In this document: in pieces, positions 1 through 64,000 of the stretch
How the letters are laid out: each line of letters begins with the position of its first letter
Position numbering within the stretch: the first letter of the stretch is position 1
Assembly: GCA_963675245.1 (NCBI GenBank)
Contig: OY775910.1
Location: forward strand, 1,120,001 to 1,184,000
Direction of reading: 5' to 3'
From: Acholeplasmataceae bacterium
GTDB taxonomy: Bacteria; Bacillota_I; Bacilli_A; Acholeplasmatales; Acholeplasmataceae
Length of the DNA: 64,000 bases
Translations under genes and position numbers: made by a program
Notes under the pieces: generated by a model
The model's input: only the letters and a program-made list of their open reading frames with translations
The model's database searches: none
What the model was told of the DNA's origin: nothing

Positions 1-2
1 TA

Positions 3-1817
3 GAATACATTATCTTAAAACTTTATTATACGAAACCAGAACGATTAAGAGAAATCATATCGATCTTATTAGATCAGATGGTGATTGAGTCCTTAATCGA
101 TTTCATCAACCATAATAAAAATGAAAAACTTGAGCGCTTTTTATTAGCCATCATGAAGAATCATGCCGGTCTTAATGAAGAGATGACAAGACAGTTTAGA
201 ATCTATTTGGATCCAGAAATACTCGCGACCATGGGACTGGATAAACTCGTTCCAGAGCGAAAAACAAGAGATAAACCACCCATTGAAAAAACAAAGATTA
301 GATGGATATTTAAATGGGTCGCGTTCACGATCATCTTACTACCTTTAATTTATATGATCCTTCATATTAATACCATTTGGACGACAGATATTAATGACAC
401 CTTAAAAGGGTATGTCATTGGTGTTAATGAGTACATGGTTGTTTATTTTGGGGTCATTAATATCATTTATACAGTTTTGTTGTTACTATCATTTGTGGGG
501 TCTAGAAGACAAGTCGCTCTCGCTAATACAAGAAAGAAAACATTATTATTCTCAGAAAAGCTTCTACCAGGTATTTCTATTATCGCACCTGCTTATAATG
601 AGTCATTATCAATCATTGAGAGTGTAACAAGCTTACTTAATTTAAAGTATCCTGATTATGAAGTCGTTGTCGTTAATGACGGTTCTAAAGATAATACGTT
701 ACAAATATTAATTGACCATTTTGAATTAGAAAGAAAACACGCACCTGTTAATTTGTCATTGAACACTAAAAACATTCGGGCTATTTATTTAACGAAAACC
801 ATTCCGAATCTTTTAGTGGTTGATAAAGAAAATGGTGGGAAAGCAGACGCGTTAAATGTCGGTATTAACGTCAGTAAGAAATCATTTGTTTGCGGGATTG
901 ACGCAGATAGTATTTTAGAAGGGGACGCATTATTAAAACTCGCATCAGCGATGCTTGATGATACCAATACGTATGTGGCATTAGGTGGTAATATTTATCC
1001 AGCTAATGGGTTTAAGTTTGATAAAGGTAAAGCAGAATATAGAGGGATCCCAGAAGAGAATGTGTGTCGTTTCCAATCCATTGAATACTTAAGAGCATTC
1101 ACGAGTGGTCGGATCGGATGGAGCATGATGAATTCACTCATGATCATTTCTGGTGCTTTCGGGTTATTTAAAAAGGATTTGCTCATTGAGACAGGTGGTT
1201 ATTTAACCAGCAGTAGTAAACTAAAAAAAGATACTGTTGGTGAAGATATGGAGCTTGTTGTAAGACTCACAAGACAAGCCTTAGAAAGAAAAGATAAATA
1301 TAAAGTTAAATATGTCTATAATGCTTATTGTTATACAGAACTACCGAGTGATATGAAGACGCTTTTAAAGCAGAGAAATCGTTGGCAACGTGGATTAATT
1401 GATATCTTGTCATATCATAGAAAGATAGGCTTTAATCCTAAATATAAACAAATAGGCTTAATCGGTTATCCTTATTTCTTCATCTTTGAATTCTTAGGAC
1501 CATTCTTTGAAACACAAGGGTATATCATGTTAGCCTTAGGGTTAATCTTTGGTTGGTTGACACCTACAGTCATATTAGCGATATTCACGGTATCAATATT
1601 GTTTGGTGTGGTGATCTCATTATCATCATTATTCATGTCAGAAAAAGAAATTAAGATGATGAGTACTAGTGAGTTAATGGTGATGTTAGGCTACGCAATT
1701 ATGGAGAATTTCGGATATCGACAATTGATTAGTGTGCACCGGATGTTCTCAACATTTAGTGCAATTAGAGAAACGGGTCAATGGGGTGCACAGAAGCGTA
1801 AAGGATTCAACACATAA
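3..1817 (+). CDS. Membrane processive GT2 glycosyltransferase (PgaC/IcaA-like), 5'-truncated by the window edge
   Basis: The frame is open from base 3 (EYIILKLYY...) into the ORF track start at 78. Motifs APAYNE, NDGSKD, GGKADALN, DADS, DTVGED and QRNRW (D,D,D,QxxRW), with flanking TM helices. Confidence 0.85.
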   Translation, partial: EYIILKLYYTKPERLREIISILLDQMVIESLIDFINHNKNEKLERFLLAIMKNHAGLNEEMTRQFRIYLDPEILATMGLDKLVPERKTRDKPPIEKTKIRWIFKWVAFTIILLPLIYMILHINTIWTTDINDTLKGYVIGVNEYMVVYFGVINIIYTVLLLLSFVGSRRQVALANTRKKTLLFSEKLLPGISIIAPAYNESLSIIESVTSLLNLKYPDYEVVVVNDGSKDNTLQILIDHFELERKHAPVNLSLNTKNIRAIYLTKTIPNLLVVDKENGGKADALNVGINVSKKSFVCGIDADSILEGDALLKLASAMLDDTNTYVALGGNIYPANGFKFDKGKAEYRGIPEENVCRFQSIEYLRAFTSGRIGWSMMNSLMIISGAFGLFKKDLLIETGGYLTSSSKLKKDTVGEDMELVVRLTRQALERKDKYKVKYVYNAYCYTELPSDMKTLLKQRNRWQRGLIDILSYHRKIGFNPKYKQIGLIGYPYFFIFEFLGPFFETQGYIMLALGLIFGWLTPTVILAIFTVSILFGVVISLSSLFMSEKEIKMMSTSELMVMLGYAIMENFGYRQLISVHRMFSTFSAIRETGQWGAQKRKGFNT

Positions 1818-1860
1818 TACAATATTTATTGATGATCTGATAAAAGAATAGATACATTCT

Positions 1861-1897
1861 AAAAACTGCAATATACATAAAGTGATTGCAGTTTTTT
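1861..1897 (+). terminator. Intrinsic terminator after the GT2 gene
   Basis: AAAAACTGCAAT...ATTGCAGTTTTTT inverted repeat followed by a T-run. Confidence 0.75.
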
Positions 1898-1941
1898 ATT
1901 TTGTGCTAGTAATAATTATACAGAATTAATATAATAAATCA

Positions 1942-1970
1942 TTGCGAAAATAATGAAATCAAAGTAGAAT
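1942..1970 (+). promoter_or_regulatory. Sigma-70-type promoter upstream of the abi gene
   Basis: TTGCGA (1942-1947), 17 bp spacer, TAGAAT (1965-1970). Confidence 0.5.
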
Positions 1971-2078
1971 AGATTTAACGGGGAACATAATCGGCAACTT
2001 TTGTAAATTAACAGATAGGTCAAAGATATGTGTCTTTGATTATTTTTTATTTAAAGCATATGATAATGGAGATTTAGA

Positions 2079-3059
2079 ATGAGCGCAAAAAATTTTCTAA
2101 AATTAACTGATCAAATTGATAAATTAAATGATGAGAAAAAAATACTTGTAAAAGGAAAAGTGTCTAGAGAGTATCTAGTTAGAAACGGCTACTTTAATTT
2201 AATAAATGGTTATAAAGATTATTTTTGCAGATCAAATAGTGGTACAAGAGTATATTATGATAACATTAAAATTGATCAATTTAAATCTGTAATGAATTTT
2301 GATAGAAATTTACGAAAAATCATATTTAAATATGTAACACAGATAGAAGAAGAGATTGGAGCAATATTTGGTTATTTCTTTGAGATGGATATGGTTGCCC
2401 GTGATAAAAATTGGGGAGATATGTCATTATATTGTTATAAAAATAGAAAAACTGGAAGAGAGATGCTTTCTAGAATCTATGGAGATATTTCAAAACGAAG
2501 TAATGAATATTTATATCATTATGAAAATAAGCACAGTTATTTGCCTTCGTGGATAATGATTAAGGCTTTGACGTTTGGGAACTTAATAAAATTGATTAGC
2601 TACACTGATGACAAGTATAAGATGAAAATATGTGATTTATATAAAATTGATTACAAAAAGCAAAAGCAAACGTATAGAAGAATTGTGTCAATGCTAAGTT
2701 TAATCAACGCATTAAGAAATAAAATCGCCCATTCAGAAAGAATTATTGATTTCAAAGGACACAAAGATAATAATAGAGTGATTACAAAGTACCACAAAAC
2801 ATTAACATATGATAATATTCAACAAGAATCACTAATTGATGCTATATTATATATGAAAATGTTAATTCCGGGAAAAGAATACGTACATTTAATAAATGAG
2901 ATAGGACATGAATTAAATAACCTTAAAGAAAATATCCACAATAATGCTTTTTTAAAAATTTGTAACAATATTGGTTTAGACACTAGTAAGAATCATAAAA
3001 AAGCACTTAATGATATGAAAGTACCATCTCATATAATTAATTATGTTGAATTAATATAG
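2079..3059 (+). CDS. Abi_2 (AbiD/AbiF-like) HEPN-domain abortive infection / toxin protein
   Basis: N-terminal GYFNLINGYKDYF, FDRNLRKIIF...IEEEI, LPSWIMIKALTFGNL and the HEPN motif LRNKIAH (RxxxxH). Visibly more AT-rich than its neighbours. Confidence 0.85.
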   Translation: MSAKNFLKLTDQIDKLNDEKKILVKGKVSREYLVRNGYFNLINGYKDYFCRSNSGTRVYYDNIKIDQFKSVMNFDRNLRKIIFKYVTQIEEEIGAIFGYFFEMDMVARDKNWGDMSLYCYKNRKTGREMLSRIYGDISKRSNEYLYHYENKHSYLPSWIMIKALTFGNLIKLISYTDDKYKMKICDLYKIDYKKQKQTYRRIVSMLSLINALRNKIAHSERIIDFKGHKDNNRVITKYHKTLTYDNIQQESLIDAILYMKMLIPGKEYVHLINEIGHELNNLKENIHNNAFLKICNNIGLDTSKNHKKALNDMKVPSHIINYVELI

Positions 3060-3067
3060 TGTTACTA

Positions 3068-3096
3068 TTGCAATTATTAATACAATGCTATATACT
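3068..3096 (+). promoter_or_regulatory. Promoter immediately downstream of the abi stop codon
   Basis: TTGCAA (3068-3073), 17 bp spacer, TATACT (3091-3096). Confidence 0.7.
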
Positions 3097-3100
3097 ACAT

Positions 3101-3160
3101 GTAGAGAATCCGGTTTATACTGGATGAAGGTGCTTTCGTTTAGAAGGCACTTTCTTTTTT
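3101..3160 (+). ncRNA. Putative ~60-nt two-hairpin small RNA, candidate antitoxin of the Abi_2 protein
   Basis: Own promoter. Hairpin ATCCGGT/ACTGGAT (3108-3125), then hairpin GAAGGTGCTTTC/GAAGGCACTTTC (3126-3154), then T6. The stems rely on G-U pairs on the + strand. No meaningful ORF. Confidence 0.55.
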
Positions 3161-3254
3161 ATGTAGAGCAATAATAAATACAATATATATTTCAATTTAT
3201 TTGTTTTAAAAAAATTTTTTTTTGATATAATGTTCAAAAGGGATAAGTAGGGAA

Positions 3255-6200
3255 GTGGATTTATTGAAAAAACAAGGTTTATATAATCCTATTTTCGAGC
3301 ATGATGCTTGTGGTATAGGAGTTATAGCTAATATAGATGGACATAAAGATCATCAAACCATTGATGATGCTTTGTCTGTGATTGAAAACCTCAATCACAG
3401 AGGCGCATCAGGATCTGATATGGTCACTGGAGATGGGGCAGGTATATTAATCCAAATGCCTCACTCTTTTTTTAATGACGTCTTATCATTTGATGTCCCT
3501 GATCAAGGAAAATATGCCGTTATCCAATCCTTCCTTTCACAAAATAGATCTATTGCAGAAAAACAATTAAAAATCATTGAAGTCCTATTACCTCAATATA
3601 ACTATCAATTACTAGGTATTAGAGAAGTACCTTCAGCTAAACATATACTAGGTAAGATAGCCATCGATTCTATGCCTACAATGATGCAGCTATTTATCAC
3701 ATCACGTCAATCATTTAAAGATAATGAAGCATTTGAATTTGATTTATATAAGTTAAGAAAGAATATCGAAAACCATTTTAAGAGATATAACAAAAATGAG
3801 TATTTCTATATTGCTTCACTAAGTAGTAAAACAATCGTTTATAAAGGGATGCTGACATCCCTACAATTAAGACATTTCTTTATTGACCTACAAGACTTAA
3901 GGTTTGAATCTGCGTTTGCGTTAGTGCATGCCCGTTTTTCAACCAATACATTTCCATCATGGCATCGCGCTCATCCGAACCGCTACATGATTCACAATGG
4001 CGAGATTAATACCATTAGAGGAAATGTTAACTGGATGAAATCCAGACAAGATCGTTTAAAGAAAGATAATCAAGAGATTCAAGATATGTTACCGATCATC
4101 GATGAAACAGGGTCTGATTCATCGATGTTTGATAATGCCTTAGAATTCCTACATATATCTGGTAGAAGTTTACCTCACGCACTCATGATGATGATTCCTG
4201 AACCATGGGAAAACAATTTAGAGATGAATGAAGAGAAGAAAGCCTTCTATGAATTCCATAACTTCTTAATGGAACCATGGGAAGGACCTGCAGCGATTGC
4301 TGCATCCGATGGTGATGTCATTGTCGCTTCCTTAGACCGTAATGGCTTACGTCCTTCTAGATACACCATCACAAAAGATAACCGTCTCATTCTTGCGAGT
4401 GAAGTGGGTGTTCTAGATATTAAACCAGAAAACATCTTACAAAAGGGAAGACTCATGCCAGGTAAGATGCTTGTTGTAGATCTTCATCAGAAACGAATCA
4501 TTTCTGATGAAGAGATGAAAATGTCACTAGCGAAGAAACATGACTATCAAAGTTATATCAATAAACATTTAATATCCTTAAAGGATTTTGAAACGACACC
4601 GCAAGCAAGACCGATTGAAAAGGCGAATCTTATCACGCTTCAAAAAGCTTATGGATACACCAATGAAGACATTGAAAAGATCATCACACCCATGGCGGAA
4701 TATGGTAAAGAACCGATTGGCTCCATGGGCTTTGACGCGCCACTTGCCATACTATCTAGTAAACCCCATTTGCTTTATAATTATTTTCAACATACTTTCG
4801 CACAAGTCACGAATCCTCCTTTAGATGGTTTAAGAGAAAAGATTATCACCTCATCCAAAGTGATGATGGGTAATATGGGACATCTCTTAAATCCGTTTAG
4901 AGAGTCTAAATACGCAACCTTATTAGATGGACCCATTATCACCAATGGTCAACTCGCGGATATTAAATCATTTGACAATAAAATCTTTAAAACAAAGACG
5001 ATATCGACCTTATATCCTAAAGCGTATGGGACATCCTATTTAAAAAAACATTTAGATCATATGTTTGAAGAAGTGCTTGATGCTTATAATGATGGTTATA
5101 ATCTATTTATCTTATCCGATAGAGGATTAGATAAAGATCATGTATCAGCACCGATGTTGCTCGCTGTTGCAGGATTACATCATTTCTTTATCAATGAAGA
5201 AATCAGAACGGAAGTCACCATTATATGTGAAACAGCAGATGCACGTGAAGTACATCACTTTGCTGCTTTATTTGGCTATGGTGTGACACTGATTAACCCA
5301 TACCTTGCTTATGAAACGTTAAAAGATTTAACGTATTCAGGTAAACTTAAAAACCATACACACTATACACCCGCAAAACATCAATACATCAAAGCGTCTG
5401 TGGATGGCATGATGAAGATCTTATCGAAGATGGGCATTTCCACTTTAAGAAGTTATCATGGCACGCAACTATTTGAAGCGGTAGGTATTCATGAAGATGT
5501 CATTAACGCATACTTCACTGGTACTGTCACGAGAATTGGTGGCCTAAACTTAGAAGATATTGCACGTGAGATGCATAAGCTTCATGATCTTGCTTATAAA
5601 GCAGAAGAACCACTTGATTTAGGGAGCAGGTACTTTAGAAAGAAACATGGTGAACCACATCTCATCACACCTCAAGTCGTTAATCTCATGCATAAAGCTG
5701 CGAGAGAAAACGATCTTGATGCTTATCAAAAAGTCACTAAAGAACTTTATGACATGGCACCTGTTTATCTACGCCACTTATTAGCCTTTAAAGAACATTC
5801 AAATCCGATAGACATTCATGACGTAGAACCAGTTGAAAGTATTTTAAAAACCTTTAAATCTGGTGCGATGAGTTATGGCTCTATTTCACAAGAAGCGCAT
5901 GAGACAGTCGCGATCGCGATGAACCGGATGCAGGCGAAATCTAATTCAGGTGAAGGTGGCGAAGATCCTTCTAGATATGAAGCGAAAGATCCACGCTTTA
6001 ATAAATCATCAGCGATTAAACAAATCGCTTCAGGTCGATTCGGTGTGACCTTAGATTATTTAATTCACGCGAAAGAAATTCAAATCAAAATGGCACAAGG
6101 TGCGAAACCTGGTGAAGGTGGTCATCTTCCTGGTGAAAAGGTGTATCCATGGATCGCGAAAACGAGACATGCGAAACCTTGGGTGAGTTTGATCTCTCCA

Positions 6201-7655
6201 CCACCGCATCATGATATCTATTCCATTGAGGATTTAGCAGAACTCATTTATGATTTAAAGAAAGCGAATCACGATGCGAAGATTAGTGTGAAACTCGTTT
6301 CGCAAATGGGTGTCGGTACGGTCGCGGTAGGGGTAGCTAAAGGATTCGCTGATAAGATCTTAGTGTCTGGTTATGATGGTGGAACTGGGGCTGCACCTTT
6401 AAGCTCTCTTCAACATGCAGGACTTCCTTGGGAGCTCGGACTTTCAGAAGTGCATCAAACGCTTCAATTAAATAAATTAAGACATAGAGTTATTTTAGAA
6501 ACGGATGGAAAACTATTAACGGGTCGAGATGTCGCGATTGCGGCAATCTTAGGAGCGGAAGAATTTGGGTTCGCAACACTCCCATTATTACTCGTCGGTT
6601 GTGTGATGCTTAGACGTTGTCATGAAAACACGTGTCCTGTCGGTATCGCGACACAAAATGAAGACTTAAGAAAGAAGTTTAAAGGTGAACCAGAACATAT
6701 CACTAACTATTTTCATTTTGTCGCGAATGAGTTGAGAGAGATTATGGCCTCATTAGGCGTAAGATCATTAAAAGAACTTGTTGGTAGAACGGACTTGTTA
6801 GGATTGAAAGACAATATTGAAAGTGATAAATTAAAGACCATCGATTTTTCAAAGATCTTACATCAATCAACGTCTACGCAAGAGACAAACCAGATGACAC
6901 AAGATACAGAAACATCGTTAGATGAAGAAGTACTCATGCCAATCATTCGGTCCCTTCCTCATCTTGATCAACCAAAAAACTATCAATTCAATATTATTAA
7001 CACCAATCGAAGTGTTGGTACATATGTCGGTTCTTATATGAAGAAGCATTATAAAGACACGTTAAATGATGATACATTAACGATTGACTTTAAAGGCTCA
7101 GCTGGTCAATCATTTGGGGCATTTCTTCCTAAAGGAATTACACTTCGTTTAGAAGGAGATGCGAACGATTATTTAGGTAAAGGTTTATCTGGAGGAAAGA
7201 TCGTCGTCAAACCATCTAAACATATGAGTTATAAACCTGAAGATAATATCATTATCGGTAATGTCGCTTTTTATGGTGCGACATCAGGGATTGGTTATAT
7301 TCGTGGTGTTGTCGGTGAAAGGTTCGCAGTTAGAAACTCTGGTGCGACCCTCATCGTCGAAGGTGTAGGTGATCACGCCTGTGAGTACATGACGGGTGGC
7401 ACAGTCATGATATTAGGTGAAACTGGTAGAAATATGAGTGCTGGTATGAGTGGTGGCACACTTTATGTCTACAACTTAGATAAACATAAACTTAATACAG
7501 CGATGGTTGAAGCAGTTGCCTTAGATGAGTCAGATGATAATTTCATTAAAGATATCCTAAAAGATTACATCATTAAAACAGAATCATCTTATGCTAAATC
7601 AATTTTAGAGACGTATCAATCATCTTCGTTTCATAAGATAACTGCCAAAGTTTAA
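3255..7655 (+). CDS. gltB: Glutamate synthase large subunit
   Basis: HDACGIG (N-terminal catalytic Cys), HARFSTNTFPSW, HNGEINT, MSYGSIS, QGAKPGEGGHLPG, and the 3Fe-4S motif CVMLRRCHENTC; 1466 aa. Confidence 0.97.
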   Translation: MDLLKKQGLYNPIFEHDACGIGVIANIDGHKDHQTIDDALSVIENLNHRGASGSDMVTGDGAGILIQMPHSFFNDVLSFDVPDQGKYAVIQSFLSQNRSIAEKQLKIIEVLLPQYNYQLLGIREVPSAKHILGKIAIDSMPTMMQLFITSRQSFKDNEAFEFDLYKLRKNIENHFKRYNKNEYFYIASLSSKTIVYKGMLTSLQLRHFFIDLQDLRFESAFALVHARFSTNTFPSWHRAHPNRYMIHNGEINTIRGNVNWMKSRQDRLKKDNQEIQDMLPIIDETGSDSSMFDNALEFLHISGRSLPHALMMMIPEPWENNLEMNEEKKAFYEFHNFLMEPWEGPAAIAASDGDVIVASLDRNGLRPSRYTITKDNRLILASEVGVLDIKPENILQKGRLMPGKMLVVDLHQKRIISDEEMKMSLAKKHDYQSYINKHLISLKDFETTPQARPIEKANLITLQKAYGYTNEDIEKIITPMAEYGKEPIGSMGFDAPLAILSSKPHLLYNYFQHTFAQVTNPPLDGLREKIITSSKVMMGNMGHLLNPFRESKYATLLDGPIITNGQLADIKSFDNKIFKTKTISTLYPKAYGTSYLKKHLDHMFEEVLDAYNDGYNLFILSDRGLDKDHVSAPMLLAVAGLHHFFINEEIRTEVTIICETADAREVHHFAALFGYGVTLINPYLAYETLKDLTYSGKLKNHTHYTPAKHQYIKASVDGMMKILSKMGISTLRSYHGTQLFEAVGIHEDVINAYFTGTVTRIGGLNLEDIAREMHKLHDLAYKAEEPLDLGSRYFRKKHGEPHLITPQVVNLMHKAARENDLDAYQKVTKELYDMAPVYLRHLLAFKEHSNPIDIHDVEPVESILKTFKSGAMSYGSISQEAHETVAIAMNRMQAKSNSGEGGEDPSRYEAKDPRFNKSSAIKQIASGRFGVTLDYLIHAKEIQIKMAQGAKPGEGGHLPGEKVYPWIAKTRHAKPWVSLISPPPHHDIYSIEDLAELIYDLKKANHDAKISVKLVSQMGVGTVAVGVAKGFADKILVSGYDGGTGAAPLSSLQHAGLPWELGLSEVHQTLQLNKLRHRVILETDGKLLTGRDVAIAAILGAEEFGFATLPLLLVGCVMLRRCHENTCPVGIATQNEDLRKKFKGEPEHITNYFHFVANELREIMASLGVRSLKELVGRTDLLGLKDNIESDKLKTIDFSKILHQSTSTQETNQMTQDTETSLDEEVLMPIIRSLPHLDQPKNYQFNIINTNRSVGTYVGSYMKKHYKDTLNDDTLTIDFKGSAGQSFGAFLPKGITLRLEGDANDYLGKGLSGGKIVVKPSKHMSYKPEDNIIIGNVAFYGATSGIGYIRGVVGERFAVRNSGATLIVEGVGDHACEYMTGGTVMILGETGRNMSAGMSGGTLYVYNLDKHKLNTAMVEAVALDESDDNFIKDILKDYIIKTESSYAKSILETYQSSSFHKITAKV

Positions 7656-7779
7656 CAATGAAAACACTTTCTTAACACATAATGTAGGAAATCAAAAAAA
7701 CATCCTTTTATTTACAGGTCATATACGATAAAATGTGTTCATATAAATCTATACAATTCATTATACGAGGTAATAGGCA

Positions 7780-8835
7780 ATGAAACTTTTTATCCCAGGA
7801 CCCGTCGATGTAAGACCAGAAGTACTTGACGCACTCCGTCACGAACAAATTAGTCATCGTAGTAAAGATATATCAATACTACAAGCACGTATTGAATCAA
7901 ACTTACAAAAAATATGGTATACAAAAAACGCAGTTCTTCTATCTTCGTCCTCTGGGACGGGTGCCATGGAAATGGCACTTCGTTCACTGACAAAGAAAAA
8001 GGCTGCGGTTTTTTCTTGTGGGGCATTTGGTGATCGCTTTTATGAGATTGCAACATATAATGCGTTAGATGTTGATTTTTACCGGTTTGATGATGGTAAA
8101 CCGATTGATCTAAATGTCTTTGAAGAAGTGTTAAATAAAGGGATATATGACACCATTACCGTTACCCATAATGAAACATCCACCGGTGTCATGAATGATT
8201 TAGATTCATTAAGTAAGATTTGGGGAAAACATCCAGAAGTGGTTGTTATCGTGGATGCTGTGTCAAGCTTCGCGGGTGTGAAAATCCCCGTTGATGACTT
8301 AAAGATAGATGTTTGTGTCGCGTCTTCTCAAAAAGCGTTAGGACTGCCTCCTGGGCTTGCTGTGTTATCTGCGAGTGATAAGGCAGTTAAACGTATGAAT
8401 GAAATTGGCTATCGTGGTTATTATCTTGACTTAAAACGTGTCTATGAAAAACACATCCAATCTCATCAGTATCCAACAACGCCTAATACCGCGTTAATGC
8501 ACGCGCTTGATGTGCAATTAGACTATATTGTGAATGTCGAGGGGATAGAAAACAGATTTAAGCGTCATAAGGAGCTTGCTGAGTACACGAGAGATTGGGT
8601 AAACAAACATTTTGAATGTTTTGCAGAAGAGGGTTACCGGTCAGATACAGTCACGTCAGTCATTAATTCAAAAGGGTTAGACTTAGATGACGTTAAAGCG
8701 ACACTCAAAGCGAAGGGTTACATATTTTCTCAAGGTTATGGAAAATACAAACAAAGAGCCTTTAGAATTCCACATATGGCTGATCGGACGTTAGATGACT
8801 TAAAAGCGTATTTAAAGGAGATTGAATCCTTATGA
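7780..8835 (+). CDS. Class V PLP aminotransferase (alanine-glyoxylate family; probably the phosphoserine aminotransferase here)
   Basis: LFIPGP, THNETSTGV, VDAVSS, SSQKALGLPPG (PLP lysine). Overlaps the serA-like gene by ATGA. Confidence 0.85.
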   Translation: MKLFIPGPVDVRPEVLDALRHEQISHRSKDISILQARIESNLQKIWYTKNAVLLSSSSGTGAMEMALRSLTKKKAAVFSCGAFGDRFYEIATYNALDVDFYRFDDGKPIDLNVFEEVLNKGIYDTITVTHNETSTGVMNDLDSLSKIWGKHPEVVVIVDAVSSFAGVKIPVDDLKIDVCVASSQKALGLPPGLAVLSASDKAVKRMNEIGYRGYYLDLKRVYEKHIQSHQYPTTPNTALMHALDVQLDYIVNVEGIENRFKRHKELAEYTRDWVNKHFECFAEEGYRSDTVTSVINSKGLDLDDVKATLKAKGYIFSQGYGKYKQRAFRIPHMADRTLDDLKAYLKEIESL

Positions 8836-10559
8836 TTAACATCTTATTAAATGATGGTTTAGAACAAGAAATCATTGATCAATTAAAAGCATTATATGAT
8901 GTCGAAGATCATCATTATCCAAAACCAGAATTATTAGAAAAAATAAAAGAAGTCGATATTATCGTCATTAGATCCAAAACGACCATTGATCAAGATGTCA
9001 TTGATGCAGCATTAGAAACAAACCAATTAAAGCTCATTATACGCGCTGGTGTTGGTGTCGATAACATTGATTGTAGGTATGCTGAATCAAAAGGCATTAC
9101 CGTGAGAAACACCCCTAAAGCGAGCACACAAGTGGTTGCTGAATTAACGTTATCCTTTATGCTCGCTTTATCAAGAAATATTTCATACGCGGACGCGTCC
9201 ATGAAACAAATGGCATGGGAGAAAAAAGCGTTAGTGGGTAGTGAGTTAAATGGTAAGACATTAGGGATTATCGGCTTTGGAAGAATTGGGAAGAAAGTCG
9301 CAGCATTCGCCTCGATCTTTGATATGCGTATCTTATTCTATGACGTGTATCCTGTGGAATCAGCATATGAACAAGTTGATTTAAATACCCTATATCAGGA
9401 AAGTGATTATATCACCTTACACGCACCTGCTCAAGATAAACCGTTTATTAATGAAGATGTATTAACCCTTTTAAAACCAGGTGTGAAGATCATTAACACA
9501 TCAAGAGGGTCTGCTATTGATGAAGACGTGTTGATGAAAGGGATTGATGAAGGGATTATTTCAGGTGCAGCCCTTGATGTCTATCAAACAGAACCTAATA
9601 GAAATGAAAAACTCACAACCTATCAAGATATCATTTTAACTCCTCATATTGGCGCGAATACATTGGAAGCGAGTAAACGTATTGGAGAAGAAGTATATGA
9701 CACAATCATTAAATTCATGGAGAGAAGAGAAATGCCTAAACGTCTGCAAGTAGGAATGCCAGTCTTAATGGAATATAAAACAATAGAAGAGAACATCGCT
9801 TTAGCCAAAAAGCTAAAACTTGACTTTATTGAACTTAATATGAACTTTTTATATTGTTATCCATCCAAATCATTAAGGGATAAACTAGAAAAAGTTCATC
9901 AAGAAGATGGCATCGGGTTTTCATTCCATTATTATGATAATATCGATATCTCCTCACCAAATGAAAACTATATGACATACCTTAAAGCAGATATGACCTT
10001 AATCGGTGAAACATTAAATGGTCTAATTCATAAAATGGTTCTACATATTGAACCAGGCTCATTTATGACCATCTTTAGTGAAAAACATTATGTCTATAAA
10101 TATGATGATGAATACGTTGAAAGAACCGTTAAGAATGTGAAGGAACTTCAAGATATCTTAGATCAATACGACATTATGATCGTCTTAGAAAACGTTCCGA
10201 TTCACCCGTATATGGAATCTCTTTATAAAGCCCTACAAGAGGCAGGTTTTCATTTTACATGGGACATTGGGCATGATGTCATTTATGAACATTATTTATA
10301 CTCAACCTTTAGAACAAAATATCATCTTGATGTGAGACATATGCATATGCATAATGTCTTAGATTATGCCGATCATCAACGACTCACATCAGGAAAATTA
10401 AAGATTAAAGAATATATCAATTACGCGATCAATCACAAACTCTCAGTGGTGATTGAAGTCAAAGATAAAGAAAACTTAGAAGAGTCTGTGAAATATCTTT
10501 ATGATTATTTGGAAGCAGTCGGTAATCAAGATGTAGAAGATAAGATTTGGACACCTTAA
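8832..10559 (+). CDS. D-3-phosphoglycerate dehydrogenase-like domain fused to a C-terminal xylose-isomerase/endonuclease-IV-like TIM barrel
   Basis: Residues 1-300: RAGVGVDNID, GIIGFGRIG, INTSRG, LDVY..EP, TPHIGA. Residues 300-575: FIELN, VLH, VLENV, WDIGHD, HMHMH, DHQ, VIEVK metal-ligand pattern. Confidence 0.85.
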   Translation: MINILLNDGLEQEIIDQLKALYDVEDHHYPKPELLEKIKEVDIIVIRSKTTIDQDVIDAALETNQLKLIIRAGVGVDNIDCRYAESKGITVRNTPKASTQVVAELTLSFMLALSRNISYADASMKQMAWEKKALVGSELNGKTLGIIGFGRIGKKVAAFASIFDMRILFYDVYPVESAYEQVDLNTLYQESDYITLHAPAQDKPFINEDVLTLLKPGVKIINTSRGSAIDEDVLMKGIDEGIISGAALDVYQTEPNRNEKLTTYQDIILTPHIGANTLEASKRIGEEVYDTIIKFMERREMPKRLQVGMPVLMEYKTIEENIALAKKLKLDFIELNMNFLYCYPSKSLRDKLEKVHQEDGIGFSFHYYDNIDISSPNENYMTYLKADMTLIGETLNGLIHKMVLHIEPGSFMTIFSEKHYVYKYDDEYVERTVKNVKELQDILDQYDIMIVLENVPIHPYMESLYKALQEAGFHFTWDIGHDVIYEHYLYSTFRTKYHLDVRHMHMHNVLDYADHQRLTSGKLKIKEYINYAINHKLSVVIEVKDKENLEESVKYLYDYLEAVGNQDVEDKIWTP

Positions 10560-10633
10560 ATTAAAAAAAATGTCAATTAGACACTTGAATGGTAAAATTG
10601 TTTCATAAAAATAACCTAAAGGAAAACTATATT

Positions 10634-11371
10634 ATGGTTAAAATATATGAGTTTTATACTGAGCTAAGAGACTCAAACCCCAAAATCTTTAGAACAATAC
10701 AAGTGATTTCCAAAATCACAGTAGCTGAATTTGTATATATTCTGTTATCGTTGTATGACATGCAAGCCACACACCTGTTTAAAGTCATTGTTCCAAAGGG
10801 ACAAACTCTCGTTGAAGCATATAAAAGAAAAATAGGGAATGACTTTGATGAAGTAACATTTAAAAATGAACATCCAGACATTTCTAATGTCAGATATCGA
10901 TATGAACTGCTTGATATCATTGATGATTTTCCAGAAAGAGAAAATGATGTCGTTTTAAACGTAACAAAAGAAAAGCTAAAACAAGCGATATCAATCATAG
11001 GAGAACAAATGGTATTATGGTATGACTTTGGGGATGATTGGTTTGTTGATATTAAACTCATCAATATTATTGAGACCGAAGATGATGTGATAACACCCAA
11101 TGTATTAAAAGGAGCAGGTTTTGGCATTATTGAAGACTGTGGTGGTTCATGGCGATTAAATGATATTATCATTGCATTTCAGAACAAAAAGGGGAAATTA
11201 TACAAGGAGATCTGTGATTGGCTAGATATAGATGATTTTGATTTTTCTAAATTTGATATTGATGAGATGAATAAAAGGCTACAAGTCATCCCTCAAATCT
11301 ATAAACGAAGTTATGAAAAAAAGATAGTACCTTCACAAGAAGAGATAGATTACATTGAAAGAAGATATTAA
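10634..11371 (+). CDS. Plasmid pRiA4b ORF-3 family protein
   Basis: LWYDFGDDWFVDIKL and GAGFGIIEDCGG motifs. The ATG at 10634 follows AAGGA; the ORF track start of 10589 is probably too long. Confidence 0.75.
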   Translation: MVKIYEFYTELRDSNPKIFRTIQVISKITVAEFVYILLSLYDMQATHLFKVIVPKGQTLVEAYKRKIGNDFDEVTFKNEHPDISNVRYRYELLDIIDDFPERENDVVLNVTKEKLKQAISIIGEQMVLWYDFGDDWFVDIKLINIIETEDDVITPNVLKGAGFGIIEDCGGSWRLNDIIIAFQNKKGKLYKEICDWLDIDDFDFSKFDIDEMNKRLQVIPQIYKRSYEKKIVPSQEEIDYIERRY

Positions 11372-11374
11372 CAT

Positions 11375-11414
11375 AAAAAAGTTCCTATCGGAGAAATCTC
11401 CAAGGAACTTTTTT
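11375..11414. terminator. Bidirectional terminator-like hairpin
   Basis: AAAAAAGTTCCT...AGGAACTTTTTT with an inner GGAGA/TCTCC stem. Confidence 0.75.
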
Positions 11415-11523
11415 GATTGATCCAACAAACCATCTAATAAATTAAAAAACTGAAATTAAAGTAAAAAGGATGTTATATGAATAGTATATGATAGAGCACT
11501 TTTTGTGATTGGAGGTTTATTGA

Positions 11524-12495
11524 TTGAACATACATCCGTTAGATTCATTAATCATGCAATATCTTGCAGAAAAAGATATTACAAGAGGTTCATTCGAATT
11601 ATATGACACCATTTTGAAACAATTCACGACATACCTAAAAGAACATCACATACTATTCGCGAAGACAAGTGATATCATCAATTATCGACAATGGAAAAGA
11701 AATCAAGGGTATTCTACGCGTTGGATTTATCATCAAATGAGTGCAATTAAGGGACTCTATCAATATTTAAAATATAATCAAAAAAGATTAAATCTATCAG
11801 AAGAATATGCAAACGACATTACGGAACTCATAAAAAACGAACGTATTAAAAAAGGTATTTCAAAACCAATATTAACGATTGATCAAGCAAAACATTTAAT
11901 ATTATGTAGTAAAGAAAACCGAAAGTATATTTGGCATTATCGTGATCACGCAATGCTTTATCTGATGTTAACGACAGGTATGAGAAGTGTTGAATTAAGA
12001 CGTGCTAAAAAGAAAGACTTAAAAATAATTGAAAACCAATCAATATTATATATACAAGGTAAAGGTAGACAAATAGCAAATGAGTATGTCAAAATCACGC
12101 CAAGTGTTAAGCGTGCTATTGATGAATATCTAAAGAAAAGAAAAGATAAGAATCCTTATCTATTTGTATCACATTCTAAGCATACGGATACGCCATATCT
12201 GTCAAGAACATTTTTCACTAGAATGCTTAAACGTGTATTATCATCATGTGATTTAACTTATACAAAGATAAAACCCCACTCTTTAAGACATACTGCTGCC
12301 ACATTTAACCTACTTAGAGGTGGTTCCCTAGAACAGACCAAACAGTTCATGAGACACACTAATATATCTACGACACTTGTCTATGCTCATCATGTGAAAC
12401 GATTGAAGGATGACTCGGTGAATCAAATTGAAAACTATATTTTAAATGAAGATATATATCATTATCATGATGAATACATCATCATTGATCTATGA
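11524..12495 (+). CDS. Tyrosine recombinase (Xer/integrase family), paralog A
   Basis: TGMRSVE (R), GKG (K), HSLRH, RHTNISTTLVY (H, Y); N-terminal SAM-like domain; GGAGG RBS before the TTG start. Confidence 0.92.
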   Translation: MNIHPLDSLIMQYLAEKDITRGSFELYDTILKQFTTYLKEHHILFAKTSDIINYRQWKRNQGYSTRWIYHQMSAIKGLYQYLKYNQKRLNLSEEYANDITELIKNERIKKGISKPILTIDQAKHLILCSKENRKYIWHYRDHAMLYLMLTTGMRSVELRRAKKKDLKIIENQSILYIQGKGRQIANEYVKITPSVKRAIDEYLKKRKDKNPYLFVSHSKHTDTPYLSRTFFTRMLKRVLSSCDLTYTKIKPHSLRHTAATFNLLRGGSLEQTKQFMRHTNISTTLVYAHHVKRLKDDSVNQIENYILNEDIYHYHDEYIIIDL

Positions 12496-13448
12496 GAGAT
12501 GAGGAAAAGATAATGGAAGCACATCCGCTAAAAGAATTATGCGAACGATATATTTTAGATCATAATTTTTCTGAATCGACTATCAATTCGTATCGAATAG
12601 TATTTAAGAAATATATAAATTTTTTGATAGAACATGATATTGAATACGCGAAAACAAGCGATGTTATTAAATACCGTGAAAATAAGAGGAAAAAAGGTTA
12701 TTCGAGCCACTATATCTATGTGCACATCTCTGCGTTAAAAGGGTTATATCGATATTTAAGACATAATCGATCTCGTTTTAATCTACGAGATGATTATGCA
12801 TATGATATTATGATGCCTATAAAAAATGAACGAATTAAGTATCATATAAAAAAACCAATTTTAACGATTGAACAAGCTAAACATATGATCCTTCATACGA
12901 AGAGAAATAGAACGTCAATTTGGCAATACCGCGATCACGCAATTATTTATTTGATGTTAACTGCTGGCATTAGAAGATATGAAATTAAAGAAGCGAAAAA
13001 AGAAGATTTTCAAATAGTTCATGGTGAATGTTTGTTATATATAAGACATAATAACGAAAGAACAAATGATGATTTTGTTAAAATCGCACCGGGCGTCAAT
13101 GATGCAATTAACGATTATTTATATATGCGTAAAGATGACAACCCCTATTTGTTTGTGACGACTAAAAACACGTCACCTAACCAACATCTATCTAGAACAT
13201 TCTTTAGAGAGATGTTTAGAAGAGTCATTAAAACATGTGGCTTAGAAAATATGGGAATTACACCACACTGTTTAAGACACACAGCGGGAGTGATCAACCT
13301 ACTTAGAGGCGGTTCATTAGAACAGACAAGACAACTTTTAAGACATAAAGATATTAAATCGACCATCATCTATAAAGAGCATATCGAACGGATGAATGAT
13401 GATTCAGAATTACAAATCGAAAAATTCATACTCGGAGACAAGGGTTAA
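12492..13448 (+). CDS. Tyrosine recombinase, paralog B (translationally coupled to A)
   Basis: AGIRRYE, HCLRH, RHKDIKSTIIY. ATGA overlap with paralog A and extensive similarity to it. Confidence 0.9.
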   Translation: MRDEEKIMEAHPLKELCERYILDHNFSESTINSYRIVFKKYINFLIEHDIEYAKTSDVIKYRENKRKKGYSSHYIYVHISALKGLYRYLRHNRSRFNLRDDYAYDIMMPIKNERIKYHIKKPILTIEQAKHMILHTKRNRTSIWQYRDHAIIYLMLTAGIRRYEIKEAKKEDFQIVHGECLLYIRHNNERTNDDFVKIAPGVNDAINDYLYMRKDDNPYLFVTTKNTSPNQHLSRTFFREMFRRVIKTCGLENMGITPHCLRHTAGVINLLRGGSLEQTRQLLRHKDIKSTIIYKEHIERMNDDSELQIEKFILGDKG

Positions 13449-13571
13449 GTTTCAAATGTAAAAGATAACATCCTAAATTGATTAAAATATCTATAAATAT
13501 TAGATTTCAAACAAATAAAACGTTTAAAACTAAATTTTTATGGTAAAATACAATTGGTGGGAGGTTATAAC

Positions 13572-14732
13572 ATGAAAATTTTAAAAATTAGAGTGTCAGG
13601 TTTTAAGTTATTAGAGGATAACTTTGAAATTGATTTTTTGAGTAAAGCGAGAGTAGGTGCGAATGATAAAGAAGATGAAATCATCGAATATTATAACAAT
13701 CTATACATACCAACAACGATTGTTTTTACAGGGAAGAATGCGAGCGGTAAATCATCTGTTTTATCACTATTAACATTTGTGAATGAATTGCTGAATGAAG
13801 GGCGTATTAGATTTAATGTGCTTGATTTCAGAGATGATCTCATGCATTTAGATCTATTTTTTGCATTAGATAATAAAATTTACAATTACAAAACAGATAT
13901 CATTAAACCTGAAACAAAATTACTTGATAAAGCCAATTATTGTAGTTTTAGAAATGAACGATTACTGGATAAAAAATATTCTAAAACCTATGGGAAAAAT
14001 ATTCTCAACAATGATTTTAATAAAGTTACTTTATATAAATCAGATGTTGGAGATACATCATTACTTTATAAACTTGTAGCGAGAAAATCACTATTTATAA
14101 ATTCAAATAACTGGTTTCACGATACTTCAATTGAGTCAATATTTAAGTTGTTTGAAATGTTTGATGTTAATGAAAATTTGATGATAAAAATTGCCAGATT
14201 ATTTGATGATAGCATTGATAAATTCACGTATGATAAGAATAAAAGGTTATATACCTTGTCATTAAAGGGGTTAGGAAAGAAAAATTATAGTGAATCTGAA
14301 ATGCGGATTTTATTATCAGACGGTACGATTAAAGGAATGACGATGTTTGGTCTAATTATTGCAGTATTAAAAACTGGAGGAAGTTTAATGATTGATGAAA
14401 TTGAGAATAGTTTTCATAAAAATTTAGTTGAAAATATCATCATGATTTTTAATGATAAACGGATCAACAAAAATAAAGCGAATCTTTTATTTAGCACCCA
14501 TTATGTTGAAATTCTTGACATCTTTAGAAGAAGAGACAATATCTTTATCACATCAAAAAAAGATGGTTATATTACCAATTGTAATCTATATGAAGACTAT
14601 GATGAAAGAATCGAATTATCCAAAAGTAATCAATTTAACAATAACACCTTTGGTACCCTTATCAATTATGATCAATTGATGGCATTAAAGAAAGAACTCA
14701 TCAATGAAATACCTGGTTTTAATAGAGGGTAA
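13572..14732 (+). CDS. AAA_21/AbiEii-like ABC-type ATPase (RloA/AbiLi-like)
   Basis: Walker A GKNASGKS, signature LSDGT, Walker B IDEIENSFH, H-loop FSTH. ATG at 13572 follows GGAGG. Confidence 0.85.
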   Translation: MKILKIRVSGFKLLEDNFEIDFLSKARVGANDKEDEIIEYYNNLYIPTTIVFTGKNASGKSSVLSLLTFVNELLNEGRIRFNVLDFRDDLMHLDLFFALDNKIYNYKTDIIKPETKLLDKANYCSFRNERLLDKKYSKTYGKNILNNDFNKVTLYKSDVGDTSLLYKLVARKSLFINSNNWFHDTSIESIFKLFEMFDVNENLMIKIARLFDDSIDKFTYDKNKRLYTLSLKGLGKKNYSESEMRILLSDGTIKGMTMFGLIIAVLKTGGSLMIDEIENSFHKNLVENIIMIFNDKRINKNKANLLFSTHYVEILDIFRRRDNIFITSKKDGYITNCNLYEDYDERIELSKSNQFNNNTFGTLINYDQLMALKKELINEIPGFNRG

Positions 14733-15237
14733 CACAGATAAAGCACTTATTGAGATATTAATGGGTAAGGGGATATTTAAAATAAGTGCAGATGATATGT
14801 TGGACTTGCGACCACATCAAAAAAGACAGATTGATACGTATTTAGCAGCGTTAATTAGACAGTTGAATGCCGATGAAAAGGTTAAAATCATTAGAATTGG
14901 GGATAAAATATCTGACAACTTGCGTATACCAAAAGATATCATAAGCAAAATTGATTCAATCATTAAGTATTGCACAAAGCCAGAATTTGAAATGTTACTT
15001 ATCATGGCGGAAAACATGACAGATGTGTATGAAAAACAAAAAAGTACAGTAAAACCGAAAACATTTGCTAAAACGTTTATTGTGTTTAATAAAAAAAGGT
15101 ATAATAATACGCCTGATTGGGTACATATGTATTTCGACAAATGGCTTAATAAAGACATCAAAGAATTACTTAAAGCGTATAAGCAATATAAGAAACATGA
15201 AACAGATGAGATGTATCTTTATGATTTAGTAAAGTGA
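14704..15237 (+). CDS. RloB/TOPRIM-like protein partnered with the ATPase
   Basis: N-terminal LVLIEGNTD, a central IIRIGD strand and CTKPEFEMLL (compare RloB CEG..E and NPCFELW). Overlaps the ATPase gene. Confidence 0.6.
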   Translation: MKYLVLIEGNTDKALIEILMGKGIFKISADDMLDLRPHQKRQIDTYLAALIRQLNADEKVKIIRIGDKISDNLRIPKDIISKIDSIIKYCTKPEFEMLLIMAENMTDVYEKQKSTVKPKTFAKTFIVFNKKRYNNTPDWVHMYFDKWLNKDIKELLKAYKQYKKHETDEMYLYDLVK

Positions 15238-15254
15238 TATTAACGCATGACATC

Positions 15255-15290
15255 AAACTAGCATCACTCACTAAAGTGTGCTAGTTTTTT
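15255..15290 (+). terminator. Intrinsic terminator
   Basis: AAACTAGCA...TGCTAGTTTTTT. Confidence 0.75.
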
Positions 15291-15306
15291 ACTTAAGTTT
15301 TACAGG

Positions 15307-15404
15307 TTTGTTCGATTTACAAACAAAATGGTGTTATTACCTTGTAATAAGGTGTGAATTGATGTAAAATGATGTCAAACAAAATTATTCAGTTATCGAA
15401 CAAA
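15307..15404 (+). promoter_or_regulatory. Predicted polysaccharide-operon promoter bracketed by 10-bp inverted repeats
   Basis: TTTGTTCGAT (15307-15316) and ATCGAACAAA (15395-15404). Between them TTGTAA (15342-15347), 17 bp spacer, TAAAAT (15365-15370), and the palindrome TTATTAC-CTT-GTAATAA over the -35. Confidence 0.55.
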
Positions 15405-15423
15405 GATAACCAGAGGTGACGAT

Positions 15424-15636
15424 ATGCCAGTTTATGAATTATATGTCAATGAAGAAACTGATGAATTTGAAGTGCGTGATGAGTCCTGTCCTAAAAGTAA
15501 AAATAAATCAGAAAAGTCATTGAAACTGATCGATCGACTAGATGCTGATATAACGATTGAAGAAGCGTATAAACGTTATTATCTTGCATATCCACACAGA
15601 AAAGTTGTGATTGCGGATTGTTGTAAGAGAAAATAG
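15424..15636 (+). CDS. Small hypothetical protein (70 aa, C-terminal CC), first gene of the glycan operon
   Basis: GAGGTG RBS, ATG start, 21 bp gap to the next gene. Confidence 0.65.
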   Translation: MPVYELYVNEETDEFEVRDESCPKSKNKSEKSLKLIDRLDADITIEEAYKRYYLAYPHRKVVIADCCKRK

Positions 15637-15657
15637 TTATATCAATGATCGGAGGAT

Positions 15658-16287
15658 ATGAGATTGAATCATAATCTATTTTTCAAACCCACACCCTTAT
15701 ATAAAGAGTTTCTCATATTAGATCTTATTGAAAAAGATCCTAACATCACTCAACGTGTCATGAGTGATGCTATTGGTGTGTCTGTTTCTATGATTAATAG
15801 TTATTTAGAATCTTATGAAAAAGAAGGTTATATTTTAAGGAAATATCATTCTACAAAAACGGTTGAATATTATGTCACCAAAAAAGGAATTGAAAGAAGA
15901 AAATTACTAAATATTTGGTATTTACAATCTTCTCATGGTGTTTATATGTCTGCAAAAAATAATATTATTATGTTCTTAAACCAAATCATTGAGCGTGGTT
16001 TTAAGAACATTTTATTATATGGTGCGGGGGAGGTTGCTGAAATCATGCTTCAAACGATGAACGACGATCAAACTTTACCTTTGAAAGTATTAGCAGTGAT
16101 TGATGATGACATTGGCAAAAAGAACCAGGTAATTGTTAATTTACCAGTTATTTCAATTGAAGATATATCAAAATATAATATTGATGGTATTTTGGTTTCA
16201 AGTTATAAACATCATATCGCAATCCATCAACATTTAAAAAATATTAATTATCCAGAAGAAAAAATTGTCAACTTCTTTGACAACTGA
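15658..16287 (+). CDS. EPS-associated MarR-like winged HTH regulator with a C-terminal Rossmann-like domain
   Basis: ITQRVMSDAIGVSVSMINSYL...YYVTKKG wHTH; C-terminal LLYGAGEVA...VIDDD. Confidence 0.8.
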   Translation: MRLNHNLFFKPTPLYKEFLILDLIEKDPNITQRVMSDAIGVSVSMINSYLESYEKEGYILRKYHSTKTVEYYVTKKGIERRKLLNIWYLQSSHGVYMSAKNNIIMFLNQIIERGFKNILLYGAGEVAEIMLQTMNDDQTLPLKVLAVIDDDIGKKNQVIVNLPVISIEDISKYNIDGILVSSYKHHIAIHQHLKNINYPEEKIVNFFDN

Positions 16288-16300
16288 TAGAGGAAAAAAT

Positions 16301-16912
16301 ATGTACTTTATATTTAAAAGAATGTGTGATACTGTCATAGCTTTTATAGGATTAATCGTCCTTTCACCAATATTTCTTGTATTGATGATTCTTATAAAGA
16401 TTGATTCAAATGGCCCCATTCTATTTAAACAAAAAAGAATTGGTAGACACAAAAAGCATTTCAATATCTTGAAATTTAGAACAATGAGAATAGATACTCC
16501 GAAAGATGTTCCCACACATCAACTCGAAAATCCAGATCAATGGATTACTAAAATGGGTAAATTCTTAAGAAAAATAAGTTTAGATGAATTGCCTCAAATT
16601 ATCAATATCCTAAAAGGTGATATGTCAATTGTTGGTCCTAGACCTGCATTATGGAATCAAGATGATTTGGTTACCGAAAGAGATAAATATGATGTATACA
16701 AGTTATATCCCGGGTTGACAGGTTATGCACAAATTAATGGTAGAGATGAGTTACCTATACCTGAAAAAGCTTCACTTGATGGTTTTTATGTAGAACATAT
16801 TGGATTGTGTATTGACATAAAAATATTCTTTGGAACAATCATTAAAATTTTTAAATCAGAAGGTGTCGTTGAAGGTGGCACGGGAACACTTGAAAAGAAG
16901 GACAGACAATAG
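16301..16912 (+). CDS. Priming phosphoglycosyl transferase (Bac_transf sugar transferase)
   Basis: KRMCD, FKQKRIG, KFRTM, SLDELPQ, GDMSIVGPRP, PGLTGYAQINGR. ATG at 16301 follows GAGGA. Confidence 0.93.
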   Translation: MYFIFKRMCDTVIAFIGLIVLSPIFLVLMILIKIDSNGPILFKQKRIGRHKKHFNILKFRTMRIDTPKDVPTHQLENPDQWITKMGKFLRKISLDELPQIINILKGDMSIVGPRPALWNQDDLVTERDKYDVYKLYPGLTGYAQINGRDELPIPEKASLDGFYVEHIGLCIDIKIFFGTIIKIFKSEGVVEGGTGTLEKKDRQ

Positions 16913-16921
16913 GAGTTACAT

Positions 16922-17776
16922 ATGAAACGTGTTTTAATTACTGGTGCAAACAGTTATATTGGTACTAATGTAGAAAAATGGTTAATGAGAGAACCAGACA
17001 AATATTATGTTGAAACATTAGATATGCAGAATTCTAAATGGAGAGAGTTTAATTTCTCAAATTTTGATGTTGTAATTCATGTGGCAGGAATAGCCCATGT
17101 TTCAACTAAAAAAAATATGAAAGACTTGTATTTTAAAGTAAATAGAGACTTAACTATTGAAACTGCTGAGAAAGCTAAAGCTGATGGTGTAAAACAATTT
17201 CTTTTTATGAGTAGTATTATTGTATATGGTGATAGTAGTATTAGAAAAAGAATTATTGACAATAAAACAGTTCCTACACCAAGCAATTTTTATGGGCAAA
17301 GTAAATTATTTGCAGAACAAGGGATTAAGAATTTAGAATCAGATGACTTTAAAATAGTTATTTTGAGACCACCTATGATTTATGGAAAAGGATCTAAAGG
17401 TAACTTTCATAGATTAGTGAATCTAATTTTGAAAATTCCAGTGTTTCCTGAATTTAACAATGAGAGAAGTATGCTTTATATAGATAATTTATGTGAATTC
17501 ATTAGATTAATGATAATTAATAAAGAAAGTGGTTTGTTCTTTCCACAAAATAGTGAATATGTGAAGACAAGTGATATGGTTAGATTGATCTCAGAAATCT
17601 ATATGAAGAAGATTAAATTTACACGAGTTTTTAATTGGATAATTAGATTGATGTTTGTAATAAATTCTGTAAATAAAGTCTTTGGTAATTTGGTTTATGT
17701 AAAATCCATAAGTGAGTACAAAGAGGATTATAGTATTAGGAGTTTTAGAGAATCAATTGTACATACACTAGAATAG
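16922..17776 (+). CDS. NAD-dependent nucleotide-sugar epimerase/dehydratase
   Basis: ITGANSYIG, YGQSK (YxxxK), LRPPMIYG. Confidence 0.9.
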   Translation: MKRVLITGANSYIGTNVEKWLMREPDKYYVETLDMQNSKWREFNFSNFDVVIHVAGIAHVSTKKNMKDLYFKVNRDLTIETAEKAKADGVKQFLFMSSIIVYGDSSIRKRIIDNKTVPTPSNFYGQSKLFAEQGIKNLESDDFKIVILRPPMIYGKGSKGNFHRLVNLILKIPVFPEFNNERSMLYIDNLCEFIRLMIINKESGLFFPQNSEYVKTSDMVRLISEIYMKKIKFTRVFNWIIRLMFVINSVNKVFGNLVYVKSISEYKEDYSIRSFRESIVHTLE

Positions 17777-17805
17777 TTTAAATAAGAGCGAACAAAGGTG
17801 ATTAT

Positions 17806-18969
17806 ATGAAAAAAGCATTAGTGATGGCTTCGGTTGCTTCGATGATTGATTTGTTTAATATGGAAAACATTAAAATACTGAGAGATTTGGGTTTTGATGT
17901 TCATGTTGCTTGCAATTTTAAATTTGGAAGTATAACTAGTCAAAAACGTGTCAATGAGTTCCGGGTTGAATTAGAATCTAGTGGAATAAAAACATTCCAA
18001 TTACCTGTTCCTAGAAGAATATCAGCGTTTAGTGATATTATAAAATCCTTTAAATTAATGAGACAATTATGTCAAGATAATAGTTATCAAATTGTTCATT
18101 GCCATTCCCCAATTGGTGGCGTCATTGCTAGATTTGCATGTAAAAATCAGAGAAAAAATGGCACAAAAATCATTTACACAGCTCATGGATTTCATTTTTT
18201 TAAAGGAGCTTCAATAAAAAATTGGATGATTTATTATCCAGTTGAAAAATTTCTTGCAAAATATACAGATATATTAATTACTATGAATGAAGAGGATTAT
18301 AAAACAGCAAACAAGTTCAAGTCTACAACAGTTAAATACGTTCCTGGAATAGGAGTTGATACAGATGAAATCAAGAATGTTAAAGTTGATAGAGTATCAA
18401 AGAGATTAGAATTTGGAATAAAATATAATGATTTCATTCTACTTAGTGTTGGACAACTATCTAAGAGAAAAAATCACAAAGTTATAGTTAATGCTCTATC
18501 GAAAATTACAGATGAAAAGGTAAAGTTATTAATTTGTGGGTTAGGAGAACTCGAAAACTATTTAAGTGATTTGGTAAAGCAATTAAACTTAGAAGAAAGA
18601 GTTGTATTTGCTGGATATCGAAATGATATAAAGGAACTATTATATATAGCTGATTGCTTTGTCTTTCCTTCTTTACAAGAAGGATTACCTGTAGCTTTGA
18701 TGGAGGCAATGTCAGCTGGGCTTCCTGTAGTTTGTTCAAAAATCAGAGGGAATACAGATTTAATTGAAAATGGAAAAGGTGGGTTTTTAGTTGATTCACA
18801 AGATGTTGGGGGTTTTGCAAAGGCACTAAGTGATATAATAAATGATAAAAAAATAAGTAAGCAGATGAGCGCGTATAACTTGACTGAAATTAATAAATTT
18901 GATTCAAAGTCTGTTAATAAAATTATGAAGCAAATCTATGTGGATATTGATAAAAAAATTGAGTTTTAA
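17806..18969 (+). CDS. GT4 glycosyltransferase
   Basis: HCHSPIGG, YTAHGFHF, FPSLQEGLPVALMEAM. Confidence 0.92.
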   Translation: MKKALVMASVASMIDLFNMENIKILRDLGFDVHVACNFKFGSITSQKRVNEFRVELESSGIKTFQLPVPRRISAFSDIIKSFKLMRQLCQDNSYQIVHCHSPIGGVIARFACKNQRKNGTKIIYTAHGFHFFKGASIKNWMIYYPVEKFLAKYTDILITMNEEDYKTANKFKSTTVKYVPGIGVDTDEIKNVKVDRVSKRLEFGIKYNDFILLSVGQLSKRKNHKVIVNALSKITDEKVKLLICGLGELENYLSDLVKQLNLEERVVFAGYRNDIKELLYIADCFVFPSLQEGLPVALMEAMSAGLPVVCSKIRGNTDLIENGKGGFLVDSQDVGGFAKALSDIINDKKISKQMSAYNLTEINKFDSKSVNKIMKQIYVDIDKKIEF

Positions 18970-19108
18970 ATATTAAAATATAAATTATAAGCGAAACTGA
19001 TTCGACTATATGAAAAATATCTAAAATACTGAAAAAATTATAGAAAGGAAAGTATGCTCTAAAAGGAATAAAGACATCTTAATTTAGAGTGTACAAGAAA
19101 TCACACAC

Positions 19109-20128
19109 ATGAATATTTTAATAACAGGTGGGGCAGGTTTTATTGGTAGTAACTTTATTTTTTATATGAGGGAAAAACACCCAAATTATAGATTGGTTTG
19201 CATAGATGCATTAACCTATGCAGGCAATTTATCTACTTTAGATTCTATAATTAATGATGACAACTTTAGATTTGTTGAAGGAAACATCACAGATAGACGA
19301 GTTGTCGATTCACTTTTTAAAGAAGAGTCTTTTGATTTTGTCGTGAATTTTGCAGCAGAATCACATGTAGATAGATCAATAGAAAATCCCGGGATATTTC
19401 TAAATACAAATATCATTGGAACACAGGTTCTCATGGATGCATGTAGAAAATTTGGAATAAAAAGATATCATCAAGTATCTACGGACGAGGTTTATGGTGA
19501 TTTACCATTAAATAGGCCAGATTTGCTTTTTACTGAAGAAACACCTATTCATACTTCATCACCATATTCAGCATCAAAAGCGTCAGCTGATCTTTTGGTT
19601 CAAGCGTATTTTAGAACATATAATTTACCCACAACGATTTCAAGGTGTTCAAATAATTATGGGCCATATCATTTTCCTGAAAAACTTATTCCTTTGATAA
19701 TAACTAGAGCACTCAATAATCAAACTATCCCTATTTATGGTGTAGGAGAAAATGTCAGAGACTGGTTATATGTTAAAGATCATTGTTCTGCATTAGATTT
19801 AATTTTACATAAAGGAACAAATGGGGAAGTGTATAATATTGGTGGAAATAATGAAAGAACAAATCTACAAGTTGTGAAAACTATTTTAAGAGAACTAGGA
19901 AAACCAGAAACTCTAATAACTTATGTTACTGATAGAGCAGGACATGATATGAGATATGCAATCGACTCCTCAAAAACTAAAAAAGCTTTAAAATGGGAGC
20001 CAACAACTTCCTTTGAGGAAGGAATAAAAAGGACGGTAAAATGGTATCTTGATCATAAAACTTGGTGGAGAAAAATACTTAGTGGAGAATACATCAAATA
20101 TTATAATAAGATGTATAAACATAAATAG
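19109..20128 (+). CDS. rfbB: dTDP-glucose 4,6-dehydratase
   Basis: TGGAGFIGSN, NFAAESHVDRSI, STDEVYG, SPYSASKA, RAGHDMRYAID. Confidence 0.96.
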   Translation: MNILITGGAGFIGSNFIFYMREKHPNYRLVCIDALTYAGNLSTLDSIINDDNFRFVEGNITDRRVVDSLFKEESFDFVVNFAAESHVDRSIENPGIFLNTNIIGTQVLMDACRKFGIKRYHQVSTDEVYGDLPLNRPDLLFTEETPIHTSSPYSASKASADLLVQAYFRTYNLPTTISRCSNNYGPYHFPEKLIPLIITRALNNQTIPIYGVGENVRDWLYVKDHCSALDLILHKGTNGEVYNIGGNNERTNLQVVKTILRELGKPETLITYVTDRAGHDMRYAIDSSKTKKALKWEPTTSFEEGIKRTVKWYLDHKTWWRKILSGEYIKYYNKMYKHK

Positions 20129-20986
20129 ATGAAAAAAATGAAAGTATTAGTTACAGGATATAATGGACAACTTGGATATGATGTAATAAAGCTTCTCAAA
20201 GAAAAGAATATCGACTGCATTGGTGTTGATAAAGACGATTTTGATTTATTGAATGAAACAGAAACAAAGACTTTTATAATCAATCAAGAACCAAATGTTA
20301 TCATTCATTGTGCAGCATATACTAATGTTGATAAAGCTGAAGATGAGAAGAGATTATGCTACAACATTAATGTTAATGGTACAAAATATGTAGCAGAAGC
20401 TGCAAAAATCTTAAAATGTAAAATCATATATATCAGTACTGACTATATATTTAGTGGAGATGGTGATAAACCATTTAATGTTACAGATAAAGCAAAACCT
20501 ATTAATTACTATGGTAAGACAAAATACTTAGGAGAATTGGAAGTAAAAAATGCTACAGATAGTTATTTTATTGTTCGCGTATCTTGGGTTTTTGGCATAA
20601 ATGGTCATAATTTTGTTAAAACAATGCTTAGATTAGGAAACACAAAAGATAATATAAATGTTGTTGATGATCAAATTGGTTCACCAACGTACACTGTTGA
20701 TTTAGCAAAATTATTATTGGAAATGTTGTACTCTGATAAATACGGTATTTATCATGCCACAAACGAAGGATTTTGTTCTTGGTATGATTTTGCGGTTAAA
20801 ATATTTGAGTATTCCAGGAAAAATATTGATGTAAAAAAGGTTGATTCAAGTGCTTTTAAAACTATTGCATCAAGACCACTTAATAGCAGATTAAGTAAGT
20901 CATCACTACAAGAAAATGGATTTTGCAGATTAAGAAAATGGGAAGATGCTTTAAAAGAGTATATCGAAACTATTACCGATAATTAG
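20129..20986 (+). CDS. rfbD: dTDP-4-dehydrorhamnose reductase
   Basis: TGYNGQLG, HCAAYTNVDKAE, ISTDY, YGKTK, DDQIGSPT. Confidence 0.95.
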   Translation: MKKMKVLVTGYNGQLGYDVIKLLKEKNIDCIGVDKDDFDLLNETETKTFIINQEPNVIIHCAAYTNVDKAEDEKRLCYNINVNGTKYVAEAAKILKCKIIYISTDYIFSGDGDKPFNVTDKAKPINYYGKTKYLGELEVKNATDSYFIVRVSWVFGINGHNFVKTMLRLGNTKDNINVVDDQIGSPTYTVDLAKLLLEMLYSDKYGIYHATNEGFCSWYDFAVKIFEYSRKNIDVKKVDSSAFKTIASRPLNSRLSKSSLQENGFCRLRKWEDALKEYIETITDN

Positions 20987-21058
20987 AAAATGAATAAGAG
21001 ACAATACTAAATTAGTCTTGCTCTTACTTTTGTTTCAGCTTCTTAGAGAGGAATTAGG

Positions 21059-22495
21059 ATGAATTTATATAAAAGTGCATTAAAAACTTTTGTTTTCAAA
21101 ATAGTAGGATTATCATTAGCATTTTTAATTCAAATCTTGTTTGGTAGACTTCTACCAAAAGAATTATATGGAGAATATACCGTTTTTGTTTCTTATCTCA
21201 ATCTTTTTACTATAATAACAGTATTTGGGATGGACACAAATCTGATAAGAGAAATCTCAAGGAGAGATGATGGGAGTAGTTTTTCTTTATTAAAATATGC
21301 GATTATATTTTCAGTAATTTTATCAATTTTAATTTCAACAGTTTTATTTTTTGCAAAATACATTAATATATTCCAAATTAAATACATTATCATGTTTATT
21401 GTACTGCTGATTGGAATTACTATTGGAAAGATTATTGATGGATTTTTACAAGGAAAGCACTTAGTCGAGAAAGTAACAATAGTTAATCAAATAATAAAGA
21501 ATATTTTCAAAATATTATTGTTTTTGTTTTTCAAAGTTATTGGAAGTGATTTATTTTTTGCAACGATTATAAGTCATTTTATTGCAGAATTATTTTCACT
21601 TCTAATAAGAATATTTTTGTGTAAAAATATTGTTTCAAAAAATCATTATATGTTATCTAAAAATGAAAAATCAATATTTATTAGATATTCATTATCGCTG
21701 GGAATTATTTCTGGATTAGTATTATTGATGACTACTATTGATAAATTAATCATCTCAGAATTTTTATCTTTTGCTGATGTTGCAAACTATATGGTTTCAC
21801 AAAATTATGGACTATTATTAAGTGTTTTTGTTATGCCATCAATTGTATTCTGGCCTAAAATATCTCGATGTTTTAGTGATGGAGAATTTAATCAGATAAA
21901 AACAGATCTACAAAATATAGTAAAAATGATTTTATTTCTTACTGTACCTATGTTTTTTTTGATTAGTTTTAAATCGACTAATTTATTAATGATATTTGGT
22001 ATTGATTATGTAACAAGTAATGGAAAATATGTCCTTATTATTTTGAGTTTTGCTGTTCTATATGATGCATTATCAGGACCAATTGGTTCGATTATGACTA
22101 TGTCAAATTATGCGACTTTAAATTTAATTAGTAATATCATTTCTTTAATACTAAACATTGTAATAAGCATAGTTTTATTAAATTACTTCGGTATTATAGG
22201 GGTAGCAATTGGTACTGCAATAAGCATAATATTTAGGAATGTATTTGCTATGGTTTTAGTGAGAATAAAACTTAAAATCATTGCATATGATAAGAAATTC
22301 TTTCTATTATTAATCTTTAGTATATTTTTTAATGTATTAGTATACATTTTTTACAATTCTTTGTTTGATATCAGTAGCTATCTTTTGGATTTAATATTGT
22401 ATTTTATTGTAACTTATTTTATGAATGGACTATTATTGCTAATATTTAAAAAAGAAGTTAAAACACTTATTAGTTCATTTGTAAATGAAGATTAA
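21059..22495 (+). CDS. wzx: Wzx-type polysaccharide flippase
   Basis: 478 aa with many TM helices, YGEY in the first loop, FGIIGVAIGT near the C-terminus; located in the glycan locus. Confidence 0.85.
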   Translation: MNLYKSALKTFVFKIVGLSLAFLIQILFGRLLPKELYGEYTVFVSYLNLFTIITVFGMDTNLIREISRRDDGSSFSLLKYAIIFSVILSILISTVLFFAKYINIFQIKYIIMFIVLLIGITIGKIIDGFLQGKHLVEKVTIVNQIIKNIFKILLFLFFKVIGSDLFFATIISHFIAELFSLLIRIFLCKNIVSKNHYMLSKNEKSIFIRYSLSLGIISGLVLLMTTIDKLIISEFLSFADVANYMVSQNYGLLLSVFVMPSIVFWPKISRCFSDGEFNQIKTDLQNIVKMILFLTVPMFFLISFKSTNLLMIFGIDYVTSNGKYVLIILSFAVLYDALSGPIGSIMTMSNYATLNLISNIISLILNIVISIVLLNYFGIIGVAIGTAISIIFRNVFAMVLVRIKLKIIAYDKKFFLLLIFSIFFNVLVYIFYNSLFDISSYLLDLILYFIVTYFMNGLLLLIFKKEVKTLISSFVNED

Positions 22496-22542
22496 AATAG
22501 TACAAATGCAAGTATAAACATTTTAAATAATGGAGGATTTGT

Positions 22543-23769
22543 ATGAGAAGGATTTTATTTAGACTAAGAGAACTTTTATTTTTCTTTCTCTCCAAACTTA
22601 TAATAAAAAAGAAGAATAGATGGGTATTTGGTTCCTGGATAGGTGAAAAAGTATCTGACAATAGTAAGTGGTTCTATAAGTATGTTGTTACAAATTATCC
22701 GAGTTTAGATTGTATTTATATAACAAAAGATATATCTGAAATAAAAATGTTGAATTTGAAAGGAGGAAGAGCGTTTAAATACGGGTCTTTAAAGTCTTAC
22801 TATTATATTTTGACAAGCAAAGTAGCTTTGATGACACATGGATATCAAGATTTATCTAGAATATATTTAGTGGGATCTGCTTTTAAAGTAAATTTCTGGC
22901 ATGCTTCAATTCTAATAAAAAAATTGAAATACGAAACCGTAAAGTATAAAGAACAGAGTAATATTAAAAAGAAGATTTCTAGAACTCTTGACAAAATGCA
23001 TCAACATCAAATGTACATTGCATCAAGCATTGAATATCAGAACTCATTAATAAATGATTTTGGAGCAGATATTAGATATATTTATCTATCGGGATTTCCA
23101 AAAGCAAGTCTTTTTAATAACGAATTATCTCCATTACCTTATGCCACCATAGCACATGAAATTTTCAAGACAACTGGTTTCAATATTACTGGAAAAAAAA
23201 TAATATTATATATGCCAACCTATAGAGATGATTCGACTGTTTTTTCATTTTTAAACATGAATAAAAAACAGAATGATCTTATCACACAAATTCTAAATAA
23301 ATTTAATGCTGTTATTTTAGAAAAAAATCATTATGTCGATTCAGTTATAAGAAAAATTGATACAAAAACATCTAAGATCGATATTCTAAATATAAATAAT
23401 GTTAAATATATAGATATCCAGGAAATATTGTTTCGTTCAGATATGTTGATAACAGATTATTCAAGTTCATATGCTGATTTTGTTTTACTGGACAGACCGA
23501 TAATTCATTATGCGTACGACTATGAATACTACAAAAATCGCGATAAAGGTTTTTACCGTGATATTACTCAGTTCGCAGCGGGGTCAATTACATATGATTT
23601 TGAATCATTGATTAGTGAAATATTATTGAATTTAGAACAACCACAGCTTCATAAAAACACGAGAGATTTGTTTATCAAAAGATTTTTGATATATAACACC
23701 TATAATAATTGCTCCAATATATTTAATGAAATAAAACAAAGAATAAATTTTGAAAGTAAACTTGATTAA
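22543..23769 (+). CDS. CDP-glycerol:glycerophosphotransferase (TagF/TagB) family protein
   Basis: SDNSK, NFWH, GFPK, ILYMPTYRD, LITDYSS, DRPIIHYAYD motifs. Confidence 0.88.
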   Translation: MRRILFRLRELLFFFLSKLIIKKKNRWVFGSWIGEKVSDNSKWFYKYVVTNYPSLDCIYITKDISEIKMLNLKGGRAFKYGSLKSYYYILTSKVALMTHGYQDLSRIYLVGSAFKVNFWHASILIKKLKYETVKYKEQSNIKKKISRTLDKMHQHQMYIASSIEYQNSLINDFGADIRYIYLSGFPKASLFNNELSPLPYATIAHEIFKTTGFNITGKKIILYMPTYRDDSTVFSFLNMNKKQNDLITQILNKFNAVILEKNHYVDSVIRKIDTKTSKIDILNINNVKYIDIQEILFRSDMLITDYSSSYADFVLLDRPIIHYAYDYEYYKNRDKGFYRDITQFAAGSITYDFESLISEILLNLEQPQLHKNTRDLFIKRFLIYNTYNNCSNIFNEIKQRINFESKLD

Positions 23770-24061
23770 AATGAATTACCTCACAAACAAAAACAATAAT
23801 CTTATGTGTATTTTTAATTATCAAATTTAATTTCAATAAATTAGCGTTTGTAAGACCATAGGAATAATGCTAAAATATGATTGTTTGGTAACAGAATATA
23901 TAAATATGTATATTTATTAGTATTTTCTACAAAAAAAAGACTATATTTTTAATAAAGATTATGTAATATTATTTTTGAAATGATTTGTTCATATCATAAG
24001 GAAAATATTCTATAATTTTTGTCAAAATAAAGCACTTAAAGTGATTGAAGGATGTGAAAAA

Positions 24062-24973
24062 ATGGAAAAGAATAAGAAAGTAACTGTATTATTATCGAGC
24101 TTTAACGGTGAAAAATACTTAGAGAACCAATTAAAAAGTATAATATCTCAGAGAGGTGTTGATACAAAAATACTTGTTAGAGATGATGGTTCAACAGATG
24201 ATACAATCAATATATTGGATAGATATAAGGAATCTGGATATCTTGATTGGTATACAGGAGATAATTTAAAACCTGCTCGCAGTTTTTTAGATCTAATATC
24301 ACACACGTCTAATTCTGATTACTTTGCTTTTTGTGATCAAGATGATATATGGGATGAGAATAAACTAGAGATAGCCGTTAATATTTTAGATAAATTTGAT
24401 CCCAGTCAGCCTTCTTTATATTTTTCAAATGTTAAAGTTGTAGATGAGAATTTGGTTTTTATTGAAAAGACTTCATTAAATCCTGATTTAGATTTAGCTC
24501 ACTCTCTTATTCACTATTCTGCCTTTGGTTGTACTGAAGTATTTAATCAAAATTTAGTAAACCATATTAAAGAGTATAAAAGTGATAAGATTGAGTCACA
24601 TGATAATTGGATTTATAAAGTATGTTTATCGTTAGATGGCAATGTATTTTTTGACGAGAATTCATACATATTATATAGGCAACATTCACACAACTTCATT
24701 GGTATAAATAATTCTTTTTGGAAAACTACTTGGAATAGATTTTTAACTCCGTTTAAGAAAAAAGATCGACAAAGAATGCTAGATGCAAAACAAATTATCA
24801 GTGGATATTGGATGAAAATCACACCAGCTAATAGAGAAATATTAAATAGAATTGTCAATTATAGAACAAGTTTAAAGAATAAATTGGCATTACTATTTGA
24901 TAAAAGATTTAAATCAAAAAATCGAAAAAGAAATATATTATTTTATTTATCAGTATTATTTGGATCATTATAA
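24062..24973 (+). CDS. GT2 glycosyltransferase (rhamnosyltransferase-like)
   Basis: SSFNGEKYL, VRDDGSTD, FCDQDDIW, HD, YRQH. Confidence 0.9.
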   Translation: MEKNKKVTVLLSSFNGEKYLENQLKSIISQRGVDTKILVRDDGSTDDTINILDRYKESGYLDWYTGDNLKPARSFLDLISHTSNSDYFAFCDQDDIWDENKLEIAVNILDKFDPSQPSLYFSNVKVVDENLVFIEKTSLNPDLDLAHSLIHYSAFGCTEVFNQNLVNHIKEYKSDKIESHDNWIYKVCLSLDGNVFFDENSYILYRQHSHNFIGINNSFWKTTWNRFLTPFKKKDRQRMLDAKQIISGYWMKITPANREILNRIVNYRTSLKNKLALLFDKRFKSKNRKRNILFYLSVLFGSL

Positions 24974-25016
24974 TTATTTCATTAACTTATTAAGTAAAAT
25001 AACATAGAAAGGATAG

Positions 25017-26219
25017 GTGTTTATGAATAAATCAATGAAAATAGAAAAAATGAGTGGACTTGTTTTAACACTTGTTCTTTTATCATTTATAGTAGATATG
25101 GGTGGAGCTTTTCATATTAAAGATTTTGCATTTATTATTGTGATAATTTATGATTTTTACCTTTTGACAGTTATTGCTTTAAAACTACCTTCAAAATTAT
25201 TTTTGGTCGAAGGAGTTATATTCGGAGTGTTTCCCGTGATTCTTATGTTAACTAGTTATATTCTTTTTAACATTCCATTTTCAATTTCAATTAATGAATT
25301 AAGCTCATTTTTATTGTTTGCACTTTTTCCTATATTTTTGACTTTGGATTCAAATATAATATACAAAAAAATTAAGAATATGCTGTATTATGCAAGTTTA
25401 ATTGTAATTTTCACTTTTATTATGTTATTGATTTTTGGTGTTTTAAATCTAACTGGATACCTAACAGCAATAGATAGTTTTACTAGAAAATATAACATAG
25501 GTTATATTGGACAAGCAGGATTTTTAGGATTACCATTTTTCGCTCCTAATGTATATTATAAATGGAGCATGTGGCTTATTGGTAGTGTCATATTTAATAT
25601 TGAAAATAGAAAGAGATTATTAGTTTCTTTATTTGCAATGGCATTAACATTTTCTACAGCAGTTATTTTGTTTTCAGTTTTAGGAGTCATAATATGGTTA
25701 ATTATTAATAGAAAATACACGAGTCTAATTAAAATGACATTTATTTCATTATTTATTATTGGGATTTTCCTATCAATAAGTAGCACATCAAATATCATTT
25801 TTGGTATCTTCAGTAAATTTTCTATAAACAATATCTCGACCTTAAGAAAAGTGGAAACAATTAAGTCAATATTACCTCTTTTTAAAGATGGGACAACGGC
25901 AATTATTGGGATGGGAATTGGATCTGAATTCTATAGTTTTGGTGTTAATAGATTTGTATCAAGTGTTGAAGTTAGTCATTTTAATATGATGAGGCAATTT
26001 GGACTAATATATAGTTTTTTGTTTTTTGGATTTATAATTTGGAGATCAATTAGTTTTCTTAGAAGGGACACTTTTAAAATGAAATTAGGTCTAACTCTAC
26101 TGCTACTATTTTTTGCAGCTGGGACAAACCCCTTGTTATTATCTCCAATTGTATTCCTATTTATAGTACTGAGTTCAAGCGAAGAATATAAAAAAAAGAT
26201 TAATAGAAAGGTGGTATAA
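25017..26219 (+). CDS. wzy: Probable Wzy polysaccharide polymerase
   Basis: 400 aa polytopic membrane protein with GMGIG and a late loop His (EVSH); located in the glycan locus. Confidence 0.65.
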
Positions 26220-26220
26220 A

Positions 26221-27105
26221 ATGAAAGGTATTATTTTAGCGGGAGGCAGCGGTACTAGACTATATCCATTAACAAAAGTAATAAGTAAGCAACTGTTGCC
26301 TATTCATGATAAACCTATGATTTACTATCCTTTAAGCATTCTTATGCTTGCAGGAATACAGGAAATATTGATAATATCAACTCCCACAGATACTCCAAGA
26401 TTTAAGGAACTTTTTGGCAATGGAGAATCATTTGGAATCAAGTTACATTATGCAGTTCAACACAATCCTGATGGACTTGCCCAAGCTTTTATTATTGGAG
26501 GTGAATTTATTGGAGATGATAATGTAGCGATGATACTTGGGGATAACATCTTCTATGGAAATGGATTGACTAATAAACTTAAAATGGCAGTTGAAAATGC
26601 CAACAATGGAAAAGCAACCATATTTGGATATCATGTACATGATCCAGAGCGTTTTGGAATTGTTGAACTCGATAAAGACGGTAGAGCAATATCAATAGAA
26701 GAAAAACCACTAAATCCTAAATCAAATTATTGCGTAACAGGACTTTATTTTTATGATAATAGAGTCGTAGAGTTCTCGAAGAAAGTTAAACCAAGTTCTA
26801 GAGGAGAACTTGAAATAACTTCACTAAATCAGATGTATTTAAATCATAATGACTTGAACGTGATTACTCTTGGTAGGGGATTCACATGGTTAGATACTGG
26901 AACTCATGATTCACTAGTGGATGCAACAAATTTTGTGAAAATGACTGAAGAACATCAAAATTTAAAAATTTCTTGTTTAGAAGAAATAGCATACAAAAAT
27001 AATTGGATTTCGAAAAGTAAATTAATTGAACAGGGTAATTTTTTATCAAAAAGCAAATATGGTCAACACTTGCTGGCCGTTGCAAACAATGAAATTAAAT
27101 ATTGA
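26221..27105 (+). CDS. rfbA: Glucose-1-phosphate thymidylyltransferase
   Basis: [43 protein letters not shown]. Confidence 0.97.
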
Positions 27106-27113
27106 GGTTTAGT

Positions 27114-27659
27114 ATGAAAAAAATTAAAACAAAATTAAATGAAGTATTTATAATCGAACCAGATGTATATGAAGATAATAGAGGGTGGTTCTGTGAAACA
27201 TTTAATAAAGAAAAATATAGACAGATTGGGATTAACGATGATTTTTTACAAGATAATCACTCGTATAGTGCTGAAAAAGAAACATTAAGAGGAATTCATT
27301 TTCAGATAGGTGACTCTGCTCAAACTAAATTAGTTAGATGTACAAAAGGTAGAGTTCTTGATGTGGTAGTCGATTTACGAAGACTGTCAAATACTTTCGG
27401 ACAATGGATATCTGTTGAATTGAATGAAGTAAATAAAAGACAAATATATATACCTAGAGGTTTTGGACATGGGTTTGTAACCTTAACAGATAATTGCGAG
27501 TTCGTTTACAAGGTTGATAATTATTACTCAAGAGATAATGACAGAAGTTTACTTTGGAATGATAAGACCTTAAGTATTGATTGGCAAACGAGTAATCCCA
27601 AATTATCTGATAAAGATAAATATGCGAAAAACCTCAAAGAAATTGGGGAATTATTTTGA
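27114..27659 (+). CDS. rfbC: dTDP-4-dehydrorhamnose 3,5-epimerase
   Basis: DNRGWF, QDNHS, LRGIHFQ, DVVVDLR, GFGHGF, YKVDNYY. Confidence 0.96.
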   Translation: MKKIKTKLNEVFIIEPDVYEDNRGWFCETFNKEKYRQIGINDDFLQDNHSYSAEKETLRGIHFQIGDSAQTKLVRCTKGRVLDVVVDLRRLSNTFGQWISVELNEVNKRQIYIPRGFGHGFVTLTDNCEFVYKVDNYYSRDNDRSLLWNDKTLSIDWQTSNPKLSDKDKYAKNLKEIGELF

Positions 27660-27830
27660 GAATTGTTTTATTATTAAGACCGATGACAAAAATAGGATGC
27701 AAATGCAAACAAATTTTAATTGAATTATGTTGTAATCATATTATTTCAAAATTTAGTTGTATAAAACAATTAAAAACAGTTTAAATAGGATTATTACAGA
27801 ATGAAATTGGTTAAATTGGAGGGAAATAAT

Positions 27831-28715
27831 GTGATTTATGCTGTTGTTGTTATATTTTATAATCCTGATGAAAATGCCATAGATAGAATTAGTACATACT
27901 CTGATAATTTTGATGATATTTTAATTATTGATAACTCAGAGATATATTCTAATAAAACCGTTGAAAGGTTAGTTCAATATAATAATTGTACATATCATAA
28001 AATGAATGGAAACGAAGGTATGGCAAAAGCTTTAAACTATGCATTTTATAGAGCCATCGATAAAAATTTCGATTTTATTCTTTCAATGGATCAAGATAGT
28101 ATTTATAGTATAGAAAATATTAATAACATGAAGAAGTATATTGAATTTAATTTTGATGAAGCAATAGGCATATTTTCACCATCATATTCAAAATTATATT
28201 TTGATGAAAATAGTCAAGAATTTATTGCTGCAAAAAGCAGCATTAAAAGAAACGAAATTAAAAAGGTTTCATTTTGTATGACGTCTGGTAGTTTTGTGAA
28301 TGTGAAAGCATTAACCAAAATATTACCTTTAGAAGACTATTTTATCTCATATGTAGATAACCTTTTGTCTACAAAACTAAAAGAGAACGGTTATGAGTTA
28401 ATTAGAGTTGGTACGTCTTATTTTTCTCAACAAGTTGGAGGCATAGTTAAAAATACTATATTTAATCGATTATTTAGGATTGTACATCATGATGACATTA
28501 GATATTATTATATGGTTAGAAATAATTTGCTATTAGGAGAAAGATTTAAAAAGTTCAGTATTAAGAGGATAAAAAACAGAATTGGTTTATTTAGAATTCT
28601 AGGCAATTTACTAATTGGTGAAAAAAACAAAACAAAAAAACTAAAGGCTTGTTGGAAAGGTTATAAAGATTTTAAACAAAAAGTTATGGGAAAGGCAAAT
28701 TGTGATTTTAATTAA
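27831..28715 (+). CDS. GT2 glycosyltransferase (RfbF-like rhamnosyltransferase)
   Basis: IIDNS, NEGMAKALN, MDQDS, MTSGS, RYYYMVRN. GTG at 27831 follows GGAGG. Confidence 0.85.
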   Translation: MIYAVVVIFYNPDENAIDRISTYSDNFDDILIIDNSEIYSNKTVERLVQYNNCTYHKMNGNEGMAKALNYAFYRAIDKNFDFILSMDQDSIYSIENINNMKKYIEFNFDEAIGIFSPSYSKLYFDENSQEFIAAKSSIKRNEIKKVSFCMTSGSFVNVKALTKILPLEDYFISYVDNLLSTKLKENGYELIRVGTSYFSQQVGGIVKNTIFNRLFRIVHHDDIRYYYMVRNNLLLGERFKKFSIKRIKNRIGLFRILGNLLIGEKNKTKKLKACWKGYKDFKQKVMGKANCDFN

Positions 28716-28757
28716 ACTAATTATAAAATGAACATTAACAAAAAAAGGAGTGATATT

Positions 28758-29717
28758 ATGTATAATCCATTAGTTTCCATTATTATACCTGTATATAACG
28801 GTACCAATTATTTAAACGAAAGCATTAATTCCGCACTAGCTCAAACTTATGACAATATCGAGATTATTGTTGTAAATGATGGTTCTACCGACAACGGAGA
28901 AACTGAAAAATTAATCCTTTCTTATCAAGATAAAGTTAAGTATTTGAAGAAAGACAATGGTGGGGTTGCTTCAGCACTAAATTTGGGAATCCAAAATATG
29001 AAAGGGGACTGGTTTTCATGGTTAAGCCATGATGATTTATATTATCCAAGTAAGATCGAAGAACAAATAAAAATATTAAGGAGAAAATTAGATCTTAATC
29101 CTCAAATAGATTTAACAAAAGAAGTAGTTTACACAAACAGTGAAATAATCGATAAAAATGGTAAGTTATTATTCAAGTGGAAAAATAGAACTATTGATAA
29201 CCTGTCTAACATTGAAATTGTTATTGAAGCGTTGAGAGTGATCAAATTAAATGGATGTTCATTTTTATTAAACAAAAAATGTTTTGAGCAAATTGGAACT
29301 TTTAGAGAAGATATGAAATTACTAAATGATTTTGAATATTGGAATCGTTTGCTATATAACGAATATAAATTTAATTATGTTCCACAAATTTTAGTTCAAG
29401 GTAGAATGCACAGTGCTCAAGTTTCGGCGACTATTGGATATTCAAAGGATAACTGGGAACAAGACGAATTTTGGGGAAAAATTATTAGTTTCACATTTGA
29501 AGGCTCTGAACCTAAAAAAAGTAAATATTTGTATAAAATAGGTAAATATGCTTTAATAAATGGAAGAAATGATGCTGCACATATATCATTTAAGCATGCA
29601 AAAACTTTGTCTAAAAAATACAAATATCTTATTCCTATAACAAGTAGTTATATAAAGACTTATAGATGCTTTCGTGAAATAGCAAAAAAAATTTATATAA
29701 AAATTAAGTTTGGTTAG
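28758..29717 (+). CDS. GT2 glycosyltransferase
   Basis: SIIIPVYNG, VNDGSTD, NGGVASALN, WLSHDD. ATG at 28758 follows AGGAG. Confidence 0.9.
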   Translation: MYNPLVSIIIPVYNGTNYLNESINSALAQTYDNIEIIVVNDGSTDNGETEKLILSYQDKVKYLKKDNGGVASALNLGIQNMKGDWFSWLSHDDLYYPSKIEEQIKILRRKLDLNPQIDLTKEVVYTNSEIIDKNGKLLFKWKNRTIDNLSNIEIVIEALRVIKLNGCSFLLNKKCFEQIGTFREDMKLLNDFEYWNRLLYNEYKFNYVPQILVQGRMHSAQVSATIGYSKDNWEQDEFWGKIISFTFEGSEPKKSKYLYKIGKYALINGRNDAAHISFKHAKTLSKKYKYLIPITSSYIKTYRCFREIAKKIYIKIKFG

Positions 29718-29784
29718 AAAACTGTTCGACTTAGAATATATTATATTCTTGTTTTATTTGGAAAATTAAATGTACTTTTAGGAG

Positions 29785-30813
29785 ATGAAACTAATGTTTA
29801 AAAATAAAATACTATTGATAACTGGTGGAACTGGATCATTTGGAAATGCTGTTATGAGAAGATTTTTAGATTCAGAAGTAAAAGAGATTAGAATTTTTTC
29901 TAGAGACGAAAAGAAGCAAGATGATATGAGGAAACTATACAATAATGACAAATTAAAATTTTTCATTGGGGATGTACGTGATATTACTAGCATAAAAAAT
30001 GCCATGAGGAATGTTGATTTTGTTTTTCATGCTGCTGCTTTAAAACAAGTACCATCGTGTGAGTTTTTTCCTTTAGAAGCGGTGAAAACAAACATTATAG
30101 GAACTGATAATGTTCTTACTGCTGCAATTGAATTAAATGTTAAGAAAGTGATTTGTTTATCTACCGATAAAGCAGCATATCCAATTAATGCAATGGGAAT
30201 ATCGAAAGCAATGATGGAAAAAGTTTTTGTTGCAAAAGCAAAAACAGTTTTAGAGGGAGAAACCTTAATATGTGGCACACGATATGGAAATGTCATGGCT
30301 TCAAGAGGATCAGTTATTCCTTTATTTGTGAATCAAATTAAGTCGAAAAAATCATTGACAATTACCAATCCAAAAATGACTAGATTTTTAATGAGTTTAG
30401 AAGAGGCAGTAGATTTGGTAGTATTTGCTTTTCAATATGCAAAATCTGGTGATATTATGGTTCAAAAAGCTGATGCATGCACAATTGAAGATTTAGCTGA
30501 GGCAATCAAACAACTTTTTCAATCTGATGTTGGAACAAAAATTATTGGAACAAGACATGGCGAAAAATTATACGAAACATTACTTACAAAAGAAGAATTA
30601 TTAGTTGCAGAAGACAAAGGTAATTTTTTTCGTATCCCATCGGATAAGAGAACTCTAAATTATGAAAAGTATTTTGATAAGGGTAATGTTGAATTAGAAG
30701 AAAAATCTGACTATAATTCTCACAATACTAGATTGCTTTCTGTTAACGAAATCAAAGAAAAATTACTAAAACTAGAATACATACAAAATGAATTGAAGAA
30801 TTTTGGTCTATAA
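29785..30813 (+). CDS. fnlA: UDP-GlcNAc 4,6-dehydratase/5-epimerase (FnlA/CapE/WbjB)
   Basis: TGGTGSFG, SRDEKKQ, AALKQVPSCEF, STDKA, RYGNVMASRGSVIP, RHGEKLYE. Confidence 0.92.
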   Translation: MKLMFKNKILLITGGTGSFGNAVMRRFLDSEVKEIRIFSRDEKKQDDMRKLYNNDKLKFFIGDVRDITSIKNAMRNVDFVFHAAALKQVPSCEFFPLEAVKTNIIGTDNVLTAAIELNVKKVICLSTDKAAYPINAMGISKAMMEKVFVAKAKTVLEGETLICGTRYGNVMASRGSVIPLFVNQIKSKKSLTITNPKMTRFLMSLEEAVDLVVFAFQYAKSGDIMVQKADACTIEDLAEAIKQLFQSDVGTKIIGTRHGEKLYETLLTKEELLVAEDKGNFFRIPSDKRTLNYEKYFDKGNVELEEKSDYNSHNTRLLSVNEIKEKLLKLEYIQNELKNFGL

Positions 30814-30815
30814 AG

Positions 30816-31661
30816 ATGAACATACTATTGATAGACGGTAATGGAAAGACTGGTCATGTAACTAAAAAAATTATGGAGAATTCTGGAATAAATATTGATA
30901 ATTTTGATTTAAATTATGAGAATGATATTGGAACTATTCAGTTTGATGAAATAGTCAAGTATATTTTAAAAAACACTCCTGATTATGTTATTAATTTTTC
31001 TAGAGTAATTAATCAAGAGGCTGAAAGAAAAAAGTTATTGGCTATATCAGTTAACTCATTCTTTCCACATTTGTTAGAATATATCACAAAAAATATGGAT
31101 ACTAAAATTATACATATCAGTACTGATTGTGTTTTTTCAGGAAACAACGGGCCATATATTGAAACAGATACAAAAGATGGAAATAGTTTTTATGCTTTAA
31201 CAAAAAGTGTAGGTGAGTTGGAGAATGAAAAAGACCTAACGATTAGAGTATCAATTATTGGTCCTGATCCCAATCCACAAGGTACTAGACTATTTAATTG
31301 GTTTATGAATCAAAATAATGAAATATTTGGATACGGGAAAAATATGTGGAATGGTGTGACTTCTATTGAGCTGGCAAGAATATTAATTCAACTAATTGAA
31401 TATAATACAAAAGGGATAGTACATATTGCATCTAAACCAATTAGTAAACTAGGTTTATTAGAAAAATTTAATGAGTATTTTAGAAATAATTCGATTACCA
31501 TCACAAATAGCAATGAAGTTATAAGTAACAAAGTATTAATAGACACTAAATTAAGCAATAAAATTTTTGTAAAATCATACGATGATCAAATGAGTGAAAT
31601 GAAGAAGTGGATTGAAGAGAATAAGGATTTATATAAACATTACTCAAATAAAGGAGATTGA
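30816..31661 (+). CDS. RmlD-like sugar-nucleotide 4-reductase (QnlA/WbvR-like)
   Basis: HISTDCVFSG, YALTK, WNGVT; 281 aa with no CapF-type cupin tail. Confidence 0.75.
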   Translation: MNILLIDGNGKTGHVTKKIMENSGINIDNFDLNYENDIGTIQFDEIVKYILKNTPDYVINFSRVINQEAERKKLLAISVNSFFPHLLEYITKNMDTKIIHISTDCVFSGNNGPYIETDTKDGNSFYALTKSVGELENEKDLTIRVSIIGPDPNPQGTRLFNWFMNQNNEIFGYGKNMWNGVTSIELARILIQLIEYNTKGIVHIASKPISKLGLLEKFNEYFRNNSITITNSNEVISNKVLIDTKLSNKIFVKSYDDQMSEMKKWIEENKDLYKHYSNKGD

Positions 31662-31664
31662 AAA

Positions 31665-32789
31665 ATGGGAAAATTAAAACTTATGACGGTTGTTGGAACA
31701 AGACCAGAAATCATTAAACTGTCAGAAATAATTAAGAAAGCAGATTTATATTTCGATCATATATTGGTACATACAGGTCAAAATTATGACTATACTTTAA
31801 ATCAAATATTTTTTGAGGAATTAGGTATAAGAAGCCCAGATTATTTTTTAAATGTTGTCGGAGATAATCTTGGAGAAACTATTGGAAATGTTATTTCAAA
31901 ATCATATAATATTTTAACAGAGTTGAAACCAGATGCTATACTTGTTTTAGGAGATACAAATTCTTGTTTGAGTGTTATTTCAGCAAAAAGACTAAAAATA
32001 CCTGTATTTCATTTAGAGGCTGGGAATAGATCGTTTGATGAAAATTTACCTGAGGAAATAAACAGAAGGATAATTGATCATGTCAGTGATGTGAATTTAT
32101 GTTATTCAGAGCATGCTAGGAGATATTTGAATTTCGAAGGAACTCCCAAAGAAAGAACTTTTGTTGTTGGGTCTACCATGGCTGAAGTGTTAGATGCGAA
32201 TATAGATAAGATAAATAATAGTTCTATTCTCACTAAGTTAGGATTAGAAAAAAAGAAATACATTTTGTTGTCTGCTCACAGAGAAGAGAATATTGACATA
32301 GAAAGTAATTTTTTTGTTTTGATGAACGCAATAAATGCTATTGCCGAGAAGTATGATTATCCAGTAATTTATAGTGTTCATCCAAGAAGTAAAAAATATA
32401 TAGAGAAAAGAAATTTTGAATTCCATAAAAATGTAAAAAGTTTAGCACCATTTGGATTTCATGATTATAATAAACTTCAACAAAATGCATTTTGTGTTGT
32501 TTCTGATAGTGGAACTGTTTCTGAGGAGGCTAATTACTTTAAATATCCTGCTGTATCTATTAGAACAAGCACTGAAAGACCTGAGGGTATTGATAAAGGA
32601 ACTTTTATAATAGGAAATATTACATCTCAAGAAGTATTGCAGGCTATAGAACTTGCGATTGAAATGGATTCAAATAATGATTTGAGTGTTGACATACCAG
32701 ATTATATAGACAGAAATGTAAGTACAAAAGTAATAAAGATAATACAAAGTTATGTTGGGTTAGTGAATAAAACGGTTTGGAAAAAATAA
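31665..32789 (+). CDS. Non-hydrolysing UDP-HexNAc 2-epimerase (FnlC/QnlB/CapG)
   Basis: GTRPEIIK, HTGQNYD, LGDTNS, HLEAGNR, SDSGT, TERPE. Confidence 0.92.
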   Translation: MGKLKLMTVVGTRPEIIKLSEIIKKADLYFDHILVHTGQNYDYTLNQIFFEELGIRSPDYFLNVVGDNLGETIGNVISKSYNILTELKPDAILVLGDTNSCLSVISAKRLKIPVFHLEAGNRSFDENLPEEINRRIIDHVSDVNLCYSEHARRYLNFEGTPKERTFVVGSTMAEVLDANIDKINNSSILTKLGLEKKKYILLSAHREENIDIESNFFVLMNAINAIAEKYDYPVIYSVHPRSKKYIEKRNFEFHKNVKSLAPFGFHDYNKLQQNAFCVVSDSGTVSEEANYFKYPAVSIRTSTERPEGIDKGTFIIGNITSQEVLQAIELAIEMDSNNDLSVDIPDYIDRNVSTKVIKIIQSYVGLVNKTVWKK

Positions 32790-32893
32790 AAATAGTGTAA
32801 TCAATAAATTTATTTTGAAAAAATACCTAACAAAATTATTTAATTTAAAAATATGTATGTAATATAAGATGAATATATCACAAAGGAGAAGTT

Positions 32894-34201
32894 ATGAGTA
32901 AAACTAAGAAAAATATCTATGTTGCTATGAGTGCAGATATAATACATGATGGTCACATAAAAATAATTAATGAAGCACACAAATATGGTGAGGTTATTAT
33001 TGGTTTATTAGATGATGAGGTTATTTCTTCATATAAAAGATACCCGTTATTAGGCTTAGAGCAACGTAAAGTGATTTTCTCATCAATTAATGGTGTTAGT
33101 CAAATAGTTGTACAAAAATCATTGGATTATTCAGATATATTACGAGAGTTAAGACCGAATTATGTAATTCACGGTGATGATTGGAAAGAAGGTACTCAAA
33201 AACCGATTAGAGAAAAAGTGTTGGAAGTTTTAGATGAAATAGGTGGAGAACTTATTGAAGTCCCTTACACTAGAGGAGTTTCGATCACTGCTTTAGAAGA
33301 AGCATTAACTGCACTAGGTACAACACCTGATGTAAGAAGAGCTAAGTTAAGGAGATTAATTAATTCAAAGGAATACGTTACAGTGCTTGAGGCACATAAT
33401 GGTTTAACAGGCTTAATTGTCGAAAAAACACAAGTTGAAGTAAACGGCAAACCTAAGTCTTTTGATGCGATGTGGATTAGTAGTCTTTGTGATTCAACAG
33501 CAAAAGGTAAACCAGATATTGAATTAGTAGACTTAACATCAAGATTGAACACAATAAATGAAGTTATTGAAGTAACTACTAAACCAATCATTTTAGATGG
33601 AGATACGGGTGGTAAAGTCGAGCACTTTGTGTACACAGTTAGAACGTTGGAAAGACTAGGTGTATCAGCCGTTATTATCGAAGATAAGGTGGGATTAAAA
33701 AAGAATTCATTATTTGGAACAGATGTTGAACAAACGCAAGATACCATTGAAAATTTTCAACATAAAATAAGAGAAGGCAAAAAAGCGCAAGTAACTAGTG
33801 AATTTATGATTATTGCTAGAGTTGAGAGTTTGATTTTAAAACAAGGTTTAAAAAATGCTTTGAAACGGGCTCATGCATACGTTGAAGCTGGTGCTGATGG
33901 TATTATGATTCATTCTAAAGAGAAAGACCCAAAAGAAATTCTTGATTTTATTGATTCATTTAGAAAAGATAATAAAAATACACCAATCGTAGTTGTTCCA
34001 TCATCATACAATACCATTACTGAACAAGAATTAAGCAAGCATGGCGCTAATATCGTTATTTATGCTAACCATTTAATTAGATCTGCATTCCCAGCGATGA
34101 AAAAAACTGCCGAAACCATTTTACAAGCCGGAAGGGCAAAGGAAGTAGATGAAATGTGTTTGCCAATTAAGCAAATTATCACATTGATTCCAGAAAGGTA
34201 G
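32894..34201 (+). CDS. aepX: Phosphoenolpyruvate mutase with an N-terminal cytidylyltransferase domain
   Basis: PEP mutase signature EDKVGLKKNS (EDKxxxxxNS) plus DGDTG; N-terminal HDGH (HxGH) and HGDDW. Confidence 0.95.
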   Translation: MSKTKKNIYVAMSADIIHDGHIKIINEAHKYGEVIIGLLDDEVISSYKRYPLLGLEQRKVIFSSINGVSQIVVQKSLDYSDILRELRPNYVIHGDDWKEGTQKPIREKVLEVLDEIGGELIEVPYTRGVSITALEEALTALGTTPDVRRAKLRRLINSKEYVTVLEAHNGLTGLIVEKTQVEVNGKPKSFDAMWISSLCDSTAKGKPDIELVDLTSRLNTINEVIEVTTKPIILDGDTGGKVEHFVYTVRTLERLGVSAVIIEDKVGLKKNSLFGTDVEQTQDTIENFQHKIREGKKAQVTSEFMIIARVESLILKQGLKNALKRAHAYVEAGADGIMIHSKEKDPKEILDFIDSFRKDNKNTPIVVVPSSYNTITEQELSKHGANIVIYANHLIRSAFPAMKKTAETILQAGRAKEVDEMCLPIKQIITLIPER

Positions 34202-34207
34202 TACAAG

Positions 34208-35323
34208 ATGATAGATACCATTAAATTTTATGAATTTTTAAAATCTCAAGACGTAAACTTTTTCACTGGTGTACCAGATTCACTACTCAAACAAATTTGT
34301 TCATGCATTTCTGATAAAGAAAGCGATAATCACATTATCGCAGCTAATGAAGGAAATGCGGTTGGTTTAGCGACAGGTTATCATCTTGCGACTGGAAAAG
34401 TACCATTAGTATATTTACAAAACTCGGGTCTAGGTAACACTGTTAATCCTTTAATTTCACTTGCATCAGATACTGTATATTCTATTCCGATGTTGCTTAT
34501 GATTGGGTGGAGAGGTGAACCAGGAGTTAAAGATGAACCTCAGCATATTAATCAGGGTGCTGTGACAGAAGAATTATTAAAAACAATGGATGTCAATTAT
34601 GAAGTTTTATCTTTTGATTTAGAAGAAGCTATTGATCAAACTAAAAAACTTTTGGAATTGGCTACTATAAATAATAAACCAACAGCCATTCTAATCCGTA
34701 AAGACACTTTTAGTAATTATTCATTTAAAAATAATACTCAATATGAGAGCACAATAACAAGGGAAACGGTTTTAGAAGTAATTTTAAAAAACTCAAGTGA
34801 AAAAGCGTATATTTTTTCTACAACTGGTAAAACTTCTCGCGAAGTCTTTGAATTAAGAGAAAAACTTAAGCAATCACATAATAGAGATTTTCTTACTGTT
34901 GGTTCTATGGGACACACATCGAGTATTGCATTAGCATTTTCTAAATATAATTCAAGTAATGTAATATGTATTGATGGAGATGGTGCTTTACTCATGCACA
35001 TGGGATCACTTCCAATCAATTCTCAATATTCCAATACTAATTTTAAATATATTTTGATTAATAATTATGCACATGAGTCTGTTGGTGGTCAAAAAACAAT
35101 TGCCAATAAGATTGATTTTCTTAAATTATTTGACTCTGTTGGGTTTAAATATGTCAAAAGTGTATCTTCTTTAGAAGAACTTACAGATGTTCTGCAATCA
35201 AAAGAATTTAAAGATAATAATTTTGCTCTAGAAGTATTGGTTAAGTTGGGTTCTAGAAGTGACTTAGGCAGACCAACAATAAGTCCTCAGCAAGGTAAGA
35301 AAAATTTAATGGGGACTGTTTAG
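34208..35323 (+). CDS. aepY: Phosphonopyruvate decarboxylase
   Basis: GVPDSLL, ANEG, QNSGLGN, GWRGEPGVKDEPQH, GSMGH, DGDGALLMH (ThDP motif); directly after aepX. Confidence 0.95.
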   Translation: MIDTIKFYEFLKSQDVNFFTGVPDSLLKQICSCISDKESDNHIIAANEGNAVGLATGYHLATGKVPLVYLQNSGLGNTVNPLISLASDTVYSIPMLLMIGWRGEPGVKDEPQHINQGAVTEELLKTMDVNYEVLSFDLEEAIDQTKKLLELATINNKPTAILIRKDTFSNYSFKNNTQYESTITRETVLEVILKNSSEKAYIFSTTGKTSREVFELREKLKQSHNRDFLTVGSMGHTSSIALAFSKYNSSNVICIDGDGALLMHMGSLPINSQYSNTNFKYILINNYAHESVGGQKTIANKIDFLKLFDSVGFKYVKSVSSLEELTDVLQSKEFKDNNFALEVLVKLGSRSDLGRPTISPQQGKKNLMGTV

Positions 35324-35324
35324 T

Positions 35325-37061
35325 ATGGATGCTTTAATCTTTAATTCTGGATTTGGTTCAAGGATTGCAGATTTAATTAAAGACTCACACAAGTCATTAA
35401 TTAATATACATGGTGAATCAGTATTATCAAGACAATTACGAATTCTAGCATCGTTTGATATTGATAAAGTGATCATTACAACGGGACCAAATACAGATAA
35501 ACTTCATTTAGAGACAGCATTAAAAAACTATCCTTTTGAGATAGTTTTTGTGCATAACTCAGTCTTTAATACAACTAATTATATCTATTCAATGCACTTA
35601 GCTAATCAGCATTTAAAAAATGACACTTTAATTCTACATGGAGACTTAGTTTTTAATGAAGGTGTAATTGAAAAGCTGATAGGTCATACTGGCGATTGTG
35701 TATTACTTGATGAAGATGTTGAATCATACCTTAAGGATTTTAAAGCAATTACAGATAATGGCTTAGTGAAGGAGATATCTACTAAATTTGAAAACTATGA
35801 TTTTGGACTTCAACCTGTCTATAAACTTTCAAAAAATTCTGTTATAAAATGGAAAAACAAAGTTAGTGAATATGTAGAAAAAGATGATATAAAAGTTTAT
35901 GCTGAAAATGCTTTAAATGAATTATTAATCAATCAAATCAAATTAAAAGGTGTTAAAATTGATACTGACTTTTGCAAGGAAATTGATACACCGGAAGACT
36001 ACCATAATATATTAAATGAAATTAATGATTATGATTATAAACAGGAAATATTGATTGGTGCATTCGAAGAACATATAAAACGAAATGTCAGCCAATCTGA
36101 TAGGGTTATTTTAGTGACATTCAGTATTATTTCTAGACAAGTCTTTGATAAACTCTCATTCATCACAAATAAAGAAGTTATTATTTATGATGATGCGAAT
36201 CCAGAAAAAGAAGACATTGTCAAATTTATAAAATTAATTGATGATTTTAATCCTGATTATGTCATTTCTGTCGGTGGTGGTAGTGTCATCGATTTTTCAA
36301 AATGTCTAATAGATTTCAGTAAAACTCTTGCAAAACACATTGCAATACCAACTACATGCGGAACAGGAAGTGAATCAACAAGATTTGCTGTTTATTATGA
36401 AAATGGTATCAAACAATCATTAAATAAAAATAAAGTTTTGCCAGATGTTGCTGTCTTAGATTCATCATTGTTACAAAGTCTTCCACGAAGTGTTTTAATA
36501 AGTAGTGTTTTAGATGCTTTCGCTCAATCCATAGAGTCATATTGGGCTAAAAAATCAACTGAGACTTCTAAGAAATATAGTTTGGAAGCATTTAAGATTA
36601 TATATCCAATTTTAAAAAAAGGGTTATCTAATGATAAAGAGACATTAGAAAAATTAGAGTATGCTTCTAATTTAGCGGGCAGAGCAATTAATATCACGAC
36701 AACGACATCTGCACATGCTTTATCATATAATATTACTAAATTATTTGGAATCCCACATGGATACGCTGTTTGTATGACATTGCCATTTATTTGGGAAGTT
36801 CATCAATCAAAAATTGAAATTTTTGATAAAATGATGGAAGAAATAGTAGATGCTTCAGAGGTACAAAATAATAGTGATTTAATTATCGAAATCTTCAACA
36901 TTCTAAATACTTATAAGGTTTGGAGAGGTGTTGAATACAATGATCAAGATTTAGACTTTCTTGTGAATAATGTTAATTTAGAGCGTCTTGGTAATAATCC
37001 ATACAAATTTAATAACTTTGAGATAAAAGAGATTTATAAAAAAGCTTTGAATATAAAATAA
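35325..37061 (+). CDS. Fusion of a PntC/LicC-like nucleotidyltransferase and an iron-dependent alcohol dehydrogenase (phosphonoacetaldehyde reductase)
   Basis: N-terminal NSGFGSR..HKSL, NYIYS, LHGDL, EIDTPED. C-terminal GGGSVID, PTTCGTGSE, DAFAQSIESYW, HALSY, PHGYAV. Confidence 0.88.
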   Translation: MDALIFNSGFGSRIADLIKDSHKSLINIHGESVLSRQLRILASFDIDKVIITTGPNTDKLHLETALKNYPFEIVFVHNSVFNTTNYIYSMHLANQHLKNDTLILHGDLVFNEGVIEKLIGHTGDCVLLDEDVESYLKDFKAITDNGLVKEISTKFENYDFGLQPVYKLSKNSVIKWKNKVSEYVEKDDIKVYAENALNELLINQIKLKGVKIDTDFCKEIDTPEDYHNILNEINDYDYKQEILIGAFEEHIKRNVSQSDRVILVTFSIISRQVFDKLSFITNKEVIIYDDANPEKEDIVKFIKLIDDFNPDYVISVGGGSVIDFSKCLIDFSKTLAKHIAIPTTCGTGSESTRFAVYYENGIKQSLNKNKVLPDVAVLDSSLLQSLPRSVLISSVLDAFAQSIESYWAKKSTETSKKYSLEAFKIIYPILKKGLSNDKETLEKLEYASNLAGRAINITTTTSAHALSYNITKLFGIPHGYAVCMTLPFIWEVHQSKIEIFDKMMEEIVDASEVQNNSDLIIEIFNILNTYKVWRGVEYNDQDLDFLVNNVNLERLGNNPYKFNNFEIKEIYKKALNIK

Positions 37062-37140
37062 AAAACTTACGGTAACAAGCCTCTTCATATTTGTGATAAA
37101 ATATTAATACAATCAACCCAATTATTAGGAGGAGTTTCCT

Positions 37141-38013
37141 ATGTCAAACTATGTATTAGCTACTGATTCATGCTGTGACCTACCTTATGAATTAGTCAAA
37201 GAACTTAATCTTGAAGTCATTCCACTATCTGTAGAGATAAAAGGAAAAGTTTATCATAACTATCCAGATGAAAGATATATTAAAACAAAAGATTTTTATG
37301 AAATGATGAGAGAAAAAGAAGTTGCTACAACCTCACTCATTAATGTTGGTGAGTTCTTAGTTTTCTTTGAGCCATTCTTAAAAAAAGGAAAAGATATTTT
37401 ATATGTTGGTTTCTCATCAGCGCTATCTGGTACCGTTCAAAGTGCGCGTATCGCTGCTGAAGAGTTAAAGCTAACCTATCCTGATCGAAAGATTATGGTT
37501 GTAGATTCTCTATCTGCTTCGATGGGACAAGGTCTTCTTGTGTGGTATGTCGCGAAACGTGTGAAAGCCGGTAAACCGATTGAAGAAGTAGAAGCGTGGG
37601 TTGAAAACAACCGTCTAGAACTATGCCATCTATTTACAGTTGATGACCTAGGGACATTAAGACGTGGTGGACGTCTATCTGGTACAGCTGCTTTGTTAGG
37701 TTCTCTACTCAAGGTAAAACCAGTACTACACGTATCAGATGAAGGTAAACTCATTCCTGTTAAAAAGGCACGTGGTCGTAAGACCTCACTTCAAGTGATC
37801 GTTGATCTCATGAAGGAAAAGATAAAAGATCCTGAATCTCAAACCGTCTTTATATCTCACGGTGATGATTTAGAAGATGCGAATTATATTAAAGGCTTAA
37901 TTAGTGAGCAACTTGGCGTGAAAGAATTCGTAATTGGCCAAATTGGACCAGTCATTGGTGCACATTCAGGACCAGGAACAATCGCCGTATTCTTCTTAGG
38001 AAATCCAAGATAA
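37141..38013 (+). CDS. DegV/FakB fatty-acid-binding protein
   Basis: TDSCCDL, SSALSGT, DSLSASMGQG, LRRGGR, IGAHSGPG. Confidence 0.95.
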   Translation: MSNYVLATDSCCDLPYELVKELNLEVIPLSVEIKGKVYHNYPDERYIKTKDFYEMMREKEVATTSLINVGEFLVFFEPFLKKGKDILYVGFSSALSGTVQSARIAAEELKLTYPDRKIMVVDSLSASMGQGLLVWYVAKRVKAGKPIEEVEAWVENNRLELCHLFTVDDLGTLRRGGRLSGTAALLGSLLKVKPVLHVSDEGKLIPVKKARGRKTSLQVIVDLMKEKIKDPESQTVFISHGDDLEDANYIKGLISEQLGVKEFVIGQIGPVIGAHSGPGTIAVFFLGNPR

Positions 38014-38021
38014 CAAGTTAG

Positions 38022-38067
38022 AGCCACACACCTAGCAGGCCCCCCTAGCTATTTGTGTGGTTTTTTT
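38022..38067 (+). terminator. Intrinsic terminator after degV
   Basis: AGCCACACA...TGTGTGGTT followed by a T-run. Confidence 0.7.
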
Positions 38068-38141
38068 ATTTATTGATGCCAATTATTCTTGTTGGTGGTA
38101 AAATAATAATAGACAAACAATACACAATTGGGATGGAAAAT

Positions 38142-39248
38142 ATGAATAAAATATATGTTTCATTTGAGGAAATGAGAACGTTTATGGAAGACGCTTTTGT
38201 GCGTGTTGGCGTACCTTTTGATGATGCCAAAACATGTGCGAATGTGTTACTTGAAAGTGATTTAAGAGGCATTGATTCACATGGTGTGAATCGCTTTAAA
38301 GTCTTTTATATTGATCGGATTTTAAATGGTATTCAAGAAGCGGTCACTCATCTTGAGGTTGTTAAGGAAACCGCGACAACCGCCGTGATTGATGGTCATA
38401 ATGGGATGGGTATGGTAATTGCTACAAAGGCGATGACCATGGCGATAGAAAAAGCGAAAGTGTATGGTTTAGGCATGGTTGTTGTCAGACACTCCACCCA
38501 TTACGGCTTTGCAGGTTATTATCCTTTAATGGCTGTTAAAGAAGGTTTAATTGGGATGACGGGTACAAATGCCCGTCCAGCCATCGCACCGACATTTGGC
38601 GTCTCTAACATGCTTGGAACGAACCCCTTAACCTTCGCGATGCCAACGGATGAAGCATTCCCGTTTTTCTTTGATGCTGCAACCTCCATTGTGCAACGAG
38701 GTAAGATCGAATATTATATGAAAAACGGTTTAGATACACCAGAAGGCTTAGTGGTTGATAAAGCAGGTCAAACACTTACAGATAGCAAGAAAATTCTAGA
38801 ACGCTTAGTTAAAAATCAAGCAGCGCTTGCGCCACTTGGTGGGATTGGTGAAGCACATGGTGGCCATAAAGGTTATGGGTTCGCGACTGTTGTGGAAATT
38901 CTAAGTAGTGCTTTACAATCTGGTGCGTTTCTTCACATGTTATCCGGTGTGTCAGAAGATGGTGGTTCAAAACCAATTCCAGTCGGTCATTTCTTTTTAG
39001 CAATCAACCCTGACTTCTTTATGGGTTTAGAGGCGTTTAAGAAGACAGCGGGTGATATCCTAAGAAGTTTAAGATCATCTGAAGTAGCACCAGGTGAAGC
39101 GAAGATTTATACAGCTGGTGAAAAAGAGTATCTTCATTCATTAGAAAGAAAAGAAACGGGTATTCCATTAAACGATGTTTTAACAAAAGAATTAATAGAC
39201 GTTCGAGATCAACTCAAGATAAACCATATCTTTTCATTTGAAACATAA
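38142..39248 (+). CDS. Ldh_2 family (AllD/ComC/malate-lactate type 2) oxidoreductase
   Basis: RGIDSHG, STHYG, GTNPL, DAATS, GHKGYG, YTAGEKE. Start placed at the ATG at 38142. Confidence 0.88.
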   Translation: MNKIYVSFEEMRTFMEDAFVRVGVPFDDAKTCANVLLESDLRGIDSHGVNRFKVFYIDRILNGIQEAVTHLEVVKETATTAVIDGHNGMGMVIATKAMTMAIEKAKVYGLGMVVVRHSTHYGFAGYYPLMAVKEGLIGMTGTNARPAIAPTFGVSNMLGTNPLTFAMPTDEAFPFFFDAATSIVQRGKIEYYMKNGLDTPEGLVVDKAGQTLTDSKKILERLVKNQAALAPLGGIGEAHGGHKGYGFATVVEILSSALQSGAFLHMLSGVSEDGGSKPIPVGHFFLAINPDFFMGLEAFKKTAGDILRSLRSSEVAPGEAKIYTAGEKEYLHSLERKETGIPLNDVLTKELIDVRDQLKINHIFSFET

Positions 39249-39415
39249 GATAGGCTTTTGCTTATCTTTTTTATTTCATTTGCAAAAAAAATAAATAAGC
39301 GATATATTAGTAGTGTTAGGGACGATACCACTCGTCTATTTTCATCATATCTTAGTGAAAGCATATGCATTATGCTTTTTTTGTTCGTCTAATAATGATA
39401 AATTGATGGTGAAGA

Positions 39416-41992
39416 GTGATGGCTATGATAAAAAGAATTAAACACATATTAAAAGGTATGAAAGAAACGATCCTGCATTTCGGATTGATTTCTTTAATTA
39501 TCATACCTGTTTTTATACTATTGAACACATTACTCTATATTGGCATTAATATACAAGAAGATATTATCAATACAAGTCTACAAGCATCTGCGAATAGTGA
39601 ATTAAGTAATATTACCTTATTTGTTAATGCACGTATTGATGCCCTTCATGATGATGTTCACGTGATCGTCAACGCGAATGAAACAAATGAATATTTACAT
39701 GACCAATCTATCAATAATCTTAACCAATATCAAGCGATGTTATATCGCATTATGGAGAGTAAAGAATCTTTTATTCATATCAATATCATCGAACCTACTG
39801 GTGATATAGTTTATGAGATTGAAAGACAATCTCATGAGATATTAACGACGACATCTGGTTATTTAGGTAGTATTGCATCTGAAGCATATTATCAATCAGT
39901 TTTAACGATGGATGAAGGTCAGATCTTTGTATCAACATTATATTTAAATGAAGGTCAACCGATGATGACCTATATTAAACCGCTTTATATGGATGATACA
40001 TTAATAACGATATTATCAATTGAAGTATCAGCCCATCAAATCTTATCTGTGATAGAAAATTATGCAGATGAGCATATTGATTTCTTACATATTGGTCTGA
40101 TCAATCATCACACATTATGGTCTTTTGATATGAACCAACAACTCATCATATTCACTGATTTAGAAGAAATTAATGCGATATTAAACCGAATTGATACAAA
40201 TGATTATACCATTTCAGAGATTATAGATTTTAACGATGAACAAAATCATTTTGTGACACTTGATGATAATGAATTGAACTTCTATGTAGACATGCATTAT
40301 CAAGAAGCCGTGAACGCGTCTAGTTATTATTTACTTAGATTCCCTTGGTTAATTGCCATCATCAACCTCGTGTTATTGGGTTTTATCAGTGTGATTGCTA
40401 ATCTCGTTAAATCAAGAAACGATGATAAGATTTTAACGAATGCGAATATCTATTTATCTGAACAAAGTAGTGACGCTGTTGTTGTTACGTCTTTTGACTC
40501 AAAGATTACTTATACGAATCAAGCGTTCTTAAGAAACTACGAATATCATCATGATGAGGTGATTCATCAAAATCTAGATGAGTTAATTAGTATGCCAGCA
40601 TTATATCCAAACTATGACAAATCATCTCAAAAAGAATACATTTATTTCAATTGGACAAAAACGAGATCAAACATTTATTTATTGAGACATTTACGTATTA
40701 AAAGAGAAAGTGCGGTTAGAAAGTCACGCAGACATTACATCTATGTTTATTCTGAACCGAAAATAGAACTAGATGATTATCAAAAATATATAACAAAGAA
40801 AGAAGAGACTTTAATTACGTTTAGATCGTTATTAGGTCTTGAACCACTCATCATCAATCAAACGATCGCGATTATGTTTAAACTGGATGAAACAGATACG
40901 ATTAAGTTTGCAGAATATATTATGTTGCATTGTCATGATATCAATATCGTTGCACAAGTGAAACATAATTATTTGTTACTCTATTTAAATCATGCAACAA
41001 AGTCATTTGAACAAATCATTGATGAACTTGAACTCTTACTTGAACGATATCGTTACCTACCGTATGTCGGTCAAGATTTCTCTCATCTGTTTGTGGCATC
41101 AAAAGCAGATGAGCATATCAACACCATTGACAAGCTCATGGATAGTTTAATCTTATCCTTAGAAATCGCGCGATCTAACCCACAAAACCCCCATGTCATC
41201 TATGATGAGCGTATGCATGAACAAATTGAACGTGAAAGAGAGATTAGAAACGAATTATTTAATGCGTTTACAAATGATGAGTTTTATATGGTTTATCAGC
41301 CACAGATGCACTTAAGAACAAAACGATTCTTTGGTGTTGAATCACTCTTGAGATGGCAAAATGAAAAACTTGGATTTATCTCACCTGCGGAATTTATTCC
41401 AATCATTGAAAACAGTTATTTTGTTAATCAATTAACGGCGATGGTCTTAAAGAAAGTCATTCGTGATTTTGAACCATATCGCAATCAACTACCAAAGAAG
41501 TTTAGAATATCTATTAATATCACGGCATTTGATTTTAAAGATTATGATATGGTCATGCATTTAATTGAAATCATTGAAGAAAGCGAGTTGCCAAGTGATC
41601 GGTTTATCTTTGAGATTACAGAAAGTCATTATATTGATAACATCGAAAAAACCAATCACATGGTTGATTTACTTCATGCAAAAGGTATTTTAATCGCGAT
41701 TGATGACTTTGGTACAGGATATTCATCCATCAATTCACTTAAATCAATTAAAATCGATTTAGTCAAACTTGATCGTTCATTCATTAAAGATTATCCAAAC
41801 GCGGATAATGGGGATATGGTTAAAACCATCATTAACTTAATTCATGGGTTAAAGAAAACAGTTATTGTGGAAGGGACTGAGACACAAGCACATATGGACT
41901 TCTGTGATGAAAATCATTGTGAGTATGTACAAGGGTATTATGTGTCTAAACCGGTCTCCATTAGTGAGGTAATGAAGATTATCACATCATGA
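39416..41992 (+). CDS. Membrane sensor (Cache-like)-PAS-degenerate GGDEF-EAL phosphodiesterase, paralog 1
   Basis: Two TM helices around an extracellular domain, PAS-like segment (YTNQAF), ESLLRW, FEITE, DDFGTGYSS, KLD, EGTE, QGYY. Confidence 0.85.
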   Translation: MMAMIKRIKHILKGMKETILHFGLISLIIIPVFILLNTLLYIGINIQEDIINTSLQASANSELSNITLFVNARIDALHDDVHVIVNANETNEYLHDQSINNLNQYQAMLYRIMESKESFIHINIIEPTGDIVYEIERQSHEILTTTSGYLGSIASEAYYQSVLTMDEGQIFVSTLYLNEGQPMMTYIKPLYMDDTLITILSIEVSAHQILSVIENYADEHIDFLHIGLINHHTLWSFDMNQQLIIFTDLEEINAILNRIDTNDYTISEIIDFNDEQNHFVTLDDNELNFYVDMHYQEAVNASSYYLLRFPWLIAIINLVLLGFISVIANLVKSRNDDKILTNANIYLSEQSSDAVVVTSFDSKITYTNQAFLRNYEYHHDEVIHQNLDELISMPALYPNYDKSSQKEYIYFNWTKTRSNIYLLRHLRIKRESAVRKSRRHYIYVYSEPKIELDDYQKYITKKEETLITFRSLLGLEPLIINQTIAIMFKLDETDTIKFAEYIMLHCHDINIVAQVKHNYLLLYLNHATKSFEQIIDELELLLERYRYLPYVGQDFSHLFVASKADEHINTIDKLMDSLILSLEIARSNPQNPHVIYDERMHEQIEREREIRNELFNAFTNDEFYMVYQPQMHLRTKRFFGVESLLRWQNEKLGFISPAEFIPIIENSYFVNQLTAMVLKKVIRDFEPYRNQLPKKFRISINITAFDFKDYDMVMHLIEIIEESELPSDRFIFEITESHYIDNIEKTNHMVDLLHAKGILIAIDDFGTGYSSINSLKSIKIDLVKLDRSFIKDYPNADNGDMVKTIINLIHGLKKTVIVEGTETQAHMDFCDENHCEYVQGYYVSKPVSISEVMKIITS

Positions 41993-42106
41993 CCATTTTG
42001 AAAACATTTACATGTTTGAAAGTGGTCTTTTTCTTTTGTTAGTTCATCAAAAGTGGTATACTACTAGAGGTTAATACATATGATATATGTAAGGAGTTAA
42101 TATAAA

Positions 42107-43528
42107 ATGATTAGAAAAACAAAGATTATTTGTACAGTAGGTCCATCGATTGATACAAAAGAAATGTTAAGTAACATGATTGATGCAGGTATGAACGTTG
42201 CACGTTTAAACTTTAGCCATGCAGATCACGCGGAACATTTAGCACGTATTGAAAATATTAGAGAACTCAATGCAGAAAAAAACACGTATATTGGTATCTT
42301 AGCAGATACAAAAGGTCCGGAAATCAGAGTCGGACAAATGGATGGTGTTGTGCCATTTAAGACAGGTGATATTGTTGAAATTTCTAAGGAACCAGTTTTA
42401 GGAACCAACAAGAAATTCCACATTGATGTCCCTGAATTATTTGATGATTTACTCCCAGGACAATTCATCTTAGTTGATGATGGTAAAATCAAATTTGAAG
42501 TCTTAAGTGTCAATACAGATATCATCACTGTTAAAACGTTAAATCCAGGCGTTATTAAAACAAAGAAAGGCGTTAACGTACCAAACGTTAAATTATCCAT
42601 GCCTTTCGTTTCTGAAAAAGATAGAGCAGACATTTTATTCGTTGCTGAACAAAACGTCGATGTCATCGCTTTATCATTTGTTAGACGCGCTGAAGATGTC
42701 GTTGAAGTGCGTGAGATCTTAAAATCAGTTGGTAAAGATAAAATTGAACTCATCGCTAAAATTGAAAACCAAGAAGGCATGGATAATTTAGCAGCTATCT
42801 TAGAAGTCGCTGATGGTATTATGGTGGCTCGTGGTGATTTAGGCGTTGAAGTATCGACACAACTCGTTCCAATCTATCAAAAGAAGATGATTCGTCTTGC
42901 CAATGAAATTGGTAAACCAGTTATCACAGCCACACATATGTTAGAATCAATGATGGCTAATCCACGTCCAACACGTGCCGAAGCGAGTGATGTTGCTAAC
43001 GCGATTTTAGATGGTAGTGACGCCATTATGTTAAGTGGTGAATCAGCAGCTGGTGATTACCCAATTGAAGCGGTTCAAACCATGGATACGATCGCATTAG
43101 CGATTGAACCAACCCTTCCTTATGAATCACGTTTAAAAAGAGCACAACATATTGCTAATCCGACAATTAATGACGCGATTGGTATTGCCGTCTCACAAGC
43201 GGCGTTATCGTTACCTACAGCGGATGTCATCGTTGCCTTCACTGAAACAGGTGGAACGGCTAAACGTATTAGTCGCTTTAGACCAGCAGATCCAATTATC
43301 GCTGTAACAAACGATAAATCAACATGTACAAGATTATCATACTATTGGGGTGTCACAGCTTACTATTCTCCAAAAGTAAGTGACTTCACATCATATGATG
43401 ATGTTGCCATTAAAGTCGCTAAAGAATATGGTTATAAGCCAGGCACAACCGTTATTACAACATCAGGTTATGCACAAAAGCATGGGGCGACCAATACATT
43501 ACGTATTATTGAAATCCCACAACCATAA
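42107..43528 (+). CDS. pyk: Pyruvate kinase
   Basis: TKIICTVGP, ARLNFSH, DTKGPEIR, AKIEN, MVARGDLGVE, MLSGESA. Confidence 0.97.
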   Translation: MIRKTKIICTVGPSIDTKEMLSNMIDAGMNVARLNFSHADHAEHLARIENIRELNAEKNTYIGILADTKGPEIRVGQMDGVVPFKTGDIVEISKEPVLGTNKKFHIDVPELFDDLLPGQFILVDDGKIKFEVLSVNTDIITVKTLNPGVIKTKKGVNVPNVKLSMPFVSEKDRADILFVAEQNVDVIALSFVRRAEDVVEVREILKSVGKDKIELIAKIENQEGMDNLAAILEVADGIMVARGDLGVEVSTQLVPIYQKKMIRLANEIGKPVITATHMLESMMANPRPTRAEASDVANAILDGSDAIMLSGESAAGDYPIEAVQTMDTIALAIEPTLPYESRLKRAQHIANPTINDAIGIAVSQAALSLPTADVIVAFTETGGTAKRISRFRPADPIIAVTNDKSTCTRLSYYWGVTAYYSPKVSDFTSYDDVAIKVAKEYGYKPGTTVITTSGYAQKHGATNTLRIIEIPQP

Positions 43529-43558
43529 ATCATTTAAATCAATTTTTTATAAACAGTC

Positions 43559-43590
43559 ATAGGACATGCTTTCACAGCATGTCCTATTTT
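43559..43590 (+). terminator. Intrinsic terminator after pyk
   Basis: ATAGGACATGC...GCATGTCCTAT followed by TTT. Confidence 0.75.
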
Positions 43591-43629
43591 TGGTATAATA
43601 CATATATAGATTGTTTCCTGGGGTTTGCT

Positions 43630-46218
43630 ATGAAACATAAAATCGTCAAATTTTTTATTAATCTAAAAATGCTATTTATCCAACTGGGATGGTTGCTCGC
43701 GATTGTCATTCCACTTTTTGTGTTTATCAACTGGGCGATTTTTACGATTGTTGATACACAAAAAGATACCATTAAAGAACGCTTATATATCTCTGCTGAA
43801 AAAGAACTTCAAAATATTGATTTATTTGTTAATACACGTTTAACATTTGTCCATGATGATATTCATGTCATTGAAAATGCCGATGAAACACATTTATATT
43901 TAGAAGATCCAACTCATGTAAACACGGAATCTTATCAACAATTGATTTATCGTATCGCTTTAAGCAAACCGTCATTTATCAATATGATGATGATGGATGT
44001 CAATGGTGATATTTTATATCAAGTTTCACGAGATGAAGATGAACAAGCTGTCGTTGTTACAGGAACGTTAGGAAGTTTATATAACGCGCTTCATTTTTCT
44101 GTCATTGAATCAATGGACACATCAAAAACCTACTTGTCAGAATTATATTTAAAAGACGGGAAACCCATCTTAACATTTGTCAAACCAATGGTTTATAATG
44201 ATGTGTTACAATCTTATCTCGTCATTGATTATGATGCCAATGACTTAACCTCAGTTTTAGAATTATACACCACAGATGAAGAAGATTACTTTGAATTTGG
44301 GTTTATGAATGACGCTGCAATTTGGCTTGTTAACGATACGTCTTTTTCATTAATGAGAAATGAAGATTTAGCCTATCGAGAAAATTTACTTGATAAAATA
44401 CTTCAAAATAGTGAAGTCGTTGTCAAATATTTTTCTTTTGACAATGAAGATCATCATTTCTTTGTGGAACAAACAAATTCACTCAGATTTTATATTATGC
44501 TTGATATTAACGCAGCCATTAATGATAGTGAATCTGTTTTTATTAGAAATGCACAATGGATTGCTGTATCAACCAATTTAATTGCAGGTGTATTAATCAG
44601 TTTTATTGCTTATATGCTTAGTGTCCGTAAAGATGATCGCTTACTCATTAATGCGAATATGTATCTTACTGTCCAAAATGAAGATAGTATCGTTATCATT
44701 GATAAAAGCTTAAGAATCATTTATATCAACCCTGCATTTGAGAAGATGTTTGGATATCATTTAAAAGATATATATCTCAAAAAGATTGTTCCAACCATCG
44801 GGGTACCTTACTTACCACTTAGATTTGATTTTAAGAAGATAAAAGAATATGACGATCATACGTGGCATATGACGAAATCAGGGATCTATTTATTACTGTA
44901 TTTAAGAGTGAAACAAGAAGCGTCAATTGTTGGTAGAAATAAACACTTCATTGGTATTCATTCCAATTCACAAATCGTCTTAGATGATTATAAACTATAT
45001 GCGAAAAACACGAGTTTCACCATGGATCCACTATTCCGGCTTTTTGAAACATTACCATTCGATGAACAACAATCCACGATGTTTTTCATTAAAACCATGG
45101 AAACAGATACCTATCATTTTGCTGATTTCATTAAAAAGCATGTCAAAAGTGATTATGTCATCACTGTTTTAAAATCTAACTTTGTGCTTATTTACGCGCG
45201 CATCAAACATGATCAGTTTATCCATGCAGTTACCCATATCGATAATCTGATTGAAACATATAGTTCATTACCTGATATAAGTAACAATTTCAGCCGAACA
45301 TTTGTCGTTGCACGTGCCAGTCATACGTTGAGTAGAATCAATCTTTTGATTGAAGCAGCACTGGTCAGTATGAGTTATGCAAAAGAACGTAAACATGTCA
45401 GATATTTCATTTACTCAGAAAAAATCAAACAACATGTGATTAGGGACTATCATATTGAAAAAGAATTATCAAAGGGTTTTAAAGAACATGAATTCTATTT
45501 AGAATACCAAGTCGTTAAAGATGTGAAACAAAACAGGTTCATTGGGGCAGAGGCATTACTCAGATGGCATAATAAACATTTAGGACAAGTATCACCAGCT
45601 GAATTTCTTCCTGTGATTGAGAACAGTATTTATATTAATAAATTATCACTGATGGTATTAAGTATTGCTATCTTTGATTTTGAACAGATGGTATCAGAAT
45701 TTAATGAAGATTTTAAAATCTCAATTAATCTTTCTCAATTTGATTTAAACAATGATTATATCATTGAACAAATGATGTTTAAAATTAATCAAAGTAATCT
45801 CACACCTGCACATTTCGTTTTTGAAATGACTGAAAATCAAATCATTAACAATCTGGAAAGAACGAAACAAACCATCGATGAATTACATCGACATGGTATA
45901 GAGGTAGCTGTGGATGACTTTGGTACTGGATACACATCCATTCATTTATTAAAGTCAATCAATGCCGATTATATTAAGATTGATAAACAATATATTAAAA
46001 ACTATCCTTCCGAAGATAATGGTCGGATGTTGGATACGTTCATTGATCTCATTCATCGCTTTGATAAACCGATTGTCATTGAAGGTGTTGAGACAAAAGC
46101 ACATATTGATTATTGTGTGAAACATCATTGTGAGTATGCACAAGGATACTATATTGCAAGACCGATGAATGCTGAGTCATTCAAAGAAAAGTTTAAACAA
46201 ACGAAAGGGGTTAAATGA
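43630..46218 (+). CDS. Membrane sensor-PAS-degenerate GGDEF-EAL phosphodiesterase, paralog 2
   Basis: EALLRW, FEMTE, DDFGTGYTS, KID, EGVE, QGYY; same architecture as paralog 1. Confidence 0.85.
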   Translation: MKHKIVKFFINLKMLFIQLGWLLAIVIPLFVFINWAIFTIVDTQKDTIKERLYISAEKELQNIDLFVNTRLTFVHDDIHVIENADETHLYLEDPTHVNTESYQQLIYRIALSKPSFINMMMMDVNGDILYQVSRDEDEQAVVVTGTLGSLYNALHFSVIESMDTSKTYLSELYLKDGKPILTFVKPMVYNDVLQSYLVIDYDANDLTSVLELYTTDEEDYFEFGFMNDAAIWLVNDTSFSLMRNEDLAYRENLLDKILQNSEVVVKYFSFDNEDHHFFVEQTNSLRFYIMLDINAAINDSESVFIRNAQWIAVSTNLIAGVLISFIAYMLSVRKDDRLLINANMYLTVQNEDSIVIIDKSLRIIYINPAFEKMFGYHLKDIYLKKIVPTIGVPYLPLRFDFKKIKEYDDHTWHMTKSGIYLLLYLRVKQEASIVGRNKHFIGIHSNSQIVLDDYKLYAKNTSFTMDPLFRLFETLPFDEQQSTMFFIKTMETDTYHFADFIKKHVKSDYVITVLKSNFVLIYARIKHDQFIHAVTHIDNLIETYSSLPDISNNFSRTFVVARASHTLSRINLLIEAALVSMSYAKERKHVRYFIYSEKIKQHVIRDYHIEKELSKGFKEHEFYLEYQVVKDVKQNRFIGAEALLRWHNKHLGQVSPAEFLPVIENSIYINKLSLMVLSIAIFDFEQMVSEFNEDFKISINLSQFDLNNDYIIEQMMFKINQSNLTPAHFVFEMTENQIINNLERTKQTIDELHRHGIEVAVDDFGTGYTSIHLLKSINADYIKIDKQYIKNYPSEDNGRMLDTFIDLIHRFDKPIVIEGVETKAHIDYCVKHHCEYAQGYYIARPMNAESFKEKFKQTKGVK

Positions 46219-46282
46219 TAACCCCTTTTTGTTTGAAATTCAAAATAAATGTGCTATTATAGGTTTAATGGAGGAAATACAT

Positions 46283-47011
46283 ATGCAAAAATTAAGAGAA
46301 AACAGCACATTTTTACCCCTATCTTTAATCGCTATTTTTACATTATTAATGATTTTTGATCGTATTGGATTAAATTCAACAGAAGGTTATATTTATCAGT
46401 TAGTACTGGCGTTATTCGCGTTAACCTACATTACAGGACATGGGAAGAAACCACGTCATGTTGTCAGTATTATGCTAGGTTTTTTATTTTGCTTTATAGG
46501 TGATTTATTCTTAGCAGGTGCATTCAAAGACTTTATTGATAGTGGTTTAAGAATGCCTTTAGGGATGGCAGGATTCTTTTTAGGTCACATCTGGTGGTTT
46601 ATATCACTCTTGCAATACAAAGAGAAATATGAGCTAAAAAGAACGCTTATTGTCTTTGTTGTTGTATATGTTCTGATTTTTATCGTTTGGTTATTGTTAG
46701 TGAATAATCCAGATAACAGTTTCTTATCAATATTGGCATTGCTTTACTCTTGGGGGATTGCTGCACCATTCGCGTTAAGCGTGTCTATGGTAAAGACAGT
46801 CAAACCATATGCCTATTTGATTATTGGTTATGCGAATCTCATCTTCAGTGATACTTTAATCGCTGTCAGAGATATCAAAGGTTTAGATCCATTTGGTGGT
46901 TGGCATGATGATATCGTTTGGTGGACTTATTTAGTAGGAATTTCAGCGATAACATATTTCTTTGTGATTTATAAAAAAGCGTTTGATAGTGATATGCAAA
47001 TTAAATCTTAA
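46283..47011 (+). CDS. YhhN/lysoplasmalogenase-like membrane protein
   Basis: IGDLFL, GMAGFFLGH, FSDTLIA motifs. ATG at 46283 follows GGAGG. Confidence 0.7.
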   Translation: MQKLRENSTFLPLSLIAIFTLLMIFDRIGLNSTEGYIYQLVLALFALTYITGHGKKPRHVVSIMLGFLFCFIGDLFLAGAFKDFIDSGLRMPLGMAGFFLGHIWWFISLLQYKEKYELKRTLIVFVVVYVLIFIVWLLLVNNPDNSFLSILALLYSWGIAAPFALSVSMVKTVKPYAYLIIGYANLIFSDTLIAVRDIKGLDPFGGWHDDIVWWTYLVGISAITYFFVIYKKAFDSDMQIKS

Positions 47012-47094
47012 TGATCAAAAGAACTCATTCAATCATGAGTTCTTTTTTTCTCTCGATTATGATACAATATGTTTATGGTTTTTAAAGGAGGAAT

Positions 47095-48333
47095 ATGATG
47101 CCAAAACAAGAACTTATTAAAGAGTTAGCAAAACTAGCCGTTAAGGTTGGTGTGAATGTCCAAAAAGGACAAACGTTAGTTGTAAGATCAACAACTGATA
47201 CAGCAGACATGGCGCGTGCAGTTGCACATGAAGCATACGCTGCTGGTGCAGGTGAAGTACGTATGATCTGGCAAGATCCATATATTTCACATGACGCACT
47301 TATTTATAGAAGTGCTGAAGATTTAGCAAACATTCATGATTCATTTGTTGAGATGTATCATGAGATTATCGATGCAGGTGCATGCTTAGTCGCGATTGTC
47401 TCACCAGTCCCAGGACTCAATAGTGATACAGATCCAGAAAAGTCACATGCCATCATGAAAGCGACACAAGAAAAATTAGGCTTTTATCGAGAATACACCA
47501 TGGGTAGTAAAGGTCAATGGACCATTATTGGAGCACCTAACGTGCATTGGGCAGAAAAAGTATTTCCTAATCTAAAAGGTGATGAAGCAGTAGAAGCTTT
47601 ATATCAAGCGATTTTTGAAACATCACGTGTTCGTGAAGGTGAATCAGCTGTTGCTAATTGGGATAGACATAATGCGCAATTACTCGCACATAATGAGATT
47701 TTAAATAACCATAACTTTAAAGAACTACATTTTAAAAATAACTTAGGTACAGATTTAGTTGTTGGTTTAGTCAAAAATCACCGTTGGGCTGGTGGTGGTG
47801 AAAATACCACAACTGGTGTTTACTACAATCCTAATATCCCAACTGAAGAAAACTTCACGATGCCATCAACCACCAATGTCCACGGTAAAGTCGTCGCGAC
47901 CAAACCACTTGATTATCAAGGTCGTTTAATCGATGGATTCTGGTTAGAATTTAAAGATGGTAAAGTCATAGATTTTGATGCGAAAGCAGAAAAAGAAACC
48001 TTACAAAAATTACTTGATACTGATGAAGGTTCAAGACGCATTGGTGAAATTGCGTTAATTAGTGATGATTCACCTATCTCAAATACAGGCTTACTCTTCT
48101 ATAACACCCTTTATGATGAAAATGCCTCTTGTCATATGGCATTAGGTCGTGCCTATCCGATGAATGTTAAAGGTGGTCTAGATATGAGCCAAGAAGAATT
48201 AAACGCAGCAGGTGCGAATCATTCAATGGTTCACGTGGATTTCATGTTTGGTTCTCCAGATATGGAAATTACAGGGATTACCCAAGATGGTCAAGCTGTC
48301 GCGGTATTTAAAAAAGGAAATTTTGTAATCTAA
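47095..48333 (+). CDS. M29 family aminopeptidase (AmpS/PepS)
   Basis: NIPTEENFT, GEIAL, LYDENASCHMALG, SMVHVDFM. Confidence 0.93.
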   Translation: MMPKQELIKELAKLAVKVGVNVQKGQTLVVRSTTDTADMARAVAHEAYAAGAGEVRMIWQDPYISHDALIYRSAEDLANIHDSFVEMYHEIIDAGACLVAIVSPVPGLNSDTDPEKSHAIMKATQEKLGFYREYTMGSKGQWTIIGAPNVHWAEKVFPNLKGDEAVEALYQAIFETSRVREGESAVANWDRHNAQLLAHNEILNNHNFKELHFKNNLGTDLVVGLVKNHRWAGGGENTTTGVYYNPNIPTEENFTMPSTTNVHGKVVATKPLDYQGRLIDGFWLEFKDGKVIDFDAKAEKETLQKLLDTDEGSRRIGEIALISDDSPISNTGLLFYNTLYDENASCHMALGRAYPMNVKGGLDMSQEELNAAGANHSMVHVDFMFGSPDMEITGITQDGQAVAVFKKGNFVI

Positions 48334-48358
48334 AAAATAAGGACTAACAGTCTAACTG

Positions 48359-50944
48359 TCAGTCCTTTTTCTTTGGAATGTTAAAGAATTCTTCCATCAT
48401 ATCATCAATTGCTTTCGGTTTAGATATGACATAACCTTGTATATATGTGACATGATGTTTTTTACAATAATCGATTTGTTCTTGGGTTTCAGTGCCTTCC
48501 ACTACAACCGGTTTATGCATGTCATGGATAATACTGATCATACGTTGTAATGTAAGTCCATCATCCTTATCCGGATAACCCATCATAAATTGTTTATCGA
48601 TTTTAACATAATCGACTTCAATGGACTTTAATGAGCTAATGGATGAATAACCTGTACCAAAGTCATCAATCGCGATTTTGATATCATATTGATGAAGCAT
48701 GTTGATAATTTTATTAGTACGTTCGATATGATCAATGTAGATACTTTCCAATATTTCAAACGTGAATGTAGATGAAGGAATCTGACTCTCTTCTATCACT
48801 TTGATGAGCTGGCTGATGACATAATCATTACCAAAATCAAAACCCGATAAGTTAATTGAAATTCTAAAATTCTCTGGTAATAAAGCCAAATAAGGCTTGA
48901 TATCATGAATCACAAGGTTTAATACCATCAGTGATAAGTGATTTATATAAAAACTACTTTCTATGATAGGAATGAATTCATCCGGATAGATTTGTCCTAA
49001 CGTATCGTTATGCCATCTAAGCAGTGCTTCGGCACCTTCAAAGTGATCATTTTCAAGATTTTTTTGAATTTGATAATTTACATAGAATTCATTGTTTTGA
49101 AAGCCGTCATCTAACGCTTTATAAATTTGATGTCTGCGTTTAATATTCATCTTCATGTCAGGATGATAAAAATGATGTCTCGTGTGTTTATGATGATCCA
49201 AACATGACATCGTGATGATTAAGGCATCAATTAGTGATGTTAAATGATCAACATCATCATTAGCCTGAGCAAGGGATAGTGTATATGTAAATTCATTGTT
49301 CGTCTCTGGCAAAAAGCGATAGAAATCGACTAAATTATCGATTTGTTCAATCATCTGATTAAATTCATCTGGCTTCACATTAACGTATAGCATGATCTGA
49401 TTAAGCTTCGGTATCATGATCTCAAATTGAGGTGAAAGCTTTTGACGTAAGAAGTTAGCAAAATCATAAGAATCGGCATGATTAATGGTTAACATCATGA
49501 GTGTACTTTCACTTACAATAAATTCAAAAAGATTTAATAATAACTTGATATCATGAATTTCTTCATCGATATTTTCAACATAGTTTAAATAATTATTAAA
49601 CGATATTTTTGGTTCTGAAAAAATACCAATATAATGTTTATCTCGTTTTCCAAATGCGAGTTGTTCCTTGATTCTAATGTATTTTAATATGTAAATACCT
49701 GATTTAGAAATATCCCAATTATGACCACTAAAATCGACAGTTTGAGTTGGATCAATGTCTGGCGTTAATTGAGGGACTTGTAATACAAATTGAACATTTT
49801 TTAAAAAGACATCATCAAGATTGTAACCATAAATACGGGTAAAGGCATCATTGACATAAGTGAATCTAAGTTTACCATCAGAAATAATGACGGCATTTTC
49901 ATTTTGGGCAGTAAGATAACTATTCGCGTTTAATTGTAGTTTTGTTTCATTGTTAGCCCGCATCATATAACTAATGACACCAATAAACGTTAATAAGACA
50001 AAATTAATCGTAATCATGACCCAAAGGTGGTTTAAAATATAATAACCACTTTGATTCATAGCGGCGTTTAAATCATATAAAATGAAAATCTCAATATACG
50101 TATCAGCATCAATAATATAATCTTCTTGATATGCTCTAATATCGAATTCTCTAGATATGGCTTCTTGATTTTCAACCAGATCTGAAATGATTTCTTCAGA
50201 TAAAGAATTATCCGAAATAGGCTGAATTTGATTTAATTCACGATCAGCAATCCACACAGAACCACTACTAATTAACCCAAGTCTTAGATAATCAATATCT
50301 GTTTCAGAATACATCGAGAAAACAGATAAAAAAGATTCTGCATCATAATCAACAATTAAATAACTAATGACCACATCATCTTGAATCAGTGGCAGAATAA
50401 AGGTTAAGATAGGTGTATCTTCAACCATCTTCAGTTTTGAAATATGAATCAATTGCATGTCTAAATTCATGATGGATGTGTAATATGATTCATGAGTCAC
50501 ATCCCCAAGATTATCATTTAATACTAATAAGGTGTCATCGCTTCTTGTTAATTGATAGAAGATATCACCATTTGGATTAACTAGTTTCACATGGATAAAA
50601 TTTTCTTGGTTGGTGGATATGCGGTATAACAGCATTTCAAATTCATTTAAATTGGTATTGGATTGATCTGCTAAATAAGCTTGTGTCTCGTTCGCGTCTT
50701 TAATAACAAAAAGATCATTGTGAAGAGCTTCCATACGCGTATTGATAAATAAATCAATACCTCTGATTTCACTTAACGCGTTACTTTCTAATCCAGTTAC
50801 AATGGCGTCCCTCTGTGCATTTTGAATGATGATGTAAGCACCGTTCATAACCACAAAAAGAGGGATAATAAAAATTAAAAACCATCCCACATGTAAAAAG
50901 GTCTCTTTGATATTTCTGATGATTTTAAGTACGGCAGACCTCAT
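48359..50944 (-). CDS. Membrane sensor-PAS-degenerate GGDEF-EAL phosphodiesterase, paralog 3
   Basis: EALLRW, FEILE, DDFGTGYSS, KID, EGTE, QGY; aligns by eye with paralogs 1 and 2. Confidence 0.85.
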   Translation of the reverse strand: MRSAVLKIIRNIKETFLHVGWFLIFIIPLFVVMNGAYIIIQNAQRDAIVTGLESNALSEIRGIDLFINTRMEALHNDLFVIKDANETQAYLADQSNTNLNEFEMLLYRISTNQENFIHVKLVNPNGDIFYQLTRSDDTLLVLNDNLGDVTHESYYTSIMNLDMQLIHISKLKMVEDTPILTFILPLIQDDVVISYLIVDYDAESFLSVFSMYSETDIDYLRLGLISSGSVWIADRELNQIQPISDNSLSEEIISDLVENQEAISREFDIRAYQEDYIIDADTYIEIFILYDLNAAMNQSGYYILNHLWVMITINFVLLTFIGVISYMMRANNETKLQLNANSYLTAQNENAVIISDGKLRFTYVNDAFTRIYGYNLDDVFLKNVQFVLQVPQLTPDIDPTQTVDFSGHNWDISKSGIYILKYIRIKEQLAFGKRDKHYIGIFSEPKISFNNYLNYVENIDEEIHDIKLLLNLFEFIVSESTLMMLTINHADSYDFANFLRQKLSPQFEIMIPKLNQIMLYVNVKPDEFNQMIEQIDNLVDFYRFLPETNNEFTYTLSLAQANDDVDHLTSLIDALIITMSCLDHHKHTRHHFYHPDMKMNIKRRHQIYKALDDGFQNNEFYVNYQIQKNLENDHFEGAEALLRWHNDTLGQIYPDEFIPIIESSFYINHLSLMVLNLVIHDIKPYLALLPENFRISINLSGFDFGNDYVISQLIKVIEESQIPSSTFTFEILESIYIDHIERTNKIINMLHQYDIKIAIDDFGTGYSSISSLKSIEVDYVKIDKQFMMGYPDKDDGLTLQRMISIIHDMHKPVVVEGTETQEQIDYCKKHHVTYIQGYVISKPKAIDDMMEEFFNIPKKKD

Positions 50945-51063
50945 CGTTTACTCCCATGGATAAAAAAATTTCAAAGGACTGTTTATATGTTTAATAGATG
51001 ATGACAACGTCACTTGTTAATCTCATTATATACTAATGTATGTGTTGTATTCAATTTATATGG

Positions 51064-51099
51064 AAAAAGCTGATTATCTCATTGATTGAGATATCAGCC
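51064..51099 (-). terminator. Terminator after the flavodoxin-family gene
   Basis: GCTGATTATCTCA...TGAGATATCAGC with an A-run on the + strand (U-run on -). Confidence 0.7.
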
Positions 51100-51126
51100 C
51101 TTGTTATGCTATTTTTAAGCAATTAT

Positions 51127-51969
51127 TTAGTCAAGATCGTTTTGCGTATCAAGCCAGTCATGGAAATTACGATGATGATTGAATAGTTGACCATCATTCG
51201 TTTTTAAATCGTATTGTGCACGTAATGAACTTCTTAGTAACACACCCACGATTCTACCCATGAAACGTTTTAAATAGTGTCTTTTAATTTTGTAAAAATA
51301 ATGTTTTTTATCTTTATAGTATGCATAATCAGCAGGGAAGTAAGATCGATACACAGGACTGCTTGATAAGGTTTTAAAAGTATAAAACCAACCCCAATCA
51401 TAAAGAGAAGGTGTTTTTCGCTTAAGGGATCTTAATTGACGATAGAACGTAATAGAGGTACGATTAATGCGTCTTTGTGAATGATCTTTTCTTTTAACAG
51501 GGACTGGTGCGTGTTTTAAATGAAATGTGCCAACAAACTTACCAGCTGATACAATATGACTCAATTGTTTTTCAGCCATTTTATGACCAGATAAACCATC
51601 GGTAATCACATTCAAAAATGTCTTATCAAAATTGGTTGGACGATGTGTTAAATAAGCAAGCCTATCAATAAACATTTTAAAGATGGCTGGGACACCTTGT
51701 GCATAAACAGGAGATGCTAAAATAATACCATCTGCTTGGTCCATTTTCATGTTTATCTCATCCATATCATCTGAAACAGGACAAAAGTCAACACCATGTG
51801 TTAAACATTTTTGACAACCAATACACTCTTTAAATGATTTTTCAGCTAAAAAGATATATTCACATTCAATGAGTGGATCAAACGCGATTAAATTAGAGAC
51901 GATTCTCGTCACGATATTATATGTATTTCCTTGAGATCTTGGACTACCGATAATCGCTAAAATTTTCAT
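51127..51969 (-). CDS. Flavodoxin-like NAD(P)H-dependent FMN reductase / iron-sulfur flavoprotein family
   Basis: GSPRSQGNT, CIGCQKC...C..DD, ADGIILASPVY, FIDR. Confidence 0.85.
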   Translation of the reverse strand: MKILAIIGSPRSQGNTYNIVTRIVSNLIAFDPLIECEYIFLAEKSFKECIGCQKCLTHGVDFCPVSDDMDEINMKMDQADGIILASPVYAQGVPAIFKMFIDRLAYLTHRPTNFDKTFLNVITDGLSGHKMAEKQLSHIVSAGKFVGTFHLKHAPVPVKRKDHSQRRINRTSITFYRQLRSLKRKTPSLYDWGWFYTFKTLSSSPVYRSYFPADYAYYKDKKHYFYKIKRHYLKRFMGRIVGVLLRSSLRAQYDLKTNDGQLFNHHRNFHDWLDTQNDLD

Positions 51970-52210
51970 GATATCTCCTCATTGTAAAAAAATAAAAAAA
52001 GACTACCTCTACGAGCGGTATCTGGGTGTTATTTATCTTTACACATTTATTATAACAAACCTTCACCTTTTAATACTATGACAAATTTGGCAATTTTCTG
52101 AAAAATTTCATGAAAATATCCATAAAAGTCAGTGATTTGTCGTTTTTTGGTATAGACTTATGTATATGAATAAATTATAATAGTAATAATATATGATTGG
52201 AGGGATTTAC

Positions 52211-54175
52211 ATGAATCAAATACCACTTGATCATTTCTTGCACTATAAGTTCGTATCAAATTTAAAAACAAGTCCAAATCGTAAGAGATTGGTCTTTATG
52301 GCGAGTTATGCTGACCTAGAAAAAAACGATTATAAAGGTATTCTTTATCACATTGAGAAAGGGAAAGCGATGCGTTTGATTCGCTTAAAAGATGCAGATT
52401 CATTTGTTTTTGAAACAGAAGATACGATTCTTATCCCTCTAACCAAAAATAAAAAAGAAGAAAAATTAAAAAAAGATAAAAAAACGGTATATTACAGATA
52501 TAATTTTGTGAGTAAAAAAGTCGAACAAGCTTACGTCTTTAATGCCCCATTATCAGTTGAGAAAGTATTACCAGATGGTAAGTTATTATTAAACGGTATG
52601 TTAACAGATGATGAGATGGCGTTACTTTCAGTTGAAGATAAAAAAAGAAAAGGGCTTCTTGAATCACTGAAAAAAGAAAAAGCTTATGAAGAAATCGATC
52701 AAATTCCTTTCTATTTTAATGGACCAGGATTTATCGCAAACAAAAAGAGTCGATTATTCATTTATGATCCAAAAGATAAATCAATTAATCAAATTTTTGA
52801 TGAATCATTTCATGTCGAGGGATTTAGAGCAAATAACGATTCAATCTATGTGCATGGTTATGAACTACAAGATGTGATGCCACTATATAATGATTTTTAT
52901 CGTTATGATCTAAAAACAGGAGATGTTGAAGCACTTCTGAAGAATGATTCATTTATGATAAATGGATTAGAACTTGTCGGGGATCGTGTCGTCGTTCTAG
53001 CAAGCCAAGGTGAAAAATATGGCTTAAATCAAGACCCGGATTTTTATGTCTTGAAAAATCATCAACTAGAGCTTTTATCATCGTTTGGTTATAATGTTGG
53101 AAATTCGATTGGATCTGATGTAAGATACGGAAAGAATTCACAGACCATGGTCGTTGATGAAGAGTTATATTTTGTTGAAACAGTTGATGATCATACGGTC
53201 ATTAATAAAGTTGAACTCGATGGTAATATCATCCATGTCTGTGATATGCATGGTGCAGTAGATGGTCTTGCTTATTTTGAGAATGAATTATATTTGGTGG
53301 GTCAATATAGACAAAAACTACAGGAAGTTTATCGCATTTATGAAGATAAACTGACACAAGTATCCAGTTTGAATTCATCAGTGCTTAGAGGTTATTATGT
53401 TGCTAAACCAAAACGCATTGATGTCAGACGTGATGATTATGATGTGACTGGGTTTGTCTTACTCCCTGAAGATTACGATCCAGATAAATCTTATCCAGCC
53501 ATTTTAGATATTCATGGTGGTCCTAAAACAGCATATGGTCAAGTTTACTATCATGAGATGCAATATTGGGTTAATGAAGGATACATTGTCTTTTATTGTA
53601 ACCCTACAGGGTCTGATGGTAAAGGTGGTGAATTTGCCGATATAAGAGGCAAATACGGTACGGTAGACTATGAAGATATCATGGCGTTTACCGAAAAAGT
53701 ATTAAGAAAAATTAAAAACATCGATAAAGAAAGATTATATGTCACTGGTGGTTCATATGGTGGCTATATGACAAACTGGATTGTTGGACACACAAATATT
53801 TTTAAGGCAGCTGCGACACAACGTTCGATATCTAATTGGATCTCATTTCACGCAACATCTGATATCGGATATTATTTCGCAAGTGATCAAAATGCAGCAC
53901 ACCCATTTGATAATTTGGAAAAGCTTTGGGATCATTCTCCACTAAAATTTGTTAAAGAGATTGAAACACCACTATTATTCATTCATTCTGATGAGGACTA
54001 TAGATGTCCGATAGAACAAGCAATGCAACTATTTGTCCCATTAAAAGAACGTGGTATAGACACGAAGTTCATCTGGTTTAAAGGTGAGACACATGAGTTA
54101 TCAAGAAGTGGTAAACCACAAGCAAGGATTAAACGATTAAAAGAAATTACTGAGTGGTTTGAAACCCACTTATAA
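52211..54175 (+). CDS. S9 family serine peptidase (acylaminoacyl-peptidase-like)
   Basis: IHGGP, GGSYGG nucleophile elbow, DYRC, HELSRSG. Confidence 0.93.
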   Translation: MNQIPLDHFLHYKFVSNLKTSPNRKRLVFMASYADLEKNDYKGILYHIEKGKAMRLIRLKDADSFVFETEDTILIPLTKNKKEEKLKKDKKTVYYRYNFVSKKVEQAYVFNAPLSVEKVLPDGKLLLNGMLTDDEMALLSVEDKKRKGLLESLKKEKAYEEIDQIPFYFNGPGFIANKKSRLFIYDPKDKSINQIFDESFHVEGFRANNDSIYVHGYELQDVMPLYNDFYRYDLKTGDVEALLKNDSFMINGLELVGDRVVVLASQGEKYGLNQDPDFYVLKNHQLELLSSFGYNVGNSIGSDVRYGKNSQTMVVDEELYFVETVDDHTVINKVELDGNIIHVCDMHGAVDGLAYFENELYLVGQYRQKLQEVYRIYEDKLTQVSSLNSSVLRGYYVAKPKRIDVRRDDYDVTGFVLLPEDYDPDKSYPAILDIHGGPKTAYGQVYYHEMQYWVNEGYIVFYCNPTGSDGKGGEFADIRGKYGTVDYEDIMAFTEKVLRKIKNIDKERLYVTGGSYGGYMTNWIVGHTNIFKAAATQRSISNWISFHATSDIGYYFASDQNAAHPFDNLEKLWDHSPLKFVKEIETPLLFIHSDEDYRCPIEQAMQLFVPLKERGIDTKFIWFKGETHELSRSGKPQARIKRLKEITEWFETHL

Positions 54176-54276
54176 TGGATAAGGAAGCTTCCACGCTTCC
54201 TTTTTCTTTGCGTATTATTATTGTTGATATTATGATAGAATATTAACAGACTATAAATATTAGATTGGAATTATTC

Positions 54277-55278
54277 ATGGACGCATTTATATTCGCGATA
54301 AACGCGATATTGCCGATTCTCTTATTGTTTTTATTTGGTTATGGTTTAAAGTATTTTAAAATCTTTGATCGATCCTTTTTTATCCAATTAAATAAATATG
54401 TTTTCAGAATTGGATTACCGGCATTACTCTTTTATAAGATCTACACGATCGAAGACTTAGGACAAATTAAATGGGAACTCATTGCTTTCGCGATTATAGC
54501 GATTCTTGTGATGTTCACATTAGGGTTAATATCGGTTTTACTCTTTGTTAAAGATGACCACAAAAAGGGTGTTATTTTACAAGCTGTATTTAGATCAAAT
54601 TTCGCTTTAATAGGACTCCCGTTAGCTGACGCATTAGGTGGACCAGAAACGGGTCAATATATCGCTTTACTCTTCGCCTTCGCTATTCCATTAACCAATA
54701 TATTAGGTGTCGTTTCACTCACCATGTTTCAAAAGGATGAGCTTGGTCGAATCAATGTTGGTTTTATGTTTAAAAACATTGTCACAAATCCGCTGATTAT
54801 AGCGGTAGTGATGGGGATTATATCACTTTCGATAAGAGGTTTTATGCCAGTTATTGATGGTGAAATTGTCTTTTCAATTCAACGGGATTTACCGATTATT
54901 TTTAAACCGTTAAACTGGATTGCCAATACAGCTACACCAATGGCACTCATCGCCTTAGGTGGACAGTTTGAAATGAATGTCGTTAAAAGTTTAGCGAAAG
55001 ATATTATTCATGGCACCATATGGCGAATTATTTTAGTCCCTAGTATTGTTTTAACGACAGCTTATTTTTTAAGAAATATATTTCCAGCATTACATGATGC
55101 CTTTCCTGCACTCATCGCGTTATTTAGTGCACCAGTCGCTGTTTCATCAGTGATTATGGCACATGAAATGAAAGGTGATGATCAGCTTGCAGGACAACTT
55201 GTCGTTTGGACATCCATTGGATCAGTATTTACGGTATTTATTATTGTTGTTGTCTTTCGAAGTTTAGGTATGCTATAA
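54277..55278 (+). CDS. AEC (auxin efflux carrier/malate permease) family transporter
   Basis: LPALLF, FRSNFALIGLP, NPLIIA, PMALIALG, APVAVSS. Confidence 0.88.
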   Translation: MDAFIFAINAILPILLLFLFGYGLKYFKIFDRSFFIQLNKYVFRIGLPALLFYKIYTIEDLGQIKWELIAFAIIAILVMFTLGLISVLLFVKDDHKKGVILQAVFRSNFALIGLPLADALGGPETGQYIALLFAFAIPLTNILGVVSLTMFQKDELGRINVGFMFKNIVTNPLIIAVVMGIISLSIRGFMPVIDGEIVFSIQRDLPIIFKPLNWIANTATPMALIALGGQFEMNVVKSLAKDIIHGTIWRIILVPSIVLTTAYFLRNIFPALHDAFPALIALFSAPVAVSSVIMAHEMKGDDQLAGQLVVWTSIGSVFTVFIIVVVFRSLGML

Positions 55279-55432
55279 AAACACCATTCAGGTGTTTTTT
55301 TTATGATTGAAAGTGCGAAAATGGCTTATCTGCCCAATTGCTAAAACTGTTAAAATATTCCAAAAATTTAACCCCTTATAGTCGCTTGACAAAGCGGTTA
55401 TAGGGGGTTTTTATAAAAAGTAATTTTATATG

Positions 55433-55460
55433 TTGACATCTGAAAAAAATAGTGTATAAT
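55433..55460 (+). promoter_or_regulatory. potABCD promoter
   Basis: TTGACA, 16 bp spacer, TATAAT. Confidence 0.7.
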
Positions 55461-55494
55461 TCTATCATGGAAATATGAATGGAGGAATGATGCG

Positions 55495-56607
55495 TTGGAG
55501 AAAAAACCGCTCATTGAGTTAATCCACATAAGCAAGTCTTTTGATGATGAGCTTGCTGTTGTTAAAGACATGAATTTAACCATTTATGAAAATGAATTCA
55601 TCACACTTTTAGGTCCTTCTGGTTGTGGTAAATCGACCACATTAAGAATGATTGGTGGTTTTGAAACACCTAATGAGGGACAAATTGTCATCGATGGTAA
55701 GGTCGTCAACGATCTTCCCCCTTATGCACGACCGATCAATACGGTTTTTCAACGTTACGCTTTATTCCCACATCTTAACGTGACTGAAAATGTCGCCTTT
55801 TCACTGAACAATCGGACGAAAGATTATCTGGTTCTTTTTTTTGGACTGAATAAAGATGATAAGAATCTTAAAAAACAGATCAAAGATAGTATTGATAAAG
55901 CTGTTAAAGAAGCGTTAGCACTTGTTAAACTCGTCGGTTATGAAAACAGAAAAATTACTCAGCTATCTGGTGGTCAACAACAACGTGTTGCACTTGCAAG
56001 AGCACTCATAAATAAACCTGAAATATTACTTTTGGATGAGCCACTCGCTGCACTGGATTTAAAGCTTAGACAAAATATGCAATATGAATTAAAAGAAATG
56101 CAACGAAAATTAGGTATTACCTTCATCTTTGTGACCCACGATCAAGAAGAAGCAATGACGATGTCAGATCGTATCGCCGTCATGAAAGATGGCGTCATTC
56201 AACAACTTGGTACACCAAAACATATTTATAATGAACCAATCAATCGCTATGTCGCAAATTTCATTGGTGAATCAAATATGTTTGAAGGTGTCTTCACAAG
56301 AAAAGATCGTGTATCTTTTTTGGATACAGAGTGGGCATGCACAGGATATCAATTTAAGGATAATGAATTAGTTGATGTCGTCATCCGTCCTGAAGACTGG
56401 GATGTTGTAAAACCAGCACTTGGTAAACTAGTTGGCACAGTTACATCCGCTATCTTTAAAGGTGTACATAACGAATATACTGTTGAAGTAGATGGTAAGT
56501 TTATTGATATCAACGATTATGAGTCATATCAAGTTGGTGATCAAATCGGTTTAAAAATCGATCCATATGAAATCCATCTCATGAAAAAGGATTTGACACA
56601 TGGATAA
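55495..56607 (+). CDS. potA: Spermidine/putrescine ABC transporter ATPase
   Basis: GPSGCGKS, VFQRYALFPH, LSGGQQQR, LLDEPL, THDQEEA. Confidence 0.93.
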   Translation: MEKKPLIELIHISKSFDDELAVVKDMNLTIYENEFITLLGPSGCGKSTTLRMIGGFETPNEGQIVIDGKVVNDLPPYARPINTVFQRYALFPHLNVTENVAFSLNNRTKDYLVLFFGLNKDDKNLKKQIKDSIDKAVKEALALVKLVGYENRKITQLSGGQQQRVALARALINKPEILLLDEPLAALDLKLRQNMQYELKEMQRKLGITFIFVTHDQEEAMTMSDRIAVMKDGVIQQLGTPKHIYNEPINRYVANFIGESNMFEGVFTRKDRVSFLDTEWACTGYQFKDNELVDVVIRPEDWDVVKPALGKLVGTVTSAIFKGVHNEYTVEVDGKFIDINDYESYQVGDQIGLKIDPYEIHLMKKDLTHG

Positions 56608-57445
56608 AAGCTTCAAGAAGATGGGTTTACCATATGTCGGATGGCTCTTCTTATTTGCGTTACTACCGATTCTTGTCATGTTTGTCTTATCTTTTATGAA
56701 TACATTCCAAGCGGACTTTTCAAGACCGTTTAGTTTTACACTACAGCATTTTGATAATCTCTTTTCCGTATCAACAGGACTCGCTTTAGGTACGTCCTTT
56801 CTTTATGCTTTCTTAACAACAATGATTACATTTGTTTTAGGGTATATGATTGCTTATACGATTTTTAGATCAAAGATTAAAAATAAGTTCATGGTATTAA
56901 CCATCTTCATTATGCCAATGTGGTCTAATATGTTACTTAGAATGACAATGTTAAGAAGTTTAATGCTTGAACACAATATGTTTACATCGATCATTAACCA
57001 ATTGTTTGGTACAGATATTAGCTTTGTTAAATTAACGGGAACAAGTATTGGTGTCATTATTGGGCTAGTGCTTATGTATTTACCATTCATGATTCTACCC
57101 ATTTATACTGCTTTAGAAAAGATTGATGTTGCGTTAGAAGAAGCCGCTCTAGATTTAGGATTAACAGAGTTTAAAAAGTTTTGGAAGGTCATCTTTCCAT
57201 TATCACTCAAAGGTGTAGCAACCGGTTCAATTCTTGTTTTCTTACCGTCAATGAGTGGGTTTGCTATTCCAGAAATTATCGGTGATGGCAACATCGTTTT
57301 AATTGGTTCTAAAATTCAAGTCGCTTTCTTTAATAATAATAACTACAATTTAGTATCTTTATATTCCATTGTCTTGCTCATTGTTATATTAGGCGCACTC
57401 TTTGCCATATCAAAGGTTGATAAGGAAGGAGAGATGTTATTATGA
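56600..57445 (+). CDS. potB: Spermidine/putrescine ABC permease
   Basis: YLPFMILPIY, EEAALDLG (EAA motif); operon order. Confidence 0.9.
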   Translation: MDKSFKKMGLPYVGWLFLFALLPILVMFVLSFMNTFQADFSRPFSFTLQHFDNLFSVSTGLALGTSFLYAFLTTMITFVLGYMIAYTIFRSKIKNKFMVLTIFIMPMWSNMLLRMTMLRSLMLEHNMFTSIINQLFGTDISFVKLTGTSIGVIIGLVLMYLPFMILPIYTALEKIDVALEEAALDLGLTEFKKFWKVIFPLSLKGVATGSILVFLPSMSGFAIPEIIGDGNIVLIGSKIQVAFFNNNNYNLVSLYSIVLLIVILGALFAISKVDKEGEMLL

Positions 57446-58317
57446 CCGAACACAAACAATATCAAGTAGCCAAAATCACAGATTATGGTTATCGCGATTA
57501 CCGGGTATTTAAGAAAGTTCAGCATATCGTCTTTAAAGTCCTTGTTGGTATTCTGATTTTATCTTTATATATTCCAGTGATTATGCTTGCCATTCAATCT
57601 GTTAATTCGATTGATAATGCCTTATCGATTGATTATGGACATATCACGTTTAAATGGTACTTAACGATGTTTGAAGAGGATAATTTGACAGACGCGATTG
57701 TGGTGACATTGATCACGAGTGGTATCTCAACATTATTATCCGTTGTCATTGGTACACTCGCAGCAATTGGGATTTACAGTTTTGAAAAAAAGACACGTCA
57801 ACGTTTCATGTTGTTAAACAATATACCCATTTTAAATGCAGATATCGTGACAGGTATTTCTGTCATGATGATTAGTTCATTAATTATAAGACCAATCATT
57901 CCAACCATATTTGGCTTACCAACGCTTGTCATTGCACATCTATTTTTCTCTATTCCTTATGTCATTTTAAATGTCATGCCAAAATTAAAGGAAATGGATC
58001 CTAATTTAATGGATGCTGCACTTGATTTAGGCGTTAAACCTTATAAAGCATTATATAAGGTGATTGTACCAGCAATTACAGCTGGTATATTTGCAGGGAT
58101 GCTTCTAGCATTCACAATGTCAATTGATGATTTCGTCATTAGTTTATTCAATAGTGGTAGTACATCAAATCTATCAAAATGGGTGTATGCCCAATATAAA
58201 AGGTCACCTACACAAAGGGTGTCCGCGTTTTCTACACTTTTAACCGTGATGACCATTGTTTTAATGTTCATCTATGGACTCATCAATAATTATAAAAAAA
58301 GGAGAAATGAAAAATGA
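57442..58317 (+). CDS. potC: Spermidine/putrescine ABC permease
   Basis: DAALDLG, FTMSIDDFVIS; operon order. Confidence 0.9.
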   Translation: MTEHKQYQVAKITDYGYRDYRVFKKVQHIVFKVLVGILILSLYIPVIMLAIQSVNSIDNALSIDYGHITFKWYLTMFEEDNLTDAIVVTLITSGISTLLSVVIGTLAAIGIYSFEKKTRQRFMLLNNIPILNADIVTGISVMMISSLIIRPIIPTIFGLPTLVIAHLFFSIPYVILNVMPKLKEMDPNLMDAALDLGVKPYKALYKVIVPAITAGIFAGMLLAFTMSIDDFVISLFNSGSTSNLSKWVYAQYKRSPTQRVSAFSTLLTVMTIVLMFIYGLINNYKKRRNEK

Positions 58318-59462
58318 AGAAAAGTTTAGTTTTATTTGTTGTTTTATTTGCTTCGTTCCTTCTTAGCGCATGTGGCGAACCGAGTTTAAAAGTACTCAAT
58401 TGGGGCGAATATATTAATGAGGATGTGGTTGCTGCATTTGAAGAAGCAACCGGCATCAATGTAGATATAGATGAAATGGGATCTAATGAGGAATTCTATC
58501 AAGCAATCACCGCTGATACAACTGCTTATGATATCGTGATTCCATCTGATTATATGATTGAAAAATTAGTTGAAGAATCATTGGTTCAACCAATTCAATT
58601 CAATCTATTAACAAATTATACAGATAATGATGCAGCCATGTATACAGACGCAGTTGCACAAATTCAAGCAACTATGAATCCTGCTACCGCTGGTTATTAT
58701 GTTCCTTATTTCTGGGGATCATTTGGATTAATGTATAATGTGAGAACGGCAGGTTTAGAAACTGCACTTGAAGCGTCAACAGCAGGCGGATGGGATGTTT
58801 ATTTTGATCCTGAATTACGCCCTTCAGGCACAAGAGTTGGTATGTATGATGTCGCACAATATGCTTATTCAACATCATTATTATACTTAGGGTATTCAGA
58901 TTTCAATTTAACACCAACAACGGCGTTAATCAGTGAAGCACAAGGTGCATTAACTGATGCAGGGTTTGTTTCATATGGCGATGATGGTTTAAAACGTGAT
59001 ATTAAAGATGATAATTTAGATCTTGCTTACGTCTGGACAGGGGATTTCTTGGATATGTTATATTCTGATTTAGCATCTAATCCTGAATCTGACGGTGCAT
59101 ATACATATGATGAGATCATTGCTCGTTACAACATTTTCATTCCAACACCTACGATGGCATTTATGGACGCAATGGTGATTCCATCTAACGCCGTCAATGT
59201 CGGTTGGGCACATCAATTTATTGATTGGTTCTTGAATGCCGGAAATGCGATGGATAACGCATCTATCGTTGGTTATGCAACACCTATTCAAGCGGCTTAT
59301 GATGAAATCACAGGATACAGCGGCAATAATCAGTGGTTAACAGATTGGGCAAGAGCATATGCAGATTATTATGCAGAATTAAATGGTCAACCTTATGCAA
59401 ACTTATCAGAAGATGATTTACAATTGTTATCTGATATGTTTGATACCGTTAAACAATCATAA
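58314..59462 (+). CDS. potD: Spermidine/putrescine-binding lipoprotein
   Basis: Lipobox LSAC, NWGEYI, YDIVIPSDYM, PYFWG, WTGD. Confidence 0.9.
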   Translation: MKKSLVLFVVLFASFLLSACGEPSLKVLNWGEYINEDVVAAFEEATGINVDIDEMGSNEEFYQAITADTTAYDIVIPSDYMIEKLVEESLVQPIQFNLLTNYTDNDAAMYTDAVAQIQATMNPATAGYYVPYFWGSFGLMYNVRTAGLETALEASTAGGWDVYFDPELRPSGTRVGMYDVAQYAYSTSLLYLGYSDFNLTPTTALISEAQGALTDAGFVSYGDDGLKRDIKDDNLDLAYVWTGDFLDMLYSDLASNPESDGAYTYDEIIARYNIFIPTPTMAFMDAMVIPSNAVNVGWAHQFIDWFLNAGNAMDNASIVGYATPIQAAYDEITGYSGNNQWLTDWARAYADYYAELNGQPYANLSEDDLQLLSDMFDTVKQS

Positions 59463-59465
59463 AAC

Positions 59466-59494
59466 AAAAAAACTCAGTGAAAACTGAGTTTTTT
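59466..59494. terminator. Bidirectional terminator between potD and clpB
   Basis: AAAAAACTCAG-TGAAAA-CTGAGTTTTTT. Confidence 0.85.
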
Positions 59495-59496
59495 CT

Positions 59497-61626
59497 TTAT
59501 AACATCTCTCTAATGCTTAACTGATCATCTCTTACAACCATACGATAATGATGATGAGGGATGAGCGTACCTTCTATCATATGTGTCGCGATTGTCGTTT
59601 CGACGTGACGCTGAATAAATCGTTTTAAAGGTCTTGCACCATACTCGTCGTTAAAACCATATTTCATAACATGTTTTTCAACAGATTCATCAAACGTGAT
59701 ATAGATATGATTCGTTTCTAGTCGTGTCTTTAAATCAGAAATCATTTTTTGAGCAATCTGAACTTGAACAGCTAATCCTAATGGATTAAAGATAATTTGT
59801 TCATCAATACGATTTAAGAATTCAGGTTTGAAAGTCATTTTAACGAGTTTTTCAACTTGTGCTTTCGCATCGCTATCACTAGAAAGTAAATACTCACTAC
59901 CAATGTTGGATGTCAAAATGATAATCGTATTTTTAAAATCAACCGTGCGCCCTTGGTTATCGGTAAGTCTACCATCATCTAATATTTGGAGTAAAACATT
60001 AAACACTTCAGGATGTGCTTTTTCGATTTCATCAAATAAAATGATGGCATATGGTTTTCTTCTAACCGCTTCAGTAAGCTGTCCACCTTCATCATATCCA
60101 ACGTATCCAGGAGGAGAACCAATCAATCTAGAGACACTATGCGATTCCATGTACTCACTCATATCAATTCTAATGATTTGATGTTCACTGTCAAATAAAC
60201 TTTCTGCTAAAGCTCTCGCGACTTCGGTTTTACCGACACCTGTAGGACCCAAAAAGAGGAAGGAACCTATCGGTCTATTTTCATCTTTGATCCCTGCACG
60301 TTGTCTGATAATCGCGTCCGCGATTAAGCGTAGAGCGTGATCTTGACCAATGACTCTTCGTTTTAAGGTTTCTTCAAGGTGTAAGAGTTTTTCCTTATCA
60401 CCTGCCATAAGCTTACTAATTGGGATATGTGTCCACTTAGAAACGATATCTGCGATACTTTCTTCGGTCACCACCTCGGTTAATAAACGTCCTTCTGATT
60501 TCGTTTCTTCTGATAAATTTTCGATATCTTTCTCTAAAGCAGGTATGTTAGAATACTGTAATTCAGCAGCTTTAGAGTAATCATTATTGTTTAAGGCATT
60601 TTGTAAATCATTTTTTAGATCTTCTAATGTACTTTTCTTTTTCTTAATGACATTCAGATGTTCTTTTTCTCTTTCCCACTGATCTCTTAACGCTTTATCT
60701 TTTTCTTTAAGTTCTTTTATATCGACTTTAAGTTTTGTCAAACGTTCTTTAGAAACAGGATCTTTTTCCTTATCTAAAGCTGTCTTTTCTATTTCTAACT
60801 GCATCAACTTTCTAGTCACGTCATCTAATTCAGATGGCATAGAATCTATTTCCATACGAATAGACGCACACGCTTCATCAATTAAATCAATCGCTTTATC
60901 AGGTAAGAAGCGATCTGAAATATATCGATTTGAAAGGGTGGCTGCTGCGATAATTGCAGGGTCACTAATATGCACACCATGATGTGCTTCAAAACGTGAT
61001 TTTAAACCTCTCAAGATACTGATGGTATCTTCAACTGTTGGTTCACTGATAAGTACTTTTTGAAAACGTCTTTCAAGCGCAGTATCTTTTTCAATGTATT
61101 TACGATATTCATTTAACGTCGTCGCTCCTACACAGTGGAGCTCACCACGCGCAAGCATCGGTTTTAACATATTACCCGCATCCATCGCACCATCAACGCG
61201 ACCAGCACCAACAATGGCGTGAATTTCATCAATAAATAAAATAATATCTCCATCGGATGATTTAATCTTATTTAAAACCGCTTTAAGGCGTTCTTCAAAT
61301 TCACCTCTGAATTTAGCACCAGCAACTAAGGCTGCTAAATCAAGTTCATAAATGGTTTTATCTTGTAAACCAAGAGGTACGTCTTTATCAACGATTCTAC
61401 GTGCTAAACCCTCGACAATTGCTGTCTTACCAACGCCTGGTTCACCGATTAAAACGGGGTTGTTCTTTGTTTTGCGAGAAAGAATTTTAATGACGCGTCT
61501 AATTTCATCTTCGCGCCCTATCACTGGGTCAATTCTACCTTTTTTAACTTCTTCGACAATATCTCTACCGAATTTTTCCAATATTTTAGGATCATTTTGA
61601 TAATCATCCATTTGTGTCATGTTCAT
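59497..61626 (-). CDS. clpB: ClpB chaperone lacking the N-terminal Clp repeat domain
   Basis: Two AAA modules ([16 protein letters not shown]) and a coiled-coil M domain. ATG at 61626 follows AGGAGG. Confidence 0.93.
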
Positions 61627-61638
61627 AAATATACCTCC

Positions 61639-61665
61639 TTGGCAGTCTAACATCTTAAATGCCAA
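61639..61665 (-). promoter_or_regulatory. CIRCE (HrcA operator) 1 upstream of clpB
   Basis: TTGGCATTT-N9-GACTGCCAA on the minus strand versus consensus TTAGCACTC-N9-GAGTGCTAA. Confidence 0.7.
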
Positions 61666-61669
61666 TACT

Positions 61670-61698
61670 ATTATAAATCAACGTTTTGGCACTGTCAA
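61670..61698 (-). promoter_or_regulatory. clpB promoter
   Basis: Minus strand TTGACA, 17 bp spacer, TATAAT. Confidence 0.85.
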
Positions 61699-61712
61699 CA
61701 ATTAAGTGCTAA
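61686..61712 (-). promoter_or_regulatory. CIRCE 2 overlapping the clpB -35
   Basis: TTAGCACTT-N9-CAGTGCCAA on the minus strand. Confidence 0.8.
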
Positions 61713-61772
61713 AAAGTGATAAATTCATCAATTTTATGCTATAATATGATAGGGATTCAGAGGAGGATAAGT

Positions 61773-62249
61773 ATGCTTAATGTATTATTTGTTTGTTTAG
61801 GAAATATTTGTAGATCGCCCATGGCTGAAGGTCTTTTTAGGAAAAGGATCGCGTCATCAGAATTTGCTGATCAAATTCATGTTGAGTCACGTGCCTTAGG
61901 TCAATGGGAACAAGGGAACCCAGTCCACCGCGGTACGAAGCAATATCTTGATATGCATGGTATTGATTCATCAAAAATGAGATCAGAGTTAATTATGGCG
62001 AGTGATTTTGATCAATATGACTTTATTATTGGTATGGATCAATCAAATATCAAACAATTGAAAAAACTTGCCGGTAAAAAGAACAGAAATAAGGTTTATA
62101 TGTATTTAGATGTTCATCCTGATTTTATGGGAGAAGATGTACCAGATCCATATTATGATGGTAACTTTGAACTCACATATAAGCTCATTTCAAGCGCAAT
62201 CGAGTTTTGGATGGAACGATTTTCTAATGCTTTAAATCTGCAAAAGTAA
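61773..62249 (+). CDS. Low molecular weight protein-tyrosine phosphatase
   Basis: VCLGNICRSPMAE and DPYY. ATG at 61773 follows GGAGG. Confidence 0.95.
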   Translation: MLNVLFVCLGNICRSPMAEGLFRKRIASSEFADQIHVESRALGQWEQGNPVHRGTKQYLDMHGIDSSKMRSELIMASDFDQYDFIIGMDQSNIKQLKKLAGKKNRNKVYMYLDVHPDFMGEDVPDPYYDGNFELTYKLISSAIEFWMERFSNALNLQK

Positions 62250-62278
62250 TTGACATTTTTAACTGGCTCATTTATAAT
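62250..62278 (+). promoter_or_regulatory. tRNA-Cys promoter
   Basis: TTGACA, 17 bp spacer, TATAAT. Confidence 0.85.
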
Positions 62279-62296
62279 GATAGAGCACGTTAAATC

Positions 62297-62370
62297 GGCC
62301 TCATAGCCAAGTGGTAAGGCATGGCACTGCAACTGCCGGATCGCCGGTTCAAATCCGACTGAGGCCTCCA
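62297..62370 (+). tRNA. tRNA-Cys(GCA)
   Basis: Acceptor stem GGCCTCA/TGAGGCC, D arm GCC/GGC, anticodon loop CTGCAAC, T loop TTCAAAT, U discriminator, encoded CCA. Confidence 0.96.
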
Positions 62371-62382
62371 ATTATACACATG

Positions 62383-62409
62383 AAGAAGCTCAATGATGAG
62401 CTTCTTTTT
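62383..62409 (+). terminator. Terminator after tRNA-Cys
   Basis: AAGAAGCTCA...TGAGCTTCTT followed by a T-run. Confidence 0.8.
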
Positions 62410-62481
62410 CTTTTTTATAAAAAAATAAGAAACTTAATAAGTTTCTTTGTAAAGTTGAAACGATAAAAGCGACTAAAAGAG

Positions 62482-62528
62482 TTGACATTTTATAGATACA
62501 TGTATATACTGTATATGTACGATATACA
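62482..62528 (+). promoter_or_regulatory. Promoter with a YtrA/GntR-like operator
   Basis: TTGACA, 17 bp spacer, TATACT, followed by the palindrome TGTATAT-N5-ATATACA (62510-62528) upstream of an ABC operon. Confidence 0.65.
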
Positions 62529-62542
62529 CAGGAGGTACTTTC

Positions 62543-63394
62543 GTGAATAGTTTAGACATTAAAAATTTAAGTAAAAGATATAATACCTTTCTTTTAGATA
62601 ACGTTAGTTTTTCTATTCCTAAAGGATTTATTATGGGATTTATTGGTGAAAATGGCGCAGGCAAAACAACGACGATTAAGTCAATGCTAAACGTTGTTAA
62701 AAGAGATGGTGGAGACGTTAAGATTTTAGGTAAAGATATTGATCAAGAAGAACTCGCAATTAAATCGAATATTGGTTATGTATCTGGTGATTTGTATTAT
62801 CCTAAAAAGACGATAGATGAGATAACAAAAGTCTATCAGAGATTTTTTGACAAATGGGATAATGACCTTTATCATGAATTACTACAACGATTTAGCTTGA
62901 GTCCTTTAAAAAGAGTTGATCAACTATCTAAGGGAATGCAGCTTAAATATCAAATCGCACTCGCTTTATCTCATCATGCCGATCTGCTTATCTTAGATGA
63001 ACCAACGAGTGGACTTGATCCAGTGGCTCGTGATGATTTATTAGAAGTGTTTCAATCCATCGTTGAAAATGAAGAATCAAGCATTTTATTTTCGACACAT
63101 ATTACAAGCGATCTAGATAAGTGTGCAGATTATATTACATTTATCAAAAATGGTAAAATCGTTGAGTCATGTTCGAAAGATGATTTAATTGATAAATATC
63201 GTTTAGTCAATGGTACAAAAGAAGAACTAAGTGGTGTGAAAGAGCGTTTAATATCTTATAAAGAGAATGCGTTTGGATTTAATGGTTTAATTGCATCTGA
63301 ACTAGTTGAAAAAAAAGATACAGTAAAAATTGGTCAACCAAGTTTAGATGATATTATGATTTATTATGCAAATAAGGAGGTATTATCATCATGA
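62543..63394 (+). CDS. ABC transporter ATP-binding protein (YtrB-like)
   Basis: GENGAGKTT, LSKGM, LILDEPT, FSTH. Confidence 0.92.
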   Translation: MNSLDIKNLSKRYNTFLLDNVSFSIPKGFIMGFIGENGAGKTTTIKSMLNVVKRDGGDVKILGKDIDQEELAIKSNIGYVSGDLYYPKKTIDEITKVYQRFFDKWDNDLYHELLQRFSLSPLKRVDQLSKGMQLKYQIALALSHHADLLILDEPTSGLDPVARDDLLEVFQSIVENEESSILFSTHITSDLDKCADYITFIKNGKIVESCSKDDLIDKYRLVNGTKEELSGVKERLISYKENAFGFNGLIASELVEKKDTVKIGQPSLDDIMIYYANKEVLSS

Positions 63395-64000
63395 AACATT
63401 TAGTGTTAAAAGAACTAACTTTATCAATTAATAAATTCTATTATATCCTCCCAATCTTATTAGGTGCTTTAATGCTCATTCCAGGATGGATTTATTTACT
63501 CGTATTTATGTATTTCTTCTGGATTTCTGTGCCACAGATATTTGCAGCTTACAATACAAATGCAGATTATAATTTCATCTCAACATTACCTGTAAGAAGA
63601 AAAGATATTGTCACAGCAAAAGCATTGACCATCTTCATCTTGGAAGCGATACATATCTTGTTTGCATTACTATTTGGTTTGCTTCATAATGTAATTTATC
63701 AGTCATCTTGGAATTTATTCTTTGATATTAATCTTGCATTCTTTGGTGTTGGTATTCTCATGTATGGACTCTTTAATGTCGTTTTCTTACCTGTTTATTT
63801 TAAAACAGCACACTTTTTTGGTAAGGCTACGATTTATGGCGCTATCGCAACTTTAATCTATGGATTTATCTTTGAATATGGCGTTTTTCAATTTCAATTG
63901 ATGAGAGATATTTTTGAAGGTAGTATGATCTCACAAATGATACCATTCGCAATCACATGTATTCTAGGCATTGGACTAAGCTGGTATGCTGTTAAACGGT
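63391..64000 (+). CDS. ABC-2 type permease, 3'-truncated by the window edge
   Basis: ATG at 63391 after GGAGG with an ATGA overlap; open hydrophobic frame MKHLVLKEL...TLPVRRKDIVTAK running to the window end. Absent from the ORF track because it has no stop. Confidence 0.8.
   Translation, partial: MKHLVLKELTLSINKFYYILPILLGALMLIPGWIYLLVFMYFFWISVPQIFAAYNTNADYNFISTLPVRRKDIVTAKALTIFILEAIHILFALLFGLLHNVIYQSSWNLFFDINLAFFGVGILMYGLFNVVFLPVYFKTAHFFGKATIYGAIATLIYGFIFEYGVFQFQLMRDIFEGSMISQMIPFAITCILGIGLSWYAVKR

Follow-up and report, generated by a model that had tools for sequence, protein, structure and literature searches.

The paralogous tyrosine recombinase genes yrA and yrB sit between a defence/toxin-antitoxin island and a surface-glycan operon in the 64,000-nucleotide stretch of Acholeplasmataceae DNA analysed here (the window) and in related genomes. 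The presence of the pair at this spot suggests a dedicated DNA-rearranging module. Our tentative preference, short of conviction, is that the pair carries out recombination for an integrative island that accretes cargo and has its anchor at the glycan promoter.

The recombinase pair and its surroundings

The two genes form the ATGA-coupled pair of about 320 aa each that had been described in the earlier note: the ORF coordinates are exact and the junction reads ctATGAgag, in which the ATG of yrB overlaps the TGA of yrA (Table 1). The overlap varies among orthologues, and gaps of 3-83 nt occur too. By BLASTP the products A and B are identical at 152/309 residues (49%) with 0 gaps (E 9e-114), and the seven blocks reported earlier are indeed common to both (AKTSD, IKNERIK, KPILTI.QAKH, YRDHA..YLMLT, NPYLFV, LSRTFF and NLLRGGSLEQT). 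Both proteins contain the catalytic domain and the N-terminal core-binding (SAM-like) domain of the tyrosine recombinase superfamily. PF00589 was matched at E 5e-21 (A) and 5e-16 (B) and PF02899 was matched by both, above the cut-offs. The AF2 model of yrA (pLDDT 82) gave XerA, Cre and XerH as top folds, and the nearest sequence or fold relatives of the pair are 4a8e, 5hxy, 1a0p and XerH (5jjv).

Among the neighbours named previously, the pRiA4b ORF3 gene, the ATPase (AAA_21/AbiLi) and the glycan operon were recovered; the TOPRIM assignment was not, the 177-aa ORF having zero matches in Pfam, NCBIfam and PADLOC. The two cargo-slot genes have homologues, 64% and 59% identical, close to the glycan head of G038 and next to fragments of yrA in L135. 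The pRiA4_ORF3 family also adjoins yrA in L133 and is found nearby in L083 and L120. The glycan locus extends to position 37061. No phage structural or replication genes were present among the Pfam matches for positions 3255-54175 of the window, in line with the earlier observation.

Table 1. Features of the recombinase region, in window coordinates
Feature	Position	Strand	Description
pRiA4_ORF3-family gene	10589-11371	+	PF07929, E 5.7e-30; directly upstream of the recombinase operon
Recombinase operon leader	11453-11507	+	AAGTAAAAAG; covarying 11-bp stem with TAnnAT loop, T-run, then RBS
yrA (ORF A)	11524-12495	+	TTG start, 323 aa; tyrosine recombinase, catalytically complete; PF00589 and PF02899
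yrB (ORF B)	12492-13448	+	ATG start, 318 aa; yrA paralogue, catalytic pocket eroded across the clade
Cargo slot	13554-15237	+	AAA_21 ATPase and 177-aa ORF, between yrB and the 3' palindrome
AbiLi-like AAA_21 ATPase	13554-14732	+	PADLOC AbiLi, E 6.3e-37
177-aa ORF	14704-15237	+	ATPase partner
Palindrome	15258-15290		27 bp, CTAGCAT-N13-GTGCTAG, then T-run
Glycan-operon promoter region	15308-15403	+	Alignment of 14 loci; also in loci without the pair
Box P1	15308-15330	+	TTTGTTCG-N-AACAAA
-35 TTGTAA	15342-15347	+	Glycan promoter
-10 TAAAAT	15365-15370	+	Glycan promoter
Leader box P2	15387-15403	+	Glycan promoter region
70-aa Cys-rich ORF	15424-15636	+	Glycan operon head; conserved in G006
MarR-like wHTH regulator	15658-16287	+	Glycan operon head
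Bac_transf initiating transferase	16265-16912	+	Glycan operon head; head spans 15424-16912

Asymmetry of the two recombinases

In the window, R-I, HxxR, H and Y are kept in both proteins, as had been noted, and the GKG turn of A (IQGKGRQ) is absent from B (IRHNNER). This difference had been taken as the loss of the catalytic Lys from B. The replacement of GKG by RHNN is plain, and the role of the GKG lysine is uncertain: a profile alignment with archaeal XerA puts a residue other than Lys at the canonical position, in A as well. Across the family, residues R154, K180, K190, H252, R255, H278 and Y287 of A are invariant in 32/32 sequences, and this complete catalytic set argues for real strand exchange. 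B lacks R-I in 8/21 and H-II in 5/21 sequences and has lost the GKG turn, with the Tyr kept, yet the dN/dS of yrB (0.09-0.23) indicates purifying selection. For both genes dN/dS was 0.05-0.23 across 8 pairs. The B clade has 99% support in the tree, with a single ancient A/B duplication. Full-length copies are mostly intact ORFs among the loci examined; the broken ones seen are in L086, L089 and L126, where yrB is split, in L031, which has an internal deletion, and in G008 and G045, whose first gene contains an in-frame stop.

Of the two-subunit, possibly asymmetric recombinase proposed earlier, the fixed A+B operon and the asymmetry are thus real in the comparative data. The heteromer itself is our inference from them: yrA is probably the catalytic subunit and yrB probably the DNA-binding or architectural half. 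A complex prediction for A+B from alignments scored 0.02 (mark 0.32), a value that has no bearing on binding either way.

Position and distribution

The family was found solely in Acholeplasmatales-type Mycoplasmatota, Izemoplasma-like genomes included. At a threshold of E <= 1e-45, the order survey placed it in 25/307 genomes and left 282/307 without it; within the genus it is present in 2/10 genomes, the window's own counted. The association with polysaccharide loci that the earlier note had asked to be surveyed is strongly supported. In 21/25 family-bearing genomes of the order survey, the family member is followed within 4.4 kb and in the same orientation by a MarR-like gene, with Bac_transf and a glycan operon. 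In the genome collection the pair directly precedes the MarR-like gene in 20/20 loci with sufficient flank, and the same arrangement was seen in 23 metagenome loci whose downstream flank is 1.5 kb or more and in 9 shorter ones. Conversely, 22 of the 44 genomes that carry the glycan head are without the family. Deeply diverged single-copy relatives (39-45% identical) occupy the same position.

Comparison of related genomes yielded loci without the pair. In the window the pRiA4_ORF3 gene opens a 4.75-kb segment (10556-15306) that is absent from the closest relative (G006), whose chromosome has the same glycan locus without the pair and in which homology restarts exactly at box P1. A 6.9-kb island in G045 corresponds to 0.39 kb in G044. 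The clean empty site that had been looked for did not emerge: in both comparisons the replacement takes in the entire intergenic region, with no clean interruption and no att duplication, so homologous exchange through the flanking genes fits too.

Identity along these loci is mosaic. The recombinases of L090/L129 and L092/L093 are 77-90% identical and their MarR proteins only 63-70%, the reverse holds for L014/L030, and the block shared by L090 and L129 ends within MarR. Between the identity matrices for A, B and MarR the Spearman coefficients are 0.47, 0.48 and 0.15, a moderate correlation only, which does not decide between readings. The patchy distribution and the mosaic identity are what would suggest that the pair moves itself or exchanges glycan loci, two activities put forward in the earlier note.

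Defence cargo

The most consistent neighbour of the pair is the defence/toxin-antitoxin island, with such genes beside the pair in most loci examined; it had been missed in the earlier list of neighbours. The cargo includes AbiE, AbiL-like AAA_21 with RloB or a small ORF, CBASS, Thoeris-like TIR, Fic, MqsA/SecB, HigB, RT and zeta toxin. In L076 a cargo separates A from B. In the window and in L125 the cargo is placed after B and before the palindrome, and the arrangement looks the same in L086, where the palindrome has one mismatch per arm, and in L025, where it is degenerate; in most loci this slot is empty of cargo. Truncated extra yrA copies occur in arrays in L026, L074 and L135. Each of them begins 4-20 nt before the leader motif, and the right ends of the decayed copies fall at variable positions.

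Leader, palindrome and glycan promoter

The AAGTAA of the leader is invariant in 22/22 sequences, and compensatory changes were seen at 7/11 stem pairs. The homology shared by diverged pairs begins near the leader motif. The leader is a candidate promoter/attenuator and a candidate left edge of the module. A search of Rfam with positions 10500-16500 gave 0 matches at E <= 1.

In about 40 loci the palindrome arms, spaced by 13 nt, follow closely on yrB or its cargo; the spacing is 12 nt in L103 and L118 and 14 nt in L114. The strict pattern had no match in the four loci without the pair, nor in the MarR-upstream sequences there. The palindrome is a single copy in the genome and occurs once per locus, not once per cargo module. 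We take it as the terminator of the operon and as a candidate core site for the recombinases; its conservation may merely be that of a shared terminator in a generally conserved regulatory region. Further downstream, TTGTTCG of P1 and CGAACAA of P2 make a 7-10-bp inverted repeat around the glycan promoter, 85-95 nt apart, and the same boxes occur in loci without the pair (L064 and L067).

Search for rearrangement

Promoter inversion, one of the activities proposed earlier, is disfavoured by these boxes and by the promoter segments themselves. None of the 29 distinct segments was inverted: 28 were ON, and one with a variant -35 was ON by eye. The circles and inversions also envisaged did not appear in the repeat searches or in the contigs of public runs, and neither did att duplications. 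No att-type direct repeats or target duplications were found at the island edges, no repeats link the flanks of the pair within 9500-17000 or the whole window, no inverted repeats longer than that of P1 and P2 join these flanks to the operon, and a 13-mer search across 13 loci returned nothing consistent. An 18-of-20-nt direct repeat (10572-10591/14850-14869) falls within a gene and was considered fortuitous. The 6-bp TCAAAC at both cargo edges of the window is too short to serve as evidence.

Four public runs were searched as Logan contigs, in which rare rearrangements are invisible. In three runs from a single sample, a 38,367-nt contig spans positions 6001-17400 of the window with no differences and in one orientation only; depth is low beyond 17400. 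No well-supported joint in these contigs involves the pair. Run X2 has a single joint of depth 2, from 11781 to 18837.

Relation to known recombinase families

The best NCBIfam matches of the pair are Xer models, at 118 and 112 bits vs the XerA cut-off of 220; against the XerD cut-off of 329.6, A scored 108.8 and B 89.1 bits. The true XerD of the genome (355.7 bits) and a XerC-like gene (309.5 bits) both lie elsewhere. Because of this real pair, a role of yrA and yrB as the chromosome-dimer resolvase, the equivalent of XerC/XerD, is excluded, and this refuting outcome, one of those that the earlier note had set for its own reading, did not occur. The near-universal vertical presence expected of Xer resolvases is also contradicted by the order and genus counts given above. 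The chance that the pair is the resolvase after all is practically nil.

A phage integrase was rejected as well, the best viral contig match being 32% identical and the Pfam matches containing no phage genes. For an integron integrase, TIGR02249 gave 32.6 and 33.9 bits vs a cut-off of 265, IntI models matched weakly (E 1e-6 to 5e-8), and there is one palindrome per locus. Both proteins matched NCBIfam tyrosine-type DNA invertases weakly (E 3e-4 to 3e-3). No description of the pair was found in the literature, which is not proof of absence.

Interpretation

On the reading that we tentatively prefer, the yrA-yrB operon would be a self-contained unit of two XerA/XerD-like paralogues, bracketed by the leader hairpin and the 27-bp palindrome and placed at the inner edge of the defence/toxin-antitoxin island, directly upstream of the glycan promoter. 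The island would use the spot before the glycan operon as its attachment site. New units would land next to the promoter and older ones would decay into the upstream defence island, a logic akin to that of multi-recombinase elements (Tn554, SE, GInt and RIT) or of an integron-like platform. The fixed position, the patchy accessory distribution, the cargo, the arrays, the asymmetry under selection and the precedent of those elements point this way. The lack of any direct sign of recombination, the single palindrome, the variable right ends and the empty slots point against it, and our favour for the reading is guarded. A bolder version is doubtful: a new integron-independent platform in Mycoplasmatota, on which a heteromer of a catalytic and a dead subunit would stack anti-phage and toxin-antitoxin cassettes at the palindrome by the glycan promoter. 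The glycan would likely be a phage receptor, and receptor variation would be coupled to the immune repertoire.

The pair could instead be a domesticated host function at the glycan locus, for variant exchange or capture or as a DNA-binding regulator or insulator with little or no catalysis by B. The long-kept position is consistent with this, since the diverged single-copy relatives there could equally mean a long-standing host function, and so are the strong purifying selection on both genes and the mosaic identity of the three pairs of loci. Half of the glycan heads do without the pair, A favours real strand exchange with its intact catalytic set, and the breakpoint inside MarR resembles ordinary homologous recombination; we regard domestication as unlikely. 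Still less probable is a phase-variation switch of the fimB/fimE type, in which the pair would switch the glycan operon ON or OFF by inverting the promoter or some other segment. It has in its favour a gene order like fimB-fimE-fimS-fimA, the P1/P2 inverted repeat and the weak invertase matches. It is opposed by promoter segments in a single orientation, by P1 and P2 in loci without the pair, by the lack of longer inverted repeats linking the flanks to the operon and by the uniform orientation in the contigs of three runs, from which rare variants drop out. That the genes are two integrases left behind by an old mobile element, now inactive and hitch-hiking in a variable region, agrees with the truncated copies and with the failure to find att or partner sites; it is very improbable given the low dN/dS of both genes, the mostly intact full-length copies and the conserved leader and palindrome. 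The resolvase reading, considered above, has in its favour only that Xer models are the best NCBIfam matches.

If the pair is active, it would constitute a compact two-protein recombination system acting on one or two short palindromic sites, for bacteria with few genetic tools. It would also explain the building of defence islands beside surface-glycan loci in Acholeplasma and Izemoplasma-like genomes. Furthermore, it would be a natural tyrosine-recombinase heteromer in which one subunit has abandoned catalysis, useful for the study of half-of-the-sites control.

Comparison with known systems

The pair shares with XerC/XerD and archaeal XerA the two-domain architecture and, as an idea, the heterotetramer of two paralogues. 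Unlike XerC/XerD, it falls far below the family cut-offs, is patchy in distribution and has one catalytically eroded partner. E. coli FimB and FimE are about 48-49% identical and encoded by tandem genes that immediately precede the promoter of a surface-structure operon, and the order fimB-fimE-fimS-fimA resembles that of the pair and the glycan promoter. The likeness thus lies in tandem paralogous recombinases before a surface-structure promoter. FimB and FimE, at about 200 aa, have no N-terminal SAM-like domain, and each works on its own on a 314-bp invertible element, whereas no inverted state was seen among the promoter segments here. In integrons (IntI, attI and attC), including chromosomal integrons with defence cassettes, a recombinase lies beside a co-oriented array of accessory or defence genes, and the sites are palindromes whose outer arms are conserved and whose centres vary. 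The tyrosine recombinase anchored next to defence genes and the palindrome with conserved arms are features in common. Here, in contrast, there are two recombinases, co-oriented with the cargo, and the cargo modules do not each carry a conserved palindrome.

Integrative elements with several tyrosine recombinases, named as Tn554 (TnpA/TnpB/TnpC), SEs (IntA/Tfp/IntB/Srap), GInts and RITs, are described in PMC10214605 as having target specificity, translational coupling and partners without RHRY (Tfp and GinC). As in these elements so described, at least two tyrosine recombinase genes form one operon at the end of a cargo unit, the genes are coupled or overlapping, a target specificity may be supposed and some partners are without the catalytic motif. 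The pair differs from all four in that its proteins are of equal size (about 320 aa), are 49% identical paralogues and are of the simple XerA/XerD type. Unlike in Tn554, SEs and GInts, in most loci no conserved third gene (TnpC, Srap or GinD) separates B from the palindrome, and neither recombinase is large; terminal inverted repeats, defined termini and a 6-bp footprint were not found in the loci searched, nor were accessory genes of the Xis, TnpC or Srap type. The cargo here consists of anti-phage or toxin-antitoxin genes rather than resistance genes, and the hosts are Mycoplasmatota. The likeness drawn here is one of gene layout within one superfamily.

Small serine recombinases mark diverse linked anti-phage systems, according to PMC13552941, and the pair might similarly be used as bait for new anti-phage genes. 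The islands described there resemble the present ones in the linkage of a recombinase to anti-phage systems and differ from them in that the recombinases here are a tyrosine pair with a fixed anchor at the glycan operon.

Results

The genes yrA and yrB encode two paralogous tyrosine recombinases (A and B), which together make up an insulated two-gene module. This module is accessory but strongly conserved, and its place is always where a defence island meets the promoter of a glycan operon. Both open reading frames lie on the plus strand where the earlier note had placed them, the ATG of yrB falls inside the TGA of yrA, and all of the sequence blocks quoted as shared were found in both proteins. 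A and B are 49% identical over 309 aligned residues with zero gaps (E = 9e-114), and each matches the Phage_integrase catalytic domain and the N-terminal SAM-like domain. The surroundings also agree with the earlier description: a pRiA4_ORF3 gene lies 5' of the pair, no phage or conjugation genes are among the Pfam matches in window 3255-54175, and the glycan locus downstream starts with a MarR-like regulator and a Bac_transf gene and continues to 37061. Of the proposed ATPase/TOPRIM neighbours, the ATPase stood (AAA_21, AbiLi-like in PADLOC), but its partner, a 177-aa ORF on its 3' side, had zero matches in any library scanned that could back the TOPRIM assignment. The glycan locus contains rml genes and a PEP-mutase/phosphonate branch; the genes at its end are a phosphonate (2-aminoethylphosphonate-type) decoration branch.

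Features in and around the recombinase pair (window coordinates)
Feature	Position	Strand	Description
serA-like fusion gene	8832-10559		D-2-hydroxyacid dehydrogenase fused to xylose-isomerase-like TIM-barrel domain, 575 aa
yrA	11524-12495	+	TTG start, 323 aa
yrB	12492-13448	+	318 aa
Glycan promoter region	15308-15403		box P1, -35, -10, leader box P2
Cys-rich ORF	15424-15636		70 aa, between glycan promoter and MarR-like gene; conserved in closest relative G006 (locus L064, ~12177-12390)
MarR-like regulator	15658-16287		209 aa, N-terminal wHTH (HTH_24)
Glycan locus end	32894-37061		cytidylyltransferase-PEP mutase fusion, TPP decarboxylase, NTP-transferase-Fe-ADH fusion
EAL-domain paralogues	39416-41992, 43579-46218, 48359-50944	-	~860-880 aa, EAL domain at C-terminus

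Two further features of the window were recorded. The serA-like/TIM-barrel fusion protein is kept in genomes G006 and G001, and the window's genome has another copy, of 47% identity, within a 1192-aa reading frame holding one TAG. Two of the three EAL-domain paralogues contain a 135-nt inverted repeat (45544-45678/48902-49036, 72% complementary).

A protein search returned 366 homologues at E <= 1e-20; the best 120, where the organism was named, came from Acholeplasma, Paracholeplasma, or Acholeplasmataceae/Firmicutes MAGs. Contigs with homologues in the genome collection were titled Izemoplasma-like, Acholeplasma, Paracholeplasma and related MAGs. All 20 of 20 loci there with sufficient flank showed the order A, B, MarR-like gene, 0-3 genes, Bac_transf and glycan genes on a single strand. 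Of 68 close metagenome loci, 23 whose downstream flank measured 1.5 kb or more kept that order, as did 9 shorter ones. The MarR gene was not reached in the BLAST table for eight loci; on inspection one of them (L076) had the promoter and the MarR start, and the rest had cargo beyond B. When all 307 genomes of the order were surveyed, a family member (E <= 1e-45) was present in 25 and a MarR-type glycan head in 44, half of which (22/44) had no family member. In 21 of the 25 family-bearing genomes the MarR gene followed in the same orientation at a distance of no more than 4.4 kb; the two were 28 kb apart in G088, and the MarR gene was not found in three fragmented assemblies. These surveys bear out the suggested association with polysaccharide loci. 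In the window's genus the pair is present in 2 of 10 genomes, its own included. Some contigs with this Mycoplasmatota-type locus (L026, L027, L020, L031) come from bins assigned to Saccharibacteria, Alphaproteobacteria, Bacillales and Erysipelotrichaceae; these contigs are probably mis-binned or mislabelled.

The catalytic motifs are kept unequally. In A (22, later 32 sequences) R-I, the GKG(R/K) turn, the second lysine K190, HxxR, RH and the tyrosine are invariant or nearly so. Among 21 B sequences, R-I is changed to S, T or K in 8, H-II to Y or N in 5, K190 is missing in about 8 and the GKG turn in essentially all; H-III and the tyrosine are present in 21/21, and R-II is only nearly invariant in a 29-sequence alignment. 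Thus the reported contrast of a GKG turn in A and none in B holds across the family, although it is uncertain whether the turn is the site of the catalytic lysine, the canonical lysine column being non-Lys in A when aligned to an archaeal XerA profile. Modelled with AF2 (pLDDT 82), A takes the fold of XerA, Cre, XerH and Tn1549-Int. Purifying selection acts on both genes: over eight locus pairs, with the clade in which B has lost R-I and H-II included, NG86 dN/dS was 0.05-0.13 in A and 0.09-0.23 in B. In a quick maximum-likelihood tree, a long branch sets the whole family apart from the four remaining recombinases of the genome (SH-aLRT 99), and 20 of 21 B sequences group together (99) within the A sequences. 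A further clade, made up of the zrk7-type pair and one single-copy relative, suggests that duplication took place independently a second time.

The leader 5' of A has an invariant AAGTAA within AAGTAAAAAG, followed by an 11-bp stem (compensatory changes at 7 of 11 pairs), a TAnnAT loop, a T-run and the RBS; the arrangement resembles a promoter-proximal terminator or attenuator. A palindrome, CTAGCAC-N13-GTGCTAG with a T-run, lies 3' of B or of the cargo behind B in about 40 loci, some being one contig held in two collections. Its spacing is 13 nt except in L103 and L118 (12) and L114 (14), and its centre is variable, often without self-complementarity. The window's genome has a single copy; three other matches with at most one mismatch per arm are inside the shuffled expectation (2-10). 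Four glycan heads without the pair gave zero strict-pattern matches, and the sequences upstream of MarR in these heads likewise showed no palindrome of this kind. The position certainly fits termination of the recombinase operon, and the fixed geometry makes the palindrome a candidate recombinase core site.

The glycan promoter consists of a palindromic box (P1), TTTGTTCG-N-AACAAA, the -35 and -10 elements and a leader box (P2), ATTCAnnnnnCGAACAA, with the boxes 85-95 nt apart. The region is highly conserved across two orders (the window, L014, L017, L019, L064, L067 and others). Because P1 and P2 are found with or without the recombinases, they belong to the glycan operon and probably to its regulator; the region is probably the operator of the MarR-like protein or an antitermination leader. 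A box similar to ATTCAnnnnnCGAACAA is also 5' of an epimerase gene in L038 (6425-6441). The regulator falls under the cut-off of TIGR04176 (MarR_EPS), and its C-terminal part has faint NCBIfam matches (E ~2e-3 to 3e-3) to NeuD/PglB/VioB-, WcaJ- and TrkA-type models; sugar-nucleotide sensing is a possible function.

DNA beside the pair carries mainly defence and toxin-antitoxin genes, in most cases co-oriented with it. In the window an AbiLi-like ATPase and a small ORF are between B and the palindrome; L125 is the other clear case of a filled slot, and L086, where each palindrome arm has one mismatch, and L025, where the palindrome is degenerate, look like further ones. In L076 one cargo is between A and B. 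The zrk7-type genome has CBASS-like SMODS and NUDIX, AAA_21 with RloB, and Fic. Other loci have AbiE pairs, AAA_21 with RloB or a small ORF, Thoeris-like TIR proteins, SAVED/CD-NTase, AbiGi, Abi_2, MqsA/SecB, RelB/Fic, HigB, zeta toxin, reverse transcriptase, helicase-nuclease and serine recombinase fragments. Additional truncated A copies in L026, L074 and L135 start 4-20 nt 5' of the leader motif and end variably inside A. Defence islands upstream of the pair also contain a reverse transcriptase and whole or fragmentary serine-recombinase genes (L025 6354-7961, L077 4870-5205, L098 3453-5084, L106 3290-3895), so more than one recombination system visits the region.

Discussion

The complete 1.63-Mb genome has six PF00589 genes. 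A bona fide XerD (355.7 bits, cut-off 329.6) and a XerC-like gene (309.5 bits) are encoded elsewhere and A and B score only 80-118 bits on Xer models, which excludes a dimer-resolvase role for the pair. Among 2.9 million viral contigs scanned, no relative exceeded 32% identity.

The inversion or mobility proposed earlier was not seen. A fim-like switch, by which the pair would invert the glycan promoter segment, is disfavoured by the single orientation of that segment in 29 of 29 distinct loci. Repeats joining the flanks to other places were found neither in the window nor in a 13-locus search, and contigs of public runs had one arrangement across window 6001-17400. In three runs of one sample (X1-X3) the Logan contig covering the pair stops at 17400, within the epimerase gene, and depth is near zero over much of the glycan locus beyond; the drop could stem from strain heterogeneity of the locus, which contigs do not resolve.

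Catalysis of rearrangement by the pair is putative. The pair is present in some genomes and absent from others, keeps a strict position, has cargo to its left and right, and is accompanied by tandem copies in decay. Such traces are what a site-specific integrative island would leave, and this is the tentative reading, held with somewhat less than even confidence; A would supply catalysis and B would be architectural. Empty sites bear on this reading. The closest relative, G006, lacks the pair and has the glycan locus at the matching chromosomal place (serA-like gene 84%, DegV 88%, MarR 79% identical); DNA homology reaches window 10555, where the serA-like gene has its stop codon, and restarts at 15307, the first base of P1. 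In Acholeplasma, a 6.9-kb island of G045 (cargo, truncated A, B, further cargo) corresponds to a 0.39-kb intergenic region of G044, with no target duplication visible. Since the entire intergenic region is replaced in both comparisons, ordinary homologous exchange as the source of the site differences, and a host function of the pair, are both live alternatives to the integrative island. L090 and L129 share a block, 80-100% identical, from the leader to ~180 nt inside MarR, and their cargo upstream of it is not alike.

Full-text literature searches returned no description of such a pair. The third protein, termini and footprint that define Tn554, SE, GInt and RIT elements were not found at its loci, and membership in those families was therefore rejected. 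The pair is a variant, not found described, of a known kind: tyrosine recombinases, heteromeric or anchored at one locus, with a link to defence islands. The nearest known logic is that of these same multi-tyrosine-recombinase elements, some of which, according to passages in PMC10214605, include partners without the catalytic motif.
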